DNA of 64,000 nucleotides, taken from assembly GCA_043818675.1 (NCBI GenBank), contig JBDRFR010000069.1:14877-78876 (forward strand), read 5' to 3'. Every line of letters starts with the position of its first letter. Positions within the stretch are counted from its first letter, which is position 1. The notes below the pieces were generated by a model. It worked only from the letters and a program-made list of their open reading frames with translations. It was not told where the DNA came from and made no database searches. The translations under genes and the position numbers were made by a program. This DNA is from Nanobdellota archaeon. GTDB taxonomy: Archaea > Nanobdellota > Nanobdellia > Woesearchaeales > DATDXC01. Of the stretch, positions 1 to 64,000 are shown one piece after another.

Positions 1-1679
1 AAATAGGATAAAGCTACTCTGGACATGAATTTATCTAAGTAGTTGTAAGCAAAAGAGGGGGCAAAAGTCTCACAGATTCCGTAAGTTATCGCTCCCATAA
101 AAAAACCTGCAAATCCAAGACCAGCTCCACCTAGTATTGTAGCCACATATGCAGACTCTTCAACCTTTTCTTTATCAAAATCTTTAAGTTTTGGGATTTT
201 GCTAAATATTGTAGATATTAATTTCCCATAACACTTATCGACCGCGCTGTAGACTGCTCTAATCCTTAATATAGGTTCAAATGACCTGAACCTTTGACTG
301 CTGAACTGGTCTATTTTTGTAAAATTATTTGCTATCCATGTTTCGTTCAATGAACCATCTTTATTGAATAACGTTGACTTGATAAATTCCCTATAATCTG
401 TAATTCTTGATTCAAGCGAGAAGGTTTTAAGGTCAGGTGATCTGCCTTGTGAAAGTAACCTGCTTTTATGCTCTGCATACATCAACACATATTTTAAAAC
501 TGGATCGTCAGTTACAATGTCCCTGCTAAGAATTGTATCAAGTTCATTGCAGTTTATTGCACCTTTATAACCAATACTCTTAACAGACTTTAGCCGGATC
601 CGGTGAGAAAGCAAATCAAGCCTGCCGTAATCCGCCTTTGTCAGATAACCTTCAACTTTTTCTTCCTTAAAACACACTGTATCAGGGATTTCAGGGTTCA
701 ATGGCTTGTTGATTTTTTCTGTCCGGGCGCCGTCCAAATGCAGATAGATTGGTGTTTCAACATAACAACAGTCCTCTTTTAAAATTCTTACAACCCTGTC
801 AAAATCCACTTCAGAATCAGCTGAAAGGTTAATCTCGGTTGTAGTACCTGGTACGGTTCTCTGCGAGGCTGTAAAACCCTCTCTGTAAAGGTTTTTGTCG
901 ACGCTTGTCCTACCACCCAACCCATCTTCAGTCAGGCTGTCAAGTGTGACTGATTCATGGCCTAATGCGTAGCAGCTGCCTACACCTGCTCCGAATTTAC
1001 CTGCTGCATGAGCCAAAAACCGATTTAGCGACTCACCAAAATTAAAATATACCTTTTCCATCACTTCCGGAGTCATACCGCATCCGTTATCGGCAACTCT
1101 AATGATCCTATTTTCTCTGTCCAGGTAAACATCAATCCTATGCTTAGCAGGGTCTGATGCAGCTGCTGCAGAATTTTGTATCAATTCCCGTATGAAGTAT
1201 TCAATATGTTCAAATTGACCGGTTATTATCCTTTTAATGAATTCCAAAAGCTGAACTGTATCTGAAACACCATCTGCATTAAATGTTTCAGCCAGTTGAG
1301 AAAGTCTTGACTGATTATCAAACCTTCTTACTGATTCCTGCTCAATTGCTGCTTCTAAGTTTCTTAGTTGTGTTTCATATCTGCTCTTAAAACCATTGCT
1401 TGCATAAATATGAGCCAGTGCGTTTCCAAGTTTTTTCCCAGGTAAAATATATCCTTCAATTTGTTCTCCATCAATCTGAAACTTACCATAAGAATAATAT
1501 CTTTTAAGAACATCCGGAAGATGGGCCACTAATAATTGCGTTTGCGGATATCTTTCTTTTAAATCTTCAGCAACTTCAAGATTCTTAACTACAGCTAAAG
1601 AAGGAAGGTCAATATTATGAAGTACTTCTTTTCCTCTAAATTCATTCTTCAAAATAGTATACAGCCTTGAAAGTACCAT
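1..1679 (-). CDS. GHKL/Hsp90-like ATPase domain protein, partial (C-terminus runs off the left window edge)
   Basis: Own translation of the minus strand from the ATG at 1679 gives an uninterrupted frame to position 1. Motifs 'FIRELIQNSAAAASD', 'DNGCGMT' and 'GKFGAGVGSCYALG' correspond to the N-, G1- and G2-boxes of the Bergerat fold (HSP90/HtpG-like). A hydrophobic Gly-rich stretch lies near the window edge. No competing ORF in the six-frame track over this span. Confidence 0.55.
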   Translation of the reverse strand, partial: MVLSRLYTILKNEFRGKEVLHNIDLPSLAVVKNLEVAEDLKERYPQTQLLVAHLPDVLKRYYSYGKFQIDGEQIEGYILPGKKLGNALAHIYASNGFKSRYETQLRNLEAAIEQESVRRFDNQSRLSQLAETFNADGVSDTVQLLEFIKRIITGQFEHIEYFIRELIQNSAAAASDPAKHRIDVYLDRENRIIRVADNGCGMTPEVMEKVYFNFGESLNRFLAHAAGKFGAGVGSCYALGHESVTLDSLTEDGLGGRTSVDKNLYREGFTASQRTVPGTTTEINLSADSEVDFDRVVRILKEDCCYVETPIYLHLDGARTEKINKPLNPEIPDTVCFKEEKVEGYLTKADYGRLDLLSHRIRLKSVKSIGYKGAINCNELDTILSRDIVTDDPVLKYVLMYAEHKSRLLSQGRSPDLKTFSLESRITDYREFIKSTLFNKDGSLNETWIANNFTKIDQFSSQRFRSFEPILRIRAVYSAVDKCYGKLISTIFSKIPKLKDFDKEKVEESAYVATILGGAGLGFAGFFMGAITYGICETFAPSFAYNYLDKFMSRVALSY

Positions 1680-1808
1680 ATTATGTTAAGATAAAAGGTA
1701 CTATTTATAAATCTTTCGATTTTGTTACCACCTCATAATGATTACAAAATAGGACATTATCAGACAAACTAATCTAATTTAAATATGATAAATTAATTCC
1801 TGATTATA

Positions 1809-2078
1809 ATGAGCCAATGGTATAGAATAACCTCAAATTATAGCGGGCCAGTAAATGGCGATGCAGGATTTAGACTAATCTATGAACAAAATCCGCTTGA
1901 AGCAATAGCTAAAGCTAGAAAGCTGCATATTGTACATCAGCATGAAAATAGAAAGGTAGGTGCACATCCGTTGACTGCATCAGAAGCAGCCAGTTTAGAG
2001 TGCCTGATCAAAATATCTGGCTATTCTATCAGAAAAGCACGACAAAGTGGATATACCATTAATCCGATTAAAAGATAA
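1809..2078 (+). CDS. hypothetical small protein (89 aa)
   Basis: ORF in the six-frame track with no recognisable motif. It lies in an otherwise non-coding AT-rich spacer. Confidence 0.25.
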   Translation: MSQWYRITSNYSGPVNGDAGFRLIYEQNPLEAIAKARKLHIVHQHENRKVGAHPLTASEAASLECLIKISGYSIRKARQSGYTINPIKR

Positions 2079-2481
2079 TAATTGATTATTTTTACAATAA
2101 CTTTGAACCAGGGATTATTTTAAGTCTCAAGCTCAAGTTAGGGGTTAAAAATTCGATTGATTAACATTCGTTCTGAAATATTGATAATTCCATTAAAGAT
2201 ACAAGAGTGTTTGTTTGCCTAAAGATAACTCAGGAATTGAAAGTTTCTAGTGAAATTTCCAATAAAAAAGATTCCATACTATCCCTTAAAAAATTTCCAA
2301 CTAAGTGAGGATGAATTAACCCACTAAATTTCTTTTAAGATATGCAATAACCAAATACTATCCATTTCTCAGAATTACCTTTAAAAAACCAAAAACTTTA
2401 TAAATAAGTAGAATAATTTATACTAGTAATAATAACAATATAAATAATATTAACAATATAAGTTATTTAGGTTATATTTAT

Positions 2482-2700
2482 ATGTTAACAGAAAAGGAAA
2501 TAGAAGTATTAAAACTTAGAAAAAAGGGTTTAAAGCAGACAGATATAGCCAAAAGCCTCTCGATTTCTCAGCCTGCTGTCTCTGCTTTTGAGCGCAGTAT
2601 TTCACGCAAGATAAAGTCTTCAATAAGAATCATCTATTTTCTAAAAGAGGAAAAAATCGATCCGGTAAAATATTCTAAACGAGTCAAAAATGTTTACTGA
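2482..2700 (+). CDS. Tfx-type / sigma-70 region-4-like HTH DNA-binding protein (72 aa)
   Basis: 'LTEKEIEVLKLRKKGLKQTDIAKSLSISQPAVSAFERSISRKI' matches the archaeal Tfx N-terminal HTH pattern (LTE.Q..VL.LR..GL.Q.EIA..L..S..NVS..E). It overlaps the next paralog by 11 nt. Confidence 0.5.
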   Translation: MLTEKEIEVLKLRKKGLKQTDIAKSLSISQPAVSAFERSISRKIKSSIRIIYFLKEEKIDPVKYSKRVKNVY

Positions 2701-2881
2701 TAAAGAGATACAAGTGCTAAAGCTAAGAAAAAAAGGGTTAAAACAGATAGAGATAGCAAAAGCGCTGAATATTTCCCAGCCTGCTATATCATCTTTTGAA
2801 CAAAACATTGCCCGCAAGATAAGATCTTCAGTTGAGGTATTAGGATTAGTCAAAGAGCTGGGCATTGATATTGAAAAATGA
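2690..2881 (+). CDS. Tfx-type HTH DNA-binding protein, tandem paralog (63 aa)
   Basis: 'FTDKEIQVLKLRKKGLKQIEIAKALNISQPAISSFEQNIARKI' is clearly paralogous to 2482..2700. Its stop overlaps the start of the 751-aa gene by 4 nt (ATGA), indicating an operon. Confidence 0.5.
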   Translation: MFTDKEIQVLKLRKKGLKQIEIAKALNISQPAISSFEQNIARKIRSSVEVLGLVKELGIDIEK

Positions 2882-5133
2882 ATAAACCTAGAAAACACAA
2901 AAGCGATGTAATATTTCTGCTAATTGCACTAATAGCTTTGATTGTCATAGGCCTGTATATAGGCCCTGCTTATACAGGCTATGTTACATCAGTCAAGACT
3001 TTCACTTATACAGACTCGCTTGGTATTGAAACAAACAAAAGCATTGACAGGTTATGGATCGTCAATAACGCAACTGAAATGAATTCAGTTAGTCTAAGCG
3101 GCAGTGTTTCACTAGAAGGCACTGCTAAAGTATATATTGAATCAGACAGCATATCTTATCTGATTTTTGACTCTGAACTGGTAAAAGAAACCCAGGGCTT
3201 ATCAGCTATTACAACCATTATACCTTTTGAATCAAGCAATGTAAATCTAGAGTACTGTCCTGGCTCTGTATACGATTCAGACAATGACGGTGTTGAAAAT
3301 ACAAACGCGATTATTGACTTCACAGTAAACCAAAGCGGCTTTTCACTAAATAGAAATAATCTATGCACCAGATGGTCTGTCTTAAGCTTAGACAACGGCA
3401 CAAAAACAACTGTTTGTTACGGCGACAGGCTGTGCTGCAATTTCATCGGTCTTGTTCCTTCTGCAGCATCATGGGATAATGTATTCTACCTGAATTATGG
3501 CGCATATAGTTCAACTTACAATAATATTGTAAGTGCCCAGATAATCTCTGTCGACTACAATTTAAGTTTAGATAACCCTTATACAAACATTAGTTATTCA
3601 GATTCTGAAAATTTGTCAGCATCATTTATCCCTGCCAGCGTATCTTTTAACGATATTTGCATAGAAACCTGCTCAGTGAATTTCAACGGATCTATGTATA
3701 ATCTGATTATTGAAGCAGACGGAGCCAGTATAAATCTTGATACAATAAGTTATACCTCCTTAAAAGAGATACCCAACACTGCCCCTGTCTTTGACCATAT
3801 CCCATCATTTAAGATTGATAAAGAGCTAAAGATCAATTTATCCGATTACGCGTCTGACCTGGACAACGACACATTAGATTTTATTGCCTCTCCTGCTGAT
3901 AATCTGTCAATCCGCATTTCAGGGAGTATAGCATCCATTATGCCTGATACATCGTTTATCGGCAAGAGATATATCTACTTTGTAGCAAATGATACTATTG
4001 ATATTGCAGTTTCCAACACAATTGAGATTAACGTTGGAAGGGATGTAGTTGTCAACAAGTCAGAATCAATTAAGCAAGGTGTAGCTGTTATCGGTAAGCC
4101 AGTAAGATGGGTAAAAAGCATCAAGCTTAACGATTCAGTCTATAATATCAGCGTCAACATATCTGATGATGCTATTAATTTTTCTGTTAAGAACGTAAGG
4201 TATGGCTTATCTGAGAGTATTAACTCAAGCAGCATAAAAGTCATCGATAATGGAAAAGAAAAGAACGTAACAGAATACATTAACGATAAAAAAGTAGAGA
4301 TCCTTGAAAAAAAGATCCAGAAATTAGAAGACGCAAAAAAATACAAAACCAAAAAAGAACTTACAGAGATAAACCAAAGATTAACCGACTATAAAAATGA
4401 AAAGAATAAGATAACTGGATATGCAGTCAGTCAACAATATGAAGGTATATTAACCAGGTTATATGATTGGATTTTTAATGTTGGCATAACAGGCAATGTT
4501 GTATTCGAACAAAACCAATCTTCAGCAAACAATACCCAGCTGATCATTGGCGAAGTGGTTGAAGAGTTAGAGATCGAATACTATACAGAAGGTCCGATCG
4601 CAACAGAAATCAATATTTCGCCTGATAAGAAACAGATCATTGTAAGTTCTGATATACACTATGAAAATATCCTGACTTATACCTACCTGCAGCCAGAAGC
4701 AGAAAGAAACGCATTAAAACTCTTCTGGCTTGTAAATGACACTAAAAAACAGGTTAACTTTTCAGCATTTGATACAGACTCAGACGGCTTAATTGACTAT
4801 ATACAATGGATAACGCCAAGCCTTTCTAACCAGACTTATGAATTAGAGATAACAGTATTAAACGTTCAGTCGTATCCGACAGTCGGCGGGAACTGGACTG
4901 TAGAGTTTGAAACTTCTGGCAGCGCAAATCTGACCATTAGTGCTTATTCACAAACAACATTTGCAGAAATTTATGATAATTCATCAACAGAAGATGACCT
5001 GGAATTTTTAGAAGTGAAATGTAATTCTACAATTTTGAATGCTTCTGTTGTTCTAGAAGATGGTACTGTTGTTCCATATGAAGTTTATCTGAAAATTAAA
5101 AGGATCAAAGAGATTGATGAGGTGCTTAGATGA
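2878..5133 (+). CDS. membrane-anchored surface protein (751 aa)
   Basis: N-terminal TM/signal anchor 'VIFLLIALIALIVIGLYIG'. Cys-rich N-domain 'CTRWSVLSLDNGTKTTVCYGDRLCCNFIGL...FYLNYGAYS', shared with the 1342-aa protein at 58418..62446. Cadherin-like segment 'APVFDHIPSFKIDKELKINLSDYASDLDNDTLDF'. Coiled-coil stretch. Many NxS/T sequons. Confidence 0.75.
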   Translation: MNKPRKHKSDVIFLLIALIALIVIGLYIGPAYTGYVTSVKTFTYTDSLGIETNKSIDRLWIVNNATEMNSVSLSGSVSLEGTAKVYIESDSISYLIFDSELVKETQGLSAITTIIPFESSNVNLEYCPGSVYDSDNDGVENTNAIIDFTVNQSGFSLNRNNLCTRWSVLSLDNGTKTTVCYGDRLCCNFIGLVPSAASWDNVFYLNYGAYSSTYNNIVSAQIISVDYNLSLDNPYTNISYSDSENLSASFIPASVSFNDICIETCSVNFNGSMYNLIIEADGASINLDTISYTSLKEIPNTAPVFDHIPSFKIDKELKINLSDYASDLDNDTLDFIASPADNLSIRISGSIASIMPDTSFIGKRYIYFVANDTIDIAVSNTIEINVGRDVVVNKSESIKQGVAVIGKPVRWVKSIKLNDSVYNISVNISDDAINFSVKNVRYGLSESINSSSIKVIDNGKEKNVTEYINDKKVEILEKKIQKLEDAKKYKTKKELTEINQRLTDYKNEKNKITGYAVSQQYEGILTRLYDWIFNVGITGNVVFEQNQSSANNTQLIIGEVVEELEIEYYTEGPIATEINISPDKKQIIVSSDIHYENILTYTYLQPEAERNALKLFWLVNDTKKQVNFSAFDTDSDGLIDYIQWITPSLSNQTYELEITVLNVQSYPTVGGNWTVEFETSGSANLTISAYSQTTFAEIYDNSSTEDDLEFLEVKCNSTILNASVVLEDGTVVPYEVYLKIKRIKEIDEVLR

Positions 5134-5200
5134 GGCAAATACATATAAATTACAATATACAACTTAGTATGTACATATATACAACTATAGGTGAGAGGAT

Positions 5201-5704
5201 ATGATACCCAAAGGAAAAGATGCTCTTGAAAAGGAATATAGCAGGTGTTTAAATAAAAAAACATTTGTAAAAATCAGTAATGCAAGTTATATAGATTATC
5301 TAGATGAAGCATACTTTGATTTAAATTCTGCAGAGAAGGATACAGATGAAAAATGGGCTATAACTAAAGCATATCAAGCTTTGTTTTTGACTTGTAACGC
5401 ATTATTAGTCCGAAAGCTTGGATACTATTCAAAGGATCATAGTTGCGTTATTATTTCTTTAATGAGAAATAATATTATTTCTGAAAATACCCTTGAAAAA
5501 ATTAAGGATATGCTAAATGAAAAAAGAAAATTATTTTCAGAACTGCAAAGTAAAAATAATTTATTTGATGAAATATCAAATATTAGGATTACAAGGAATA
5601 AATATCTGTACCTTCCAAAGACTCAGAGAAGGTTAAAGAGTTCTGTAAAAGGAATAATTGAGGAAGTAAAGGAATTGATCAAAATTCTGGGTGATATAGA
5701 ATGA
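5201..5704 (+). CDS. hypothetical alpha-helical protein, possible HEPN-like partner of the downstream nucleotidyltransferase (tentative)
   Basis: 167-aa ORF whose stop overlaps the start of the MNT gene (ATGA at 5701..5704), a typical TA-pair arrangement. No canonical Rx4-6H motif was found, so the HEPN call is weak. Confidence 0.3.
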   Translation: MIPKGKDALEKEYSRCLNKKTFVKISNASYIDYLDEAYFDLNSAEKDTDEKWAITKAYQALFLTCNALLVRKLGYYSKDHSCVIISLMRNNIISENTLEKIKDMLNEKRKLFSELQSKNNLFDEISNIRITRNKYLYLPKTQRRLKSSVKGIIEEVKELIKILGDIE

Positions 5705-6303
5705 TCAGTGAAATACTGCCGCTTACCAAAAATAAACTTGAGATTTTTAAATATATTTACGAGAAAAAAGGGTCTCATCTTTTGGATATATCAAAAAATC
5801 TAAAAATACACCCTTATAGTGTTCAAAAGACCTTAAAGTCTATTAAGAAATTGTTTGTCGAGAAAAAAGCAGGAAGGACAATTATTTTGTCACTTGATAA
5901 GAACCTTCCAGGTTATTTTGAACTTCTTTATCTAATTGAGGACTATAAGCTTACAATTGATAGTAAAGATTTGAAAATACTGATAAGAAATCTGAAAGAA
6001 TTCTTCTCCAAAGATAAAAATGTGCTAAGTTGTGTTTTGTTTGGGTCATTTGCGCGGAATGTTTCTGGTGAAGATATTGATTTACTATTTTTGGTTAAGA
6101 AGAGATCAGATTATGTTATTGAAAAATGTTCCCAGCTTTCAACATTATTTGGAAAAGAAGTATCTCCTTTAGTCATGTTAGAAAAGGAGTTCAAGTCTGC
6201 TTTACAAAGTAAAGAGCCAACTATTATATCGATATTGGAGCCTTCTCAGCGGCTTTTGGTTGTCGGAAAAGAATACTTTTTGAGGTTTAGTTATGATGGA
6301 TAA
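5701..6303 (+). CDS. winged-HTH + minimal nucleotidyltransferase (MNT, Pol-beta superfamily) protein
   Basis: 'VLFGSFARNVSGEDIDLLFLV' gives the GS...DxD nucleotidyltransferase signature. N-terminal HTH-like region 'LEIFKYIYEKKGSHLLDISKNLKIHPYSVQKTL'. Confidence 0.65.
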   Translation: MISEILPLTKNKLEIFKYIYEKKGSHLLDISKNLKIHPYSVQKTLKSIKKLFVEKKAGRTIILSLDKNLPGYFELLYLIEDYKLTIDSKDLKILIRNLKEFFSKDKNVLSCVLFGSFARNVSGEDIDLLFLVKKRSDYVIEKCSQLSTLFGKEVSPLVMLEKEFKSALQSKEPTIISILEPSQRLLVVGKEYFLRFSYDG

Positions 6304-7225
6304 GATAAACTGTAAATGTTGTGCAGGCGAAAATATTGTAAAGAGAGGATTAAGAAGGTTAAAAAAGAGTACTAAGCAGGTTTATTTCTGCAAAGATTGT
6401 AATCATAGATTCTCCTTAGGGCTAAGTAAGAAAAAATTTGATATTAAGGTAATTTTGACTGCAGTTTCTGCTTATGCTCAAGGATATAACTATTCTGAAG
6501 TTTATGACTTGATATCAAGAAAAAGTAAAGTTATTGTTTCAAAAAGTTCTGTTGAGAGGTGGGTCAAAGAGTTTGATCTGGGTTATTTTGCTATTAGAGA
6601 GAGGATTGTTAAAAAGTATGGTTCAGATTTATTTATCCAAAAGATGTTTAAGCATTCTGGTTTAGTTTATAATTTCAAATTTCATAAAGGAAAATTAAAT
6701 GAGTTTGGCAAATTTGATGGGCTGAAAAAGTTTATTGTTTCTGTTGGGAAAGGAATTGATGATAAATTGTTTAATTCTTCTGCCAATAGATGTTCTCAGA
6801 CTAAAACAGATGTTTCTGTTGATGTTAAGGTTTATGTGAGTAAATTGAATAAAGTTGTTGGAGATGCTTTAAAAGTTGTTAGAAGTAATAAACAAAGGCA
6901 TTCTGTTGTTGAAAAGCTGATGCTGCATTGTGATAGAGATACTGTTGCAGTTGAAGTTCCTGTTTGGTACTGGGATAAGAAAAAAAATATTTCTGTTTGT
7001 GGACATATTGATATTTTACAGGTTAAGTTTGGGAAGGTTTGGATTTTTGATTATAAGCCAAATGCTGGATCTGAGAATTATGATTCTGTTGTTTCGCAGT
7101 TGTTTAATTATGCTCTTGGAATTTCGTTTAGGTCAGGTGTTAAGTTATCGGAAATCAAATGCGGTTGGTTTGATGAAGTTAAGATGTACGTTTTTGATTC
7201 AGATAAGGTGAGGATTCATGGTTAA
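6293..7225 (+). CDS. zinc-ribbon / HTH / PD-(D/E)xK nuclease-like protein
   Basis: N-terminal 'CKCC...CKDCNH' zinc ribbon. Central HTH-like segment 'VIVSKSSVERWVKEF' resembling a transposase N-terminus. C-terminal 'GHIDILQV...WIFDYKP' is compatible with a D...(D/E)xK restriction-endonuclease-fold motif. Overlaps the MNT gene by 11 nt. Confidence 0.45.
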   Translation: MMDKINCKCCAGENIVKRGLRRLKKSTKQVYFCKDCNHRFSLGLSKKKFDIKVILTAVSAYAQGYNYSEVYDLISRKSKVIVSKSSVERWVKEFDLGYFAIRERIVKKYGSDLFIQKMFKHSGLVYNFKFHKGKLNEFGKFDGLKKFIVSVGKGIDDKLFNSSANRCSQTKTDVSVDVKVYVSKLNKVVGDALKVVRSNKQRHSVVEKLMLHCDRDTVAVEVPVWYWDKKKNISVCGHIDILQVKFGKVWIFDYKPNAGSENYDSVVSQLFNYALGISFRSGVKLSEIKCGWFDEVKMYVFDSDKVRIHG

Positions 7226-7535
7226 GGAAATTAAAATGAGTAGTAGGCCCGTCTATCCTACTGACCGTATCAAAGGCACGGGGTTCGTCAGGACCTGTTC
7301 CTCAATGAGTAATAAGATTATGGGGCATATAAAATTTTTGGAAAAAATGGATGGATTTAATGTAAACTGTTTAAAGAAAATTATGCCACGATTCTGGGAA
7401 AAAAATGTCTCTATGATGGGAACTAAAATAGGTCTCGATATTGGGAAAAGTTTTGGATTTTTTGAATTGGTTTTAGAGTTTATTAAGGTTGGATTAAGTT
7501 TATTTTGCATAAAAGAGGTTGATTATGGCTGCTAG
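7218..7535 (+). CDS. hypothetical small protein (105 aa) overlapping the start of the giant gene
   Basis: ORF with a GGTGAGG Shine-Dalgarno-like motif upstream. No motifs. It overlaps the giant ORF start by 17 nt. Confidence 0.2.
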   Translation: MVKEIKMSSRPVYPTDRIKGTGFVRTCSSMSNKIMGHIKFLEKMDGFNVNCLKKIMPRFWEKNVSMMGTKIGLDIGKSFGFFELVLEFIKVGLSLFCIKEVDYGC

Positions 7536-10500
7536 TTGGTTGAATAAAGCAGGGAAAAGTAAGGTTTTGGTAGCTTTAGCTTTGTTTTGCTTACTGTTAG
7601 GGATGTTTGGCGTAGGGTTATATAATGTAGGAGCCAGTCAAGACGAACTACTAATTGAAAGAGAGAACTTGATTAATGAGTTAGGGAATTATTCATATTT
7701 ACTAAACACATCACTTAAGATTGATCATATATTTGTTGAGAATTATTCTTGTTCTTCAGTTGGATATCATACTGTTAAGGTTTTGACAGAAGGAGTGCAT
7801 GATCAATTATTTAAGTTTGGTGATGTTAATGCGTCAGCGCATAATCTGGCAACGTATTCATCCAGTATAACCAATAACACGATAATATGGTATCATTTCA
7901 ATAATGATTCTTCTGTATATGAGAATTATGGAACTGAAGAGTTAACTGCAGAAGATAGTATGGTTTTATTATTCCACTTTAACAATGATTCTAGTGTTGG
8001 TGAGAATGATACGCATGTTTATGATTTTTCAGGGAATGGGAATAATGGAACTGTGACAGGTGCTGTTTATAATTCTAGTGGGAAGTTGAATGGAGCGTTT
8101 GAGTTTGATGGTGATGGGGATTATGTTGGAACAAATTTTAATACAGATATCCAGAACTTTACTGTTTCTGTTTGGGCTAAAAGTCTGTCTGCTCCAACAA
8201 CAGGGGGTGTATATACAGCGGTTCTAGGAAGGGAGGAGAATTTTATTATTTACTGGGATGCTACAAGTGGCACATTTGATGCTACTGTTGCTTATAGGAA
8301 TTCAGCGGTTGGATGGACAGCTTCTGATTTTGGTCCTGTAAGTGCGAATGTATGGTATCATATTGTTGGGACTTACAATGGAACTACTTTGATTACTTAT
8401 AGAGATGGTGTTGAAATAGACACTTCTACATTTGGAGTTCCTCAGAGTACTTCTGATATGTTAGCAATAGGGGATTCTAGGGTTGGAGCAGGAAATTATT
8501 TCAACGGCTCAATAGACGAAGTAGCAATCTGGAACAGAAGCTTATCCGCAGCAGAAATAAAAGGCATTTACATGAGAGGGCTACCTGCACATGTTTATGA
8601 TTACTCACAATATAATAATCATATAAAAGCCAACAAAACTGATCCGTTTGAGCCAACCTTTACAGCAGCAGGTAAATATAATGGAGCGTTGGAGTTCTCA
8701 AAAGATGATTATCTAATTAAGGACAATTTCACATTAGTCGGCGGAAACGGAACAATATCATTCTGGTTCAAGCTCAAAAATAATTATGATTCAGCCAAAG
8801 ATAAACATATGATACCTTGGGAATACAGGGAAGATGATACCCCAAATAAAATGGTCATCAGGTTTGACGCAGGGACTGGCCAGTTAAGGCTTATAACATA
8901 TCCAGGTTCAGATGTACTGACAGATTCAGATGCAACTTCTTGGACAGCAGGTGTCTGGCATCATGTTGCATGGGTACATAACACTACCCATACTGTGATG
9001 TATGTAGATAATGTGTTACAGTCTGATGTTGACACAGCAACAGTTTGGTGGAATGACTTTGCAACAGAAAATAGTACGCTGTATATTGGAGCCGAATATT
9101 ATAGTGGAAAAATACAAAGTTACTTCAACGGAACAATAGACGAATTTATGTTATTTAACAGAAGCTTATCAGCAGCTGAAATATCAGACCTTTATGGTGG
9201 AAAAGCAATAACAGGATTGACTATATGGGATGATTCTGATAACAAGAAAGTATACGCAAATTACACTAAATTCTATGCAGACTATAATGACTCAAGCGCT
9301 AAGACAGCCATATACGGCGGCGGAAGATGGTGCGAGTTTGCGTTTAATAAGACAAACCTAGACTGGAGCATATATACCTACATCAATATGACCTTTAACC
9401 CCAACACATTAAGATATGAATTGATAGCCGATGGCGGTTATTTCAATAACCAGACAGAAAAACACATAGATGGTATGCCAGCTGGACAGTATTATTATAA
9501 TATATCCTGCTATGATGAGACTGGAGTTTATCAGAATGTTTCAGTTGTTGATTTTGTTAATGTTTCTGAATATGATACAGGTTTAGGTATTACGACAAGT
9601 GTTACTGCGCCTGATGTTAACCAAAATGTTATTTTTTATGCAAACTATTCAAGAAATGATGTTTGGGATGTTGATAATTGGGTTTACGGTAATGAGATTG
9701 GGAGGGTTGTGTGGAATAGTAGTTCTATAGGTAATGAAAGATATTATGATGCTATCCCGGCAGTGTTTGTTGATTTTGACAACGATGGTAAAAAAGATGA
9801 ATTTGTTATCTCTGATGGTAACTCAGGGACAATATATCCTTTTTATTCAAACGGTTCACAAATGGAATGGACAAACACACAACAAGGATATGACTCTGCA
9901 GAAATATCTGTTGGAGATTTGGATAGGGATGGTTATGAAAATGAGATAGCAGTTGGAGATTGGCTGAGCGGAACAAGTGATGTGATAATAATTAATGAGA
10001 CAGGTGCAACAGTCTGGTCAGCTGTGAGTAATGGACAGCCAATATATGCTATTGAAATTGATGATTTAGAAAATGACGGATCTCCAGAAGTTGTATTCGC
10101 TAAGACTACAGTCTTAAGCGTCTATAATATGACTGGCTCAGAAATTTGGAATTATACTCTGCCAAATTATGCTTTGGAAATAAGAATGGCGGATGTTGTG
10201 GGGAATGAAAATAAAGAGATTATTGTAGCTACTGCTTATGGGGATAAATTGATGGTATTTAATTCCTCCGGTACTAATTTATGGAACTATACTAATGGAA
10301 ATGATCCGATTTCGATTGCATTCGCAGATATTGACCATGATGGTGTTGATAACATTATTACAGGGATGAGGACCGGAAACCAAGTATATGCAATGAATGG
10401 TTCAGGATCTATGCTTTGGGGAGGGAGTAGTCTTAGCGGAGTTGCCGGACAGATAAATGAGCTTGCCACTATGGATTTGGATGGGGATGGGTATGAAGAT

Positions 10501-13500
10501 GACATTGTGGTCGGAGACCAAGCTGCTGTTAAAGGATATGATAACGATTCAACCAATCTATGGAATTTTAATTTACCCTCGGATGATATATCCTCAATCT
10601 CCGTAGGAGACATCGATAGCGATGGTGATAAGGAGATTATTGCAGGGGGCCTTACAGACGGTACAGTATGGGTACTTAATAGAACTGGCAGCTTAGAATT
10701 TAGCTATAAAATTGGAACCGGCCATATTGGAAATACCTTCTATGCAAGCTCTCCATCAACTGATATTTCTGATGTTAATAATGATGGAATAAATGATATA
10801 GGTGTTGGTATCTATCTAACTAGTGATGATAGTTATGGATATATCTTCCAGGACGTCTCCTGCACAATAAAATTCAACGATTCTGCAACTATTTATAACA
10901 TGACATGGGATTACGTTACTGACAAATGGAATTACTCAAGAACGTTTTCGAATAATGTTGTCTATGCATATAATGTAACCTGCAGTAAAGGTGGCTATGT
11001 AACTCAAATCCAGGAATCAACAGTTGATTTAACACAGACCTTAATAATATGGGACGACTCTAACTCAAAAGTAACATATGCAAATTACACCAAATTTTAT
11101 GCAAATTACACCAAATCAAACGGAACCCCATTGACAGGCAGCGGTGAATGGTGCGAGTTTGCATTCAATAAAACAGGCCTTAACTGGAGCTTTTATACCG
11201 CCTATAACATGAGCTATAATCCAACTACAAAATTATACGAGATAATTGCTGATGGCGGCTATATTAAAAATAACACAGAATCGCATATTGGCGGGATGCC
11301 TGTTGGCAATTATAGCTTTAATATTTCCTGCTATGGCGGCAAAAACTTAACAGCAACAGACACAGTAAATGTTGCTAAGTATGATACAGGTTTATCTTTA
11401 ACACAGTCAAATGTTCATGCTGATATTAACACAGATGTTGAGTTCTTTGCTAATTACACAAGAGATACTGTATGGAATGTGGACAACTGGTTCAGAGATT
11501 CAGGAGAAATTGGCAGAGTTATATGGAATAGCAGTGATGTTGGAAACAGTCTTGTTGCACTAAGACCAGCTGACTTATCTAATGACGGATATCTGTCTGA
11601 TATAGTTACAGTAAATGACTACAAGATTATTGCACACTATCAAAACGGATCAGTAAGGTGGACTTTTTCAACTGGAGTTATCCAACAGGCAGGATCCTTA
11701 AACATTGTCAATCTGGATAACGACGGATTTAAAGATGATATAATTACAAAATTCTCTTATAACATATTTGTCCTTAATAAGACTGGTGATCAACTAAACA
11801 AAACAACTGTTGCAGACGGCGGTTGGGGAATTGGAGTTGCTGGTGATGCAAATAATGACGGAATAGAAGATGAGTTAGTAGTATCAGGCGTAAATTCTAA
11901 TCCGGCAATATTATACAATATATCTAACAGCGGACTTTCTGTTGTTAAACAATGGAATTTTTCAGTACCAGATGATATGAGGGAAGTAATATTCGGAGAT
12001 TTTGACTCAGACGGTTTGGATGATGATTTTGCAATTAGTGGAGTTGATTCAGGAAAAGGAACTTATGTTTATAAATGGAACGGGACAAATTTATTTAATG
12101 TAACTTATGGTGGACTTGCTATTGCCAAAGCTGATATTGACCATGATGGTTTTGAAGATGATATAGTGATTGCAGAAAACGGCAATTATCTTGTTTATTC
12201 TTTTAATGGAAGCTATAATACAAAATACACAAGCACAGATGAAGCAATGGTATACAATACAGATCCAATATCAGTATCCGCAGAGATGATTGTACTGGAT
12301 TTGGATTCAGACGGATTTAATGATGACATCATACTGGGAGATAGAGGCGGAGCAGCTGGACCTGGAATTGTCTGGGCATTTGACAACAATAGTATTGGAT
12401 TGTGGAATATCACATTACCTGCAAACGGAGATGATGATTACATCTATTCCATGGTCGTTGATGATTTTAATAACGATGGTAAACAAGAATTGATCTTTTC
12501 CAGTGAAGAGTTTGATAAAGTTTATGTTGCCAATCTGTCAGGATATGTACTTTGGGACCAGATCATTGGACAAGGAGATATCTCAGTGATTAAAGGAAAA
12601 TCTCCTGGCATCATAAGTATTGACATAAATAAAGATGGAATTTCTGATTTTGCGACCGCTTCCGCAAATGGTTTTGTCCATGTTCTGCAGGACGTATCCT
12701 GCACAATCCAATATGAATCAGAAGGTGGAGAGATTAACAGGACTGGTCAGAATTGGGAAAATGGTTTAGTTGCTCTATATCATTTTAATAATGAGTCTGC
12801 ATATGGCGAAACAACTGTTGGAGTTAATAATGTAACGTATGACTTTGCACCAGGTCACTGTTATGATAACGAAACAGAAATACTAACTAATGAAGGCTGG
12901 AAATTATTTTCAAAATTAAATAAAACTGAGCAAGTAGCAACATTAAATCAGGAAACAAAAGAATTGGAATGGCAGCATCCAATGGAATATCAAGAGTTTG
13001 ATTATGACAATGATATGTATAAGATTATATTGGAGGATGGATCAGATTTACTTGTTTCAGAAAAACATAGGGTTTATGGAAAATCAGTAAGCATCATCGT
13101 GATGAGTGAAATCTTCAAAGATGATCTTATTTTCTCTGACCTGGAAAGTCAGGACAAAATGCCCCACATGAACTCTTTTGAGATGGCTCAAATCCCCTTT
13201 GAGGTTCTTAAGGTGATTGATGGTGACAATATCCATTTCAGAAATTTGGATAATTTTTCTACTCAAAGCTTTGAAGAGAACAGGGTCTTTTCTCTTAATC
13301 TTGATCAGAGCCTTATCAATCTTGGAAATGTCAATATTCATAATTCATCCAGCCACTTTTTTAGTTCTTCGGGAGTCATTGCCTTGCCTTTAGCTGGGTC
13401 TTTAGATATTTTCTTTAACTTTTCTATGAACTCAGGCTTCATAGGAAATTCATCTAATGGATGCCAGTCAATAGATTCACAAAACTGCTCATCTTCCCTA

Positions 13501-16500
13501 GTTAGTTTCCTTGATACACGAAATTCTTCAAATATTCTTCGCTTGTTCAATTCCTCTCTAGCTGCTTCAGACCAGTTTATCCATGGAAATGCTTCAATTC
13601 TTGCCTTAAAGGATTTGTCTACAGGATATATTATACTAGCCATTTATAATTCACCCCTTGCCCTTAATTTTTCTAATGCTTCTAATTTCTTAAGCACACC
13701 CTGTTTTGCAACTTCAGACCAATTAATGTCAGGATGCTTGTCTAACTTTGCCTTAAAATCATCAGGTACTGATATAGTAAACCTTTCCATTTTTGATGCC
13801 TCCTGGATGATACAAGATAATAAAATTTTGGGTTCATCCAACAATTGTATTACTAAACACAATTGTGTTTATAAATCTTTTGATAATTTCAAGTTGATGC
13901 CTATAACTGATGCGTATGGGCTAATCAATTCAGGAAAACAGGTTTATTTCCTGGATGGTTTTAATAATGAGGTTAAAGTTAAGTCGATTGTTAAAGAAAA
14001 GTACAATGGCAGAATATATGATGTCGATGTAAAAAATGATGTTGTTTTGGTAAGAAGGATTGATAGGAATAATCGCACAAATAATTATGATAAAAAAGCC
14101 ACGCAAGCAGGAAAAAATTCATGCCACAATTCTGGGAAATATTGTTATGATAAAAGGACTAAGGAAAACTTCTTTTCTGAAAATGAGGATGGTTTGGGTA
14201 TATTGAGTGAGAGGGGTTATGAAACTAATTATTATGGTATATGGTCTGGGAATAGCAATAACGGAACTATTTATGGTGCTACAGTTGATATGACTGGTGG
14301 GAAGTGGAATGGGAGTTTGGAGTTTGATGGGGCGGGGGATTATGTTGATGCTGGAGATACATTTGATATGGGAACAAATGATCTGTCATTATCTGTATGG
14401 TTTAAAACATCTGATAGTGGTTCAAAAATTAAAACAATTATTTCAAAATCTTATGCATGGGATACAGGTGCATATAATTTGATTATTACTGCTGGTAATA
14501 ATCTAAGACTTCATGCTGAGAATAATACTGGTCAGGGTGAAGTAGATATAATAAGTCCTCTAACTTATACTGATGGACAATGGCATCATGCAGTAGGTAT
14601 TTTTGATAGAGATAAAAATGCAATATTATATGTTGATGGATCTGAAGTTGGTTCAACAACAATGGCAAATATTCTTAATCAGGATCTGGATACTACCTAT
14701 TCATTTAGAATTGGAATGTCACATTGGAATAGTTGGCCCAGACCTTTCAACGGCTCAATAGACGAAGTTGCAATTTGGAACAGAAGTCTTTCTGAATCTG
14801 AAGTCTGGGACTTGTACATGTCGTCAGCACCAAAATATAACATGACATGGGACTATACAAGAAAGAAATGGAACCATACAAAACAGTTCACTTCATACGG
14901 TAATTATACTTACGGAATAACATGCGAAAAAGGCGGCTACACAACCCAAAGAAGCTCAAGTTATGTTGATCTAACCCAATCATTAACAATATGGGATGAT
15001 TCTGATTCAAAAACAGCCTATGCAAATTACACCAAATTTTATGCAAATTACATAAGATCAAACGGAACAGCAATGAACGGAAACTATTGGTGCGAGTTTA
15101 AGTTCAATAAGACAGGCAGATGGACAAAACCAGTCAATATGAGCTTTAATCCAGTAAGCTTACAATATGAAATAATTGCTGATGGCGGATATATTCAGAA
15201 TTCAACTGAAACGCATATTGACGGGATGCCTACTGGAAATTACAGTTACAATATCTCCTGTTATGGTGGTGAATATAAATCACTAACAGATACTGTAAAT
15301 ATAGCAAAATATGATACTGCACTTGCTTTAACCCAAACAAACATCCATCCAAATACCTATTCAGATGTTGAGTTCTTTGCTAATTACACAAGGGCTACTG
15401 TATGGGATGTAGACAACTGGTGGTGGGATACAACTGAGATTGGGAGGGTGGTTTGGAATACAAGTGCTCTTGGAGGGAGTTCACATACTGTTGATTTCTT
15501 TGATTGTTTGAATAGTGGAAAGAAAAATTGCCTTGCGACCACAGAATATTCTGATATCTGGATGTTTTATCCAAATGGAACACAGATTACAGCATCTGGA
15601 ACTGCCTCAAATCCAGGAGGAGATTTATTAGATGCTAATGTTTTTGACGGAGATGGAGATGGTTATGAAAATGAGGTTCTTATTGTTGGAGATAATAATC
15701 AGGTTTTAGTTGTTAACGAGACAAGAAATACTGTGTATACCTATACTGCTGGAGGAGATATTTTTTCTGTTGTTGGAGCTGATTTAGATAACGATGGAGT
15801 CAAAGATGATTTTGTTATTGGTGCTTATACTGGGTCTGTTTATCAGGTCATGGCATTTAATACTTCTGATGGAGTTAATTGGGTGAATTTTTGGAACGGA
15901 ACTGTTGGAGGAGTTATTCAGGAAATGGTTATTGGTGACTTTGATAGAGATGGAAGGGAGATTGATGTTGCTGCTACAGGGACTTCGAATGGAAATGTTA
16001 CTGTTTTTGTTGGGGATAATGGAACATTGATATTTAGTACTGTTGACCTTGGGGCATTATCTTCACTTACAGTGTCTGATTTGAATCATGATAATTACAA
16101 TGATGAGATAATCGTGGGGGAGACGGGTGCCACTAGGGTTCTTGCGTTTAGGTGGAATGGGACATGGGGAGCAGAAATGCAAGATACAGACAATGATACT
16201 AATGGTTGGCTTTGGTCAAACACTCTTCCAACATACAGTATTACTGAAATTGATACTTTTGATGCAGATTTAGATGGTTACAAAGATGAGATTATTTTTG
16301 AAGATGGAGGCAGTTCATCAAACTCAAAAATTTGGGCAGTGGATGAAGAGGGCAACTACTTGTGGAATTTTACATGGGGGAACACAATTGATGTTTCATA
16401 TAGTCTTAATGTTGCTGATGTGAATAACGATGGAAAGGATGAGATAATTTTTGGACCTAGGAATGCTGCTACATTGTATGTTTTGAATATCTCTGGAGAT

Positions 16501-19500
16501 TTATTGTGGAGTTATCCTCTTAATCAGGGTTGGATTGGTAATGCTTATGGAACTTCTCCAGGGATAGATATTTCAGATTTGAATAATGATGGTATAAATG
16601 ATATTGTAGTTTCAACTAATACTGTGGGTTATAAATATATTTTCCAAGACGCTAAATGCTCAATCCAATACGAATCAGAAGGCGGGGAGATTAACAGAAC
16701 AGGTCAGAATTGGGAAAATGGTTTAGTTGCTTTATTTCATTTTAATAATGAAAGTGCATATGGCGAAAACAGCAGCTATATTTATGATTTCTCAGGTAAT
16801 GATAACAATGGAAGTTGTACAGGTACAACATGCCCAACCTTTGATACAACTAGTGGAAAGTGGAATGGTAGTTTTGAGTTTGATGGCGTGGATGATTATG
16901 TTGCAATGTCTCAGGATGATAGTCTAAATTTTTCAGGAGATAGTGAGATTACCATTTCCTTTTGGGCTAAACTTGTATCAGCAGATAATAGGCATGCTGT
17001 TATTGGGGCGTGGGATGGTGAGTCTGGTTCTACTTCTGCTTATCTCTATATGGACAATTCTGGAGCTAATGGAATTATTATCAAGAATACAATAGGAGGT
17101 GATACTGGAATTAGAACATCAAGCACATCTTTTAATTTAAACACTTGGTACCACATAGTTTATACTTTTAATGGTGTCTTAGAGACAGTCTATCAAGATG
17201 GCACTCAAATTGATACAAATGATATAAGTGGAACCATGCGTAATAATGGTGAGACAGGTCCTTGGGTAGGTCATGCAATGAATGATGGAACAACTCCAGT
17301 ATATTTCAACGGCTCAATCGATGAAATCGCAATCTGGAACAGATCATTATCCGCATCAGAAGTTTGGGATTTGTATATGTCATCAGCACCAAAATATAAC
17401 ATGACATGGGACTATACAAGAAAGAAATGGAACCATACAAAACAGTTCACTTCATACGGTAATTATACTTACGGAATAACTTGCGAGAAAGGCGGATATA
17501 CAACTCAAAGAAGCTCAAGCTATGTTGATCTGACTCAGTCATTAACTATATGGGATGATTCCGATTCAAAAACAGTCTACGCAAATTACACCAAATTTTA
17601 TGCAAATTACAAAAGATCAAACGGAACCGCATTGAACGGTAATTATTGGTGCGAGTTTAAGTTCAATAAAACAGGTATATGGACAAAACCAATCAACATG
17701 AGCTTTAATCCGGTTTCCCTACAGTATGAGGTAATAGCAGATGGTGGATATATCCAAAACTCAACTGAATATCACATTGACGGTATGCCAAACGGTTATT
17801 ATGGGTATAATATAACATGTTACGGTGGTGATTATAAATCATTAACAGATATGGTCAATGTTTCTTTATATAATACAACTTTGGGAGTCAGCAGGAATAA
17901 TCTTGCGCCAGAGGTGAACGTTGTTACAACATTTTATGCAAACTATACAAGAAATGATGTATGGGATGTTGATAACTGGAAATTGGGACATGAGATTGGG
18001 AGGGTTGTTTGGAATACTAGTTGTCCAACATGCGGCAGTGTTTCTGCTATACCTGAATTTGTAGACTTCAATGAAGACGGTAAGAAAAGTGAATTATTCA
18101 TTCTTGCTGATGGTTTCCCTTATGCTATTTCAAGTAATGGTTCTAAGATCTGGACAAGTTCAACAGAGAGATATGTTCCTAGCCAAGCAGTAGCTTTTGA
18201 TGGAAATGGAGATGGATATGATAATTATGTTGTTGCAGTTGAGGATGTAAATTCTGGTTCAGGTATACGTGTGTATAACAGTACAGGGAATATCATTTGG
18301 GAATGCGGCTTTCCCGGAGACTTTATGTCTGTTGTTGCAACTGACTTAGATAATGATGGAAAGAAAGATGATTTTGTTGTAATTGATACATATACTCCTG
18401 TGGGTAATGTTTCCGCATATACTACTACTAACGGGCAAACATGGGTGATTAATTGGAGCCATATATTTCCAGCGACTAATACCGCAGATGGATCTATTAA
18501 GATAGGAGATTTAGACAACGATGGAAAAAAAGATGATTTTGCAATTGCAGGTGTGGAATATACGATTGCCCTAAATGAAACTGGAGGCGTTATATGGAAC
18601 ACAACTGACTTAGTTGATAGAGTAAATGGTGTTGGAATTGGAGATTTTGACCATGATGGTTATGAAGATGATGTGATTGTAGGGAATAGGGGATATTTAT
18701 ACATCTTCACTTTTAATGGAACTTATGGAGTTACATATACTACAAATGATGCAATTGCATCTTCTTCCTACCCTAACAGTGGAACACAATCAACTGTTAC
18801 TAGTATAGTTGTATTTGATTTGAATAATAATGGATTTAAAGATTCATTTGCTTTATCAGACATAACATATGATTCCATAGGTGTTTTTGACAACAATACT
18901 AATAATGTTTGGTTCCACAATACAAATGATTTTGGTGATGGAAGCATAGATGTAAATACTGTACGGGCAAGTGATTTTAATAATGATGGCAAAGATGAAC
19001 TGATGTTTGGTGCAGATAACGGGCTTATATATATTTTTAACAGCACAGGTTCTCTTTTGTGGAAATATGTTTTGATAGATCACGTGGGGGAGTCTTCTAG
19101 AGAGGATGCCGTTAAATCAGGCGACATCAATAATGATGGAATCTCTGATTTTGTAGCTGTCACTGTGAATTCTTACACTTACATATTCCAAGACGTATCC
19201 TGTTTCATAAGATTCAACGATTCAACATCAGTCTACAACATGACCTGGAACATAACTTTAGACAAATGGCAGTACCAAAGGACATTTCCTGACGTATCAA
19301 GATATAAATACAACATCACCTGCTCAAAAGGCGGATACATTACACAGTTTACAAACACTTCTTTTGCAACAGAAGACGGAAACCCAAGATGGAGTTCAAA
19401 TAAGACTAACCTAACAAGAAATTCACCATATTTAGCAGATGTCCATTTCAACATTACATTAAATGACATCAATCCAGCATCATACATATTCAGCTGGTAT

Positions 19501-22500
19501 AATGGGACTGCATGGGAGAATAATTCCCCTGTAAGTTATGATGATAATACAGAAATCTCTGTTACAAAAACATTAAACATAAGAAACGAATCTGCTGCTA
19601 TCAGCTGGACATTCTACTTTAATGATACTGTTGGAAATAATAATCAAACAGATGTATGGAGCATTACAGTTGATAATATACTGCCAAGGATAGATTATTC
19701 AGGTGGAACTAACGCAGATGGCGAAAACATAGCTAAAAATTATATTTATGTCAATGTATCAGTTACAGAAGAAAATGTTGATAAGGTATGGTTTAACCTG
19801 TACAATGATGATTATTCTTTGAACAAAAGCATGATACATGGTGAGTTACCAAATTATAGACCTGAGACTTATATTAATATGACCGGCAATGTACTTTTAA
19901 TGCATTTTAATAATGACAGTTCTGTTAGAGAGAATTCAACACATGTTTATGATTGGTCAGGTATGGGGAATAACGGGACTGTTTATTTTAATTCATATCC
20001 AAACCTAACAAACCCTAAGCTTGGTTTAGGAGCATTTTCATTTGACGGAACTGATGACTTTATCAATATATCTGACGTTCCATCATTAAGGTTAACTTCG
20101 ACAGGTACAATATCTATGTGGATCAAACAAAGCGGTGCAGACCAAGATCCATACGCTACATATGTAGGAAAAACCAGGGGTGGTGTGACAGCTACAATTG
20201 CATATATTCTTTACCATAGAGATTCAGAAGGTACAATTAGGGGAACTATCTGTAATGATGCTAACTGTGACTTGATCCAAACACAGGAATTTGCTCAATC
20301 AGATGTTGATTGGCATCATCTGGCATTTACATGGGACAGCGTAAACTTATCTTTATATAAAGACGGCATTTTGTTTAATAAGACCCCTCAAACCCGAAGC
20401 GTAGATAATGATGCAGGAGATCATCTCAAGATTGGCGGATATGGTTTCAATGATGTGGGAAGTGATGATTTCAGCGGTTTAATGGATGAGGTTGCAATCT
20501 GGAACAGAAGCTTAAGCGCAGATGAAATAAGAGACATATACGAGATCCAGAAATCTGCATATTACCATAACTTTACAGTATCAGACGGAACATATCATTA
20601 CAATGTTACAGTCAATGATACTTCTGGTAATCAAAATGTTACAGCAACAAGAAGTGTTTCACTGGATCCAACTTATCCTAAAGTTTCATTTGTCTCTCCA
20701 ACTTATAGTGATGGTAAGTTTACTAAGAATACTTCTATTCCAATAAATGTAACAATAACAGAAGCTAATCTTGACAGGATAATATATGAATGGGATGGTG
20801 TTAATGAAACAGACTTCAAGCTGGATGCGCCAATAACTGAAGTAAACTTTACAGTCTCAAGCTTAGAAACTTTAACTGTAAGTAACGGTTCCCATAAGAT
20901 TGATCTGTTTAATGATAGTTCTCTTGTGTTGGCTATGAGTTTTGATAATTTGTCTGCTCTTGGAGAGAATGATACTCATGTGTTTGATTGGAGTGGGGGT
21001 GGGAATAATGGGGCTGTTTATGGAGGAACTGACGCTGATTCTGGTTTCACAACGAGCGGGAAATATTCAGGAGGACAGATGTTTGATGGGGAGTGGGATT
21101 ATGTTTTTGTTAATGATTCAGATGTATTCAGTGGAAATTTGGCGATATCTTTATGGATAAATGCAAAACAATGGAGTACAGATGGAACACTGGTAAGAAA
21201 ACTAGATGAGTGGCAATTAGATATTAATGATGGTACTGTGGTTAGATTTTGTGATACTGCGGCATGTAGCGATATTGCTACTTCTGAATTGAGTTTAGGT
21301 AAATGGTATCATGTTGTGGGAATTAGAAATAGTTCTGGAGTAGAGTTATTTGTAGATGGGATAAGTCAAGGATATGTTGCAGACCCAATTGCTTCAAGAA
21401 CAACTAGTCATGTTTATATTGGTGCAGAGGAAGGAGCGTTTGACTTTTTCAACGGCTCAATAGACGAAGTAAGAATCTACAATCGTTCTCTTTCTGCCTC
21501 AGAAGTTGCAATGCTTTACAAATCTAATCTAAGAAAATACGACGTAAACAAATATAATTTATTTTTCAACCAATCAGGAAATTTCAGTTTAACCTACAAC
21601 ATTAATCAAAACACAACAATCAACCTAAGAAAAAACAGCACCAGAAACTACTGGCTGGATATCAATAAGCAAAGTTTAGCTGATGATTCCTACGCTTACA
21701 GAGTATTTACAAAAGACGACATGCAAAACTGGAACAGCACAGAGCAAAGAACAGTAAATGTTGACCTGGAAAGCAGGATTGTATTAGGCGATGACTCAAA
21801 CAACAAAAAAGTTTATGCTAACTACACAAGATTCTATGCAAACTTTACAGATGTTGAAAACAATACAATAAACGGTTCAGGGTATTATTGTGAGTTTGCT
21901 TATAATAAAACAAACCTGGCATGGAACAGATATACAGTAACAAACATGAGCTATAATCCAATTACAACACAGTATGAAATCATAGCAGATGGTGGATATA
22001 TACAAAATGCAACAGAGAGTCACATTGATGGAATACCTGTAGGACTTTATTATTATAATATAACATGCAAAGACTCAAGCGGGGGCTACACAGCAATCTC
22101 AACTGTTGACCTTGTTAATGTTTCTGAATATGACACAAACATAGCAGTAACCCAATCAAACATCCATCCAGATACAAACGCAAATATCGAATTCTTTGCA
22201 AACTATACAAGGGATACTATGTGGGATGTGGATAACTGGTGGTGGGATACTAAAGAAATCGGAAGGATTGTGTGGAATAGTAGTGAATATGGTGCGCTTT
22301 CAGATACTGTGTATTTTGTTAAGGCTATGGACTTAGATAATGATGGAGAAATGGATGAAATTGTTATAGGGGGTATACCCACCATGGAAGCTTTTAGTTC
22401 AAATGGAAGCTGGATTTGGTCAAAAGCCGTTCATAATTATGATACACATTTTGAAGTATGGGATCTAGATAACGATGGCTATAAAAATGAAATCTTAACA

Positions 22501-25500
22501 GGAACAAATGGGGGCGATGTAAAAATTATTAATGAATCTAGTGCAAATGTTGCAGTATGGAATAGTTATAGTTATGGGAGTAATGGGGGGACTATGATAT
22601 TAGGAGATCTAGATAATGATGGATTTAAAGATGATTTTGTAGCTGTAATAGATACAGGCAGCGTTAGAAAAATTCTTGCTTGGAATACCTCAGATTATGT
22701 AACCTGGGTCAATTTTTGGAATTATAGCCTTCCTCATGACATTTATATAGATCAATTAATAGTATCTGACTTGGATGGTGATGGGGATGATGATATCGCA
22801 GGCTCGGTCACTGCAAATGATCCAAGATCGTATACGTTTGCCTTAGTAGGACACAATGGATCCGTACTTTGGAATACCACATCCAATTATGACCAACTTT
22901 GTTATTCATTGATTGCTTTAGATATGGATCATGATGGACTTAAAGATGATATAATTACCGGTTGCACAGGAGATATACATAATTTTAGTTTAAATGGAAC
23001 TTATGGAGCAACATATACTCCTTCGTTATTTAATAATTCACCAACTGGAAATATTTTAGAAATAGCAGCGATTGATTTGGACAATGATGGATATGAAGAT
23101 GAGATTATTGTAGGTGATACAGGAGTTTATAACACTGGTCCAGGATATGTAAGAGCTTTTAATAAAAATGGAATTGAAGAATGGAATTTTGAATTGCCTC
23201 CCACAGGTATTGCTGATGGGGACGATATTGCATCGCTGGTTGTGGGAGATGTGAATAGTGATGGGAAAAAAGAAATAGTGTTTGGTAATGAACAGCTTGA
23301 TACAATTTATGTTTTAAACAAATCAGGATCATTATTGTGGGAATATAAAATTGGATTAGGTAATATCGGATCATCAAGCGATGAATCACCAGGTATTGAT
23401 CTGACTGATATCAACAACGATGGTATTCTTGATATTGTAGCTAGTTCACTAACAGGTTATGCACACGTTCTTCAAGATACAACATGTACAATTCAATACG
23501 AATCAGAAGGCGGAGAGATAAATAAAACAGGAACTAATTGGGATGATGGACTTGTAATGTTAATGCACTTTAATAATGAATCAGCATACGGTGAAACAAC
23601 AGCCGGAATTAATAATGTAACATATGACTTTTCAGGTAATGGCAATAACGGAACAATATATGGTGCAACGTTTAATGCAACCGGTGGTAAATGGAACGGA
23701 AGCTTTGAGTTTGATGGGATTGATGATTATATTGAATTAACAGATATGAACATTAATGATGAATTCACAGTTTCAATGTGGTTCAAAGCTAAAAAGTTAC
23801 AAGACGGCGCTACTTTAATTGGTGATTTGGACAATATTGGAGGTAATGAGGGTTGGTCCATAAGATACTTAACTTCACTAGGTAATGAATTGCACTTCAG
23901 TTTTGATGGAACTACATGTGGATGGACCAATTACGACCTTACTGGGATTAATCCGGATAATGACAACACTTGGCATTTTATTTCTGTTGTCTTTACAAAC
24001 AATACTGTCTCTTGGTTTTATGATGGAACTACTGAAGTTGATAGTCACAGTCAGCAATGTGTAGTTGAAGATTCTAATGAGAATATCAAAATTGGCGTCG
24101 CTTCCAGAGATACTTTCCCAATAAGTGCAAGCGGACACTTCAACGGCACAATCGATGAAGTAGCAATCTGGAACAGATCATTATCAGCTGCAGAAGTTTG
24201 GGACTTATACATGTCATCAGCACCCAAATACAACATGACATGGGACTATACAAGAAAGAAATGGAACCAAACAAAACAGATAACGACATACGGCAACTGG
24301 ACTTATGGCATAACATGCGAGAAAGGTGGATATGTAACCCAAAGAAGCTCAGGTTATATTGACATGACTCAATATTTGACAATATGGGATGATTCTGATT
24401 CAAAAACAGTTTATGCTAATTACACTAAGTTTTATGCTAACTACACAAGATCGAATGGAACTGCATTGAACGGTAACTATTGGTGTGAATTTAACTTTAA
24501 TAAAACTGGAATTTGGACAAATCCAGTCAATATGAGCTTTAATCCAACAACAACACAGTATGAAATAATCGCTGACGGCGGATACATACAGAATTCAACA
24601 AAAACGCATATTGACGGGATGCCGGTTGGAAATTACAGTTATAATATAACATGTTATGGTGGGGATTATAAGTCTCTAACTGACACAGTTAATATTGCTG
24701 AGTATGACACAGTTTTATCAATACTTAATGATACAGATAAAACTGTTGGAGAAAAGATAAAATTCTATGCTAACTATTCAAGAGTTGACCCATACAAAGT
24801 AACTAACTGGAAATTAGGTAAAGAGATTGGGAGGATTGTTTGGACTGATAATTTAACAACTGACACAGAATTGATATCTATTACGTCTTATGATATGGAT
24901 AAAGATGGAAAAAGAGATGAACTTGCAGCTGCGGTAAGGGATCAAAATACCGGAGAATTAGCCTATTTTTATCCAAACGGTACATATAAATGGATCTATT
25001 CAGTTTCCTGGGATTTTACAGAGAGCATATTTGCAGGAGATTTAAACGATGATGGTTACTATAACGAGATATATTATCCAATGGTGGGTGAACCCGCAAT
25101 ATTTAATGAATCAGGAGACCAGGTGTGGACAGGCAGCATCACTTACCCGGCAATGCAGTTTGAGGGAGCCTTACTTCTGGATATTGACGGAGACGGACAA
25201 AAAGATGATCTGGTTGTGGTAAATGCTACTGGTGTGTTTGCATATAATACATCTGATGGGATTACCTGGCATAATTTATGGAACTATTCTCACCCAATCA
25301 GTCTTGGCTTAAACAATCTGTGGGATGCTGCTTCAGGAGATCTGGATAATGATGGTAGAGATGATATTCTGTTGGGAACATATCTCCCTCCCAATTTATA
25401 TGTGATCAATTCCACCGGTAGTCAAATGTGGAATTATTCCTACATACAATACGGACTGGCAGTTGAATTGATAGATCTTGACAGTGACGGCAAAAAAGAT

Positions 25501-28500
25501 GAAGTTATCCTGGGTAGTCTATATCAAATTATCCATGGTATAAATGGGTCTGGCGGACATCTGTGGAACATATCTGGCGGAAATCTCAGGCATTATGAAC
25601 TTAATGTTCTTGACCTGGATGATGACGGATTTGAAAATGATTTTGTTGTAGGTGATGCCAATGGAAATGTCACAGCATATAATGCTTCTCTGACAAACCA
25701 TGACATGATGTGGTCAATTGATCTAAACGGGGTAGGGGCTAATGATATCTATTCAGTTTCAAATGCAGATATAAATAATGATGGAATAAAAGAAATTCTA
25801 GTGGGTGGAGAAGATGCAATTTTATGGGTTTTAGATAAGTCAGACGGAAGTGTCCTGTGGGATTATACTGTCGGAACAGGAGACATTGGATCAGGGGCTG
25901 GAAAATCCAGAATAACAACCACAGATATAAACAATGATGGAATAAACGAGATTATTGTGGCATCACGAACAAACGCACAAATCCACACCTTCCAGGATGT
26001 AAACTGCATCATAGAAATCAGCGACGGAACATCAGCTGACATGAATTATAACTCAACCTCCAGAAAATGGGAATACAATAAAACATTCATTATTGCAGCT
26101 GACTACGAATATAATGTAACCTGCACAAAGGGAGGATATACTGAACAGGTACAAAGCTCTACTTTATCAGTTGCAAGCTTAAGGACATATCATCAGCCGT
26201 CAGCTGTTTATTCAAACTATACAAGGTTTGTCGCTAATTTCACTGAAGGCACTGGCAAATGCAGGATGAAATACAATAAGACAGGCATATGGAGCAGCTG
26301 GCATAACATGAGCTGGAATGGGACGATAAACGCGTTTGAGCTTGAAGCTGACAATGGGTATAGAAGAGGGCATATGCGCTCAATGCCGGCCGGAACTTAT
26401 GACTATTATATTGACTGCAATAACTCTTTAGGCCAGGCTGTAAATGCAACAGATTCGATAACTGTAAATGATTATGATACAAACCTATCAATATCAAACA
26501 CTAATAATAATCCAGTTATCGACCAACCTATCATTTTCTATGCTAACTATTCAAGAGTTGATCCATACAAAGTAGATAACTGGAAATTAGGAAATGAGAT
26601 TGGACAGGTTGTATGGAATACAAGTGATATTGGCACAAATGCAAATGCGATCGCAGCCATTGACCTGAACAATGATGGAAAGAAAAATGAGTTAATAATA
26701 GTAATGGACAGTGATATTACTGGCTTGTATGCAAATGGCAGTGAGAAGTTCAGCCAGACTTCTGGCATAGGTAATTCAATCTTAGATATAGCTGTTGGTG
26801 ATTTTGACAATGATGGTTATGAAAATGATTTTGCAATTGTAAGAGGCGCAAGCACCCTCGAGGTGTTTAATGAAACAGGCCAGGAAGTATGGGAAAGCGG
26901 CGATTACGGATCTACGCCTGCAATACCGGCTATAGGAGACTTTGATGGAGATGGCATCAAGAATGATTTCTTTATGATGGATGGCGGAAGTGTTTTTGTT
27001 TTTAACTCAACAGAAGGAAAGGTTTGGAGCGAGAGATGCAGCATTACGCATGGTGCCAACGTTTATGCTGGATATGATGCTATAACAACTAGAATTTATG
27101 ATTCATCTAAAGATGATATAGTTTTTGTTTCCAGTGAGAATAGTGCAACACCTGGCATTTGGGCGATTAATACATCATCTATTGGAACATGCAAACAATA
27201 TTATAATGGTTCAGGGAATTTATTTAGATCACTTGATGTTCTGGATATTGACCATGATGGAATTGAAAATGAATTTGTTGTAGGTGAAAATGGAGATGTA
27301 CTTGTATTTAATTTAAGCTTAGATATAATCCTTAGTGATTCTACACCTGATGATAATATTTGGGAGATCAGAAAAATTGACCTGGATAATGATGGATTTA
27401 AGGATGATTTTGTCGCTTCAGAAGATAATCCTCCAAGAATCAGGGCGTATGATAATAATTCTGATTTGAACTGGACATTTAATACTGGCGAATCTGCAGG
27501 AGTGTCTATCTTTTCGATGGAAATAGCTGATGTTAATAATGATGGAATAGAGGATATTTTATTTGGAACAAGCACTGGTATTGTTTATGCTGTTAATATT
27601 AGTGGAAACTTAATGTATAAATATGATATTCAATTAGGAACAATCGGAAATGACAACTCAAGAGCTTCATCAACAGACATCTCAGACATAAACAACGACG
27701 GAATAAATGATGTAGCAGTTGCATCCTTTGATGGCTACGCACACATCCTTCAGGATTCATCCTGCACTATAAAATTCACAGACGGATCATCATACAACAT
27801 GACCTGGAACATAAGTAAAGACAAATGGCAGGCAAACAAATCATTCAGATTAGCAGGGACATACAGCTACAATATTACATGTAATAAAGGCGGATACATA
27901 TCACAAAACCTAACTGCAAGCATTACAGCTGCAAAACAAGGTTCATTCTGCGATTGGGGAAGCTTAGCTACAACATGCCATATTAATACAAGCATAACTG
28001 TAAAGAATAACTACCAATTAAACGCATCCAACATAATAATCCATGAGCTTGGAAACCTATACAATAATTCAGGCATAAGCTTCATAATAAATCTAACCGG
28101 AAACCTAACAATAAAAAGCAGCGGAACAATCAATTTATCCGCAGCAAACTGCGCAAGCGGAACTTGCACAAACGGCGGAAACCTGACAATTATTGCATCC
28201 ACATTCAACCTAAGCAGGGGTTCATTTATTTATTCCAATGGCGGCTCTTTAACATCTGATGGAACCAAGGGTGGTAGTGGAGGAATAATAAATATCACAG
28301 CCAGATCATTCTATTTTGACGGAAATATAACATTAGATGGTGGAGATAATGCAGGAACATACAGTACTGGAGATGGAGGCATAGGTGGCACCATGGTTAT
28401 AGATGTTAATACCAACCTTAACATAGGTGGTAATCTGCTTGGAAAAGGCGGAACCGGAAGATCAAACATCTGCGCTGCAAATAGCGGCAGCAGGGGTAAT

Positions 28501-31500
28501 GGTGGTAAACTGATAATTAATGAAAACAATCTTAACCTGACAGTAAACGGAATTATTGACTTGCCTCCTGGAGAAAGAGGATATTGTGCAAATGGCACAT
28601 TTGGTGCAACTGACCTAAACATAAATACCTTAACTGTAAGCCAAAATGGGCAGCTTAAGATTGGAGGAACAATCAACTCATCAACTATAACCATAAGCGG
28701 TATTTTAGGACCAAAAGAAAGTTTGGGCGGAGACGGCAGGGTAAGCAGAAATAACGCTAGTGAACTGACAATCCTAAGCAATGTTTTAAATTTAACTTCA
28801 GGTGGAATAATTACAGGCAAAGGCCAAAGTGAAACAAACAACCTTGACTATTATTCAGGAACAGGTGCCACAATAAACATTTCAGTTGCAACCTTCTATT
28901 TTGATGGAAATATATCGATCGAAGGCGGAGAAGACTCAAGCGGAAATACTAACGGCGGAGGAGATGCAGGAATTTTGTATTTGGATGTGAATAGTAATTT
29001 GATTGTTAATGGAAACATTTTAGCAGATGGCGGAGTTGGAAGACCAAATGTCTGCGACAGTACAACTACAGGACATAGGGGGAGTGGTGGAACAGTCATC
29101 ATTAATGAGCCAAACCATAACATTAGTTTAGTAGGTCAGATTATTTCAAATAGGGGCACTACTGGACTTTGCGATGACGGCTCCGGCGGAACAATAAATA
29201 TCACAGCATCAGTATTAAACATAACAAACAACATTGAAGCAAAAGGAAACATCTCAGGAAATATTAACCTAAAAGCAGTCAGATTATACATTAACTCAAC
29301 ATTAAACGTAACCTCGGAAACAAATGACCAAAACGGAACAATAAGGATAACTTTCAAAGACAACTTCAACGCAACATATTCAAAGATTGAACCGGTTACA
29401 TACTTAGAAAGAAACACAACAGATGGAATGGTTTCTTTCTTACAATCATTTAACAGAAGATTAAACTCTACAATCCCGTATGAAAACGCAATAACTATAG
29501 CTTACAACAAAATAAACATTAACTCCACGAAATACAAAGACTTAAACAAGTCTGCCGATATAAAACTCTACAGCGCATTCGTCGGCGATATCAGGTTATT
29601 AAAAGACGGATTATTATGCACCTCCTGCAATCTAAAGGATTACTCGTTAGGCACTGCATACTTCAACGTAACATCGTTTACCAACTATTCGATAATCGGC
29701 AACACTACTTTAGTCTTATTTGATTCAGAGTATGATGTTCACCCGTTAAGCAATAACCCGATTATTTTCCAAAATGAAGTGGCCATATTCTACGCAAACT
29801 ATACAAGAAACAACGATAGTATTATTCTAACCGATGCAACTTGCGTTATTTACTTTAACGACACACAATCATGGACAGCTATGAGTTATAAGCCTGATAA
29901 ACAGTTGTTCTCGTATAACAGGACCTTTACAGCTGGCGGCAACTACACATGGAACACCAGCTGCGGCAGATCAGACTATTTAACCCAGTCAACAGAAGAT
30001 AACATATCAATCTCCGCTAACACCCCTCCTGTAATAAACTCTGTAAATATTACTATCAACAACAGTCTTTCAACTTTAGCCTATACTAACTCAACCTTAA
30101 ACTGCATGTTTAATATTACCGATATGGACGAAGGAGAACTTGTAAGAGCGAATATCACCTGGTTTCGGAATTTAGGTGATGGTTATATCCCCTGGACAAT
30201 GGACAACGAAGACGAGATTACCATAACACACAATATCTCGATGAACACAACATCAGGCGACATTGAGCCAGGCAAAACCAACCACAGCGACAGCTGGATC
30301 TGCCAGGTTACAGCATACGACTTATATAACGGCACCTCAATAACAAACTCCTCACCGTTGACAATCCAAAACTACAGCACTGTTTTAGTAATCTTTGACG
30401 AAGAAACAGACATTGAACAGCACAGGCGCTCAAACACAAGCACAATCTACAAGTTCCAGAACACCTCATTTTATGCTAATTACACCTTAAACCATCAGAT
30501 CATAAATCCTGCAATCTGCAGTATCTATTTCAACGATTCAGTAAGCATCAACATGACATACAAAGACACCCTATATTATTATAACAGAACTTTTACAAAA
30601 GGCGGCAATTTCACATTCAATATTACGTGTAAACGGTTCAATTACACAACAAAGACCAACTTTAGCTGGCTATGGATAACCTACAACTCATCACTAAGCA
30701 TCTTTGACCAGGAATCAGACGAAGAGACCAACCTATTAAGCAATAATGAGATCTACCAAAACGAAAACAGCTTTTTCTACGCAAATTATACAAGGGACGA
30801 TGATAACGCAACGATTACACAAGGCAATTGCACTATCTCTTTTGATGACAAAAAAGCCAACATGAGCTACAACACAAGTTTGCAGCTATTCACATACAAT
30901 AGGAGTTTTGCAGTCAGGGGCACTTATACTTGGTCAATAAATTGCACGACTAAAGGCTACGAGCAGGAGAACAAAACTTCCAGTATAACGGTTCTCTCTG
31001 CCGAGTTTGAGCATATTTATATTACACCCGAGATAGCATACAGCTCTGACAATCTGACTTGCATAAACACTACTGTAACGAATCAGGGCTCGGAAAATTA
31101 TACATTGGTCTATGAGTGGTTTAATGACGACGTTAGGATTGCAATTCTGGATTTAGCTTCCGATGGATCGGTAACACGTAACAACCAGGGCCAGGGAGCT
31201 GCATCTAATGCAATCGACAACAACCTGGCAACAGTTTGGCAGACAGACGAATTATCACTTGGCTGGATAAAGTTCACATTAGATAATACAAGAACCATCG
31301 GCAAATTAGACTATACGTTTAACGGTTCTGGCAATAGGGATAATTTCAACATATCATATTCAACTGACGATTCCACCTACATTACATTATACAGTTCACT
31401 GTCCGACCCAGGAAACGAGGTTACAATAACAAAAACCTTCGACCCTGTAAACATGAGGTATATCAGAATTGATTTCAGGAGCGGCTCGACCCAGGAATTT

Positions 31501-34500
31501 GGCGGATTGGCAGAATTCAATGTCTACCCGACAAACATACTATACAGCTCTTACACAACAAAAGGCGACAGTATCCATTGTACGATAACAGCCATGTTAG
31601 ACGATATTAATGCAACCACGTACACAACAAAATCCAGGTACAGGATTTTTACTAATCAAAGCGATTTCATAGGCGGAACATTAGTTAACACCTCTATTAC
31701 TCACCAGCCCGGCAATATCACGCTATACCCTAACTCAACAGGCAACTATTCAAACACAACAGGATACTACATTTCACCTTCCATTGATTTCCAAAGATTA
31801 TCACCCTCCATCTCGACGATAAGCTGGAACGGTTCAGATACAGGCATCAGTATCCAGACAAGGGTTTCAGCTGACAACAGCACCTGGTCAGAATGGCAAG
31901 GGCCGCAATTGACAAACAGCCCAAATATTTTGGCGCTTATGCATTTCAATGACGCTAACACCACAGTGAACAACGACCTGCCATTGTCAGGCAATTTCAG
32001 TTATAAACAGGCCAAATGGAACAATGGATTATTGATAAATCACACAAGCTATATTAGTTACAATACAAGCTTGTTGAACTATTCAACAGGCACGATCGCT
32101 TTCTGGCTAAAGCCTCTTGCCAATTTACAAGAAGGTTACCTGTTCGACACAGCATACAATGTAAGCATCAACCGAATCTCCTTATACCTTGAAAACTCTG
32201 TTTTATTCTTTAGGATCAGGGACAGTAATGACCGCGACCATATTGTTAACACTACGGTTGACTTCCAGGAAAATGTATGGCAGCATTTAGCAGTAACCTG
32301 GAACTTAACTAACATGTCAATTTACGTAAACAATACTTTGTTCACATCAAACATCAGGTCAAATGAGATCAAAAATGATAGTAACACTCTTCTTTTAGAA
32401 AGATTTGAAGCAGGATCAAAAATACAGAATAATGGCGGCATTTTACAGGGCAGCCTGGTTGATGGTAAATACAGTAATGGGTTTTTATCAGCAAATACAG
32501 GAGACGTTATCAATTATTCCACAACAAACCTTAACATCACAAAAGGCACTATTGAATTCTGGCTGAAACTTCAAAACTCTTTAGACTCAAAAACTTACTA
32601 TTTGTTTGACACTGCGTATAATGACAGTATTGACAGGTTATCAATCTATTTAGAAAATTCAAAACTTAATTTCCTGATAAGGGATAAAGATGACCGCGAC
32701 CATTTGATTAACGCAAGCGTTAATTTCCAGGATGACATTTGGTATTCAATAGCTGCTGCATGGAACCAAACTAATATGAGCTTATACATCAATAATAGTT
32801 ATCAGGCAGGTGATTATAGAAGCACTGAAGTAGCTAACGATTCTGATACCTTACTGATAGAAAGGTTTGAATCAATCAATAAGATAGACACTAACGGCGG
32901 CAGTTTTAAAGGCAGCCTTACCGATGGCAAACATGATAAAGGCTTCTTATCAGCTATAAGCGGAGACGTAATCAATTATTCCACAACAAACCTTAACATC
33001 ACAAAAGGCACTATTGAGTTCTGGCTAAAACTTCAAAACACCTTAGATTCAAAAACTTACTATTTATTTGATACTGCTTATAATGACAGTATTGAAAGGC
33101 TGTCAATCTACCTGGAAAACTCAAAACTTAATTTCCTGATAAGGGACAAGGACGACCGTGACCATTTGATCAACGTAAGTGCAGATTTCCAGGCAGGTGT
33201 TTGGTATTCAATAGCTGCTGCATGGAACCAGACAAACATGAGCTTATACATAAATAACAGCTATCAGGCAGGCGATTATAAAAGTACTGAGATAAAAAAT
33301 GACACAAGCACATTGCTCTTAGAAAGGTTTGAATCAATAGCTAAAATAACAGCTAATAACGGTTATGTTTCAAGCGGCGTAAATCTCACCCAGGGCAGGC
33401 ACAGTAAAGGAATGATCACCGACAGACCAGGCGAATTTGTAAATTATTCTAGTGATTATTTCAACCGCACCAAAGGCACTATCGAATTCTGGATTAAACC
33501 TGTTTGGCCAGGAACTGCTGATAAAACTGATTATTTCTTTGACCAGGGCAGCGGTTCACAAGCAAACAGGATGTTTATTTCAAAAGGCAGTGATCCGGCA
33601 AGCGAATTAAGCATATCAAACTCAAGCATAGTATTTGCCATTTTTGACGGTGCAGGAACATCTCATTATGTAAGTTCTGATATTAGTTCATGGCAATCTT
33701 CGGAATGGCACTCAGTTGCAGCAGTTTACAATTTCACTGGATCATCTTCCTACATGGCTTTATATGTTGACAACGTTTTGCAGGACAACACCCCGACAAA
33801 TCCAGGCGCCTTCACACTCAGCGCAAAATCCATTTTATACATTGGTTCAAACAGGCTAAAGGATCATTATTCAAATGCCACAATTGACTCTTTAAGGATT
33901 TCAAACAACCCAAGGTCAAACTTCAGCTATATTTACGCTGACGATACTATTCCGATTAGTAATAAAGCAGCCTTACAGCATATTGGCAATAGTTATAATT
34001 TAAGTTATCCAGCTAATGCAACAATTGACTCCTTTAGAATATCAAACATACAAAGAACAGGCTTTAGCTATATCTACGCAGATACAATACCATTGCTTAA
34101 CAAAGCAGCCTTATTGCATATTGGCAATAGTTACAATCTAAGTTATCCAGCTAATGCAACTATTGACTCTTTAAGGATATCAAACACACAAAGAACAGAC
34201 TTTAGCTATATTTACCCAGGTGACACACTTCCGATGTCTTCCAAAGCAAAAGAGTTTTTCATAGGCACAAACTACACAAAACACCAGCAGATAAACTCCA
34301 CTATTGATGAGTTTGTAATATACAACAGTATTCAAGATATAGGCGACATTTATCAGACATCGCATACAGCTTTCCAGGGCACTGTTCCCACGCCGCACCT
34401 TAGGTTTTTACAGTACAAGATTAACTTCCAAACAAACTTCACTAACCAAACACCAATCCTTGAAAAGCTGACTATTCAGCAGGATGATTTCCCTATCATT

Positions 34501-37500
34501 ATCAAAAACAAGGCTCCGACAGCCCCTTCCTTATTAACCCCTGCTGATAATAATTGGCTTACGACAGCCACACCTCTGCTAAACTGGACAGAAAGTATCG
34601 ACGTTGACAACGATATTGTTTATTATAATTTATTGATTGACGATGATAGTGATTTCTTAACACCCTATATTGAAAAGGCCAATCCCGGCTTTAATTTAAC
34701 TGACAGTAATTATACAATTAACAGCTCAGAAGCACTCGAGCAATCAACCTATTATTGGAAAGTTAGGGCATTTGATTTGGACAACGCTGATCAGCCCGGC
34801 GAATCAAACGCATCGTCGTTTTCCCAGACTTTCACACTAAGCGTTGATTCTGTTTATCCTAAGATATTCAATGAATCCAAAAGTCCTGATGGCTTTATCT
34901 ATGAGATTTACAACGTAACATTTTTCGTTAACGTATCAGAGTCAAACATTTTGAACGTGACATTAGAAGCTAACTGGTCAAGTGCAATGGTTAATTATAC
35001 AGTCAATAATTATACTGGCACAGGTTCTAACAGGAGGTATAATTATACTGTAAGTAGCACAGAGCTTAGTGCACTTGAGCTTGTCATGTGGCGGTTCTAT
35101 GTAACAGACTCTTCCGGCTCGGTCAATAGAACCCCTCAGCATAACTTCACTGTCCAGCCGGCTGTTGATCTGAACTTATCAGGCATAACACCGCCTGATA
35201 TTATCTATTCCAATCTGACCAGGTTTAATGTTACAATTTTTAACCAAGGCGACGGTGCCGCATCGAATATTAATGTAAGCTGCTATGTTAATGATACGTT
35301 CATTGACAGTTACATTATATCAACAATTGACGGCTTATCCCAAAACAGTTCATATTGCAGCTATACAGCTGTTTTTGGCACAAGTTTCATTCTCGATGCA
35401 ACTGTTGACCCAGCTAACACTATCCCTGAATCAAACGAACTTAATAATGATGGCAACATATCATTTAGTGTCCTGCAAAAAACAGGCATGTCTGCTTATG
35501 ACCAGGAAGACGACGATGAAGATAACGCAGGATGGTTATCTGAGCACGAGACTGCCCCGCTGCAGATGACCTACTACTTTGTAAATTATACAAGCGATCT
35601 GGACAACTCTGCCATTTCTGACGGCATTTGCACAATCTACCTGAACAATTCCGCGATACAGATGACTTATAATTCCAGCGCAGGGTTATATTATTACAAC
35701 CGTTCCTGGGCATTTGCCGGAAGCAACGACTGGAACATAACCTGCAAAAAACCCTTGTATGAAAACAAGACCTATATTTCAGAGACCTATGTCAGGATCT
35801 TATTAAGAAACGCATCAGCTATCGGTTTAACTACACTAACAAGGCACCTAAACCCAGCCGATCCTGTTAATATAACAGTTACTGTCCCAAATCAGAACAT
35901 TCTCTTAAACCTTAGCAGTGTCTGGACAGAGATCATAAAGCCTGACGGGTATAAAGAAAACCTATCGATGAGTGGCGAGCCTTCTGGTGGAATTTACAAT
36001 TTAACATTCAGGAACACTTCCCTGGTCGGAACATACACTGCTAAGTTCTTTGCCAATTTAACTGACGGGTTCAAAGGTGTTGAAACAGCTCGGACTAATT
36101 TCTCTGTTGAAAATATAAGTATGCCGATCTATCTGAACAAATCCAGGATTAATGTTAGCGAACATGTAAAGATATACGGAAAAGCAAGAAGATTTAACAA
36201 CAGCAACTATTTCAATATAACAGGCACAAACCTGTCAATCTGGCAGGATGGTATATTTAACGCAACTGTTATAACTAATTCCACTGCTGATTTTAATAAG
36301 ACAATCATATTTAAGATAGCAGGCACAAGGACTATCAAAGTTAACATTACATCAGCTGAAGGCATATACGGCAATAACCAAACTTCATTAATTGTCAATA
36401 TTCCCCTGCGAAACATTTCAGCAAGAGGTATTACAACAAACACCCGATATGTTAATTATAATGAGACTGTAAATTTATCTATCACTATTCCCACTGAAAA
36501 CATTGGCTCTGCAGATCTTAGCAGTGTTTGGGCAGAAATTACAAAACCCGATTCAAGAAAAGTCAACATAAGCTTATCAGGATCTAGTCAAGGTGGTGTT
36601 TGGAATACCACATTTACTAATAATACATTGCTTGGTACATATACTGTCAGGTATTATGCAAACTTATCAGACGGATTCCGGTACGTAGAACAGGCTATAA
36701 CAAACTATTCGGTGGAGAATATCTCGTTATCGATATATCTTAACAAATCCGTAATCAACAACACTGAAACTATAAAAGTTTACGGAAAAGCCAGACGGCA
36801 CAACGGTTCCAGCTACTTCAATATAACCGGAACAACAATATATATTTGGCAGGATAATGTTTCAAACGGTTCCATAATTACGAATACATCTGGAGATTAT
36901 AACACCACAATTTCCTCATATGTTGCAGGCATAAGGCACCTAAAAGTCAATATTACAACACAAGAAGGATTATACAGTTACAATCTAACAACTTTAAATA
37001 TTAGCATACCGCTTCGTAATAAACAGGCATTAGGTCTTACTACTGATACTAACATGATCCATTACGATGAAGAAGTCAACATCTCAATCAATATACCCTT
37101 GGAATACATAGGAAACGATGAATTAGATAGTATCTGGGCAGAAATTACAAAACCTGACTCCAGAAAAATTAACATAAGCTTTTCAGGATTGAGCACTGGC
37201 GGTATTTGGAACGCATCATTTGATAACACCACGGTTTTAGGCAGATATACTATAAGATATTATGCTAATTTATCGAGTGGTTTTTCTATAACTGAAACAT
37301 CGATTACAAATTTCACCGCAGCTAACATTTCTATTTCGCTTGTGCTAAGCAGGTCAATCCTAAACACAACAAACAACTTAACAGTCAGTGGTAAAGCAAT
37401 AATCTTCAATGGGTCAGTGGCTCAAAATGTAACAGACAGAAACGTTACAGTATTTTTGGGAGGTATACTAGTATCTAACGCAACAACTGACTCTTATGGC

Positions 37501-40500
37501 AATTATAATACAACTTTTTCAGTGCCTACGACAAACCTGGGTGCTGTAATTATAAAAGTTAACATCACTTCAGCTGACAACCTCTATGCATCAAACCAGT
37601 CCGCAGTCACTTTATGGGCTGAAACCATTTTAAATTACACAGCGTCTGCTGATTATTCTGGCACTGTAACAAACTTCACTGTTACAGCCAATTTTGTGCG
37701 TACAGATACAAACACATCTGTCCCCGGAACCTTCAATATTACTATACACAATAACAGCCTAAGATATTACAGGGACTGTAACGGAACTTTATGTATTAAT
37801 TCATTCCTTGTGCCTGGCAGCGTTATCTGGGGTAATTACAGCTTTAATATAACAGCGACTAACATATCTGGTTATTATCATAATGCTTCTGTAAATTTTA
37901 CAGCAATGTTAGAATATAAGAGCACCACTGCTTCGGTCCTTAACTCTAAAAACAAGACTATCATTGATTTTGCAACAGGTTCAACTTATGTATACTATCA
38001 TAACATTACAATTGTCAATTTAGGCAATGCAACAATGAACAATGCTTACGCTCTTGCTGACTTATCCGATCTGGATTTTGATTCTATTGTTAACACCTCA
38101 AGCTGCGGCAATATTCCCCCTAAAAGCAGCTGCAACCAGTCGTTTGCCTTAACTCTTAATTCAAACTCCGAACCTGACGTAAAACTTATCATTTGGAGGG
38201 TAAACCACACCAATAACGACGGCTCGTACTCAAAATCTTCAAATTCTGTCAGGATGACCACCACAATTGTTGGCGCAGTCATAATGGACACATCCACTGG
38301 TTTGATTGACCAGGACATAGAACATGGCCAGTCAGTTAGTTCAGGTTTTGCAATTCAAAGTAATGGTAATCTGGTCCTAAGCAGTGTTGCTGTAGAGCTT
38401 ATAAACGACACTATGCCAAGCTCTTGGTTTAGCTTCACCGGTTCTACGAGTTTTGGCACGATCCCGGCAGGCCAGACAGGCACGGTTACATACTCAATTA
38501 CTATCCCAGAACATTACGCTCCTGGCACATATAATGCAACCATAAACGTAACTGCATCAAACCATAATGAAACATACATTAAGGTCAACATTACCGTTCC
38601 TCTAAATGGCACATGGATTATCAGCGGGGATATCGGTAAGACCACAAATTTCACCCAGAATCTTAATGGCACTGTTGGCAATCTTACGCTCAGCAATCTG
38701 GGCAATATTGAGATGAATTTCAGCATATCCTACTTGCCTGGCGGAAGCAGGCTATACACTGATTTTGGCAGTGATTTATTCCAGGAAAACCAAGCTGGGT
38801 ACAATCCCACCTGGCTGAATATACCAAAAAATACAAGCAGGAATCTCAGCATTTTCCAGAAAAGCTGGTCAAGCAGCTTATCAGATGTTGGCATTAACAT
38901 TTCCATCATTAATTTAAGCGGCACCCCTACAAACAGGAGCATCTATATGGTGTTTAATATTAAAGATGATCCACCTGTTGTTGAAGCCATGTTTTACCTT
39001 GTAAACAATTCCGTCCAGAATTACACTGAATTTAACAAGTCTATTACCATAAAAGCAACTGTAACTGACGACATTGATATTGAACATACCACAAGCAACT
39101 CATATTTCAATGTTAGCTACTATGGAGATTATACAGTTATCAACGCTTCATTTACCGAGTACAGGTACGATAGCGGTTATAAGGAGATAAATTTCACAGC
39201 TAACTTCACACCCACAACGATAGGAGCCCACAATGTCACATTAACTGTCAAAGACAGCGCTTCCCAGATTACAAGATATTCAGGCTACAATTTCACCTCA
39301 ATCGGCAACACTTCCGTCAATATTACATTTAATCTATCAGTCGCCCAAATAACCCAAATAACCCAAAGATTAAGCAAGAATATTACAGTTAATATCACAA
39401 TCAAAAATACTGGATTTGTAAAAGCATATTATAACAATTTAACATGGATTTTACCTTCGGGGTGGTCGATTTATCCAACATTTGACTATTTATCAAGCAT
39501 ATCTTCCGGTGCATCAAAATCAAAGCTTTTCAACTTATCAATCCCTATAGCTACCAGTCCAGGATTATATACAATAACGGCAATCACTAACTGGACAAAT
39601 CCGATAAAAACAAGAAATAGCACTACTGAAACCTTCAGGATAAATGTAACATCCAATAAAATCCTGAATTTAACCATTAACAATAAGACAATAACAATAA
39701 ATCATAGCTCTCAGCGGTCGTATGTGTTTGGTGTGAATGCTACAGGAAATGATAATTTGACCAATGTAAATATAAGTTGTATATCCGGTGAGGTATGCAA
39801 TTTCACAATATCCTATAATAATTCCTTATTTAACGTTAGTGCTGGTTCAGTTATTTATGTAAACACTACAATTACTGTCCCGGAATATCAGGCTCCGGCC
39901 AACTACACCGGAATCTTCAATGTTTCCACAAACAGCTCAAACTCAAAGACTATAAATTTAACAGTGGAAGTGCCTGCTGACGAAACATGGAATATTAGCA
40001 TAGCCACTATTTCAAAAAGTGTCGGCGCTTTAAACTCAGGTATTGTCAGCAAATTCAACATAACAAACAATGGCAACATTATGATAGGTTTCAAGCTTAA
40101 CACCACGAACAACACTATTATTAGTCTTAACGCAACCAGTATAACCGTCCAAAAAAACAGTACAAGTGAAGTATTGATAAGTTACAGCTCACCACAACAG
40201 GCAGCTGATTATATAATCGTTATTATGATCACTAATAATTCTCTGTCGCAAAGGCAGCGCAATTTAACAATTAATCTAACTGTACTTCAGTTCCAGGTAA
40301 ACATAACTTATCCATTAAATATATCTCCGTTAACTAACATTACAGCAAACCAAAACATAACAATAAACGCCACAGCCTATTATATCAATGAAAGCTTGTC
40401 TGAAAATGTGACATGGGCTGTTAAATTTAATGATAGTGTATGCAATGTTTACAATTATACGTACATTAACAGCGTATGGCAGGTCAGGTGCACAACCCCT

Positions 40501-43500
40501 GACATAGACGACGGCAAATACTATTATCTTAAGCTCACTGCTAATTATACAACCTTAAACAATGCATTGACTGACACTGAACCCAACGCTATTTTATACC
40601 GTGACGTCACCGCTCCAACCATCATTTCAAAGAATAAGAAGAACATTGCGCCAGGTAGTGACGTGAACCTAACATTAAACATTACTGACAATGTTAATGT
40701 TTCAACTGTCATTGCTCAGCTGACCTATCCAAATATCACAGGCAATATATCCACCATAATTAATTATACAGCCTCCTATACAAACGGATTATATATTATC
40801 AGCTTATATGATTTGGTCCATATAGGCGATTATGATATTACATACTATATTAATGATACAACAGGCAATTCCCTAACCGACACAGACAATTTCGAGGTTT
40901 ATTTGATAAAACCCAGATTTTCCGGAACCATATCTGACTATCAGGGTAATGGTGTGCCATCTTTTTGGGAATTTTATAGGTCAAACACCTCTACCCTTCT
41001 CACGAATATAACGACTAACTCAACAGGAAGATACAATAGCGGAGATATTCATAACCGGACTTATGACCTTAGAATTAGCGCTCTTGGCCATAAAATAATC
41101 ATTAAAAATCTGAACTTCACAACAATTAAAAATGACGCAATAGACCTTGATTTGATTATTGGCACTGACATTGACACAATTATTACTAACTACAGGCCGT
41201 TAAAAGGTATCGGTGTTAATACAACCTTTAATGTAAGCTATGTCAACTTCACGATTAATTATAGCGGCACAAGTCCTGTATCAGAAACAGGCATAAAGAT
41301 TTTTAGATGTTCAAACTGGTCTTATAAGGTCAGAATTTGCGATAACACCTGGACAGAATTAAACAGCACTGTTTATGTTAGCAGGGATATAGTAATCGCT
41401 TCTTCTTCAGGATTTTCTGCATATATAGCTGCCGAGCTAAAATGCGGCAACGGCATATGCGAAGAGATATACGGTGAAACTTCAGCAAACTGCGCAGCTG
41501 ACTGCATAACAGCCCAGGGTCCAGCTTCAATTTCTGTTAGCAGCGGTGGTGGCGGTGGTGGCGGTGGCGGAGGCAGCGGACTGTCAAAAGAAGACTTAAG
41601 AGCTGAATTAGAAGCATTAAACTTGCTAAACATTACTGATAAGATTGAAGATATTGTCAAAGCCACAAAAAAACTGGCAGGTGTAGAAATGGCGACCACC
41701 TCGATATATAAGGAGCTTTTCCCAAAAGAAGACGCCTCAGCAAGGATTAGGATGCGAAACACTCTCGATACCAACATCAGATTAAACACCAAAGTTGAAG
41801 GCGCTGTAAAAGATTTTGTATTCTTTGAAAATTATGCAGTAACTCTTTCAGGCGGTGAAGAAAAAGACATTATAGTAAGAATAACCATCCCGCAGTTTAC
41901 AAAACCTGGATCATACGATGGTGACATTATTTTAATGCGTGACAATGAAGAGGTCAGGATCCCGACGACCATTAGAGTTTTACAGGAAGAAGGAAAACTT
42001 TTAGACGTCAAAATCCAGCCGTTAGTAGACTCAATCTCGCCTGGCGAAACTCTGCTTCTTCGAACAGACTTGATAAACCTTGGTAAGACTAAACGTGTGG
42101 ATGTCCAGTTTAAGCTGCAATTAACCGACCCCAGGACAGGTGAAATACTAAAAGAAACAGAAGAGGCATTTGCAATCGAGACATCACTAACAACAACAAA
42201 AGAACTTGAGATTCCAAAAGAGATCAAATTAGGCAAATATTTAGTTCAGGGCACTGCATATTATAGCAGTCTTGAAGACCGTAATCAGGAAGCAGTATCT
42301 ATTGCAACCATAAACATCCAGCAGCCATTTTTAGAAAGGGAATTTTTAGGCATTAAGAATGAAAGTTATATGTTCGGATTTATTATAGCTTTAGCATTGA
42401 TTGCACTGTTTATTTTCTACACATATAAGCAGAAAAAGAAGAAACGGTACATTAAGGTAATAGATCTTAAAACTTTGCCAAAACCCGGAAAGAATTCTGG
42501 ATTTATCGGTAAGATAGCAGAAACAGGCATTAGGACTTTCATTGACATTAACAAGCTTCAGACACATACACTTATAGCTGGCGCAACAGGCAGCGGTAAA
42601 ACAATAGCTATCCAGGACATTATCGAAGAGTCTCTTTTAAAAGGCATCAGTGTGATAGTCTTTGATCCTACTGCTCAATGGACCGGCTTTTTAAGAAAGT
42701 GTAAACAGCCGTCTATGTTAAAACGCTACAGTTATTTTGACATGAAGCCAAAAGACGCAAAAGCTTTCAAAGGCAACATCAGGACCATTACAAATCCGCG
42801 TGAGATTATTGAAATTAAGCAATTCATGGCTTCAGGTGAGATCACAATCTTTAACACAAGCAATCTCGAGCCAAAAGAGATGGACATTGTAGTAGCATCG
42901 ACTGTCCAGCAAATATTCAAGGCAAACCTAGAGGAAAGCCCTGACCTAAAAACTCTGATAGTCTATGACGAAGTTCACCGGCTGCTTCCAAAATTCGGCG
43001 GCAGCGGCAAAGGCTTTATACAGGTTGAAAGAGGCGTTAGAGAATTCAGGAAATGGGGTGTTGGCATTGTATTGATAAGCCAGGTGCTCAGCGACTTCAT
43101 CGGTGAGATCAAAGCTAATATAGGCACAGAGATCCAGTTAAGGACCCGTTACGAAAACGATCTCGAAAGGATCAGCATGAAATACGGTGAAGATATTCAA
43201 AAATCTATTGTAAAGGCCGCTGTAGGAACAGGTATGATCGTCAATGCTGAATATAACCATGGCCGCCCATATTTCGTCAGTTTCCGGCCAATACTTCATT
43301 CAATAACAAAAATAAATGACAAAGACCTTGCTAGTTATACACAATACGCAAAACGCACAGAGGATATTACTTACCAGCTTGAACAATTAAAACTTTTAAA
43401 TGTTGACATATTTGATTTAGAATTAGAGCTGAAGTTGTCCGATAGTAAAATTCGTTCCGGCCAGTTTGAAATGGTCGAGATTTACCTAAAATCTCTTGAG

Positions 43501-43815: not shown

Positions 43816-43857
43816 TTTTCATAAAATATTTAAAGAGCAAAAACCCATTAATGTCAA

Positions 43858-44919
43858 ATGAAACAAAACATGGTCCCGCCGGATATTGAACAGTCCTCAG
43901 ATGAGGAAGTAATTGAAGAAGAGTCTGTTGAAGAAAGGGCCGATATATCAAAAGAAGTAGCATTTGAAAAATTAAAAACCCAGCTTGAATCATTAAACCA
44001 GGTAAGGGAAACCAATAATGAGCGATTTTCAAGGATTAGTGAGCAAATAGGTGAAATTCGCAGCATGGTTATTGAAAACGAGAAGAATATGCGTGATGTT
44101 AGTATTAAAGCCACAATGGCCTCTGATTCTGTTAAAGAAGTAAAACCAGAAATTTTAGGGACCCAGGTAAGAAAAATCGACATGAAGGTTGAAACATTAA
44201 AACAAAAAATTGAGGCTAAAAACGTAATGGACAATATGATCATGCAGGAGCTTAAAGAACTGAGAGCAAAAATTAACCTTTTCAAAGGAACTGACGCAGT
44301 TTTAAGCCTTAACGAAGAAGTAAAAAATGAACTAATCAATATCTCCAAAATTAAAAATTCTGTTGAGATTCATGCAGACAAGGTTGAACAGGTTTTCGTC
44401 CATATTCAAAAGAACTTTGTAGAATTCGAAAAATTAAAAAGCCAGAATGAAAATATGCTGGCTGTAAGTTCAGCATTGCAAAAACAAGTAAATGGCCTTC
44501 AGACTCAATTAAAAACCATATCTACAAAAGATGATTTAAGCAGGTTTCGCAAAACCATAAACGATAACCTTAGCTCTATTAATAAATTCTCAAAAAATTT
44601 AAGAAAAAATAAGCAGCTGATAACTTTGCTAAAAAAGATAGAATTTCGTCTTCAAAGCATGGTTTTTGATAATAAAAAAAAGATCGGCGAATTAAAAGAG
44701 GAAGACGGAACAATAAAAAGCAGCATAGCAGAAATTGACTGTCATCTTAGCACTTTGTCAAAAAAAATAAAAAGCGCTACTCCAAAAAATCATATTAAGC
44801 ATGTCAAAAAACACTTCATGCTCCATAAGAAAAAATCAGGGATCATATTAAAAACTCTTGAAAAAATTGAAAATAAATTTTTTAGATGGTCAAAAAAATG
44901 TCAAAAGAAGAAGTTATAA
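43858..44919 (+). CDS. coiled-coil protein (353 aa)
   Basis: Acidic N-terminus, then heptad-rich K/E/L/Q sequence throughout. Starts 43 nt after the giant ORF stop. Confidence 0.5.
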   Translation: MKQNMVPPDIEQSSDEEVIEEESVEERADISKEVAFEKLKTQLESLNQVRETNNERFSRISEQIGEIRSMVIENEKNMRDVSIKATMASDSVKEVKPEILGTQVRKIDMKVETLKQKIEAKNVMDNMIMQELKELRAKINLFKGTDAVLSLNEEVKNELINISKIKNSVEIHADKVEQVFVHIQKNFVEFEKLKSQNENMLAVSSALQKQVNGLQTQLKTISTKDDLSRFRKTINDNLSSINKFSKNLRKNKQLITLLKKIEFRLQSMVFDNKKKIGELKEEDGTIKSSIAEIDCHLSTLSKKIKSATPKNHIKHVKKHFMLHKKKSGIILKTLEKIENKFFRWSKKCQKKKL

Positions 44920-45770
44920 AAAACGCTGTTGAGAAGTTAAACAAAGACTACGAAAAAGCCAGAATAGAAGAAAATAAGGCACAAGCCATGCTTGCAAACT
45001 ACAAAAAACTGCACGATGCAGAAAAAGCTATATTAAAAAGCAAAAATGACCAGCTTCAGGCTGTAAAGCTTAAAGCTGACAAAATCAGAGAAGAGCTGAA
45101 AATCGCAGAAGAAGACTTCGAAGAAGAAAAACTGCGCTTAATAGATATTGAAAATGCAGAGCAAAAAGCAGGCCAGGATATTAAAACAAAAAATAAGCAG
45201 ACACTGGAGATTGCAGAGCATATAAAAGACATTATTGAGGAAGAAAATAGCGTTAAGGCTGCAAAAAATAAATATAATAAGATCCGGCAATTATATGACA
45301 ATGCAAAAATGGAGCTTGAAAACGCAAAAAATAAAGCAGAAGCAGAGATTAAGAAAACACTTAAAAGCGAAGGCGTGCAAAGGGTTACTAAAGCTCATTT
45401 AGAAAAAGCCAAAACATTTATTGACCAAAATTATATATCTAAAGATTTAGAACAGGAAATAAAAACTGACGAAATGATCAGAAAAGACCTTGAAAAAGAA
45501 GAGCTTCTCGATAAAGAGATCCAGGTTGACGAAAAAATAATTGAAGAAGATACCAATTTAGAAGACCTTCAAAAACTGAACAAGGATTTAGAGCAGGAAA
45601 TAAAAGAAAAAAAGAAAGAAGAGAAGGTTATCGACAAAGACCTGAACCAAAAAAAGGAAGAAGGATCTTTAGCCAAAAAATTTCTTGGCAAGCTAAAACA
45701 AAAAGTCCTGCCCAGTAAAGAAGACGATTTAGAAGATCTTGAAAAAAGGTTTAAGGATTTGGATGATTAA
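44886..45770 (+). CDS. Lys/Glu-rich coiled-coil protein (294 aa)
   Basis: Low-complexity K/E-rich helical sequence. Overlaps the previous gene by 34 nt. Confidence 0.45.
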   Translation: MVKKMSKEEVIKNAVEKLNKDYEKARIEENKAQAMLANYKKLHDAEKAILKSKNDQLQAVKLKADKIREELKIAEEDFEEEKLRLIDIENAEQKAGQDIKTKNKQTLEIAEHIKDIIEEENSVKAAKNKYNKIRQLYDNAKMELENAKNKAEAEIKKTLKSEGVQRVTKAHLEKAKTFIDQNYISKDLEQEIKTDEMIRKDLEKEELLDKEIQVDEKIIEEDTNLEDLQKLNKDLEQEIKEKKKEEKVIDKDLNQKKEEGSLAKKFLGKLKQKVLPSKEDDLEDLEKRFKDLDD

Positions 45771-46971
45771 ATTTCATAAGCCATGCTACTTCTTCCTTAT
45801 CAAGGTCTGCATATCGGGTTATTGCATCTCGCATATTTTTGTTTTTAAACATTATTTTATAAAATTCGATATCTTTAACTATATCTTTGCTTGAACAATG
45901 AGTTTTAGCAGCTATTTTTTGTGCAATGGCTTTTTTTTTCATGCTTTTTTGCTTTGCCCACCATAATTTTAGCAGCCTGCCAGTAGGTTTATATGATACA
46001 AATTTTTTATATTTTTCATCTTTGGATACAGCAATACCTGCAGTTAATAATGCATTAACATAGACTAAAAACCGCCAATACTGCCATCTTTTGATTCTTC
46101 TTTTGAAGATATCTGCCTTTGAAAGCTTATCATACGCCCTATAAAGATCATTTGGTTTGATATATTCCAATGGAAGATTTTTATCAATCCAAAGGAACTG
46201 CTGGTCAATATCTTCTTTAACATTATCAAACGCTGTGATTGCAAGTTTTGGGTCTGTGGATTTAAACACTTTCAAAAGCGCATTCAGTATAGACTCTTCT
46301 TTATTTCTATCAGCAAGTTGGTCTAAATTTTTTTTTGTCAGCTGATGGGTAGTTTCGGATAATGTCTGCAGATCGTTTATTGCAGCTCTCGCATCGCCTC
46401 CGGCTCTTCTTGCAAGCATTTTCAGCGCACCTGTATCGTAGCATATTTTTTCTGTTTCGCAGATAAACCTAAGAATAGTGGCAATTTCAATATAGTTTAA
46501 CGGCTTAAGTTCCACTGTTATGCTCCTTTTTCTTAGGCTGTTAAATTTTAAATCCCATGGATTTTGTGCTGTAAGGATTATTGGAAAAGTAGTTTTATCT
46601 ATTAGCTTAGCAATCGTAGCAATCCCACCCCTATCTTTATTGCCGGAAAGGCCTTCAATTTCATCAACAAGGATAATTTTGCTTTTTGAAAAAAGGCTGT
46701 ACTGGTTTATTGCAGACCCCACTTTTTGCAGTATCTGATCTTTATTTCGGTAATCACTTGCATTGACTTCAATTATCTCAGTTTCAAAGTCGCTTGCAAG
46801 CGCATGCACAAGACTGGTTTTGCCTGTCCCGGAAAATCCATGCAATAACAGCGCCTTCTTTTTCTGTATTGAAAAATTCTTGACAAAATCTGAGACTTGC
46901 GATACTGCTTCTGGTTGGCCAATAACTTCTGCAAGCTTTGTTGGACAGTATTTTTTTGTAAACGGTGTCAT
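45751..46971 (-). CDS. rfcL: replication factor C subunit (AAA+ clamp loader; length suggests large subunit)
   Basis: 'KYCPTKLAEVIGQ' (RFC box II). Walker A 'LLHGFSGTGKTS'. 'EVNASDYRNKD' (NASD-RG box). 'ILVDEIEGL' (Walker B). 'ILTAQNPW' (sensor). Confidence 0.75.
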   Translation of the reverse strand: MTPFTKKYCPTKLAEVIGQPEAVSQVSDFVKNFSIQKKKALLLHGFSGTGKTSLVHALASDFETEIIEVNASDYRNKDQILQKVGSAINQYSLFSKSKIILVDEIEGLSGNKDRGGIATIAKLIDKTTFPIILTAQNPWDLKFNSLRKRSITVELKPLNYIEIATILRFICETEKICYDTGALKMLARRAGGDARAAINDLQTLSETTHQLTKKNLDQLADRNKEESILNALLKVFKSTDPKLAITAFDNVKEDIDQQFLWIDKNLPLEYIKPNDLYRAYDKLSKADIFKRRIKRWQYWRFLVYVNALLTAGIAVSKDEKYKKFVSYKPTGRLLKLWWAKQKSMKKKAIAQKIAAKTHCSSKDIVKDIEFYKIMFKNKNMRDAITRYADLDKEEVAWLMKFNHPNP

Positions 46972-47044
46972 ACATTTGCAAAGCCATATTTATTTAATAA
47001 TTTTATGGTAAGGTTTATAAAAGGGTTTATACTCAGATGTTATC

Positions 47045-48142
47045 ATGTCACTAACAAGCATCCAAAAGATGAAAATAAAGAAGTTCATCAAAGAATTAGG
47101 TGGTTATAAAGGCAGGCATACAGAACTTGTTTCTGTTTATATTCCAAAAGGCTACGATATTATCAAAATTATCCAGCACCTTGATCAGGAAAAAGGCACA
47201 GCAACTAACATTAAATCCACTGCTACAAGAAAAAACGTTATTGCTTCTTTGGAAAAGATGACCCAGCATCTAAGATTATACAAAAAAACACCTGAAAATG
47301 GCCTTGCTGTTTTCTCGGGCAATGTATCAGAAAGAATAGGCCAGGAAGATTACAAGGTATGGAGCATTGAGCCTCCGCTTCCGATTAACACAAGAATCTA
47401 TAGATGTGACAAGGATTTTGTAATAGATATATTAGAAGACATGCTGGAAACAAAAGAAGTTTACGGCCTTGTAGTAATGGACAGAAGAGACGCAAACGTT
47501 GCCTACCTTAAAGGAAAAACTATCGTGCCTCTGTTAAAAACTCATTCTGAAGTTCCAGGCAAGTTTAAAGCAGGCGGCCAGAGTGCGGCCCGTTTTGCGC
47601 GGCTAAGGGAAGGCGCAGCAAAGGATCATTACAAAAAAGTGGCAGAACATGTAAAAAATAAATTTCTTGGAAATGAAAACCTTAAAGGTATAATTGTTGG
47701 CGGCCCGGGCCCTACTAAGTATGACTTTGTGGAAGGCAATTATATAACTTCTGAAGTAAAAAAAAAAATTATAGGTATAAAGGATTTAAGCTACACAGGC
47801 GATTTTGGTCTGCAGGAACTTGTCGATAAAAGCCAGGACATTCTGGCTCAGGAAGAAATTGCAGGCGAAAAAGCTATTATGGCTAAATTTTTTAATATGC
47901 TCGCAAAAAAGCCTGGGATGGTAAGTTACGGTGAAAAAGAAGTAATGACAAATTTAAAATCCGGCACTGTTAATATTCTGCTTCTTTCAGAGGATTTAGA
48001 TGATGAGACAATTGAAAATTTTGAAAAAGAAGCTGAAGTTGTTGGGTCGTCTGTTAACATAATTTCCACTGAAACCCGTGAAGGGGTTCAGTTAAAAGAT
48101 ATTGGCAAAGTCGCAGCAATTTTAAGGTATGAAGTTCAATAA
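47045..48142 (+). CDS. prf1: peptide chain release factor aRF1
   Basis: 'NIKS' codon-recognition motif ('TATNIKSTATRKNV'). 'GGQ' peptidyl-hydrolase motif ('KFKAGGQSAARFARLRE'). Confidence 0.9.
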   Translation: MSLTSIQKMKIKKFIKELGGYKGRHTELVSVYIPKGYDIIKIIQHLDQEKGTATNIKSTATRKNVIASLEKMTQHLRLYKKTPENGLAVFSGNVSERIGQEDYKVWSIEPPLPINTRIYRCDKDFVIDILEDMLETKEVYGLVVMDRRDANVAYLKGKTIVPLLKTHSEVPGKFKAGGQSAARFARLREGAAKDHYKKVAEHVKNKFLGNENLKGIIVGGPGPTKYDFVEGNYITSEVKKKIIGIKDLSYTGDFGLQELVDKSQDILAQEEIAGEKAIMAKFFNMLAKKPGMVSYGEKEVMTNLKSGTVNILLLSEDLDDETIENFEKEAEVVGSSVNIISTETREGVQLKDIGKVAAILRYEVQ

Positions 48143-48174
48143 ACTTTATTAACAAGGTATTAATTTCTTTTCTC

Positions 48175-48831
48175 ATGTTAAATGAAGCGACCACTGAACT
48201 ATACAATGATTTCCCATACGACATTGCTATAAAATATTCAGGGAAATTTAAGCCATACCGTGCAAATGTAAGGTTATCTAGTGACATAATCCAGTTTAAC
48301 CTGTCAAAATCCTGGAAATCCATATCAAAAGAAATTCAGATAGGTTTAATCCAGGAATTATTATTAAAAATCTTAAAAAAGAGACTAACACCTTTAAAAA
48401 CAACCAGCCAAAACATTGAACTTTATAATATTTTTATCAAAAAGCTTCATTTGGGCATACCAAAAACCAAAATTGATCCTATATTAGAAAAAAGTTTTGA
48501 ACGCATCAATGATAAATATTTCCACGGGTTAATAGAAAAAACCAATTTCACATGGTCAGATTCAGTTAATAAGTTAGGAAGCTACGAATATGGTACTGAT
48601 ACTATAACTATTAGTAAAATCCTGATGGAAGATACAGATTTGCTGGACTATGTAATGTACCATGAAATGCTCCATAAAAAGCATAAGTACCATTCAAAAA
48701 AAGGCAGGCACTACCACCATACTACAGAATTTCGTAATAAAGAAAGTGAATTTAAGGACAGCAAAATGCTTGAAAGAAAGATTAATTCACTTGTAAGAAA
48801 GAAAAGAAAACATTTTTTCAGCCTTTTCTAA
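48175..48831 (+). CDS. putative SprT/DUF45-like HExxH zinc metallopeptidase
   Basis: 'LLDYVMYHEMLHKKH' places an HExxH motif in a position typical of SprT-like/YgjP-like proteins. Basic C-terminal tail. Confidence 0.45.
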   Translation: MLNEATTELYNDFPYDIAIKYSGKFKPYRANVRLSSDIIQFNLSKSWKSISKEIQIGLIQELLLKILKKRLTPLKTTSQNIELYNIFIKKLHLGIPKTKIDPILEKSFERINDKYFHGLIEKTNFTWSDSVNKLGSYEYGTDTITISKILMEDTDLLDYVMYHEMLHKKHKYHSKKGRHYHHTTEFRNKESEFKDSKMLERKINSLVRKKRKHFFSLF

Positions 48832-48876
48832 ACAATAACTTTAAATACCCCCTCTTTTTCCAAAATAACCAAAAGG

Positions 48877-49095
48877 GTGGTTTACATGAATGATAGACTA
48901 TTACCATTAGCCGCTATGGAAAAAATAATGAAAAATTGCGGCGGCGAACGCATATCTGACAAAGCAAAAGTTGCTTTAAAAGAAGTTATTGAAGAACGGG
49001 CAGGCGAAATTGCTGCAAGGGCGGTAAAGCTTGCTATTCATGCCGGCAGAAAAACTGTAAAAGCTAGAGACATCAAACTGGCATCTAAAGAATAA
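48877..49095 (+). CDS. archaeal histone (HMf-like histone-fold protein); second ATG at 48886 is the likelier start
   Basis: 'LPLAAMEKIMKNCGGERISDKAKVALKEVIEERAGEIAARAVKLAIHAGRKTVKARDIKLA' matches the archaeal histone consensus (LPiAp..RIiK.aGaeRvSddA..aL...lEe.geeIa..Av.lA.HAGRKTvk.eDi.lA). GGGTGG Shine-Dalgarno-like motif upstream. Confidence 0.85.
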   Translation: MVYMNDRLLPLAAMEKIMKNCGGERISDKAKVALKEVIEERAGEIAARAVKLAIHAGRKTVKARDIKLASKE

Positions 49096-49120
49096 TAATC
49101 ATTAATAAAGAGGGATAACA

Positions 49121-49516
49121 ATGAGTACAAAACCAGTATCAATAGGGACATTGCAAAAAGGCAATTATGTAGTAATTGAAGGTGTCGCCTGCAAAGTCAC
49201 AAACACTCAAACCTCGCGGCCAGGAAAACACGGCCATGCAAAAGTCCGCATGGAAGCAGTAGGCCTGATTGACGATAAAAAGCGTGTTATTGTAGGCCCC
49301 GGCCATGATAATATAGACACACCGATTGTCGGCAAAAAAAATGCGCAGGTTTTATCAATCAGTGGCGATTCTGCAAATGTTATGGACTCTGAGACTTTTG
49401 AAACTTTTGACTTAAAAATTCCTGATGAATTAAAAAATGACGTTGTCGAAGGATGCAATATTGTTTATTGGACAATCCTAAAAGACAAAGTCTTAAAACA
49501 GATTAAGAGTGGTTAA
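49121..49516 (+). CDS. eif5a: translation initiation factor 5A (aIF-5A)
   Basis: Hypusination loop 'TSRPGKHGHAKV'. OB-fold length and layout fit aIF5A. Confidence 0.85.
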   Translation: MSTKPVSIGTLQKGNYVVIEGVACKVTNTQTSRPGKHGHAKVRMEAVGLIDDKKRVIVGPGHDNIDTPIVGKKNAQVLSISGDSANVMDSETFETFDLKIPDELKNDVVEGCNIVYWTILKDKVLKQIKSG

Positions 49517-49518
49517 TA

Positions 49519-49680
49519 ATGGCAAAATTTCCAGAAGCAGAAGCAAGACTTTTTAAGCGTGTTTTTGTGTGCAAAAAGTGCAAAACAAAAATCAGGGCTC
49601 CAAATCTTAAGATTTTGGCCGGTAAGATTAACTGCAAAAAATGCAGCAGCAGTGCTTTTCGACCGGTAAGAAAGAAATAG
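49519..49680 (+). CDS. rpl40e: ribosomal protein L40e (53 aa; below the ORF-track length cutoff)
   Basis: Own translation: 'MAKFPEAEARLFKRVFVCKKCKTKIRAPNLKILAGKINCKKCSSSAFRPVRKK'. It has the L40e pattern 'FPEAEAR...RVF..KKC...', a C4 zinc ribbon and a C-terminal 'RP.RKK'. Starts 3 nt after the aIF5A stop. Confidence 0.6.
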   Translation: MAKFPEAEARLFKRVFVCKKCKTKIRAPNLKILAGKINCKKCSSSAFRPVRKK

Positions 49681-49729
49681 TTCTGTATTTCCAAAAGTTT
49701 TAAAAACAATTGATTTTAGTTAATTAAAA

Positions 49730-50911
49730 ATGGATTTACAATTAATATCAGCAATAATTTTTTCAGTATGTTTGGCTTTTTTTCTTGTATGGAAAAGAAA
49801 AAATTTAGCTGTTCAAAAAATTTTTTTCCCGGTTTTATATTTTGTCATGTATCGCACAAAAATCGGCCTTAAATTAATGGATACTATCTCTAAAAAGTAT
49901 GGAAAATTACTAAAATATTTAGGATATATTGGCATTTTTATTGGATTTTGTGGAATGGTCTTCTTATGTTTTACTTTATCAAAAAATCTGGTGATTTTAT
50001 TAACAAAACCAGAGGCAGCATCTGCTGTTGGCTTGGTTCTTCCTTTCAAGGTCAAAGGAGCATTCTTTGTGCCTTTTTTTTACTGGATAATCTCAATTTT
50101 TGTGCTTGCCGTAGTGCACGAATTTTCACATGGTGTCGTAGCCAGGTATTACGGCTTAAAAATCAAATCAAGCGGTCTTGCATTTTTATGCTTAGTCCTT
50201 CCTGTAATTCCGGCGGCGTTTGTTGAGCCCGACGAAAAAAAAATGGCAAAGCTTTCCACAAAAAAGCAGTTAAGCATTTTTGCAGCTGGCCCATTTTCAA
50301 ACATTATTCTTGCATTTATTGTATTACTATTGTTTAACTTCACACTAGCGCCATTTCTTCAGTCAATGATGTACGAAGACGGTATCAAAATTACCGGTTA
50401 TATTGAAGACAAAACTTATCCTGCGCAGGAAGCAGGCATTGAAATTGGTGAAGTAATAAAAGAAATTAATGGAGCAGAATTCAAAACACTAGACGATTTT
50501 TCAGCATTAATCCAAAATGAAAAGCCAGGTGATCAAATCCAGTTAACAACCAATATCAAAACTTATGATATTACTCTAACAGAAAATCCTGAAGATGAAA
50601 AAAAGGCATATTTGGGTGTTTATTTAATACAAAACTATGAAAAAAAAGACTGGGCAAGAAAAGGTATAGCGTTTTATATTAGTGTATTGACTACCTGGCT
50701 GGGCGGGCTTTTTTATTGGCTTTTTGTTTTAAACCTTGGAATCGGGTTATTCAATCTTATCCCTATTGGTCCGATTGACGGAGGCAGGATGCTGCATGCT
50801 GTATTGTTAAAATATTTCTCTAAGGACAGGGCCCAAAAAATCTGGAAATATACAGGGACTTTCTTTTTCCTTTTAGTTCTTACAAATGTTATGTTTGGTT
50901 TTATTCGATAA
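49730..50911 (+). CDS. site-2 protease family (M50) intramembrane metalloprotease with PDZ domain
   Basis: Multiple TM segments. 'VVHEFSHGVVARYYG' (HExxH). Second Zn-ligand region 'NLIPIGPIDGGRMLH'. PDZ-like segment 'GIKITGYIEDKTYPAQEAGIEIGEVIKEING'. Confidence 0.8.
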   Translation: MDLQLISAIIFSVCLAFFLVWKRKNLAVQKIFFPVLYFVMYRTKIGLKLMDTISKKYGKLLKYLGYIGIFIGFCGMVFLCFTLSKNLVILLTKPEAASAVGLVLPFKVKGAFFVPFFYWIISIFVLAVVHEFSHGVVARYYGLKIKSSGLAFLCLVLPVIPAAFVEPDEKKMAKLSTKKQLSIFAAGPFSNIILAFIVLLLFNFTLAPFLQSMMYEDGIKITGYIEDKTYPAQEAGIEIGEVIKEINGAEFKTLDDFSALIQNEKPGDQIQLTTNIKTYDITLTENPEDEKKAYLGVYLIQNYEKKDWARKGIAFYISVLTTWLGGLFYWLFVLNLGIGLFNLIPIGPIDGGRMLHAVLLKYFSKDRAQKIWKYTGTFFFLLVLTNVMFGFIR

Positions 50912-50922
50912 GGTTTTAGGAT

Positions 50923-51762
50923 ATGCAAAACATCAAGTCCGAATCAAAAATTGCATGGAAATTATTTAAAGACATTTTGATGCTTCCCGTTAATCTTCTT
51001 CTTCTGGTGTTTGGTAAAAAAAGCATATCAGATGTTTTAAGGCCAGTATCCGACATTTTCAGATTTATATTTGAAGCAAAGGTTACCATTTGGCTGGTCA
51101 TATTAAATATTATTATATATTTTGGAGTTACTTTCCTGTTAATCACTGGCATTATTGAAGAGTCTTTTATCGATTTGTATTTTATTGGGACAACCAGGGG
51201 TTTTTTGAACCTGGATTTCCCGCCTTTAATTGGTTCTTGGTTTTTCCACGCATCAGTCTTTCATTTGTTTGGAAATATGTTATTTTTGTTTATATTAGGA
51301 AGGGTTGTTGAAAAAGAGCTGGGCGGGCCTAAAACTCTGCTTATTTATTTTGGTGCGGCTATTATTTCCACGGTTGCAGACAATTTGGTCCATATTTTCA
51401 TCATACCTATTAAAGATTATGCAGTAGTCGGCGCATCTGGCGCTATTTCAGGTTTAGGCGGTGCAGCATTACTGCTTAGCCCTTTTTACTTAACTTATCT
51501 TGTTGTTGGAATACCATTGCCTATTATTTTTGTGGTTTTGCTTCAGATATACACTGATATTACAGGTGTTTTAAATCCAACATCAAACATTGGCCATATT
51601 GCACATCTAACAGGCTATTTATCTGTTGCAATTACTATGTTTCTTCTTAGCAAAAATGATAGAAATAAAATGAAAAAAGGACTGTTTATATGTATAATTA
51701 CTGTTATAGCGTCTATCTTAGTATTTATATTTGCAAATAGATTTATTGGCCTGCAGATTTAA
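50923..51762 (+). CDS. rhomboid-family intramembrane serine protease
   Basis: Catalytic 'GASGAISGL' (GxSG) and 'HIAHLTGY' (catalytic His) lie in TM helices. 6-7 predicted TM segments. Confidence 0.8.
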   Translation: MQNIKSESKIAWKLFKDILMLPVNLLLLVFGKKSISDVLRPVSDIFRFIFEAKVTIWLVILNIIIYFGVTFLLITGIIEESFIDLYFIGTTRGFLNLDFPPLIGSWFFHASVFHLFGNMLFLFILGRVVEKELGGPKTLLIYFGAAIISTVADNLVHIFIIPIKDYAVVGASGAISGLGGAALLLSPFYLTYLVVGIPLPIIFVVLLQIYTDITGVLNPTSNIGHIAHLTGYLSVAITMFLLSKNDRNKMKKGLFICIITVIASILVFIFANRFIGLQI

Positions 51763-51785
51763 TCCTTAATAAATCATGCAATTTT

Positions 51786-52526
51786 CTACGTTAATTCTAC
51801 ATAAAAGTAATAAACAGTTGACGCATCATCATCTCCGTTATCTGCAACCAGCATCTGAAAATCCCATATATTTCCGTCAAACCCTACTGTATTTTGGCTG
51901 ACTTCTGTTGCATATATCACTGTATTCTGATTATATTCTGTAAGTATTGTTTCATTAAAATAACTGGTCTGCGCCCCATTATTATCATACGTATTTGTTG
52001 AACGGCAGTTTAGGAGCTCCCTTGTACCGATTGTAATATTGCTGTATCCTCTGAAAGTCTCATCTATTCCGTCACTATCAGAGCTCGCCATGCCGTACAT
52101 TGACTCAAGCGTTGTATGATTGATTCCCTGTGTTCCAATAGAGCCATTGCCGCTAAAGTTTACACAATTAACATTGCCCCAATCTACTACCGTATTGTTT
52201 GCAGCATATATTTCACCGACCGGAGAAAAGCTTGAACCACCTGTCCAATCAAACATTGTATTGCCGCTTGCATCACCAAGGACAACTTTTCCGGAGATAT
52301 TACCATAGTATCCCTGCCATCTTTTTGTAACAATTGTAGTATTAATTGTAAGTTGCGTTACATTGCCTGCCTGTGCTCCAAGAGCCTGCGGATCCCCTGT
52401 TATATTAGTTCTGCTCGTAGTAACATTTTCAATAGAAGTAGGGCCATATGGATTGGCTAGAGTGATAGGTATTAAAATCGCTGCCACTAATAAAATTATT
52501 GCAATTCTTTTCATTGTTGTTTTCAT
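51786..52526 (-). CDS. secreted ~245-aa protein, paralog 4 of a tandem array
   Basis: Signal peptide 'MKTTMKRIAIILLVAAILIPITLA'. Conserved core 'RWQGYYGNISGKVVLGDASGNTMFDWTGGSSFSPVGEIYAANNTVVDWG.V.CVNFSGNGS.GTQGINHTTLESMYGM...DGIDETF...NCRSTNTYDNNGAQTSYFNETILTE...TVIYATEV.Q...GFDGN.WDFQMLVADNGDD.ASTVYYFYVEL'. Confidence 0.75.
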   Translation of the reverse strand: MKTTMKRIAIILLVAAILIPITLANPYGPTSIENVTTSRTNITGDPQALGAQAGNVTQLTINTTIVTKRWQGYYGNISGKVVLGDASGNTMFDWTGGSSFSPVGEIYAANNTVVDWGNVNCVNFSGNGSIGTQGINHTTLESMYGMASSDSDGIDETFRGYSNITIGTRELLNCRSTNTYDNNGAQTSYFNETILTEYNQNTVIYATEVSQNTVGFDGNIWDFQMLVADNGDDDASTVYYFYVELT

Positions 52527-52722
52527 TATAGCAAAGGACGTATTTTTACGAATAGCTGCATATCCTCAACAAAAGTGCATTATGTCCGCTATCATATCTG
52601 AAAACAATCACGCTTTCGTTTACATTCACATTTAATTACGTTTACGTTCACAATCCAAAGTAAGCATGAAGGATCTAAGGCAGTTGCCAAAATGTTTTAG
52701 ACACACCCTTAGTCCGTTGAAT

Positions 52723-53460
52723 TTATGCAAGTTCAACATAAAAGTAATATGCTGTCGCAAGTCCGTCACTGCCGTCATCAGCGACGATCATTTGAAAATC
52801 ATAGCTATTGCCATCAAAACCAGTTGCATCCTGGTCAACTTCTGTTGCAAAAATTACAGTCCCTTGAGATCTTTCTGTTAAAAGAGTCTCATTAAAGTAA
52901 GTGCTTTGAGCGCCATTATTATCGTATGTATTTGTTGCATGGCAATTCTGAAGCAGTGTTCCGGCTATTGTAATGTTATTCAAAGTACTAAACGTTTCAT
53001 CAATACCATCATTATCAGAACTTACCATACCAAACATAGATTCAAGTGCTGTTTGATTGATTCCTTGTGTTCCCACAGAACCGTTTCCGCTAAAATTAAC
53101 ACAGATAACATCACCCCAGTCCACAATTGTGTTGTTTGCAGCATAAATTTCTCCAATTGGTGAAAAGCTTGAATCAGCAGTCCAATCATACATTGTATTG
53201 CCGCTTGCATCACCTAAGACCACTCTTCCAGAAATATTACCAAAATAACCTTGCCAATTGCCGGTTGCTTGTGAGATATTAATCTCAAGTTTAGTATTAT
53301 TCCCTCCGTACGCGCCCAGACCCTGCGGAGCTCCCGCACTCGTATTGGTTTTATAAGTAGTTACATTTTCAATGGTTGTTGGCCCCCACGGTGCTGCTGT
53401 TACAACTGAACATAATACACTAATCACTAATAATCCTATGAGTAATATTCTCGTTGTCAT
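52723..53460 (-). CDS. secreted ~245-aa protein, paralog 3
   Basis: Signal peptide. Same conserved core, ending 'AYYFYVELA'. GGAGGAAT Shine-Dalgarno-like motif upstream. T-rich run after the stop. Confidence 0.75.
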   Translation of the reverse strand: MTTRILLIGLLVISVLCSVVTAAPWGPTTIENVTTYKTNTSAGAPQGLGAYGGNNTKLEINISQATGNWQGYFGNISGRVVLGDASGNTMYDWTADSSFSPIGEIYAANNTIVDWGDVICVNFSGNGSVGTQGINQTALESMFGMVSSDNDGIDETFSTLNNITIAGTLLQNCHATNTYDNNGAQSTYFNETLLTERSQGTVIFATEVDQDATGFDGNSYDFQMIVADDGSDGLATAYYFYVELA

Positions 53461-53588
53461 TTTATTCCTCCATAATTACGCTTTCATTTACATTTGCGCA
53501 TAACAAAAATTATGCATGTTCAGCATAAAACTATATTCTTGTCTTCGTTTTTACCCTCATCAATTAAGTTGTGTAGGCATAACAAAAA

Positions 53589-54332
53589 TTATGCAAGCTC
53601 AACATAAAAGTAATAAGCTGTCGCAACTCCATCGCTGCCATCATCAGCAACAATCATCTGAAAGTCCCACTTGTTACCATCATATCCGGTAGCATCCTGG
53701 TCAACTTCTGTTGCAAAAATCACAGTCCCCTGCGATCTTTCTGTCAAAAGTGTTTCATTAAAATAAGTGCTCTGAATGCCGTTATTATCATACGTATTTG
53801 TGGCCCGGCAGTTCTCAACCATTGTTCCGGCTATTGTAATATTATTTATGCCAGTAAACGTTTCATCAATTCCATCTGTGTCTGTCGCACCCATACCATA
53901 CATAGATTCAAGTGTTGTATGATTAATTCCTTGCGATCCAATAGAGCCATTACCGCTAAAATTGACACAGATAACATCACTCCAGTCCACAATTGTTGCA
54001 TTAGCTGCATAAATTTCACCTATTGGTGAAAAGCTTGAACCAGCTGTCCAGTCATACATAGTATTGCCGTTTACATCACCCAAGACAACTTTTCCGGAAA
54101 TGTTACCAAAATAACCCTGCCAATTGCCCGTTGCTTGTGAGATATTAATTTCAAGCTGAGTATTATTCCCTCCATGTGCGCCAAGCGCCTGTGGAGTGCC
54201 GATACTCGTATTAGTTTTATAAGTAGTTACATTTTCAATGGATGTTGGCCCCCATGGTGCAGCCATCACAACCGAACATAATACAGTTATTACAAACAAC
54301 CCCAAAATCATTATTCTGATCTTCATTTTCAT
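53589..54332 (-). CDS. secreted ~245-aa protein, paralog 2
   Basis: Near-identical at nucleotide level to paralog 1 over long stretches. Signal peptide 'MKMKIRIMILGLFVITVLCSVVMAAP'. GGAGGAAATG upstream. Confidence 0.8.
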   Translation of the reverse strand: MKMKIRIMILGLFVITVLCSVVMAAPWGPTSIENVTTYKTNTSIGTPQALGAHGGNNTQLEINISQATGNWQGYFGNISGKVVLGDVNGNTMYDWTAGSSFSPIGEIYAANATIVDWSDVICVNFSGNGSIGSQGINHTTLESMYGMGATDTDGIDETFTGINNITIAGTMVENCRATNTYDNNGIQSTYFNETLLTERSQGTVIFATEVDQDATGYDGNKWDFQMIVADDGSDGVATAYYFYVELA

Positions 54333-54367
54333 TTCCTCCTTTTTATAATTTCAATTCATAACAAAAA

Positions 54368-55120
54368 TTATGCAAGCTCAACATAAAAGTAATAAGCTGT
54401 CGCAACTCCATCGCTGCCATCATCAGCAACAATCATCTGAAAGTCCCACCTGTTACCATCATAACCAACAGTATCCTGGTCAACTTGCGTTGCATAAATT
54501 ACTGTGCCTTGCGTCTTTTCTGTCAAAAGTGTCTCATTAAATTTGGTGGTTTGAACACCATTACTATCATATGTATTGGTCGCCCAACAGTTATCAATCA
54601 ATGTTCCAGCTATTGTAATGTTATTAATGCTGTTAAACGTTTCATCAATTCCATCAGTATCTGCTGCAAGCATACCATACATGGATTCAAGTATTGAATT
54701 GTTAATACCTGGAGGATTTGATCCATCAATAGAGCCGTTTCCAGTCAAGTTAAGACAAATAACGTCACCCCAGTCCACAATTGTTGCATTAGCTGCATAA
54801 ATTTCACCTATTGGTGAAAAGCTTGAACCAGCTGTCCAGTCATACATAGTATTGCCGTTTACATCACCCAGGACAACTTTTCCAGAAATGTTACCAAAAT
54901 AACCCTGCCAGTTACCCGTTGCTTGTGAGATATTGATTTCAAGCTGTGTATTATTTCCCCCGTGTGCGCCCAGCGCCTGTGGAGTGCCGACACTCGTATT
55001 AGTTTTATACGTAGTTACATTTTCAATGGATGTTGGCCCATACGGCGCAGCCATCACAACCGAACATAATACAGTTATTACAAACAACCCCAAAATCATC
55101 ATTCTTATCTTCATTTTCAT
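54368..55120 (-). CDS. secreted ~250-aa protein, paralog 1 (start trimmed from the track ORF 54368..55228 to the Met aligned with the other paralogs)
   Basis: 'MKMKIRMMILGLFVITVLCSVVMAAPYGPTSIENVTT' aligns with the paralog 2 start. AAGGAGGAA lies immediately upstream of 55120. The upstream 36 codons of the track ORF lack a signal peptide. Confidence 0.75.
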   Translation of the reverse strand: MKMKIRMMILGLFVITVLCSVVMAAPYGPTSIENVTTYKTNTSVGTPQALGAHGGNNTQLEINISQATGNWQGYFGNISGKVVLGDVNGNTMYDWTAGSSFSPIGEIYAANATIVDWGDVICLNLTGNGSIDGSNPPGINNSILESMYGMLAADTDGIDETFNSINNITIAGTLIDNCWATNTYDSNGVQTTKFNETLLTEKTQGTVIYATQVDQDTVGYDGNRWDFQMIVADDGSDGVATAYYFYVELA

Positions 55121-55248
55121 TTCCTCCTTTTTTAAATTTTTAATAATGTGTAAGCAAAAAAAAAGGGATTCAAGGCAGAAATCAAAAAGACGTGCGAGGT
55201 GTTTTAGATGTTCCCCTTGTTCTCCCAATTAATATAATACTCTAAATT

Positions 55249-55881
55249 TTAGTTATCACCCCTATCCTGGAATATACCTTTAATATCATATAATATTTGA
55301 AAAGAAGACATCTGCCCTTTTTTGATACCTTTTTCAATTTCTTCCGGGGTTATAATTTCCACCCTAAAATTCTTCAATCCCTGGTTTTGTTTTTTTATTG
55401 ATACGTCTTTAATCTTTTTCTCCAGTTCTTTTGGGAATACTGTCCCAATCATAACATCTACGTTATCGCCGCCTGGTCTAATTGCTATTATTTCAATTTT
55501 GGATAAATAATCTTCAATGCCCCAGACAAATTTTTCAATGTAATATTGGAATTCTTGATCAGGCAGAAACATAATCTTAAACAAAATTTTATGCATACCA
55601 TCAACTTTTACTAGTTTTTTATCGGCAAACCCGTTCATTATAGAAATAACATAAGCATAATCCTCAGGGATATAAAATAGTGTTCTTGGCTTTCCTTTAT
55701 CTCTGTTTGGTATTTTCTTTTTTTTGACCATGTTTGAAAATTCCAGAAGTCTTAATTGTTGGCTGATATTTGCCATTGTAGTGCTTGACTTTTCTGCAAG
55801 CTGCAAAGGAGAAAATTTACCTTTTGCAAGTTCTCTTAGAATATTCCACTTCTGTTCTGTGAATAATGTTACAAGGTCCAT
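55249..55881 (-). CDS. winged-HTH (ArsR/MarR-like) transcriptional regulator with C-terminal sensor-like domain
   Basis: 'WNILRELAKGKFSPLQLAEKSSTTMANISQQLRLLEFSNMV' is an HTH segment. It is the first gene of the minus-strand block that precedes the 4-paralog array. Confidence 0.6.
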   Translation of the reverse strand: MDLVTLFTEQKWNILRELAKGKFSPLQLAEKSSTTMANISQQLRLLEFSNMVKKKKIPNRDKGKPRTLFYIPEDYAYVISIMNGFADKKLVKVDGMHKILFKIMFLPDQEFQYYIEKFVWGIEDYLSKIEIIAIRPGGDNVDVMIGTVFPKELEKKIKDVSIKKQNQGLKNFRVEIITPEEIEKGIKKGQMSSFQILYDIKGIFQDRGDN

Positions 55882-56096
55882 CTTTTATCCCACTAATAGC
55901 CAAATAGCTGAATTGGTATACTAGTCTATATCTAAGACAACTTATATATAAATGTTTCGATTATTAGTTAAGTAGTGTATTATTGTACTTTTTATAAAAA
56001 AAGAATTAAAGTAATTATGTAATTAATTAAATACTAAATTAGTATACAATTTATAGTCGATAACCTACTAAAATAATAAAAAAAATAGAAGATTAA
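55882..56096 (-). promoter_or_regulatory. AT-rich intergenic region upstream of the wHTH regulator and 4-paralog array (probable BRE/TATA promoter region)
   Basis: 215 nt, about 85% A+T, with several TATA-like hexamers on the minus strand (e.g. revcomp of 'tttatataaat'). No ORF. Confidence 0.3.
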
Positions 56097-58421
56097 TTAT
56101 TTATACAGGCTATCTTCAATAACTGCGATTGTATCTTCTTTTGTTTTTGCTGCTCGGAGTTTTTCTGCTGTCTCTTTATCTGACCCCATGATCCAGTCTG
56201 CAAAAATATTTTCAGATTCAGATGCATGCGCTGCATACGTTCCTTCATCCATAGTATTGATTTCATCAATCAATTCCTGCGGCGATGATACGGTAACTCC
56301 GTTCTTAAGCTTCAATGGTGGCAGCTTTTTTTGTTCTTTTTTCTTTTCTTGTTTTGCAGCTGCTTTTTTTGCCTCTTCTGGATGTTCTTTTTCGAATTTT
56401 TCCCTTTCTTTTTTAGCCTTTTCAAATTCTTCCTGCAATTCTTTTTCAGAAACAAGCTTCAGTTTTCTCTTCTTAGCTTGTTTGCCAATTTTATCCCATG
56501 CAGTGTCAAGCCTAGGTTTTAAGCCTTCCAGATAAATATCAACCATGTTAAAACTGCCAGACTTAACTTTATCAAGCGCCATCTTAAGTTCCAGTTTTAG
56601 ATCAAAAATATCAACCTCTTCCTCTCTAAGCTGTTCAATCTGATCATCCAGATCGTCTATTATATCATTATACTTATTGTAATTATCAAGTTCTTCGTCT
56701 GTTAATCTTGCATGTTCATGTAAAAGAGGCCTAAAACTTACAAAATAAGGATTGCCTCTGTTATATGCAGAATTTGAAATCATCCCTGTGCCTGTTGCAG
56801 ACTTCAGTAGAGATTGCAGCATGTAAGACCCATATTTATCTTTTATCCTGTTCAAATCGCCTTCATCACGTGTACGCATTTGAATTTCTGTATTAATATT
56901 TGCTTTTGTTTCACCTATAAAATCTGTCAGAACCTGGCTGATCAACACAAGGCCGACCCCCCATTTTCTAAATTCTCTTGCGCCTCTTTCAATTTGGATA
57001 AAACCCTGTCCGGTTCCGCCGAATTTTGGCAGCAGTCTGTGAACCTCGTCAAAAATTACAATAAGCCTTAATTGCGGGCTTTCTGGCAGGTCGGCGTGAA
57101 ATACTTCTCTGATTGTATTGGCTACAAGTATATCACTGTCTTTGGGATCAAGTTTATTGATAGCAAAAACGTGAATTTCACCAGGAATTAAGTATTTTTT
57201 TATATCAATGATCTGGCGAGCATCCATAATCTGGTGCACATTCCCGTTAAATGCTCTTGCATCCGTTTTCTTGAGTCCGTAACTAGGATACAAAGCTATC
57301 ATTTTTTTATTCGTGCATTTTCTAAGAAAGCCTGTCCACTGCGCTGTTGGGTCAAACACTATAATCGCAACTCCTTTTAACAGCGCTTCTTCTACAAGAA
57401 CTTCCGCAGAAACTGTCTTTCCACCGCCTGTTGAACCGGCAATTAGGCTGTGAATTGTCAGCTGATCCATATCAAAATACGCTTTAACTTTTGATTCAGC
57501 AATTTTTCCGATAAGAATCGACCGCTCGCCAGGTTTTGGCAGCAATTTAAAGTCAATTTTACCTTTATATCTTTTCTTTTTAGCAAGCCTTTTGCGTATT
57601 ATTAAAAATACTAATGCAGCTATTGCAAGAAAAGATAGTGTTAATAACAGCCATCTCACAGGCATTATCCCAAAAATCAGATAATCCCATATCGGTTCAC
57701 TTACTAAGAATCTCGCGCTTGCAGTTGATGATATCCCCAGATAATCCACGCGAGCTGTAATTACATACTCACCCGGTCTGATAAATTCAGGTACTTCAAA
57801 AAATTTTATAAGAGTTGTTGACTTATTAAGTCTTAAGTTCTCAGTTTCTTCCAGAAAAGTTTTGTTGACCAGATAAGTTTTTTTATCTGCCATGCTGTCA
57901 ATCGAATAATGCAAAGTAATATTAAATCCATCTTTCAATAAAAGATTATGAATATTAATCTTATACCTTAAAGTATCCTTAAGATATACTCTTTCTGATA
58001 ATGGCTCAACTTTGATAGAAATTGCGCTAATAGGAACTCCGCTAATATCCCCTACTGTTAGCATTGCAGGTATTCTTTCATTGACATTTCCGGATAAGAC
58101 TAATGTTCCGTTAAAAAAACCCATGTTATCAGCAAAAAATAAAATTTTGGCATCTGCACTTGATTTTGCCTCAAGATTAATAGTCGTCACATCAGGCACC
58201 ATATAACTGCTGATGTTGCCCTCTGATGAAAACATTACCGTTATTGGATTATCGCCTTTATTTTCAATGGTAAGCACATGCTCTTCGAATTTGCCTATTT
58301 TAACATTTTTAATTATTATATCATCCGATATTCGATAATTGCTATTTTCAATTTGTGCAGCAACATTTATAGACATTAATATTACTATTATTACTATCGC
58401 AAAACCTCTATTTTTTATCAT
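56097..58421 (-). CDS. membrane protein: extracellular beta-sandwich domains, one TM helix and a cytoplasmic HerA/FtsK-superfamily ATPase (standalone paralog of the giant protein's C-terminal module)
   Basis: Signal peptide 'MIKNRGFAIVIIVILMSINVAA'. Two Ig-like domains. TM 'VRWLLLTLSFLAIAALVFLII' followed by 'RKRLAKKKRYK'. Walker A 'LIAGSTGGGKT', 'IIVFDPTAQWTGFLRKC', Walker B 'LIVIFDEVHRLLPKFGG' and 'REFRKWGVGLVLISQVLTDF' are collinear with giant aa ~11330-12098. K/E-rich tail. Start overlaps the stop of the 1342-aa gene by 4 nt. Confidence 0.8.
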   Translation of the reverse strand: MIKNRGFAIVIIVILMSINVAAQIENSNYRISDDIIIKNVKIGKFEEHVLTIENKGDNPITVMFSSEGNISSYMVPDVTTINLEAKSSADAKILFFADNMGFFNGTLVLSGNVNERIPAMLTVGDISGVPISAISIKVEPLSERVYLKDTLRYKINIHNLLLKDGFNITLHYSIDSMADKKTYLVNKTFLEETENLRLNKSTTLIKFFEVPEFIRPGEYVITARVDYLGISSTASARFLVSEPIWDYLIFGIMPVRWLLLTLSFLAIAALVFLIIRKRLAKKKRYKGKIDFKLLPKPGERSILIGKIAESKVKAYFDMDQLTIHSLIAGSTGGGKTVSAEVLVEEALLKGVAIIVFDPTAQWTGFLRKCTNKKMIALYPSYGLKKTDARAFNGNVHQIMDARQIIDIKKYLIPGEIHVFAINKLDPKDSDILVANTIREVFHADLPESPQLRLIVIFDEVHRLLPKFGGTGQGFIQIERGAREFRKWGVGLVLISQVLTDFIGETKANINTEIQMRTRDEGDLNRIKDKYGSYMLQSLLKSATGTGMISNSAYNRGNPYFVSFRPLLHEHARLTDEELDNYNKYNDIIDDLDDQIEQLREEEVDIFDLKLELKMALDKVKSGSFNMVDIYLEGLKPRLDTAWDKIGKQAKKRKLKLVSEKELQEEFEKAKKEREKFEKEHPEEAKKAAAKQEKKKEQKKLPPLKLKNGVTVSSPQELIDEINTMDEGTYAAHASESENIFADWIMGSDKETAEKLRAAKTKEDTIAVIEDSLYK

Positions 58422-61400
58422 TTTGACAGTTTCTCTCTCAACTCACCGCATTTCTTAATAACTTCTGATTTATACTCCGGAACAATTTTTTTGTAAATCT
58501 CATTGACTTTGTGATAAATTTCAACTGCTTCAGTTCGCTTATTATTTTCCAATTTGGATATGGCTTTGTCAATAAGGCTCTTGATATGAAACACATCCAG
58601 TTTATATGATAATGCCACAACACTTTGATAGACTTCTTTTCTCATCTCCTTTGGAAGTTTAGAATATGAACTCTGTGAATCCAGATATAGCGATTTGGCC
58701 CGATCATATTTCCCGTCATTAAGCTCTTTTTTAGCATTTTCAATGTTATTTTTTATACTGTCAACATTCTTTAAAGATGCCCGATCCAGAATATGATATT
58801 TAATATTAGTTCCTTTTAGAGTATAACCAAGGTACAAAAGTACAAGAATAATTATAACAAAAACCTCAATAACAATCCGTCTATCGCTTGTCGTAACGAA
58901 TTTTGACTTAAGATTATCGATTACTGCAAACCCGGTAATTGGCGAGAGTTCTGGTTTTTGGCCAGGATCCATAATCACAGAAACTGTAGTTTGTATTTTT
59001 TCCAGCTCAATTTCATCTTGAACGTAATAAGCAATACTTTCCGCTTCTTCTAAGCTAAGCTCAATAATGGGATCTTCTTCAATTACACTGTATTCAAACA
59101 TAAATTCAATATCATTAACGCTTTCTGCTATTTCTTTTGGGATATATTCAATCATAATATATCCATTCGAATCCAAGTCCAGGCTAAAAGCTTTTTCAAC
59201 CAGTGTATATCTCTCTTTATCATTGGATAAATATTCCAACTCAACCACAAAAGCTTTGGTTGTGACTGTCAGAAGTGATTGAAGTTTAGAATTTTGCTCA
59301 ACTACATTATTAATTTCCCTTTTTGTATATTTCTTATTTTTTTTATTCAAATACGCTAATGTTAGATTCCTGATCTCTTCTGCCTTAGGATACACAACAA
59401 ACTCCTTTGAGTCCAGAACTTTCAGGTCGGTGGGTATTGCATCCCGGATATTTGCGATTTCTGCATATATTGCATTTTCTTCCTTTTCATACTCAGTATC
59501 ATTCAGTTTTCTCCATATTAGATTGTTTAAGTCTCTTTTATATCGTGTAAGTTTAACTTTTGATTTGTCAAGTTTGACAAAAATCCCAAGAATATCCATA
59601 ACCTCTTTTTCAGTTTTGCCCTTTTTTTGAAATTCCTGATAAATTTGGTCAATTTTTGAGATCAGCGGATCAATCTCTGTGTTATCCTTATTTAACGTTT
59701 TCCCGAATAAATAAACAATAAATGTCCTTGTAGAGCTTATCTCAGAATTTCCGTGTTCATCTGTGCATTTAATTCTATACTCATAGCTTCCATTCTGAAG
59801 AGAAGTTATGCTAAATTTGTTCTCAGAGCCTTTTAAAACATTGCTTTGGCTCTCCTTTTCTATCCACCAGCTGCTATGTTCATTGATATTAAGCGCGCAA
59901 TCCACATTAGACTGATCTTCCACTCGATACAATATTTCAACACTGGTTCCTTCAATTCGCTGTTGGTCTGGTGGATTTAACAATGTTACAACAGGCCCTT
60001 TTTTGTCATTTGTATCAATTGACAAATTCACATAAAGAGTTGTATCCGCAAAAACTCTTACACTATCGTTTATATAAGTATTATAGCCGTCATGTTTCAC
60101 TTTTAATTTATACGTGCCGTAATACACCAAAAAACTGGTTTTGCCTTCCGATGTTGTATTCTTGATAACAGTATCAAACTCTACATCAGCATTTCCCACA
60201 TTTTGTTTAGAGACATTATTAACAATGATTGTAACATTGAACCTTTTTTTGACAATGATTGTTTCAATATCTGATGCCTTTTGCGCGCTGTCTGTTACAG
60301 TTAGGTTTACTTTATAAGTTCCATTTGTTGCATATGTTTTTACAAGTTCAGATGAATAGCTGTCAATAGACTTATCATTTGAAATATCCCATTGATAGGT
60401 AAGTGATCCTGTATGCCCGCTTACTATCGGAACAAATTTAACAGTTTCCCCTTCATTTATTGTGGTTTTATTGGCGCTGATCTGCACGCTGAGCGTTGAT
60501 GTGGGTGGATAAACAATAAAGCTTACTATTTTACTTTCACTATTTCCTTTGTAATACGATGTTGCATTCAGGGTATATGTGCTAGGCGAATTAATATTAT
60601 CAAGAATAGTTGTTACGTATATTGGATAATCCGAAGAATAGCCGGTTATTGACTTCCTGCTTACAACAGATCCGCCTGTTTTAACAGTCATATTGACTAT
60701 AGAATTCGCTCTTGATATGATTGTTGCTGCGATATCTTCACCTAATTCATAATTACTTTTATCCAGACTAATTGAAAAGCCTACACAATTGCCGCATTGT
60801 CCGCCGCAATCAATGCCTGTTTCACCACCGTTTTTAATACCGTCTAAACACGTTGCAGAATAACTAAAACTAAAAGAATAGCTGTATAGTTGATTATTGC
60901 CCTGCATATCAGTAGCATTTATTAAAAGAATATTTGCACCTGTCTTTAATTCCAATGTGATTGATTTTTCTTTGCCAAAATATGCCTCAGTGCTGTACTG
61001 TCCATTATTCAACTTATATGAGATAAACGCATATTCATTTGGCCGCAGCTTTAGATTGGTAATATTGCTGGAATTAGTTACTACACTATTATTCACAGGA
61101 ATGCTATTATAAGTTAGGTTTATTTTAGGAGCCGCATCATCATTAACGCTAAAACTATAATTGTATGTCAATATATTGGAATTATTATCATTAAGGCTGA
61201 TTGTTACAATATGTGCACCATTTTCAATCACGCCATTAGAAAAGCTGCCATTAAGTAGCACTGAAAAAGTTTTTGACTCAGGCAATGCTGCATATCTCTG
61301 ATTTTTAAACGATATATTTGCATATACAGGGATATCAGTTGAAAAGTTCAGATAAACATTTTCCCCGCATTTCAAAGGGCTGACGGGTGAATTGATTGTC

Positions 61401-62446
61401 AAATTTAGTTCAGACATATTAAGCGCCACAATTATTGATGAAAAGTGTGAAACATATACTTCCAGCTTATCTCCATTTTTGTGATAGCATCCTTGCGCTC
61501 CAAAATCACATTCAGGCAGTTTAACACATTCAAACGAGTCTGAACAATGCAGAACTTGGTTATAGATAATTCCCGTTATATTAAATTCCACGCGTCCCTG
61601 GTATCCTTCCTCAAGTATAACTTTCTCGATACCGCTAACTTCTATCGACTTTCGGACTATTGATCCCAAATTTTCAATATGATTTCTTAAATTCTCATCT
61701 TCTTTACTGATAGTTATTTTATCCAACTCTTCAAATTGAATATTATTGCTCTTAAAATTTTCAATACTGACAATATCACCTCCGTGGTACATATCCAGCC
61801 TCAGGTTTTGATTATGAAAATCTGATACAGCCGAACCCCCCTTTAAGTCTGTAAGTGAGATTTTACTAAGCTTATTATTTTTCTTCAGCCTCTCCAGTTT
61901 TTCAATCACAGAAAATTCTTTACTCGAAGGCTGCTTTCCATTAAAATAATCTTCATCAAGAAATACCGCATATAGATAATCATAATTACTGTAATATATT
62001 TCTGAATAGGGGTTTTCTGAGCTTACCGAATAATCAACATATAATACTCGCGCGCTCACCTTATTATTAACCGACGCATCATATTGCCCGTAATTAAGAT
62101 AAAAAATATCATTCCATTTATTCTTAGTTGCAGTAAGTCCAATAAAATTACAGCAAACATTGTTCCCATAACAAACTGTTGTCATTTTGTTTGTATCAAC
62201 GGACAATATTTCCCATCTTGTGCACAGCTTATTTTTGTTAAGATCCCAGTTGAACTCTGTATCTTCAACAGTAAAGTCAATTACACTTTTATCACCTTCA
62301 ACCCCGTCAGAATTATTGTCATAATATTTATCATTCTGATATTTAAGATTAATCTGAATTTTTTCAGATTCTGCGCAAATTACAGAAAGATTAAGCGCTA
62401 TCATTAGTAAGATTAGACAGCCCAAAATCTTAGAGTATTTCTTCAT
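58418..62446 (-). CDS. large surface protein (1342 aa): Cys-rich N-domain, Ig-like/PKD domains, C-terminal TM and cytoplasmic helical tail
   Basis: Signal peptide 'MKKYSKILGCLILLMIALNLSVICA'. 'NKLCTRWEILSVDTNKMTTVCYGNNVCCNFIGL...FYLNYGQYDASVNNKVSARVLYVDYSVSSENPYSEIYYS' is paralogous to the 751-aa protein's N-domain. PKD motif 'SLTYQWDISNDKS...TYATNGTYKVNLTVTDSAQ'. Cys cluster 'CLDGIKNGGETGIDCGGQCGNC'. TM 'VIEVFVIIILVLLYLGYTL'. Confidence 0.8.
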   Translation of the reverse strand: MKKYSKILGCLILLMIALNLSVICAESEKIQINLKYQNDKYYDNNSDGVEGDKSVIDFTVEDTEFNWDLNKNKLCTRWEILSVDTNKMTTVCYGNNVCCNFIGLTATKNKWNDIFYLNYGQYDASVNNKVSARVLYVDYSVSSENPYSEIYYSNYDYLYAVFLDEDYFNGKQPSSKEFSVIEKLERLKKNNKLSKISLTDLKGGSAVSDFHNQNLRLDMYHGGDIVSIENFKSNNIQFEELDKITISKEDENLRNHIENLGSIVRKSIEVSGIEKVILEEGYQGRVEFNITGIIYNQVLHCSDSFECVKLPECDFGAQGCYHKNGDKLEVYVSHFSSIIVALNMSELNLTINSPVSPLKCGENVYLNFSTDIPVYANISFKNQRYAALPESKTFSVLLNGSFSNGVIENGAHIVTISLNDNNSNILTYNYSFSVNDDAAPKINLTYNSIPVNNSVVTNSSNITNLKLRPNEYAFISYKLNNGQYSTEAYFGKEKSITLELKTGANILLINATDMQGNNQLYSYSFSFSYSATCLDGIKNGGETGIDCGGQCGNCVGFSISLDKSNYELGEDIAATIISRANSIVNMTVKTGGSVVSRKSITGYSSDYPIYVTTILDNINSPSTYTLNATSYYKGNSESKIVSFIVYPPTSTLSVQISANKTTINEGETVKFVPIVSGHTGSLTYQWDISNDKSIDSYSSELVKTYATNGTYKVNLTVTDSAQKASDIETIIVKKRFNVTIIVNNVSKQNVGNADVEFDTVIKNTTSEGKTSFLVYYGTYKLKVKHDGYNTYINDSVRVFADTTLYVNLSIDTNDKKGPVVTLLNPPDQQRIEGTSVEILYRVEDQSNVDCALNINEHSSWWIEKESQSNVLKGSENKFSITSLQNGSYEYRIKCTDEHGNSEISSTRTFIVYLFGKTLNKDNTEIDPLISKIDQIYQEFQKKGKTEKEVMDILGIFVKLDKSKVKLTRYKRDLNNLIWRKLNDTEYEKEENAIYAEIANIRDAIPTDLKVLDSKEFVVYPKAEEIRNLTLAYLNKKNKKYTKREINNVVEQNSKLQSLLTVTTKAFVVELEYLSNDKERYTLVEKAFSLDLDSNGYIMIEYIPKEIAESVNDIEFMFEYSVIEEDPIIELSLEEAESIAYYVQDEIELEKIQTTVSVIMDPGQKPELSPITGFAVIDNLKSKFVTTSDRRIVIEVFVIIILVLLYLGYTLKGTNIKYHILDRASLKNVDSIKNNIENAKKELNDGKYDRAKSLYLDSQSSYSKLPKEMRKEVYQSVVALSYKLDVFHIKSLIDKAISKLENNKRTEAVEIYHKVNEIYKKIVPEYKSEVIKKCGELREKLSK

Positions 62447-62748
62447 TTACTAGCCTCAATCTTAAGTTGATTTTTGATCTCATTTAATTCACTGACCACT
62501 TTCTTAGTGACTTCTTTTTCACTCTTTTTTCTAATTTCATCCATGATATCCTTTCTTAATCTTGCAACCTCTGCAAGTTCTGGATACATCGATTTTAGCC
62601 AATTTTTTCTGGTAATGCTCCTAATCTTTTCACTAACGTCCATATAGTGCTCTTTTTCAGCGAGCTCTTTAAGTTTAGACAATAATGATTCAGGCATCCT
62701 TACAGAAACCAGGACATCACTCAAACAAATCACCCTTATCACAAACAC
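62443..62748 (-). CDS. small RHH/CopG-like DNA-binding protein (possible operon regulator; true start may be the internal Met)
   Basis: 'VRMPESLLSKLKELAEKEHYMDVSEKIRSITRKNW' shows a beta-strand plus two-helix RHH pattern. Its stop overlaps the start of the 1342-aa gene by 4 nt. Confidence 0.4.
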   Translation of the reverse strand: MFVIRVICLSDVLVSVRMPESLLSKLKELAEKEHYMDVSEKIRSITRKNWLKSMYPELAEVARLRKDIMDEIRKKSEKEVTKKVVSELNEIKNQLKIEASK

Positions 62749-63196
62749 TGTCTCTGGAAAATTCCCTGATAGCTTCAGCTCTGCTTTTATATACCCCTTT
62801 AGAAACCATATAATCCAGCCATTCCACTATTTCTTTTGACAATCTTATGTTAAAAATAGCCACTTTCATTTTGTATTCACAATGATATTTATTGTATGCC
62901 CCTTGTATTTTAATTAATCATTTAAATATTTTTCGGTATTATTACAAACGATTAGTTAAATTAAGAGATAATTTGTAATTGAAATAATACTTATATGTAT
63001 GTTATATGTAATTCAAATAAAGATTATATAAACCTTTTGATTTTAGATAAATTCCAACATATTAATCAAATTATTAATCAAATAAATAAATTAAGTAATT
63101 AATAAATCAGTTAATTATAATAAAAATTTTTCATATGAATATTGAAATTCATCAAATATACATAATTTTAAATATTAGATAACCCTAACAAGCTTA
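62749..63196. promoter_or_regulatory. divergent AT-rich intergenic region between the minus-strand surface-protein operon and the plus-strand genes
   Basis: About 450 nt, extremely AT-rich, with repeated 'aattaat/attaatcaaat' motifs. No ORF and no tRNA-like GC stems. Confidence 0.3.
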
Positions 63197-63532
63197 ATGA
63201 GCTTATCAACACGCGAACTGGAAGAAGACGAAACCAGGATTGATAATTTACTGCATAAAGTATTAAGCGCATCCCAGGCAATCGAAGATATAAATAGGCA
63301 GATAATCTCTTCAGAAGATTCCGGCAATTTTGATAAAGATTATGTCCTGGAACGAGCCAAAAAAACTGACATTTTAATTAAGACTGTAATTAACATCGTA
63401 ACTCTGGCAGATGATATTGACATAACCGATGAAACTCTAACTGAAGGGCTAAGAACAGAAACAAAAGAAAAGCTTAATCAGGCAATTAGGCTTATTTTAG
63501 ATGCAAAAAAATTTTTAGGCAAAGAGGAATAA
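63197..63532 (+). CDS. hypothetical acidic alpha-helical protein (111 aa)
   Basis: ORF with no recognisable motif. Diverges from the minus-strand operon across a ~450-nt AT-rich spacer. Confidence 0.3.
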   Translation: MSLSTRELEEDETRIDNLLHKVLSASQAIEDINRQIISSEDSGNFDKDYVLERAKKTDILIKTVINIVTLADDIDITDETLTEGLRTETKEKLNQAIRLILDAKKFLGKEE

Positions 63533-63584
63533 AAACATTTATATAGTACTATATCCAAAATAATTTTAAAGGGGGTGAAATAAT

Positions 63585-64000
63585 TTGAAGAAATTACAGT
63601 TAATTTTTGTTATGATTATTATTATGACAGCTGCAGTTCTTGCGCAGCCTGCAAAAATTAAAATTACTTCAAATCTGCATCCCAAATACATTATTGAAGA
63701 GATATGGAAAAAGCCCTACATTCTTTATTTTAACGTTGGCAAATTCTATTATAATGCTCAAGATTGGAACAAAGCCGAATGGATGTTTAAAAAAGCTATA
63801 GAACATAATCCGGATTTTGTTCCAGCATATCACAATTTAGGTACTGTTTATTATGAAAAAGGCAATTATGAACAGGCAGCTATTCAATTCAAGAAGGCAA
63901 CAGAAATTGACCCGGAATATTTAAAAGCATACTACTCAGCCGGCATTTTACATTTTAAAAATGGCAATTTTGATAAAGCAATCGATAATTTTCTGACTGT
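63585..64000 (+). CDS. secreted TPR-repeat protein, partial (runs off the right edge; putative TTG start)
   Basis: GGGGGTG at 63571..63577, then TTG at 63585. Signal peptide 'LIFVMIIIMTAAVLAQPA'. TPR-like 34-aa repeats 'AEWMFKKAIEHNPDFVPAYHNLGTVYYEKGNYEQAAIQFKKATEIDPEYLKAYYSAGILHFKNGNFDKA'. Confidence 0.5.
   Translation, partial: MKKLQLIFVMIIIMTAAVLAQPAKIKITSNLHPKYIIEEIWKKPYILYFNVGKFYYNAQDWNKAEWMFKKAIEHNPDFVPAYHNLGTVYYEKGNYEQAAIQFKKATEIDPEYLKAYYSAGILHFKNGNFDKAIDNFLT

Follow-up and report, generated by a model that had tools for sequence, protein, structure and literature searches.

The 64,000-nt stretch of DNA analysed here (the window), from a Nanobdellota archaeon, a tiny symbiont of the DPANN group, encodes in tandem four members of a secreted protein-domain family, FAM, that has not been described before. 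We infer that these proteins serve as building blocks or adhesive units in a surface apparatus anchored by SPEARE-like ATPases, a reading that we hold tentatively, as the best of those considered. The array and the gene ahead of it comprise the following features.

55249–55881, minus strand: wHTH protein, 210 aa, with an ArsR/Lrs14-like N-terminal winged helix and a C-terminal domain of ~130 aa without assignment
54368–55120, minus strand: FAM paralog 1 (p1), 250 aa, with a Sec-type signal peptide, GGAGG and a T5 run after the stop (NCBI ABIC04_04070, hypothetical protein)
53589–54332, minus strand: FAM paralog 2 (p2), 247 aa, with GGAGG and a T5 run after the stop; the copy used for modelling
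53498–53533, minus strand: degenerate remnant of a FAM 3' end, 36 nt, repeat family D3; matches the final codons of p2, its stop and the bases behind it at 89% identity
52723–53460, minus strand: FAM paralog 3 (p3), 245 aa, with GGAGG and no T-run after the stop
51786–52526, minus strand: FAM paralog 4 (p4), 246 aa, with neither GGAGG nor T-run; the most divergent copy (63–66% amino acid identity to the other three)

The four co-directional ORFs of 245–250 aa between 51786 and 55120 confirm the tandem array described in an earlier note on this DNA, as well as its placement behind the wHTH gene and downstream of an ATPase operon. The start of p1 was set at the ATG at 55120, behind GGAGG; a 286-aa ORF with a TTG start is an upstream extension of this gene. 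Pairwise amino acid identities of 63–87%, with a mean column identity of 84%, are far beyond chance. At the DNA level, p1 and p2 are 88% identical overall and 94% identical across the first 100 codons, such that their description as near-identical was overstated. Similarly, the GGAGG claimed before every gene precedes p1, p2 and p3 but not p4, and the T-run claimed after each stop follows p1 and p2 but not p3 or p4. The 3'-end remnant is real. Together with the graded divergence among the copies, it makes the proposed ongoing duplication and decay reasonable, although all four copies are intact. Purifying selection acts on every paralog pair: dN/dS is 0.13–0.18 wherever dS was finite.

FAM proteins look extracellular by several sequence signatures. 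As the earlier note had claimed, all four paralogs have cleavable signal peptides and none of the class-III (pilin) type. Judged by inspection, these are Sec-type: a K/R-rich n-region is followed by a hydrophobic stretch of 15–17 residues, a conserved Ala at −1 (V-M-A/A-P in p2, the slash marking the cleavage site) and then a conserved x-P-x-G-P. An N-terminal hydrophobic segment is present in 170 of 176 full-length members from related loci. The paralogs contain 4.4–4.5 N-glycosylation sequons per 100 aa, compared with 0–1.0 in proteins of the same window with cytoplasmic or membrane-embedded functions and 4.8 in its giant surface protein. One sequon, the conserved G-N-x-T, includes the invariant N56, and FAM is probably glycosylated. 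The mature proteins have a pI of about 4.05, possess a near-invariant cysteine pair and lack a membrane anchor. Conserved acidic residues include the D of D-x-D-G, the D of D-F-Q-M and the E of V-E-L; D-x-D-G-x-x-E-T-F is a candidate Ca2+-binding motif. In 153 of the 176 members, a single residue separates the C-terminal Y-Y-F-Y-V-E-L strand from the stop.

A search of 5.8 billion proteins yielded 171 FAM homologues. Those with a named source are all hypothetical proteins from Nanoarchaeota, Woesearchaeota or Pacearchaeota bins, apart from two labelled only 'bacterium'. Cluster representatives numbering 1,468, 1,069 and 496 were matched at E ≤ 1e-3, 1e-10 and 1e-30, respectively, giving a family of about 1,470 clusters at 50% identity, and 338 FAM stretches occur in GTDB species representatives. 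The named homologues all come from metagenome bins, nearly all labelled DPANN. Genomes carry many diverged copies, with up to 6 per 20-kb locus.

The earlier note did not recognise the family, and our searches bear this out: neither FAM sequences nor the family profile matched Pfam, NCBIfam or PDB sequences. Of the two AlphaFold2 models made of p2, the second and better one (pLDDT 83, pTM 0.80) has a confidently beta-rich core, in agreement, at the level of prediction, with the secreted, beta-rich nature suggested earlier. According to Foldseek, neither model matched the PDB (best E 0.39 and 0.72), and no solved fibre subunit was found, including TasA-superfamily structures expected in that copy of the PDB. 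Some 30 N-terminal residues form a conserved arm that contains A-x-A-G-N-V-T-x-L and has no confident place in the monomer model (pLDDT 45–57 for the motif). The second model gives the first 10 mature residues a pLDDT of 75 and a beta-bridge; the N-terminus may therefore dock on its own core rather than on a neighbour.

Two ATPase modules accompany the array in the window.

62443–62748, minus strand: small ribbon-helix-helix-like (RHH) protein, read by eye, heading the PKD–ATPase operon; its stop overlaps the PKD start
58418–62446, minus strand: surface protein rich in PKD/Ig domains and anchored in the membrane, 1342 aa; its stop codon overlaps the start of the ATPase gene
56097–58421, minus strand: membrane ATPase of the HerA/FtsK/VirB4 superfamily, 774 aa, with a signal/membrane helix, Ig-like outer domain, membrane helix (257–275), ATPase and coiled-coil tail
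7519–43815, plus strand: SPEARE-like giant protein, the second ATPase module, 12,098 aa, with a signal/anchor helix, ConA-like lectin, FG-GAP and other domains
43858–44919, plus strand: coiled-coil protein (cluster 'CC'), 353 aa, found 3' of the HerA-type ATPase as its conserved partner in 21 related loci as well as in the window

The giant protein has a membrane helix at residues 11617–11635 and a C-terminal HerA-type ATPase paralogous to that at 56097–58421. The PKD gene is syntenic in five related loci (L004, L007, L008, L010 and L036), and the small RHH-like gene (cluster c27) is kept upstream of it in L010, L036 and L081. A second small ORF, of CopG-like sequence, lies at 62717–62869.

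The proposed tie between FAM and the membrane ATPase/giant-protein system is real, and stronger than the sequence alone could reveal. Of 80 related loci, 22 have a HerA-type ATPase within 10 kb of FAM; they represent 21 independent contigs, as L001 and L002 share one. Among loci with long flanks, about half have such an ATPase within this distance and about half have none. Moreover, the FAM profile matched residues ~56–247 of 12 long HerA-type ATPases (hmmsearch E 1e-11 to 4e-5), where a FAM-like domain constitutes the N-terminal outer domain, outside the membrane helix. The similarity was found by hhalign (98.7–98.9% probability, E 3e-16 to 3e-17) and in the reverse direction, in that an HMM built of the ATPase domains only recovered the window's four paralogs (E 5e-15 to 1e-8). 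In these fusions, additional domains follow the FAM C-terminus, so the C-terminal strand need not be free. A FAM domain also sits at the very C-terminus of large secreted proteins, such as a 1,635-aa beta-helix protein. By contrast, the outer domain of the window's own ATPase is Ig-like and not FAM-like (hhalign probability 2.1%).

Gene order around FAM is likewise conserved. In 56 of 58 cases a co-directional FAM gene lies directly 3' of the wHTH homologue, with a median gap of 18.5 nt. The wHTH domain matches are weak (HTH_20, ArsR-SmtB and Lrs14, all under curated cut-offs). In related loci, the gene after FAM is another FAM gene (45 times), one for an N-terminally membrane-anchored protein, c2 (44 times), or wHTH (26 times). 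Recurrent locus types are RHH-PKD-ATPase-wHTH-FAM-c2; ATPase-CC-FAM-wHTH-FAM; and a large FAM-ended protein followed by FAM-FAM-c2-HTH-FAM-wHTH-FAM-FAM-c2.

These data are consistent with the following mechanism. FAM would be exported by Sec and cut behind the conserved Ala, exposing the x-P-x-G-P N-terminus, and would fold into an acidic, disulfide-bonded, heavily N-glycosylated, beta-rich domain. Outside the cell, it would form a unit of an apparatus on SPEARE-like membrane HerA/VirB4-type ATPases, via FAM–FAM or FAM–anchor contacts, and might contribute to host contact. Candidate membrane-held partners are c2, the large surface proteins ending in a FAM domain and, in some lineages, the ATPase itself by way of its FAM-like outer domain. 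The wHTH gene immediately upstream would encode a dedicated regulator of each cassette. The window's cassette would be an expanded one, with a single regulator gene and four A-type FAM copies from recent tandem duplication. The extracellular character, family spread, gene order, fusions (Rosetta-stone evidence), beta-rich core and conserved terminus argue for FAM as building blocks. Against this stand the lack of Foldseek similarity to fibre subunits, the perhaps self-docking N-terminus and the long-flank loci devoid of a nearby ATPase. In addition, the 64-kb window revealed no anchor of the proposed kind: its ATPase has an Ig-like outer domain, and no c2 homologue was found in it except for a weak match within the PKD gene.

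Alternatively, FAM proteins could be non-polymerising lectin-like or receptor-binding adhesins, released or loosely held at the surface, that bind host glycans or proteins and whose paralog arrays widen specificity. We consider this unlikely, if credible. FAM domains do occupy distal ends, forming the N-terminal tip in ATPase ectodomains and closing large secreted proteins at the C-terminus, and diverged copies abound; the window's giant protein contains ConA-like lectin domains, and DPANN archaea cultivated to date are described as ectosymbionts requiring host cell contact (bioRxiv 10.1101/2023.02.24.529834). Foldseek ranked glycan-binding jelly rolls (polyomavirus VP1, soybean agglutinin) at the top, though without statistical significance. 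Against this reading, the paralogs are under purifying selection, with no trace of diversifying change, and the most conserved positions include the unplaced arm, which fits protein–protein contact better than a glycan pocket.

It is improbable that FAM forms the S-layer or outer sheath of these archaea, as had been suggested; we found no specific support for such a role. The proteins are secreted, acidic and sequon-rich and occur in several copies per genome, and strong ribosome-binding sites precede the window genes except p4. However, they lack an anchor, whereas the neighbour families c3 (560 aa) and c8 (398 aa) combine a signal peptide with a C-terminal membrane anchor and fit an envelope layer at least as well. 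Terminal domains of ATPases and large proteins are atypical for a lattice protein, and archaeal S-layer proteins are generally larger than FAM with its 25 kDa. More doubtful still is a secreted enzyme, such as a hydrolase that breaks down glycans or peptides and has an as yet unsolved fold: the conserved acidic residues and the beta-helix (pectate-lyase-like) domains of some long relatives would suit one, but searches of Pfam, NCBIfam and PDB sequences and with Foldseek yielded no enzyme family, and tandem paralog arrays with anchors and regulators better suit structural proteins. Least likely by our estimate is the earlier suggestion of cargo, read here as proteins or effectors that the neighbouring HerA/VirB4-type ATPase expels. 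The genomic linkage speaks for it, as does the type-IV-secretion-like proposal that SPEARE-like proteins secrete unknown effectors (PMC10266531). However, FAM brings a Sec signal of its own and a high density of glycosylation sequons, and in the ATPases the FAM-like domain is part of the same polypeptide and sits outside the membrane helix, an arrangement not expected for a substrate.

Among known systems, bacterial chaperone-usher pilus loci, with two-domain tip adhesins and pilin subunits, likewise hold several subunit paralogs. In FimH and PapG, the subunit domain is C-terminal, behind a variable N-terminal part, as in the large FAM-ended proteins. The likeness is one of locus logic only: there is neither sequence nor fold similarity to FAM, and archaea have no usher or periplasmic chaperone because they lack an outer membrane.

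The window's 12,098-aa ORF shares its layout with the SPEARE giant surface proteins of Nanohaloarchaeota (PMC6642349, PMC10266531), which start with a signal, expose a very long part rich in lectin and Ig domains, cross the membrane by one helix and carry a VirB4/HerA-like ATPase on the cytoplasmic side (PMC10266531). The coiled coil, part of the same polypeptide in SPEARE proteins, is a separate gene after the giant ORF in the window. The PKD and ATPase genes adjoining FAM are a split, smaller version of this layout. FAM is absent from the published SPEARE description, and the FAM arrays, wHTH partner and ATPases with FAM-like outer domains come from bins under the labels Woesearchaeota, Pacearchaeota or Nanoarchaeota (GTDB Nanoarchaeota) rather than from nanohaloarchaea.

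Finally, FAM was compared with the TasA superfamily (TasA, AbpA, AbpX, cannula CanA/CanX, Saci_0406 threads and Tafi). Pfam PF12389 (TasA) matched none of 79 FAM members even at E ≤ 1, the FAM profile matched no TasA-superfamily sequence in the PDB, and neither of the two FAM models hit its structures in Foldseek. An unsystematic look revealed no signal peptidase I gene beside FAM, and FAM is tied to a HerA-type ATPase, whereas the chaperone-free TasA fibres need none. Nevertheless, both groups consist of secreted subunits of ~20–25 kDa with Sec-type signals and several paralogs, which are beta-rich, acidic (AbpX-like pI of about 4) and glycosylated (predicted for FAM). By analogy with TasA-superfamily fibres, the N-terminal arm of FAM could act as a donor strand. 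At TasA-type loci, genes for minor subunits and large tip proteins can occur, as can those for a membrane anchor and for transcription factors (bioRxiv 10.1101/2024.12.30.630787, 10.64898/2026.01.04.697558). The combination of subunits, large tip-like proteins, membrane anchor and regulators at FAM loci matches the archaeal Tafi and AbpX fibre loci as published, an analogy that supports FAM as building blocks of a surface apparatus.

Five co-directional genes were called on the minus strand of the window at 51786-55881, comprising a wHTH gene and four tandem paralogs, p1 to p4, of a secreted protein of ~245 aa that is here named FAM:

55249-55881, minus strand, wHTH gene, 210 aa
54368-55120, minus strand, p1, 250 aa
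53589-54332, minus strand, p2, 247 aa
53498-53533, minus strand, FAM 3'-end remnant, 36 nt, 89% identical to the last codons of p2, the stop and the downstream bases
52723-53460, minus strand, p3, 245 aa
51786-52526, minus strand, p4, 246 aa

With minor corrections, this is the arrangement described in an earlier note made from the sequence alone: a four-paralog array with a wHTH gene, beside an ATPase operon. The p1 gene starts at the ATG at 55120, which is preceded by GGAGG; a 286-aa ORF with a TTG start is an upstream extension. All four FAM genes are annotated as "hypothetical protein" (ABIC04_04055-04070) on a metagenome-assembled, 89.7-kb 'Nanoarchaeota archaeon' contig. The proteins share 63-87% identity. 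The p1 and p2 genes, which the note had called near-identical, are 88% identical in DNA overall and 94% across the first 100 codons; DNA identity is 78-82% in pairs with p3 and 65-68% in pairs with p4. Values of dN/dS of 0.13-0.18 among the pairs with finite dS indicate that purifying selection maintains all four copies. Ribosome-binding sites and T-runs had been assigned to every gene: GGAGG precedes p1, p2 and p3 and is lacking at p4, and a T5 run follows the stop of p1 and p2 only. The degenerate 3' end reported between p2 and p3 proved real. Finally, the p3 leader (aatgtaaatgaaagcgtaattatgg, window 53465-53500, minus strand) recurs in degraded form ~100 nt upstream of p4 (52600-52660). Lying ahead of the GGAGG-less gene, this copy is apparently another relic of a duplication that subsequently decayed.

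Among 5.8 billion proteins searched, 171 were FAM homologues, none with a precomputed Pfam domain. Every homologue named by its source is a hypothetical protein from a Nanoarchaeota, Woesearchaeota, Nanoarchaeia or Pacearchaeota bin; two are labelled just 'bacterium'. Across GTDB, taken as one genome per species, 338 FAM-encoding stretches were found, often several per assembly. When 1.84 billion cluster representatives were searched with a profile, there were 1,468 matches at E ≤ 1e-3, 1,069 at ≤ 1e-10 and 496 at ≤ 1e-30, and the family amounts to ~1,470 clusters at 50% identity. Pfam gave no match for p1-p4 or for 79 homologues, NCBIfam gave none for FAM, and searches of PDB sequences with two family profiles returned noise only (E ≥ 0.12). 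No description of FAM was found in the literature on DPANN archaea, on HerA/FtsK/VirB4 ATPases, on giant surface proteins or on SPEARE, the giant surface proteins of nanohaloarchaea that end in a VirB4/HerA-like ATPase. FAM is a real and sizeable family, nearly confined to DPANN-labelled bins and an orphan in sequence and fold. Several FAM-bearing MAGs (L005, L009, L013, L016, L021 and others) carry the label 'uncultured Methanosarcinales archaeon' and two the label 'bacterium'; because these loci share the DPANN-type gene order, the labels are probably binning or naming artefacts.

On inspection, each window paralog begins with an n-region rich in K/R and a 15-17-residue hydrophobic stretch, followed by a conserved Ala at −1 (V-M-A/A-P in p2, the slash marking the predicted cleavage site) and a conserved x-P-x-G-P. 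These are the features of a Sec/SPI-type signal peptide on a ~20-25 kDa subunit, and a hydrophobic N-terminus is present in 170 of 176 full-length members of related loci. With class III signal peptides, cleavage removes a charged leader of a few residues and leaves the hydrophobic helix behind it in the mature protein. FAM does not carry this signal, which we used as the test for archaeal type IV pilins and archaellins. Its hydrophobic stretch precedes the predicted cleavage site and the mature protein, which is beta-rich, starts with x-P-x-G-P. N-glycosylation sequons occur at 4.4-4.5 per 100 aa, as compared with 4.8 in the window's giant surface protein and 0-1.0 in its proteins of cytoplasmic or membrane-embedded function. 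N56 is invariant and lies inside a conserved G-N-x-T sequon, a cysteine pair is near-invariant, and the mature protein has a pI of ~4.05. The motif D-x-D-G-x-x-E-T-F, conserved at 80-90%, may bind Ca2+. In 153 of 176 members, the Y-Y-F-Y-V-E-L strand stops exactly one residue before the stop.

AlphaFold2 models were generated for full-length p2 (79 sequences, pLDDT 74) and for mature p2 (147 sequences, pLDDT 82.9, pTM 0.80). The second model has a confident core of ~11 beta-strands and two short helices. Its first 10 mature residues have a pLDDT of 75, and residues 11-40 a pLDDT of 45-57 despite the conserved A-x-A-G-N-V-T-x-L motif located there. Foldseek comparison of the two models with the PDB (complete to April 2026), a check that the earlier note had proposed, returned nothing significant, and neither did comparison with the BFVD viral structures. 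The best PDB matches (E of 0.39 and 0.72) were both to polyomavirus VP1, which was rejected as a relative since the probability of this recurring match was only 0.03-0.05. By these methods, the modelled FAM fold is without a detectable structural relative. The TasA superfamily was considered specifically: no TasA (PF12389) match emerged at E ≤ 1 when 79 members were compared with Pfam by hmmscan, Pfam and PDB sequences revealed no similarity to TasA or its solved members, Foldseek gave no sign of a TasA-like jelly roll in the models, and the best 50 matches of either model included no TasA, AbpA, CanA or thread entry. By these searches, FAM shares the signal peptide with this superfamily and neither its sequence nor its fold, and we did not file it there; FAM may nonetheless work like a TasA-type fibre subunit. 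Overall, FAM represents a domain family of extracellular type for which no known relative was detected. The note's view of a secreted, beta-rich subunit that belongs to no recognised family and has no pilin-type signal is borne out.

ORFs were also called in 80 related loci (79 independent contigs, L001 and L002 being on one) and clustered with those of the window by all-against-all BLAST. The main clusters, with sizes that count the related loci only and leave the window out, are:

FAM, 177 members in 80 loci
wHTH, 57 members in 54 loci, regulator-like partner
c2, 69 members in 46 loci, ~327 aa, N-terminal membrane anchor and many sequons
c3, 26 loci, 560 aa, signal peptide and C-terminal anchor
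c4, 24 loci, 366 aa, polytopic, H-E-A-G-H motif
CC, 21 loci, coiled-coil protein
HerA-type ATPase, 21 loci, membrane ATPase
PKD-type protein, 20 loci, surface protein
c8, 20 loci, 398 aa, signal peptide and C-terminal anchor
c11, 15 loci, double HTH protein of sigma-70-region-4 type

FAM is almost always paired with a wHTH gene and often lies beside the membrane-anchored c2. A co-directional FAM gene directly follows the wHTH gene in 56 of 58 cases, counting that of the window, at a median distance of 18.5 nt; the gene that follows FAM is another FAM gene 45 times, c2 44 times, wHTH 26 times and c4 12 times. The window is of the layout type RHH-PKD-ATPase-wHTH-FAM-c2, as are L004, L007, L010 and L011. 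Two other layouts recur: ATPase-CC-FAM-wHTH-FAM-c4, and a large protein with a FAM-like end followed by FAM-FAM-c2-HTH-FAM-wHTH-FAM-FAM-c2. Within the 64 kb of the window, no c2 homologue was found save a weak match inside the PKD gene, and no anchor was found. Pfam had no match for c2, c3, c4, c8 or the further cluster c14, and hhalign of FAM against c2 gave a probability of 30%, which is not significant. The window's wHTH protein matched Pfam HTH_20 (E 0.003, 17.9 bits) below the cut-off of 27, and the ArsR/SmtB and Lrs14 families of NCBIfam at 26 and 20.8 bits, below cut-offs of 55 and 90, respectively. Among PDB sequences it matched MarR only (E 0.87), and its C-terminal 130 aa received no family assignment.

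FAM proteins fall into an A subtype with W-Q-G-Y-[FY]-G-N and more divergent ones, such as a B subtype with W-K-G-Y-V-G-N and a Y-Y-F-W-A-E-L end. All four window copies are of A type, as is the first gene after wHTH in every locus for which subtypes were listed. A and B genes occur as overlapping pairs in L018 (337-1859 and 4432-5897) and in many type-III loci, which suggests that FAM may form a hetero-oligomer. A 490-aa match in L018, initially taken for a natural tandem fusion, is actually two overlapping genes, one of each type.

Upstream of the wHTH gene is an operon with overlapping stops and starts, and a giant gene with its partner lies on the opposite strand:

62443-62748 and 62717-62869, minus strand, one or two small ORFs, ribbon-helix-helix (RHH)-like by eye
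58418-62446, minus strand, membrane-anchored PKD/Ig protein, 1342 aa
56097-58421, minus strand, membrane ATPase of the HerA/FtsK/VirB4 superfamily, 774 aa
7519-43815, plus strand, giant SPEARE-like ORF, 12,098 aa
43858-44919, plus strand, coiled-coil partner gene directly after the giant ORF, of cluster CC (21 related loci)

Nanohaloarchaeal SPEARE combines a signal peptide, ~75 Ig-like domains, a membrane helix, a VirB4/TraG-like ATPase and a coiled coil (PMC10266531; also PMC6642349), and its authors proposed roles in host binding and secretion (PMC10266531). The giant ORF has the same layout, with a signal peptide, a very long lectin- and Ig-rich outer part, a single membrane helix and a cytoplasmic VirB4/HerA-like ATPase. 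Its N-terminus contains a hydrophobic helix and ConA-like lectin (Laminin_G_3) and FG-GAP domains, its membrane helices span residues 16-34 and 11617-11635, and its last 800 aa match DUF87/HerA_C/FtsK. The C-terminal 600-700 aa are paralogous to the ATPases of the related loci and to that at 56097-58421. The CC protein, conserved right after HerA-type ATPases, is lysine/glutamate-rich with weak SMC-like matches, and a second coiled-coil gene (c9, ~110 aa) lies between the ATPase and CC in many loci.

Several other features of the window were observed. Convergent to the FAM array are two protease genes (49730-51762, plus strand): one is M50 site-2-protease-like and includes a PDZ-like region, and the other encodes a rhomboid protease. 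The c4 protein of the related loci is a different polytopic H-E-A-G-H membrane protein. An intramembrane protease may belong to the FAM system. A HEPN-domain gene and a nucleotidyltransferase (Polbeta/NTP_transf_2) gene overlap each other immediately ahead of the giant ORF (5201-6303, plus strand), and together they look like a HEPN-MNT toxin-antitoxin pair. The N-terminus of the PKD protein has a cysteine-rich module, with the motif C-T-R-W-x-[IV]-L-S-[VL]-D ... V-C-Y-G-x-x-x-C-C-N-F-I-G-L, in common with that of a 751-aa, sequon-rich membrane protein (2878-5133, plus strand); in 15 related loci, the C-terminal part of the latter is found again a few kb downstream of FAM.

FAM also occurs as a domain of larger proteins. 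The FAM profile matched residues ~56-247 of 12 long HerA-type ATPases (1118-1327 aa; hmmsearch E of 1e-11 to 4e-5), and hhalign of FAM against this domain gave a probability of 98.7% (E 3.6e-16, 167 columns). The motifs aGnvT-L, W-G-YG, EIYAS, TF, DFQML and YYF are visible in the ATPase alignment. Reciprocally, an HMM built from 11 of the ATPase N-terminal domains alone recovered the window paralogs at E of 5e-15 to 1e-8 (hhalign 98.9%). The fused proteins comprise an N-terminal hydrophobic helix, the FAM-like domain, further Ig-like domains, a membrane helix and the ATPase; from this order, the FAM-like domain is the most external portion of the ectodomain. In short ATPases such as that of the window, the ectodomain is Ig-like instead of FAM-like (hhalign probability 2.1%), and hmmsearch --max and hhalign detected no further FAM-like domain in the window's short ATPase, PKD protein, giant protein or ORF 2878-5133. 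An ATPase lies within 10 kb of FAM in 22 of the 80 related loci (21 independent contigs, L001 and L002 sharing one). Together, the neighbourhoods and the 12 fusions argue that FAM is linked to the SPEARE-like ATPase, as had been surmised from their adjacency in the window.

In many large secreted or anchored proteins, FAM is the extreme C-terminal domain (cluster c13, P0183, P0187, P0217, P0257, and P0189, a 1,635-aa beta-helix protein). Upstream of it, several of these proteins contain an autopeptidase-like domain of the Nup98-type S59 kind, in which the motif reads H-F-S or S-F-S, suggesting that the FAM-bearing end may be cut off autoproteolytically. Pfam PF04096 (Nup98-type S59) matched P0187, P0189, P0219, P0231, P0257 and P0258 at E of 3e-7 to 2e-4, with P0187 alone above the curated cut-off and most others just under it, and the F-N-V-Q-H-F-S-A-Y-S of FAM-ended proteins resembles an H-F/S self-cleavage site. 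The window's PKD protein has a similar L-E-V-Y-V-S-H-F-S-S at residues ~330-345; the region had no Pfam support even at E ≤ 10, and the motif may be due to chance.

We class FAM proteins provisionally as secreted accessory subunits of surface structures in archaea, in association with a SPEARE-type system. Our tentative reading is that they are building blocks or adhesive units of an ATPase-anchored surface apparatus, in which they would be held by FAM-FAM or FAM-anchor contacts. The conserved N-terminal arm, which the monomer model resolves with low confidence, is a candidate for contacts between molecules and gives an indirect hint of a possible polymerisation by N-terminal donor-strand complementation. 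Against the building-block reading, Foldseek revealed no fold similarity to known fibre subunits, no anchor was found in the window, and in the model of mature p2 the N-terminus may dock onto its own core. That FAM proteins are instead lectin-like adhesins that do not polymerise is a somewhat unlikely alternative. An S-layer or sheath is very improbable, and a secreted enzyme more so. Least credible is the suggestion of the earlier note that FAM is cargo of the ATPase, as FAM carries a Sec signal and the fused FAM-like domain is positioned outside the membrane. Finally, an arrangement like that of PRD1-like viruses (PMC4158269), in which a jelly-roll capsid protein is paired with a packaging ATPase of FtsK/HerA type, was rejected: FAM is equipped with Sec signals and densely set with sequons, the ATPase is membrane-bound, with FAM on its outer side, and the array lies near housekeeping genes (eRF1-domain release-factor-family; histone-fold and aIF5A, as read from translations).

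How DPANN archaea attach to and exploit their hosts is largely uncharted. We know of almost no molecular candidates for host contact beyond the halophilic lineages in which SPEARE was described. In one preprint, DPANN archaea are described as small cells with reduced genomes, all cultivated ones being ectosymbionts that need contact with a host cell (bioRxiv 10.1101/2023.02.24.529834). Gene order and domain fusion tie FAM to ATPase-anchored giant surface proteins of Woesearchaeota-, Pacearchaeota- and Nanoarchaeota-labelled bins and provide a small, concrete set of candidate genes for a putative host-contact structure: a 25-kDa secreted subunit, a putative regulator, a membrane anchor and an ATPase. 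These data suggest that the SPEARE-like ATPase forms the base of a surface apparatus made of several proteins and does not act alone as a giant adhesin. Should FAM polymerise, it would represent a further kind of archaeal surface fibre. In a bolder and distinctly unlikely version, A and B proteins would polymerise on the FAM-like outer domain of the ATPase or on the c2 anchor, yielding a new class of fibre or conduit for DPANN host attachment or exchange, with a cytoplasmic pumping ATPase as its base and unrelated to type IV pili, TasA-like fibres and Ced/Ted conjugation pili.

Compared with known systems, the PKD protein and ATPase beside FAM resemble a small, split version of the SPEARE layout. 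At 12,098 aa, the window's giant ORF, from a Nanoarchaeota bin, is longer than the 9,409-aa nanohaloarchaeal protein that was called the largest in cultivated archaea (PMC10266531). In its logic, the FAM locus is like the Tafi and AbpX fibre loci as published, which bring together paralogous subunits with regulators, a membrane anchor and large proteins in which the subunit domain comes last.

Follow-up and report, generated by a model that had tools for sequence, protein, structure and literature searches.

A translationally coupled surface protein and membrane-anchored HerA-clade ATPase in a Woesearchaeales genome, and their relation to the SPEARE giants

Gene organisation of the locus

The window, i.e. 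the whole 64,000 nt stretch of DNA analysed here, comes from a tiny symbiotic archaeon of the DPANN group. It contains a copy of a cell-envelope module that is conserved among DPANN archaea of the Woesearchaeota/Nanoarchaeota type. The operon reads RHH1-RHH2-S-A with all genes on the minus strand (Table 1), and no tRNA genes were found in the window. ORFs of 774, 1342 and 101 aa were found in the stretch 56097-62748 where the sequence-only reading had placed its three genes. The two 4-nt ATGA overlaps it had reported exist as well; we read them directly in the sequence as '...tcaaaATGAtaaaa' at the S/A junction (58418-58421) and '...agtaaATGAagaaa' at the RHH2/S junction (62443-62446). The small RHH-like gene it had seen in front of S is present, but there are in fact two RHH genes, and RHH1 at 62717..62869 had been missed.

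Table 1. Positions of the operon genes, their domains and further genes discussed in the text.
Feature	Position (nt)	Strand	Residues	Description
RHH1	62717..62869	-	50 aa	first operon gene; read from sequence
RHH2	62443..62748	-	101 aa	maximal ORF, from first GTG
S	58418..62446	-	1342 aa	single-pass surface protein
S, Cys-rich N domain	61958-62365		28-163	signal peptide before
S, PKD domain	60254-60487		654-731
S, TM	58811-58885		about 1188-1212
S, cytoplasmic tail	58421-58810			two helical repeats 'Yxx(I/V)xxxYxxLPxExKxxVY'
A	56097..58421	-	774 aa	membrane-anchored HerA-like ATPase
A, ectodomain	57687-58355		29-124, 134-241	two Ig/ASH-like beta-sandwiches, ~100 aa each
A, TM helix	57594-57668		about 255-282
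A, RecA-type ATPase	56727-57524		300-565	Walker A 'AGSTGGGKT', Walker B 'FDEVH'
A, coiled coil	56334-56699		575-696	long helices
A, DUF5752-like domain	56100-56324		last ~75 aa	C-terminal
d210	55249..55881	-	210 aa	ArsR-like winged-helix regulator
d247	51786..55228	-		four tandem paralogs, secreted ~245-aa beta-sandwich protein
d247, single copies	54368-55114, 53589-54332, 52723-53460, 51786-52526
751-aa protein	2878..5133	+	751 aa	secreted or anchored, upstream of giant
Giant ORF	7519..43815	+	12,098 aa
Giant, C-terminal module	41683..43815	+		paralogous to A
g353	43858..44919	+		coiled-coil cytoplasmic protein directly 3' of giant

The Pfam family RHH_1 of ribbon-helix-helix (CopG/Arc/MetJ) regulators has a gathering cutoff of 20.5 bits, and both RHH proteins of the window lie slightly below it, RHH1 with 19.5 bits and RHH2 with 19.1 bits over residues 14-43. 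Five RHH1 orthologs in the same operon position reach 27.6-39.7 bits, above the cutoff, and four of five RHH2 orthologs match at 17-20 bits, just under it and always in the same register. RHH2 is an RHH-like fold with a C-terminal helical extension. Its start is probably the TTG at 62724, as judged by comparison with orthologs, whose N-termini begin '..D(V/A)LVS(V/I)RMP'; this start gives an 8-nt overlap with the RHH1 stop.

The features previously described for S, an N-terminal signal, a PKD domain and a C-terminal TM helix (at about 1188-1210), were all recovered, and the PKD match is well above the Pfam cutoff (44.1 bits against 23.5, E=2e-11). Homology to the S proteins of operons with a long ATPase covers residues ~555-1340, so that the conserved part of this large single-pass protein includes the cytoplasmic tail with its two helical repeats. 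The Cys-rich N domain is also found in type-1 S proteins and in the 751-aa protein (48.5% identity over 136 aa, E=3.6e-39, BLASTP), which lacks the C-terminal TM and tail of S and gave no match to the S_Ctail HMM.

The layout of A likewise was as described before: two beta-sandwiches, a TM helix, the ATPase and coiled-coil helices. Its hydrophobic segments are a signal-like N-terminal helix (residues 4-22) and a stretch at about 248-282, which is followed by the positive cluster 'RKRLAKKKRYKGK' and within which the AF2 model has a helix at 255-282. The ectodomains are similar to the Ig/PapD/ASH-like tandem domains known from adhesins and pilus chaperones. A is hence a HerA-clade P-loop ATPase on one TM tether, with two Ig-like domains outside the cell and the motor inside.

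Downstream of A, the d210 gene probably starts a separate transcription unit, because there is a T-run behind the ATPase stop and a TATA-like box in front of d210. The d210 protein matches NCBIfam HTH_metalloreg (5.5e-6), and in L001, L002 and L015, which are the nearest relatives, the gene likewise follows the ATPase. The d247 proteins carry ordinary Sec signal peptides, and a fold search with d247 gave no informative match. We considered d210 and d247 as general neighbours of short ATPases and rejected this, as d247 adjoins the ATPase in the closest relatives only and other loci differ. Another subset of short-ATPase loci has a 107-aa protein with two TM helices and three KaiC-like ATPases instead; such KaiC/ArlH-like genes come after the short ATPase as a set of three in L008, L010-L013 and L016 and singly in an Altiarchaeales locus.

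Conservation of the pair and relation to the giant

The ATPase has at least 572 relatives in GTDB species genomes, and the family forms 382 clusters at 50% identity (E<=1e-30). The Walker A and B residues are invariant. Gene neighbourhoods were studied in the best-scoring 78 of the at least 572 loci, where a crude ORF picker supplied the gene calls. Of the short ATPases 13/16, and of the long ones 35/49, have an S homolog as their immediate upstream neighbour; within three genes the numbers rise to 15/16 and 42/49. The commonest S/ATPase junction is again a 4-nt overlap. RHH2 was found upstream of 12 of the 16 short and 37 of the 49 long ATPases; for RHH1 the numbers are 4/16 and 22/49, which are undercounts because the ORF caller had a floor of 50 aa. 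The S and A genes are translationally coupled and syntenic across many species and form a conserved, tightly coupled pair, which bears out this part of the earlier proposal. As judged from these 78 loci, the 774-aa gene does not occur elsewhere as a gene without a surface-protein partner. In the Altiarchaeales locus the ATPase gene shares 11 nt with the gene upstream of it, which encodes a 1007-aa surface protein with a C-terminal TM; the S_Ctail HMM misses this protein, whose tail has just ~25 aa. A third homolog search added ATPases of 679-1026 aa (L079-L082).

A short ATPase and a long one may stand next to each other, and the order S, short ATPase, long ATPase, g353 is found in L008, L014, L017, L019, L020 and L080. 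In most of the 78 loci the long ATPase has a g353 homolog behind it, and g353 is a conserved partner of the long type; such homologs also follow the ATPases of the Altiarchaeales locus (6e-47) and of L080 (5.8e-91). The g353 gene directly downstream of the giant groups its neighbourhood with those of the long-type ATPases, which normally are accompanied by a separate S gene of their own.

The similarity between A and the C-terminus of the giant goes far beyond the Walker motifs. In a pairwise BLASTP alignment against the last 1000 aa of the giant, A residues 101-696 matched giant residues 11464-12059 (E=7e-161; 606 aa aligned, 44% identical). An HMM built on the first beta-sandwich in short ATPases further matches giant residues 11389-11489 (6.5e-7, filters off), and the two proteins are therefore collinear from about residue 37 to 696 of A. 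The giant module has the same two beta-sandwiches, TM (residues 11615-11633), ATPase and coiled coil. The claim that A is collinear with the last ~770 aa of the giant consequently holds for this part, but the last ~75 aa of A, the DUF5752-like domain, have no counterpart in the giant. Of three stretches quoted as identical two are so, while 'FDEVHRLLPKFGG' reads YDEVHRLLPKFGG in the giant.

From this similarity the sequence-only reading had drawn a 'Rosetta-stone' conclusion, in which the giant is an S-like protein fused to the ATPase and the operon is the same system in split form, the two being functionally equivalent duplicates. The ATPase modules of A and the giant are clearly paralogous, there is no bona fide S (TM plus tail) at the giant locus, and ATPases without an adjacent S tend to be longer (median 1468 against 1315 aa). 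Hamm et al. moreover found the ectodomain of SPEARE in another size fraction than the TM-plus-cytoplasmic parts, which would agree with a protein processed into two parts. Against a fusion, S and the giant gave no BLAST match at E<=1e-3, and neither the S-tail motif nor the membrane-proximal region of S is present in the giant. Typical long ATPases keep their separate S, and a paralog of the S N domain, the 751-aa protein, sits upstream of the giant. The lengths of the family form a continuum from about 770 to >6,000 aa in which the N-terminal ectodomain alone varies. In a search across 1.84 billion representative proteins the cytoplasmic ATPase module was always C-terminal on the members of this family, which makes the giant an ATPase whose ectodomain is expanded. 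In several genomes a short and a long ATPase stand side by side, which suggests cooperation and not redundancy. The claim that the giant joins the same two components is hence not supported, and we regard the reading as equivalent duplicates as quite unlikely.

True domain-fusion links do exist, and they are others than those proposed. One copy of the S-tail motif is found at the C-terminus of 6/10 long ATPases without a directly adjacent S, against 0/36 with one (Fisher p=2e-5). All six of these ATPases have neither the DUF5752-like domain nor an adjacent S, and two further cases occur in L080. Among ATPases with an adjacent S, 55/56 carry the DUF5752-like C-terminal domain and none the S-tail motif. 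The other link is d247, which forms the N-terminal domain of nearly all long ATPases.

Comparison with known systems

The ATPase family and the giant-plus-ATPase architecture have already been published as SPEARE, and A is a member of the family that makes up the SPEARE giants' intracellular portion. Table S3 in the SI of Hamm et al. 2019 (PMC6642349) includes OIO61381.1 and KYK27349.1 among the SPEARE intracellular domains; the former is the 781-aa ATPase of L001, 74% identical to A, and the latter is the long ATPase of L052. We also considered the Guaymas contig L037 (8.6 kb) as carrier of RLG14629.1, cited by the same authors, and found that it carries RLE42698.1. The assignment of A to the SPEARE family runs through the two relatives OIO61381.1 and KYK27349.1. 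In layout, too, A agrees with SPEARE: after a signal peptide come extracytoplasmic domains, one TM, the cytoplasmic P-loop domain and a coiled coil, which gives A the SPEARE topology with an extracytoplasmic N-terminus, one TM and a cytoplasmic C-terminus. Short SPEARE versions of 655 and 717 aa have been described (Hamm et al. 2019, PMC6642349), and Reva et al. 2023 (PMC10266531), who described the nanohaloarchaeal giants SVXNc_0300 and BNXNv_0298, report a second ATPase gene beside such giants. The ectodomain of SPEARE giants is very long, with laminin-G (LamG) or other adhesion domains, a serine protease and toxin-like regions. A differs from SPEARE in having two small Ig-like ectodomains and no LamG, protease or toxin-like regions, and in being coupled translationally to a separate, conserved 1342-aa S with two RHH genes in front. 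In the literature we found no description of the operon, the S family, the complementarity of S-tail and DUF5752-like domain or the d247 link, and nothing relevant on DUF87/HerA in Woesearchaeota/DPANN, on FtsK-HerA in DPANN or on hami with an ATPase.

Previous work annotated the SPEARE motor domain as 'type III restriction enzyme' or 'VirB4/TraG'; its nearest match is HerA. For A, HerA comes first both by sequence and by fold, ahead of VirB4 and TraG, with DptH/DndH as second-best fold and VirB4, TrwB and EccC among the structural neighbours. The core is RecA-like with Walker A and B motifs and a fold like HerA, VirB4 and FtsK, as is typical of the FtsK-HerA superfamily. The scores against established families are nevertheless far below their cutoffs, namely 23.6 and 31.4 bits for the NCBIfam HerA models NF040819 and NF040937 (cutoffs 970 and 800), 25.4 for TraC (567) and 27.6 for TraD (366); Pfam TrwB_AAD_bind gave 19.1 against 20.5. 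The best NCBIfam match was the DNA-translocating ATPase CedD (NF053655; 8.8e-9, 34.6 bits against an equivalog cutoff of 600), aligned over the Walker A region only. The published annotations 'restriction enzyme' and 'VirB4/TraG' are hence to be corrected to HerA-clade ATPase.

HerA itself, the hexameric DNA translocase of archaeal and bacterial HerA-NurA end resection (PDB 4d2i), has an N-terminal HAS-barrel. A has none; its TM lies ~20 residues before the core, with no domain between TM and Walker A, and it carries extracellular domains. Its HerA-model scores are low (24-31 bits against 800-970). NurA, Mre11 and Rad50 were not found in the window. A shares with CedD, VirB4, TrwB/TraD and EssC/EccC that they are P-loop motors of the superfamily placed at the membrane with large envelope-spanning partners. 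The Ced, T4SS and T7SS motors move DNA or proteins between cells, and Streptomyces TraB is a further membrane-associated transfer ATPase of the FtsK/HerA superfamily. A differs from the Ced, T4SS and T7SS ATPases in that its scores are far under their cutoffs, in that none of their partners was recognised, and in its N-out topology with Ig-like ectodomains on the motor itself.

Possible function of the module

We tentatively favour, as a possible function, that the module is an ATP-driven macromolecule translocase at the site of host contact. A would form a HerA-like hexamer under the membrane, and S would dock on it in the cytoplasm by binding of its tail repeat to the DUF5752-like domain, a docking suggested by the complementary distribution of the two elements alone. 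The ectodomains of S and the ATPase might together build a structure that faces the host cell and serves for adhesion or as a conduit, with ATP hydrolysis moving a macromolecule across the symbiont membrane at the contact site. Nucleic acid uptake would be the favoured mode; DPANN archaea are without most of nucleotide biosynthesis and rely on contact with a host. The two RHH proteins may autoregulate the operon. The short ATPase probably cooperates with a long or giant paralog instead of duplicating it, as the S-short-long-g353 order in the six loci and the second ATPase gene reported by Reva et al. 2023 (PMC10266531) suggest. Several points speak against this model. A single TM helix per subunit offers little from which to build a translocation pore, and the operon encodes no polytopic membrane partner. 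HerA-family proteins also serve as non-translocating scaffolds in defence systems. The downstream context varies, with HTH and d247 genes here and three KaiC-like ATPases elsewhere, and RHH2 is under the Pfam cutoff. The docking model in addition leaves unexplained that the giant has neither S-tail nor DUF5752-like domain.

The nanohaloarchaeal giants have been interpreted as a 'straw' (Reva et al. 2023, PMC10266531), where a VirB4/TraG-type ATPase pushes protein effectors through the surface protein into the host as in a T4SS, and A does show the weak Pfam/NCBIfam matches to TrwB, TraD and TraC. Every T4SS family score is however far under its cutoff (TraC 25 bits against 567), HerA is the closest relative, neither the window nor the conserved neighbours showed a recognisable pilin, candidate effector or further T4SS component, and the d247 proteins bear Sec signals; we consider such an export unlikely. 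The ATPase could also be the membrane base that carries S and d247-type beta-sandwich subunits, with ATP driving assembly, extension/retraction or inside-out adhesin signalling instead of cargo transport, possibly modulated by the KaiC-like ATPases. In agreement with this, nearly all long ATPases have d247 as their distal N-terminal domain, and four free secreted paralogs adjoin the short ATPase here; the adhesin/chaperone-like ectodomains, the KaiC/ArlH-like genes and the conserved coiled-coil partner g353 fit as well. That d247 adjoins short-ATPase operons in the closest relatives only, and that its fold search was uninformative, argue against such a motor, Sec-dependent subunits need no cytoplasmic motor, and we know of no surface-filament system with a HerA-clade motor. 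This reading too seems to us not likely.

A HerA-based antiviral defence or a conjugative/mobile-element module is very improbable, and we rejected both on the PADLOC, plasmid and phage results. PADLOC mad8 (2e-15) and several anti-phage HerA models do match the ATPase domain, the fold of DptH/DndH ranks second, the surroundings of the giant include HEPN/MNT-like and IS-like genes, and RHH proteins are common in plasmid transfer modules. But no effector partner (SIR2, nuclease, DUF4297) was found, and S, the RHH genes, d247 and d210 have no PADLOC match beyond noise. Large extracellular domains and an obligatory surface-protein partner do not fit a cytoplasmic defence, and tblastn returned only five ~26%-identical haloarchaeal plasmid matches and none in phages. 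Synteny is kept across hundreds of species among housekeeping genes (eRF1, RFC, M50 protease, FtsZ, tRNA synthetases).

A broader version of the favoured translocase, which we put forward as doubtful, is that S, the short and long/giant ATPases, g353 and the proteins with DUF5752-like domains form an unrecognised intercellular translocation apparatus found DPANN-wide and in Altiarchaeales. The apparatus would centre on HerA-clade motors that bear ectodomains of their own, and its mechanism would differ from those of T4SS, T7SS and Ced. Its modular cytoplasmic connector, made of the S-tail repeat and the DUF5752-like domain, would link different surface proteins to the motors. Such an apparatus could be the long-sought device for transferring DNA or other macromolecules between symbiont and host.

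For the attachment of DPANN archaea to their hosts and the uptake of host material, giants of the SPEARE type are the main candidates. Their huge size, their poor assembly from metagenomes and their difficult handling stand in the way of work on them. The present locus shows a compact form of the same motor (774 aa) with a conserved separate partner (1342 aa). Predicted interactions are those between the S-tail repeat and the DUF5752-like domain, of d247 as a distal ectodomain, and between paired short and long ATPases. With such a compact coupled pair and testable predictions the system becomes tractable for expression, structure and interaction tests.

The RHH-RHH-S-ATPase operon

Three ORFs, all on the minus strand, were found at the positions noted in the sequence-only reading (see table), and the ATGA overlap was confirmed at both the RHH2/S and the S/ATPase junction. 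They encode an RHH-like protein (RHH2), a 1342-aa surface protein (S1342) and a 774-aa HerA-like ATPase. The small RHH gene is present as reported, but it is not alone, as a second RHH gene (RHH1) lies directly upstream and overlaps the probable TTG start of RHH2 by 8 nt. RHH2 scores slightly below the Pfam RHH_1 cutoff; its orthologs give consistent RHH_1 matches, all in one register, the RHH1 orthologs are clearly above the cutoff, and the tandem is kept in many related loci. By eye, a T-run, 'ttctattttttttattatttt', was seen immediately 3' of the ATPase stop codon and a TATA-like box, 'tttatatata', about 70 nt upstream of a 210-aa HTH gene. These two signals suggest that the operon ends after the ATPase, and that the HTH gene and the d247 genes (secreted beta-sandwich proteins of about 245 aa) would be separate transcription units with their own promoter. 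Divergent from the operon runs a partial gene for a signal-peptide protein with TPR-like repeats; C-terminal TPR repeats also occur on long-type ATPases elsewhere (Pfam TPR matches in P0078).

Among GTDB species representatives, at least 572 stretches encode relatives of the ATPase, and the best-scoring 78 of these loci were compared using crude ORF calling, with genes classed by BLAST and locally iterated HMMs. The recurrent gene order is RHH1 (50-60 aa), RHH2 (~90 aa), S (900-1,400 aa) and ATPase, the small RHH genes being undercounted in related loci by an ORF floor of 50 aa. Close relatives of the ATPase fall mostly into two size classes, a short one of ~775 aa that includes the 774-aa protein, and a long one of ~1,200-1,700 aa with ~45% identity to it. 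In loci with more than 3.5 kb upstream of the ATPase, S is found directly upstream of 13 of 16 short and 35 of 49 long ATPases, and within three genes of 15/16 and 42/49, respectively; a 4-nt overlap is the most frequent S/ATPase junction. The operon shows translational coupling as well as synteny, and the synteny across loci strongly supports the proposed partnership of surface protein and ATPase.

S is a genuine protein family. Whether they come from short- or long-ATPase operons, S proteins are homologous over residues ~555-1340 of S1342, a stretch that takes in the PKD/Ig part, a membrane-proximal region and the TM helix as well as a cytoplasmic tail built of two helical repeats, 'Yxx(I/V)xxxYxxLPxExKxxVY'. 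As a surface protein S crosses the membrane once, and its cytoplasmic tail is conserved. A Cys-rich N domain is restricted to short-operon S proteins and the 751-aa protein encoded upstream of the giant (12,098 aa). One Altiarchaeales locus has an 11-nt overlap between the gene for a 1007-aa protein, which carries a C-terminal TM, and that for a 679-aa ATPase; the 1007-aa protein has only a short tail, and the S-tail HMM does not match it.

Positions of the features discussed, in the window unless a related locus (L number) is named
Feature	Position	Strand	Remarks
Partial 559-aa ORF	1-1679	-	runs off window start
751-aa protein	2878-5133	+	upstream of giant; Cys-rich N domain as in S1342, 48.5% over 136 aa
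Pol-beta/MNT-type nucleotidyltransferase	5701-6303	+
310-aa protein	6293-7225	+	IS1-like zinc-finger N-terminus
Giant	7519-43815	+	12,098 aa
g353	43858-44919	+	after giant; coiled-coil, 353 aa
d247, four tandem paralogs	51786-55228	-	downstream of ATPase; 66-87% identical; ends 'YYFYVELA'
TATA-like box	55950-55965	-
T-run	56070-56096	-
ATPase	56097-58421	-	774 aa
S1342	58418-62446	-	1342 aa
RHH2	62443-62748	-	101 aa when counted from first GTG
RHH1	62717-62869	-	50 aa; begins MKVAIFNIRLSKEIVEWLD
Signal-peptide protein, partial	63585-64000	+	TPR-like repeats
g353 homolog, L080	18752-19861
g353 homolog, L082	6771-7769
KaiC-like gene, L081/L082	6085-6762		Altiarchaeales
DUF5752-like domain, L022	12838-13545		~40 more examples in addition to these three
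DUF5752-like domain, L024	12790-13668
DUF5752-like domain, L064	12826-13665

The ATPase family and its relation to the giant

In its AF2 model (mean pLDDT 75.8, moderate confidence) the 774-aa ATPase begins with a signal-like helix, followed by a pair of beta-sandwiches, the TM helix at 255-282 and a RecA-type core spanning 300-565; long helices (575-696) then lead to a small, helical domain at the C-terminus. Across 22 diverse sequences the residues of Walker A (AGSTGGGKT) and Walker B (FDEVH) do not vary. The protein is a HerA-clade P-loop ATPase, anchored N-out/C-in by its single TM helix. Curated NCBIfam models, including CedD, HerA, TraD and TraC, all score far under cutoff, hence we rejected its identity as a HerA repair helicase, a T4SS ATPase or a Ced-system member; the absence of both the HAS-barrel and a NurA gene speaks further against the repair helicase. 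Taken together, these scores and absences set the protein apart as a membrane-anchored branch of its own within the HerA clade.

An identical database entry, MFH1642052.1, is annotated 'MAG: DUF87 domain-containing protein [Nanoarchaeota archaeon]'. Homologs are abundant (382 clusters at E<=1e-30 when all 1.84 billion representative proteins were scanned) and essentially limited to Woesearchaeota/Nanoarchaeota-type DPANN archaea, with more distant relatives in Pacearchaeota, Aenigmarchaeota and Altiarchaeota. The window is archaeal, and its other genes include those for an eRF1-family and an RFC-like AAA+ protein as well as for a rhomboid and an M50 protease.

The giant's C-terminus had been described as collinear with the 774-aa protein and highly similar to it, and BLASTP against the giant's last 1000 aa gave 44% identity over 606 aa (E=7e-161), far beyond motif-level similarity. 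Further, an HMM of the short ATPases' first beta-sandwich matches giant residues 11389-11489, just upstream of the BLAST-aligned region (6.5e-7, filters off). Collinearity therefore extends from the first beta-sandwich through the second, the TM helix and the ATPase to the coiled coil, but the giant lacks the DUF5752-like domain that makes up the last ~75 residues of the 774-aa protein. Two of the three strings quoted as identical are so, and one is off by one residue.

That the giant is a fusion of the S and ATPase genes was not borne out, as BLAST detects no similarity between S1342 and the giant. The S-tail motif is absent from the giant, a separate S is normally retained beside long ATPases, and a g353 homolog directly downstream is common to the giant locus and long-ATPase loci. 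Among the 1.84 billion representative proteins the cytoplasmic module is C-terminal in every family member, from 770 to >6,000 aa, and it is the ATPase's own N-terminal ectodomain that varies. Two findings leave room for a weaker form of the fusion idea: the giant locus has no bona fide S, and ATPases lacking an adjacent S tend to be longer. The 'fusion versus split' reading is right only in part. Closest to the giant's ATPase module (50-66% identity) is a third subclade (P0406-P0481) from Pacearchaeota, Aenigmarchaeota, Altiarchaeota and Hadesarchaea, consisting almost only of partial proteins or gene fragments on short contigs; giant family members are probably fragmented systematically in assemblies. 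Upstream of the giant (2878-7535, +), the S-like 751-aa gene is followed, in order, by a 167-aa ORF, the nucleotidyltransferase, the 310-aa protein and a 105-aa ORF, which look like an insertion between that gene and the giant. At the window start, the 559-aa ORF contains 'IRELIQNSAAAASD ... DNGCGM', which looks like a putative GHKL/Hsp90-type ATPase motif.

Domain links between the partners

One S-tail repeat was found at the extreme C-terminus of 6 of 10 long ATPases without a directly adjacent S (L008, L014, L017, L019, L020, L055), compared with 0 of 36 with an adjacent S (Fisher p=2e-5); L080 holds two more such ATPases. Of 56 ATPases with an adjacent S, 55 carry the DUF5752-like C-terminal domain (motif 'HVNxxKNDFADW'), and none of the six bearing the S-tail repeat does. 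From these opposite distributions we infer that the two may form a cytoplasmic connector pair. The DUF5752-like domain also occurs in a small stand-alone gene (160-400 aa) between long ATPases and g353, sometimes in 2-3 copies both there and in long ATPases.

In nearly all long ATPases, the first ~190 residues are matched by an HMM built solely from stand-alone d247 copies (1e-9 to 5e-20); d247 itself falls into no Pfam or NCBIfam family, and no solved fold is close to it. The g353 family, with weak SMC-like coiled-coil database matches only, accompanies long-type ATPases as a conserved partner in most loci, and a homolog is found in Altiarchaeales too (E=6e-47). Six genomes have a long ATPase and g353 no more than a few genes after the short operon, and in most of them immediately after it, hence short and long ATPases may cooperate.

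Prior work, alternative readings and a proposed mechanism

The giant shares the layout of the SPEARE proteins, giant surface proteins of Nanohaloarchaeota with a signal peptide, huge ectodomain, TM, cytoplasmic P-loop domain and coiled coil (Hamm et al. 2019, PMC6642349), and its motor family is that of SPEARE. Hamm et al. took the cytoplasmic domain for a type III restriction enzyme, and reported that short versions exist and that Woesearchaeota and further DPANN lineages have relatives (PMC6642349); in Reva et al. 2023 it is reinterpreted as a VirB4/TraG-like ATPase, and a second ATPase gene adjoining the giants is described (PMC10266531). The short ATPase of L001 (OIO61381.1, 74% identical to the 774-aa protein) and the long ATPase of L052 (KYK27349.1) are both among the SPEARE intracellular domains of SI Table S3 (Hamm et al. 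2019, PMC6642349), so ATPase family and giant architecture were already known. Our literature search found no paper on an operon with S and RHH genes. The RHH-RHH-S-ATPase operon, the S family, the complementary S-tail/C-terminal-domain pattern, the d247 domain link and the motor assignment to the HerA clade appear to be new.

The system might export effectors, as put forward by Reva et al. (PMC10266531), or be the base or motor of a surface appendage built of S and d247-type subunits. In L008, L010, L011, L012, L013 and L016 the HTH and d247 genes are replaced, downstream of the short ATPase, by genes for a two-TM protein of 107-115 aa and for three KaiC/ArlH-like ATPases with a RecA fold (~225, 235 and 255 aa), and an Altiarchaeales locus has one KaiC-like gene; the KaiC-like ATPases after the short ATPase may be regulators of such an appendage. 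A role in defence or as a mobile element is unlikely, since PADLOC models match the ATPase only, plasmid matches are few and ~26% identical, and there are no phage matches.

We suggest that the ATPase would form a hexamer beneath the membrane, onto which S would dock by its tail, while the ectodomains would touch the host; the RHH proteins may autoregulate the operon. ATP hydrolysis would then move a macromolecule. As the nearest relatives are DNA translocases, and DPANN archaea rely on their hosts for nucleotides, we favour nucleic-acid uptake as the function this machinery may serve.
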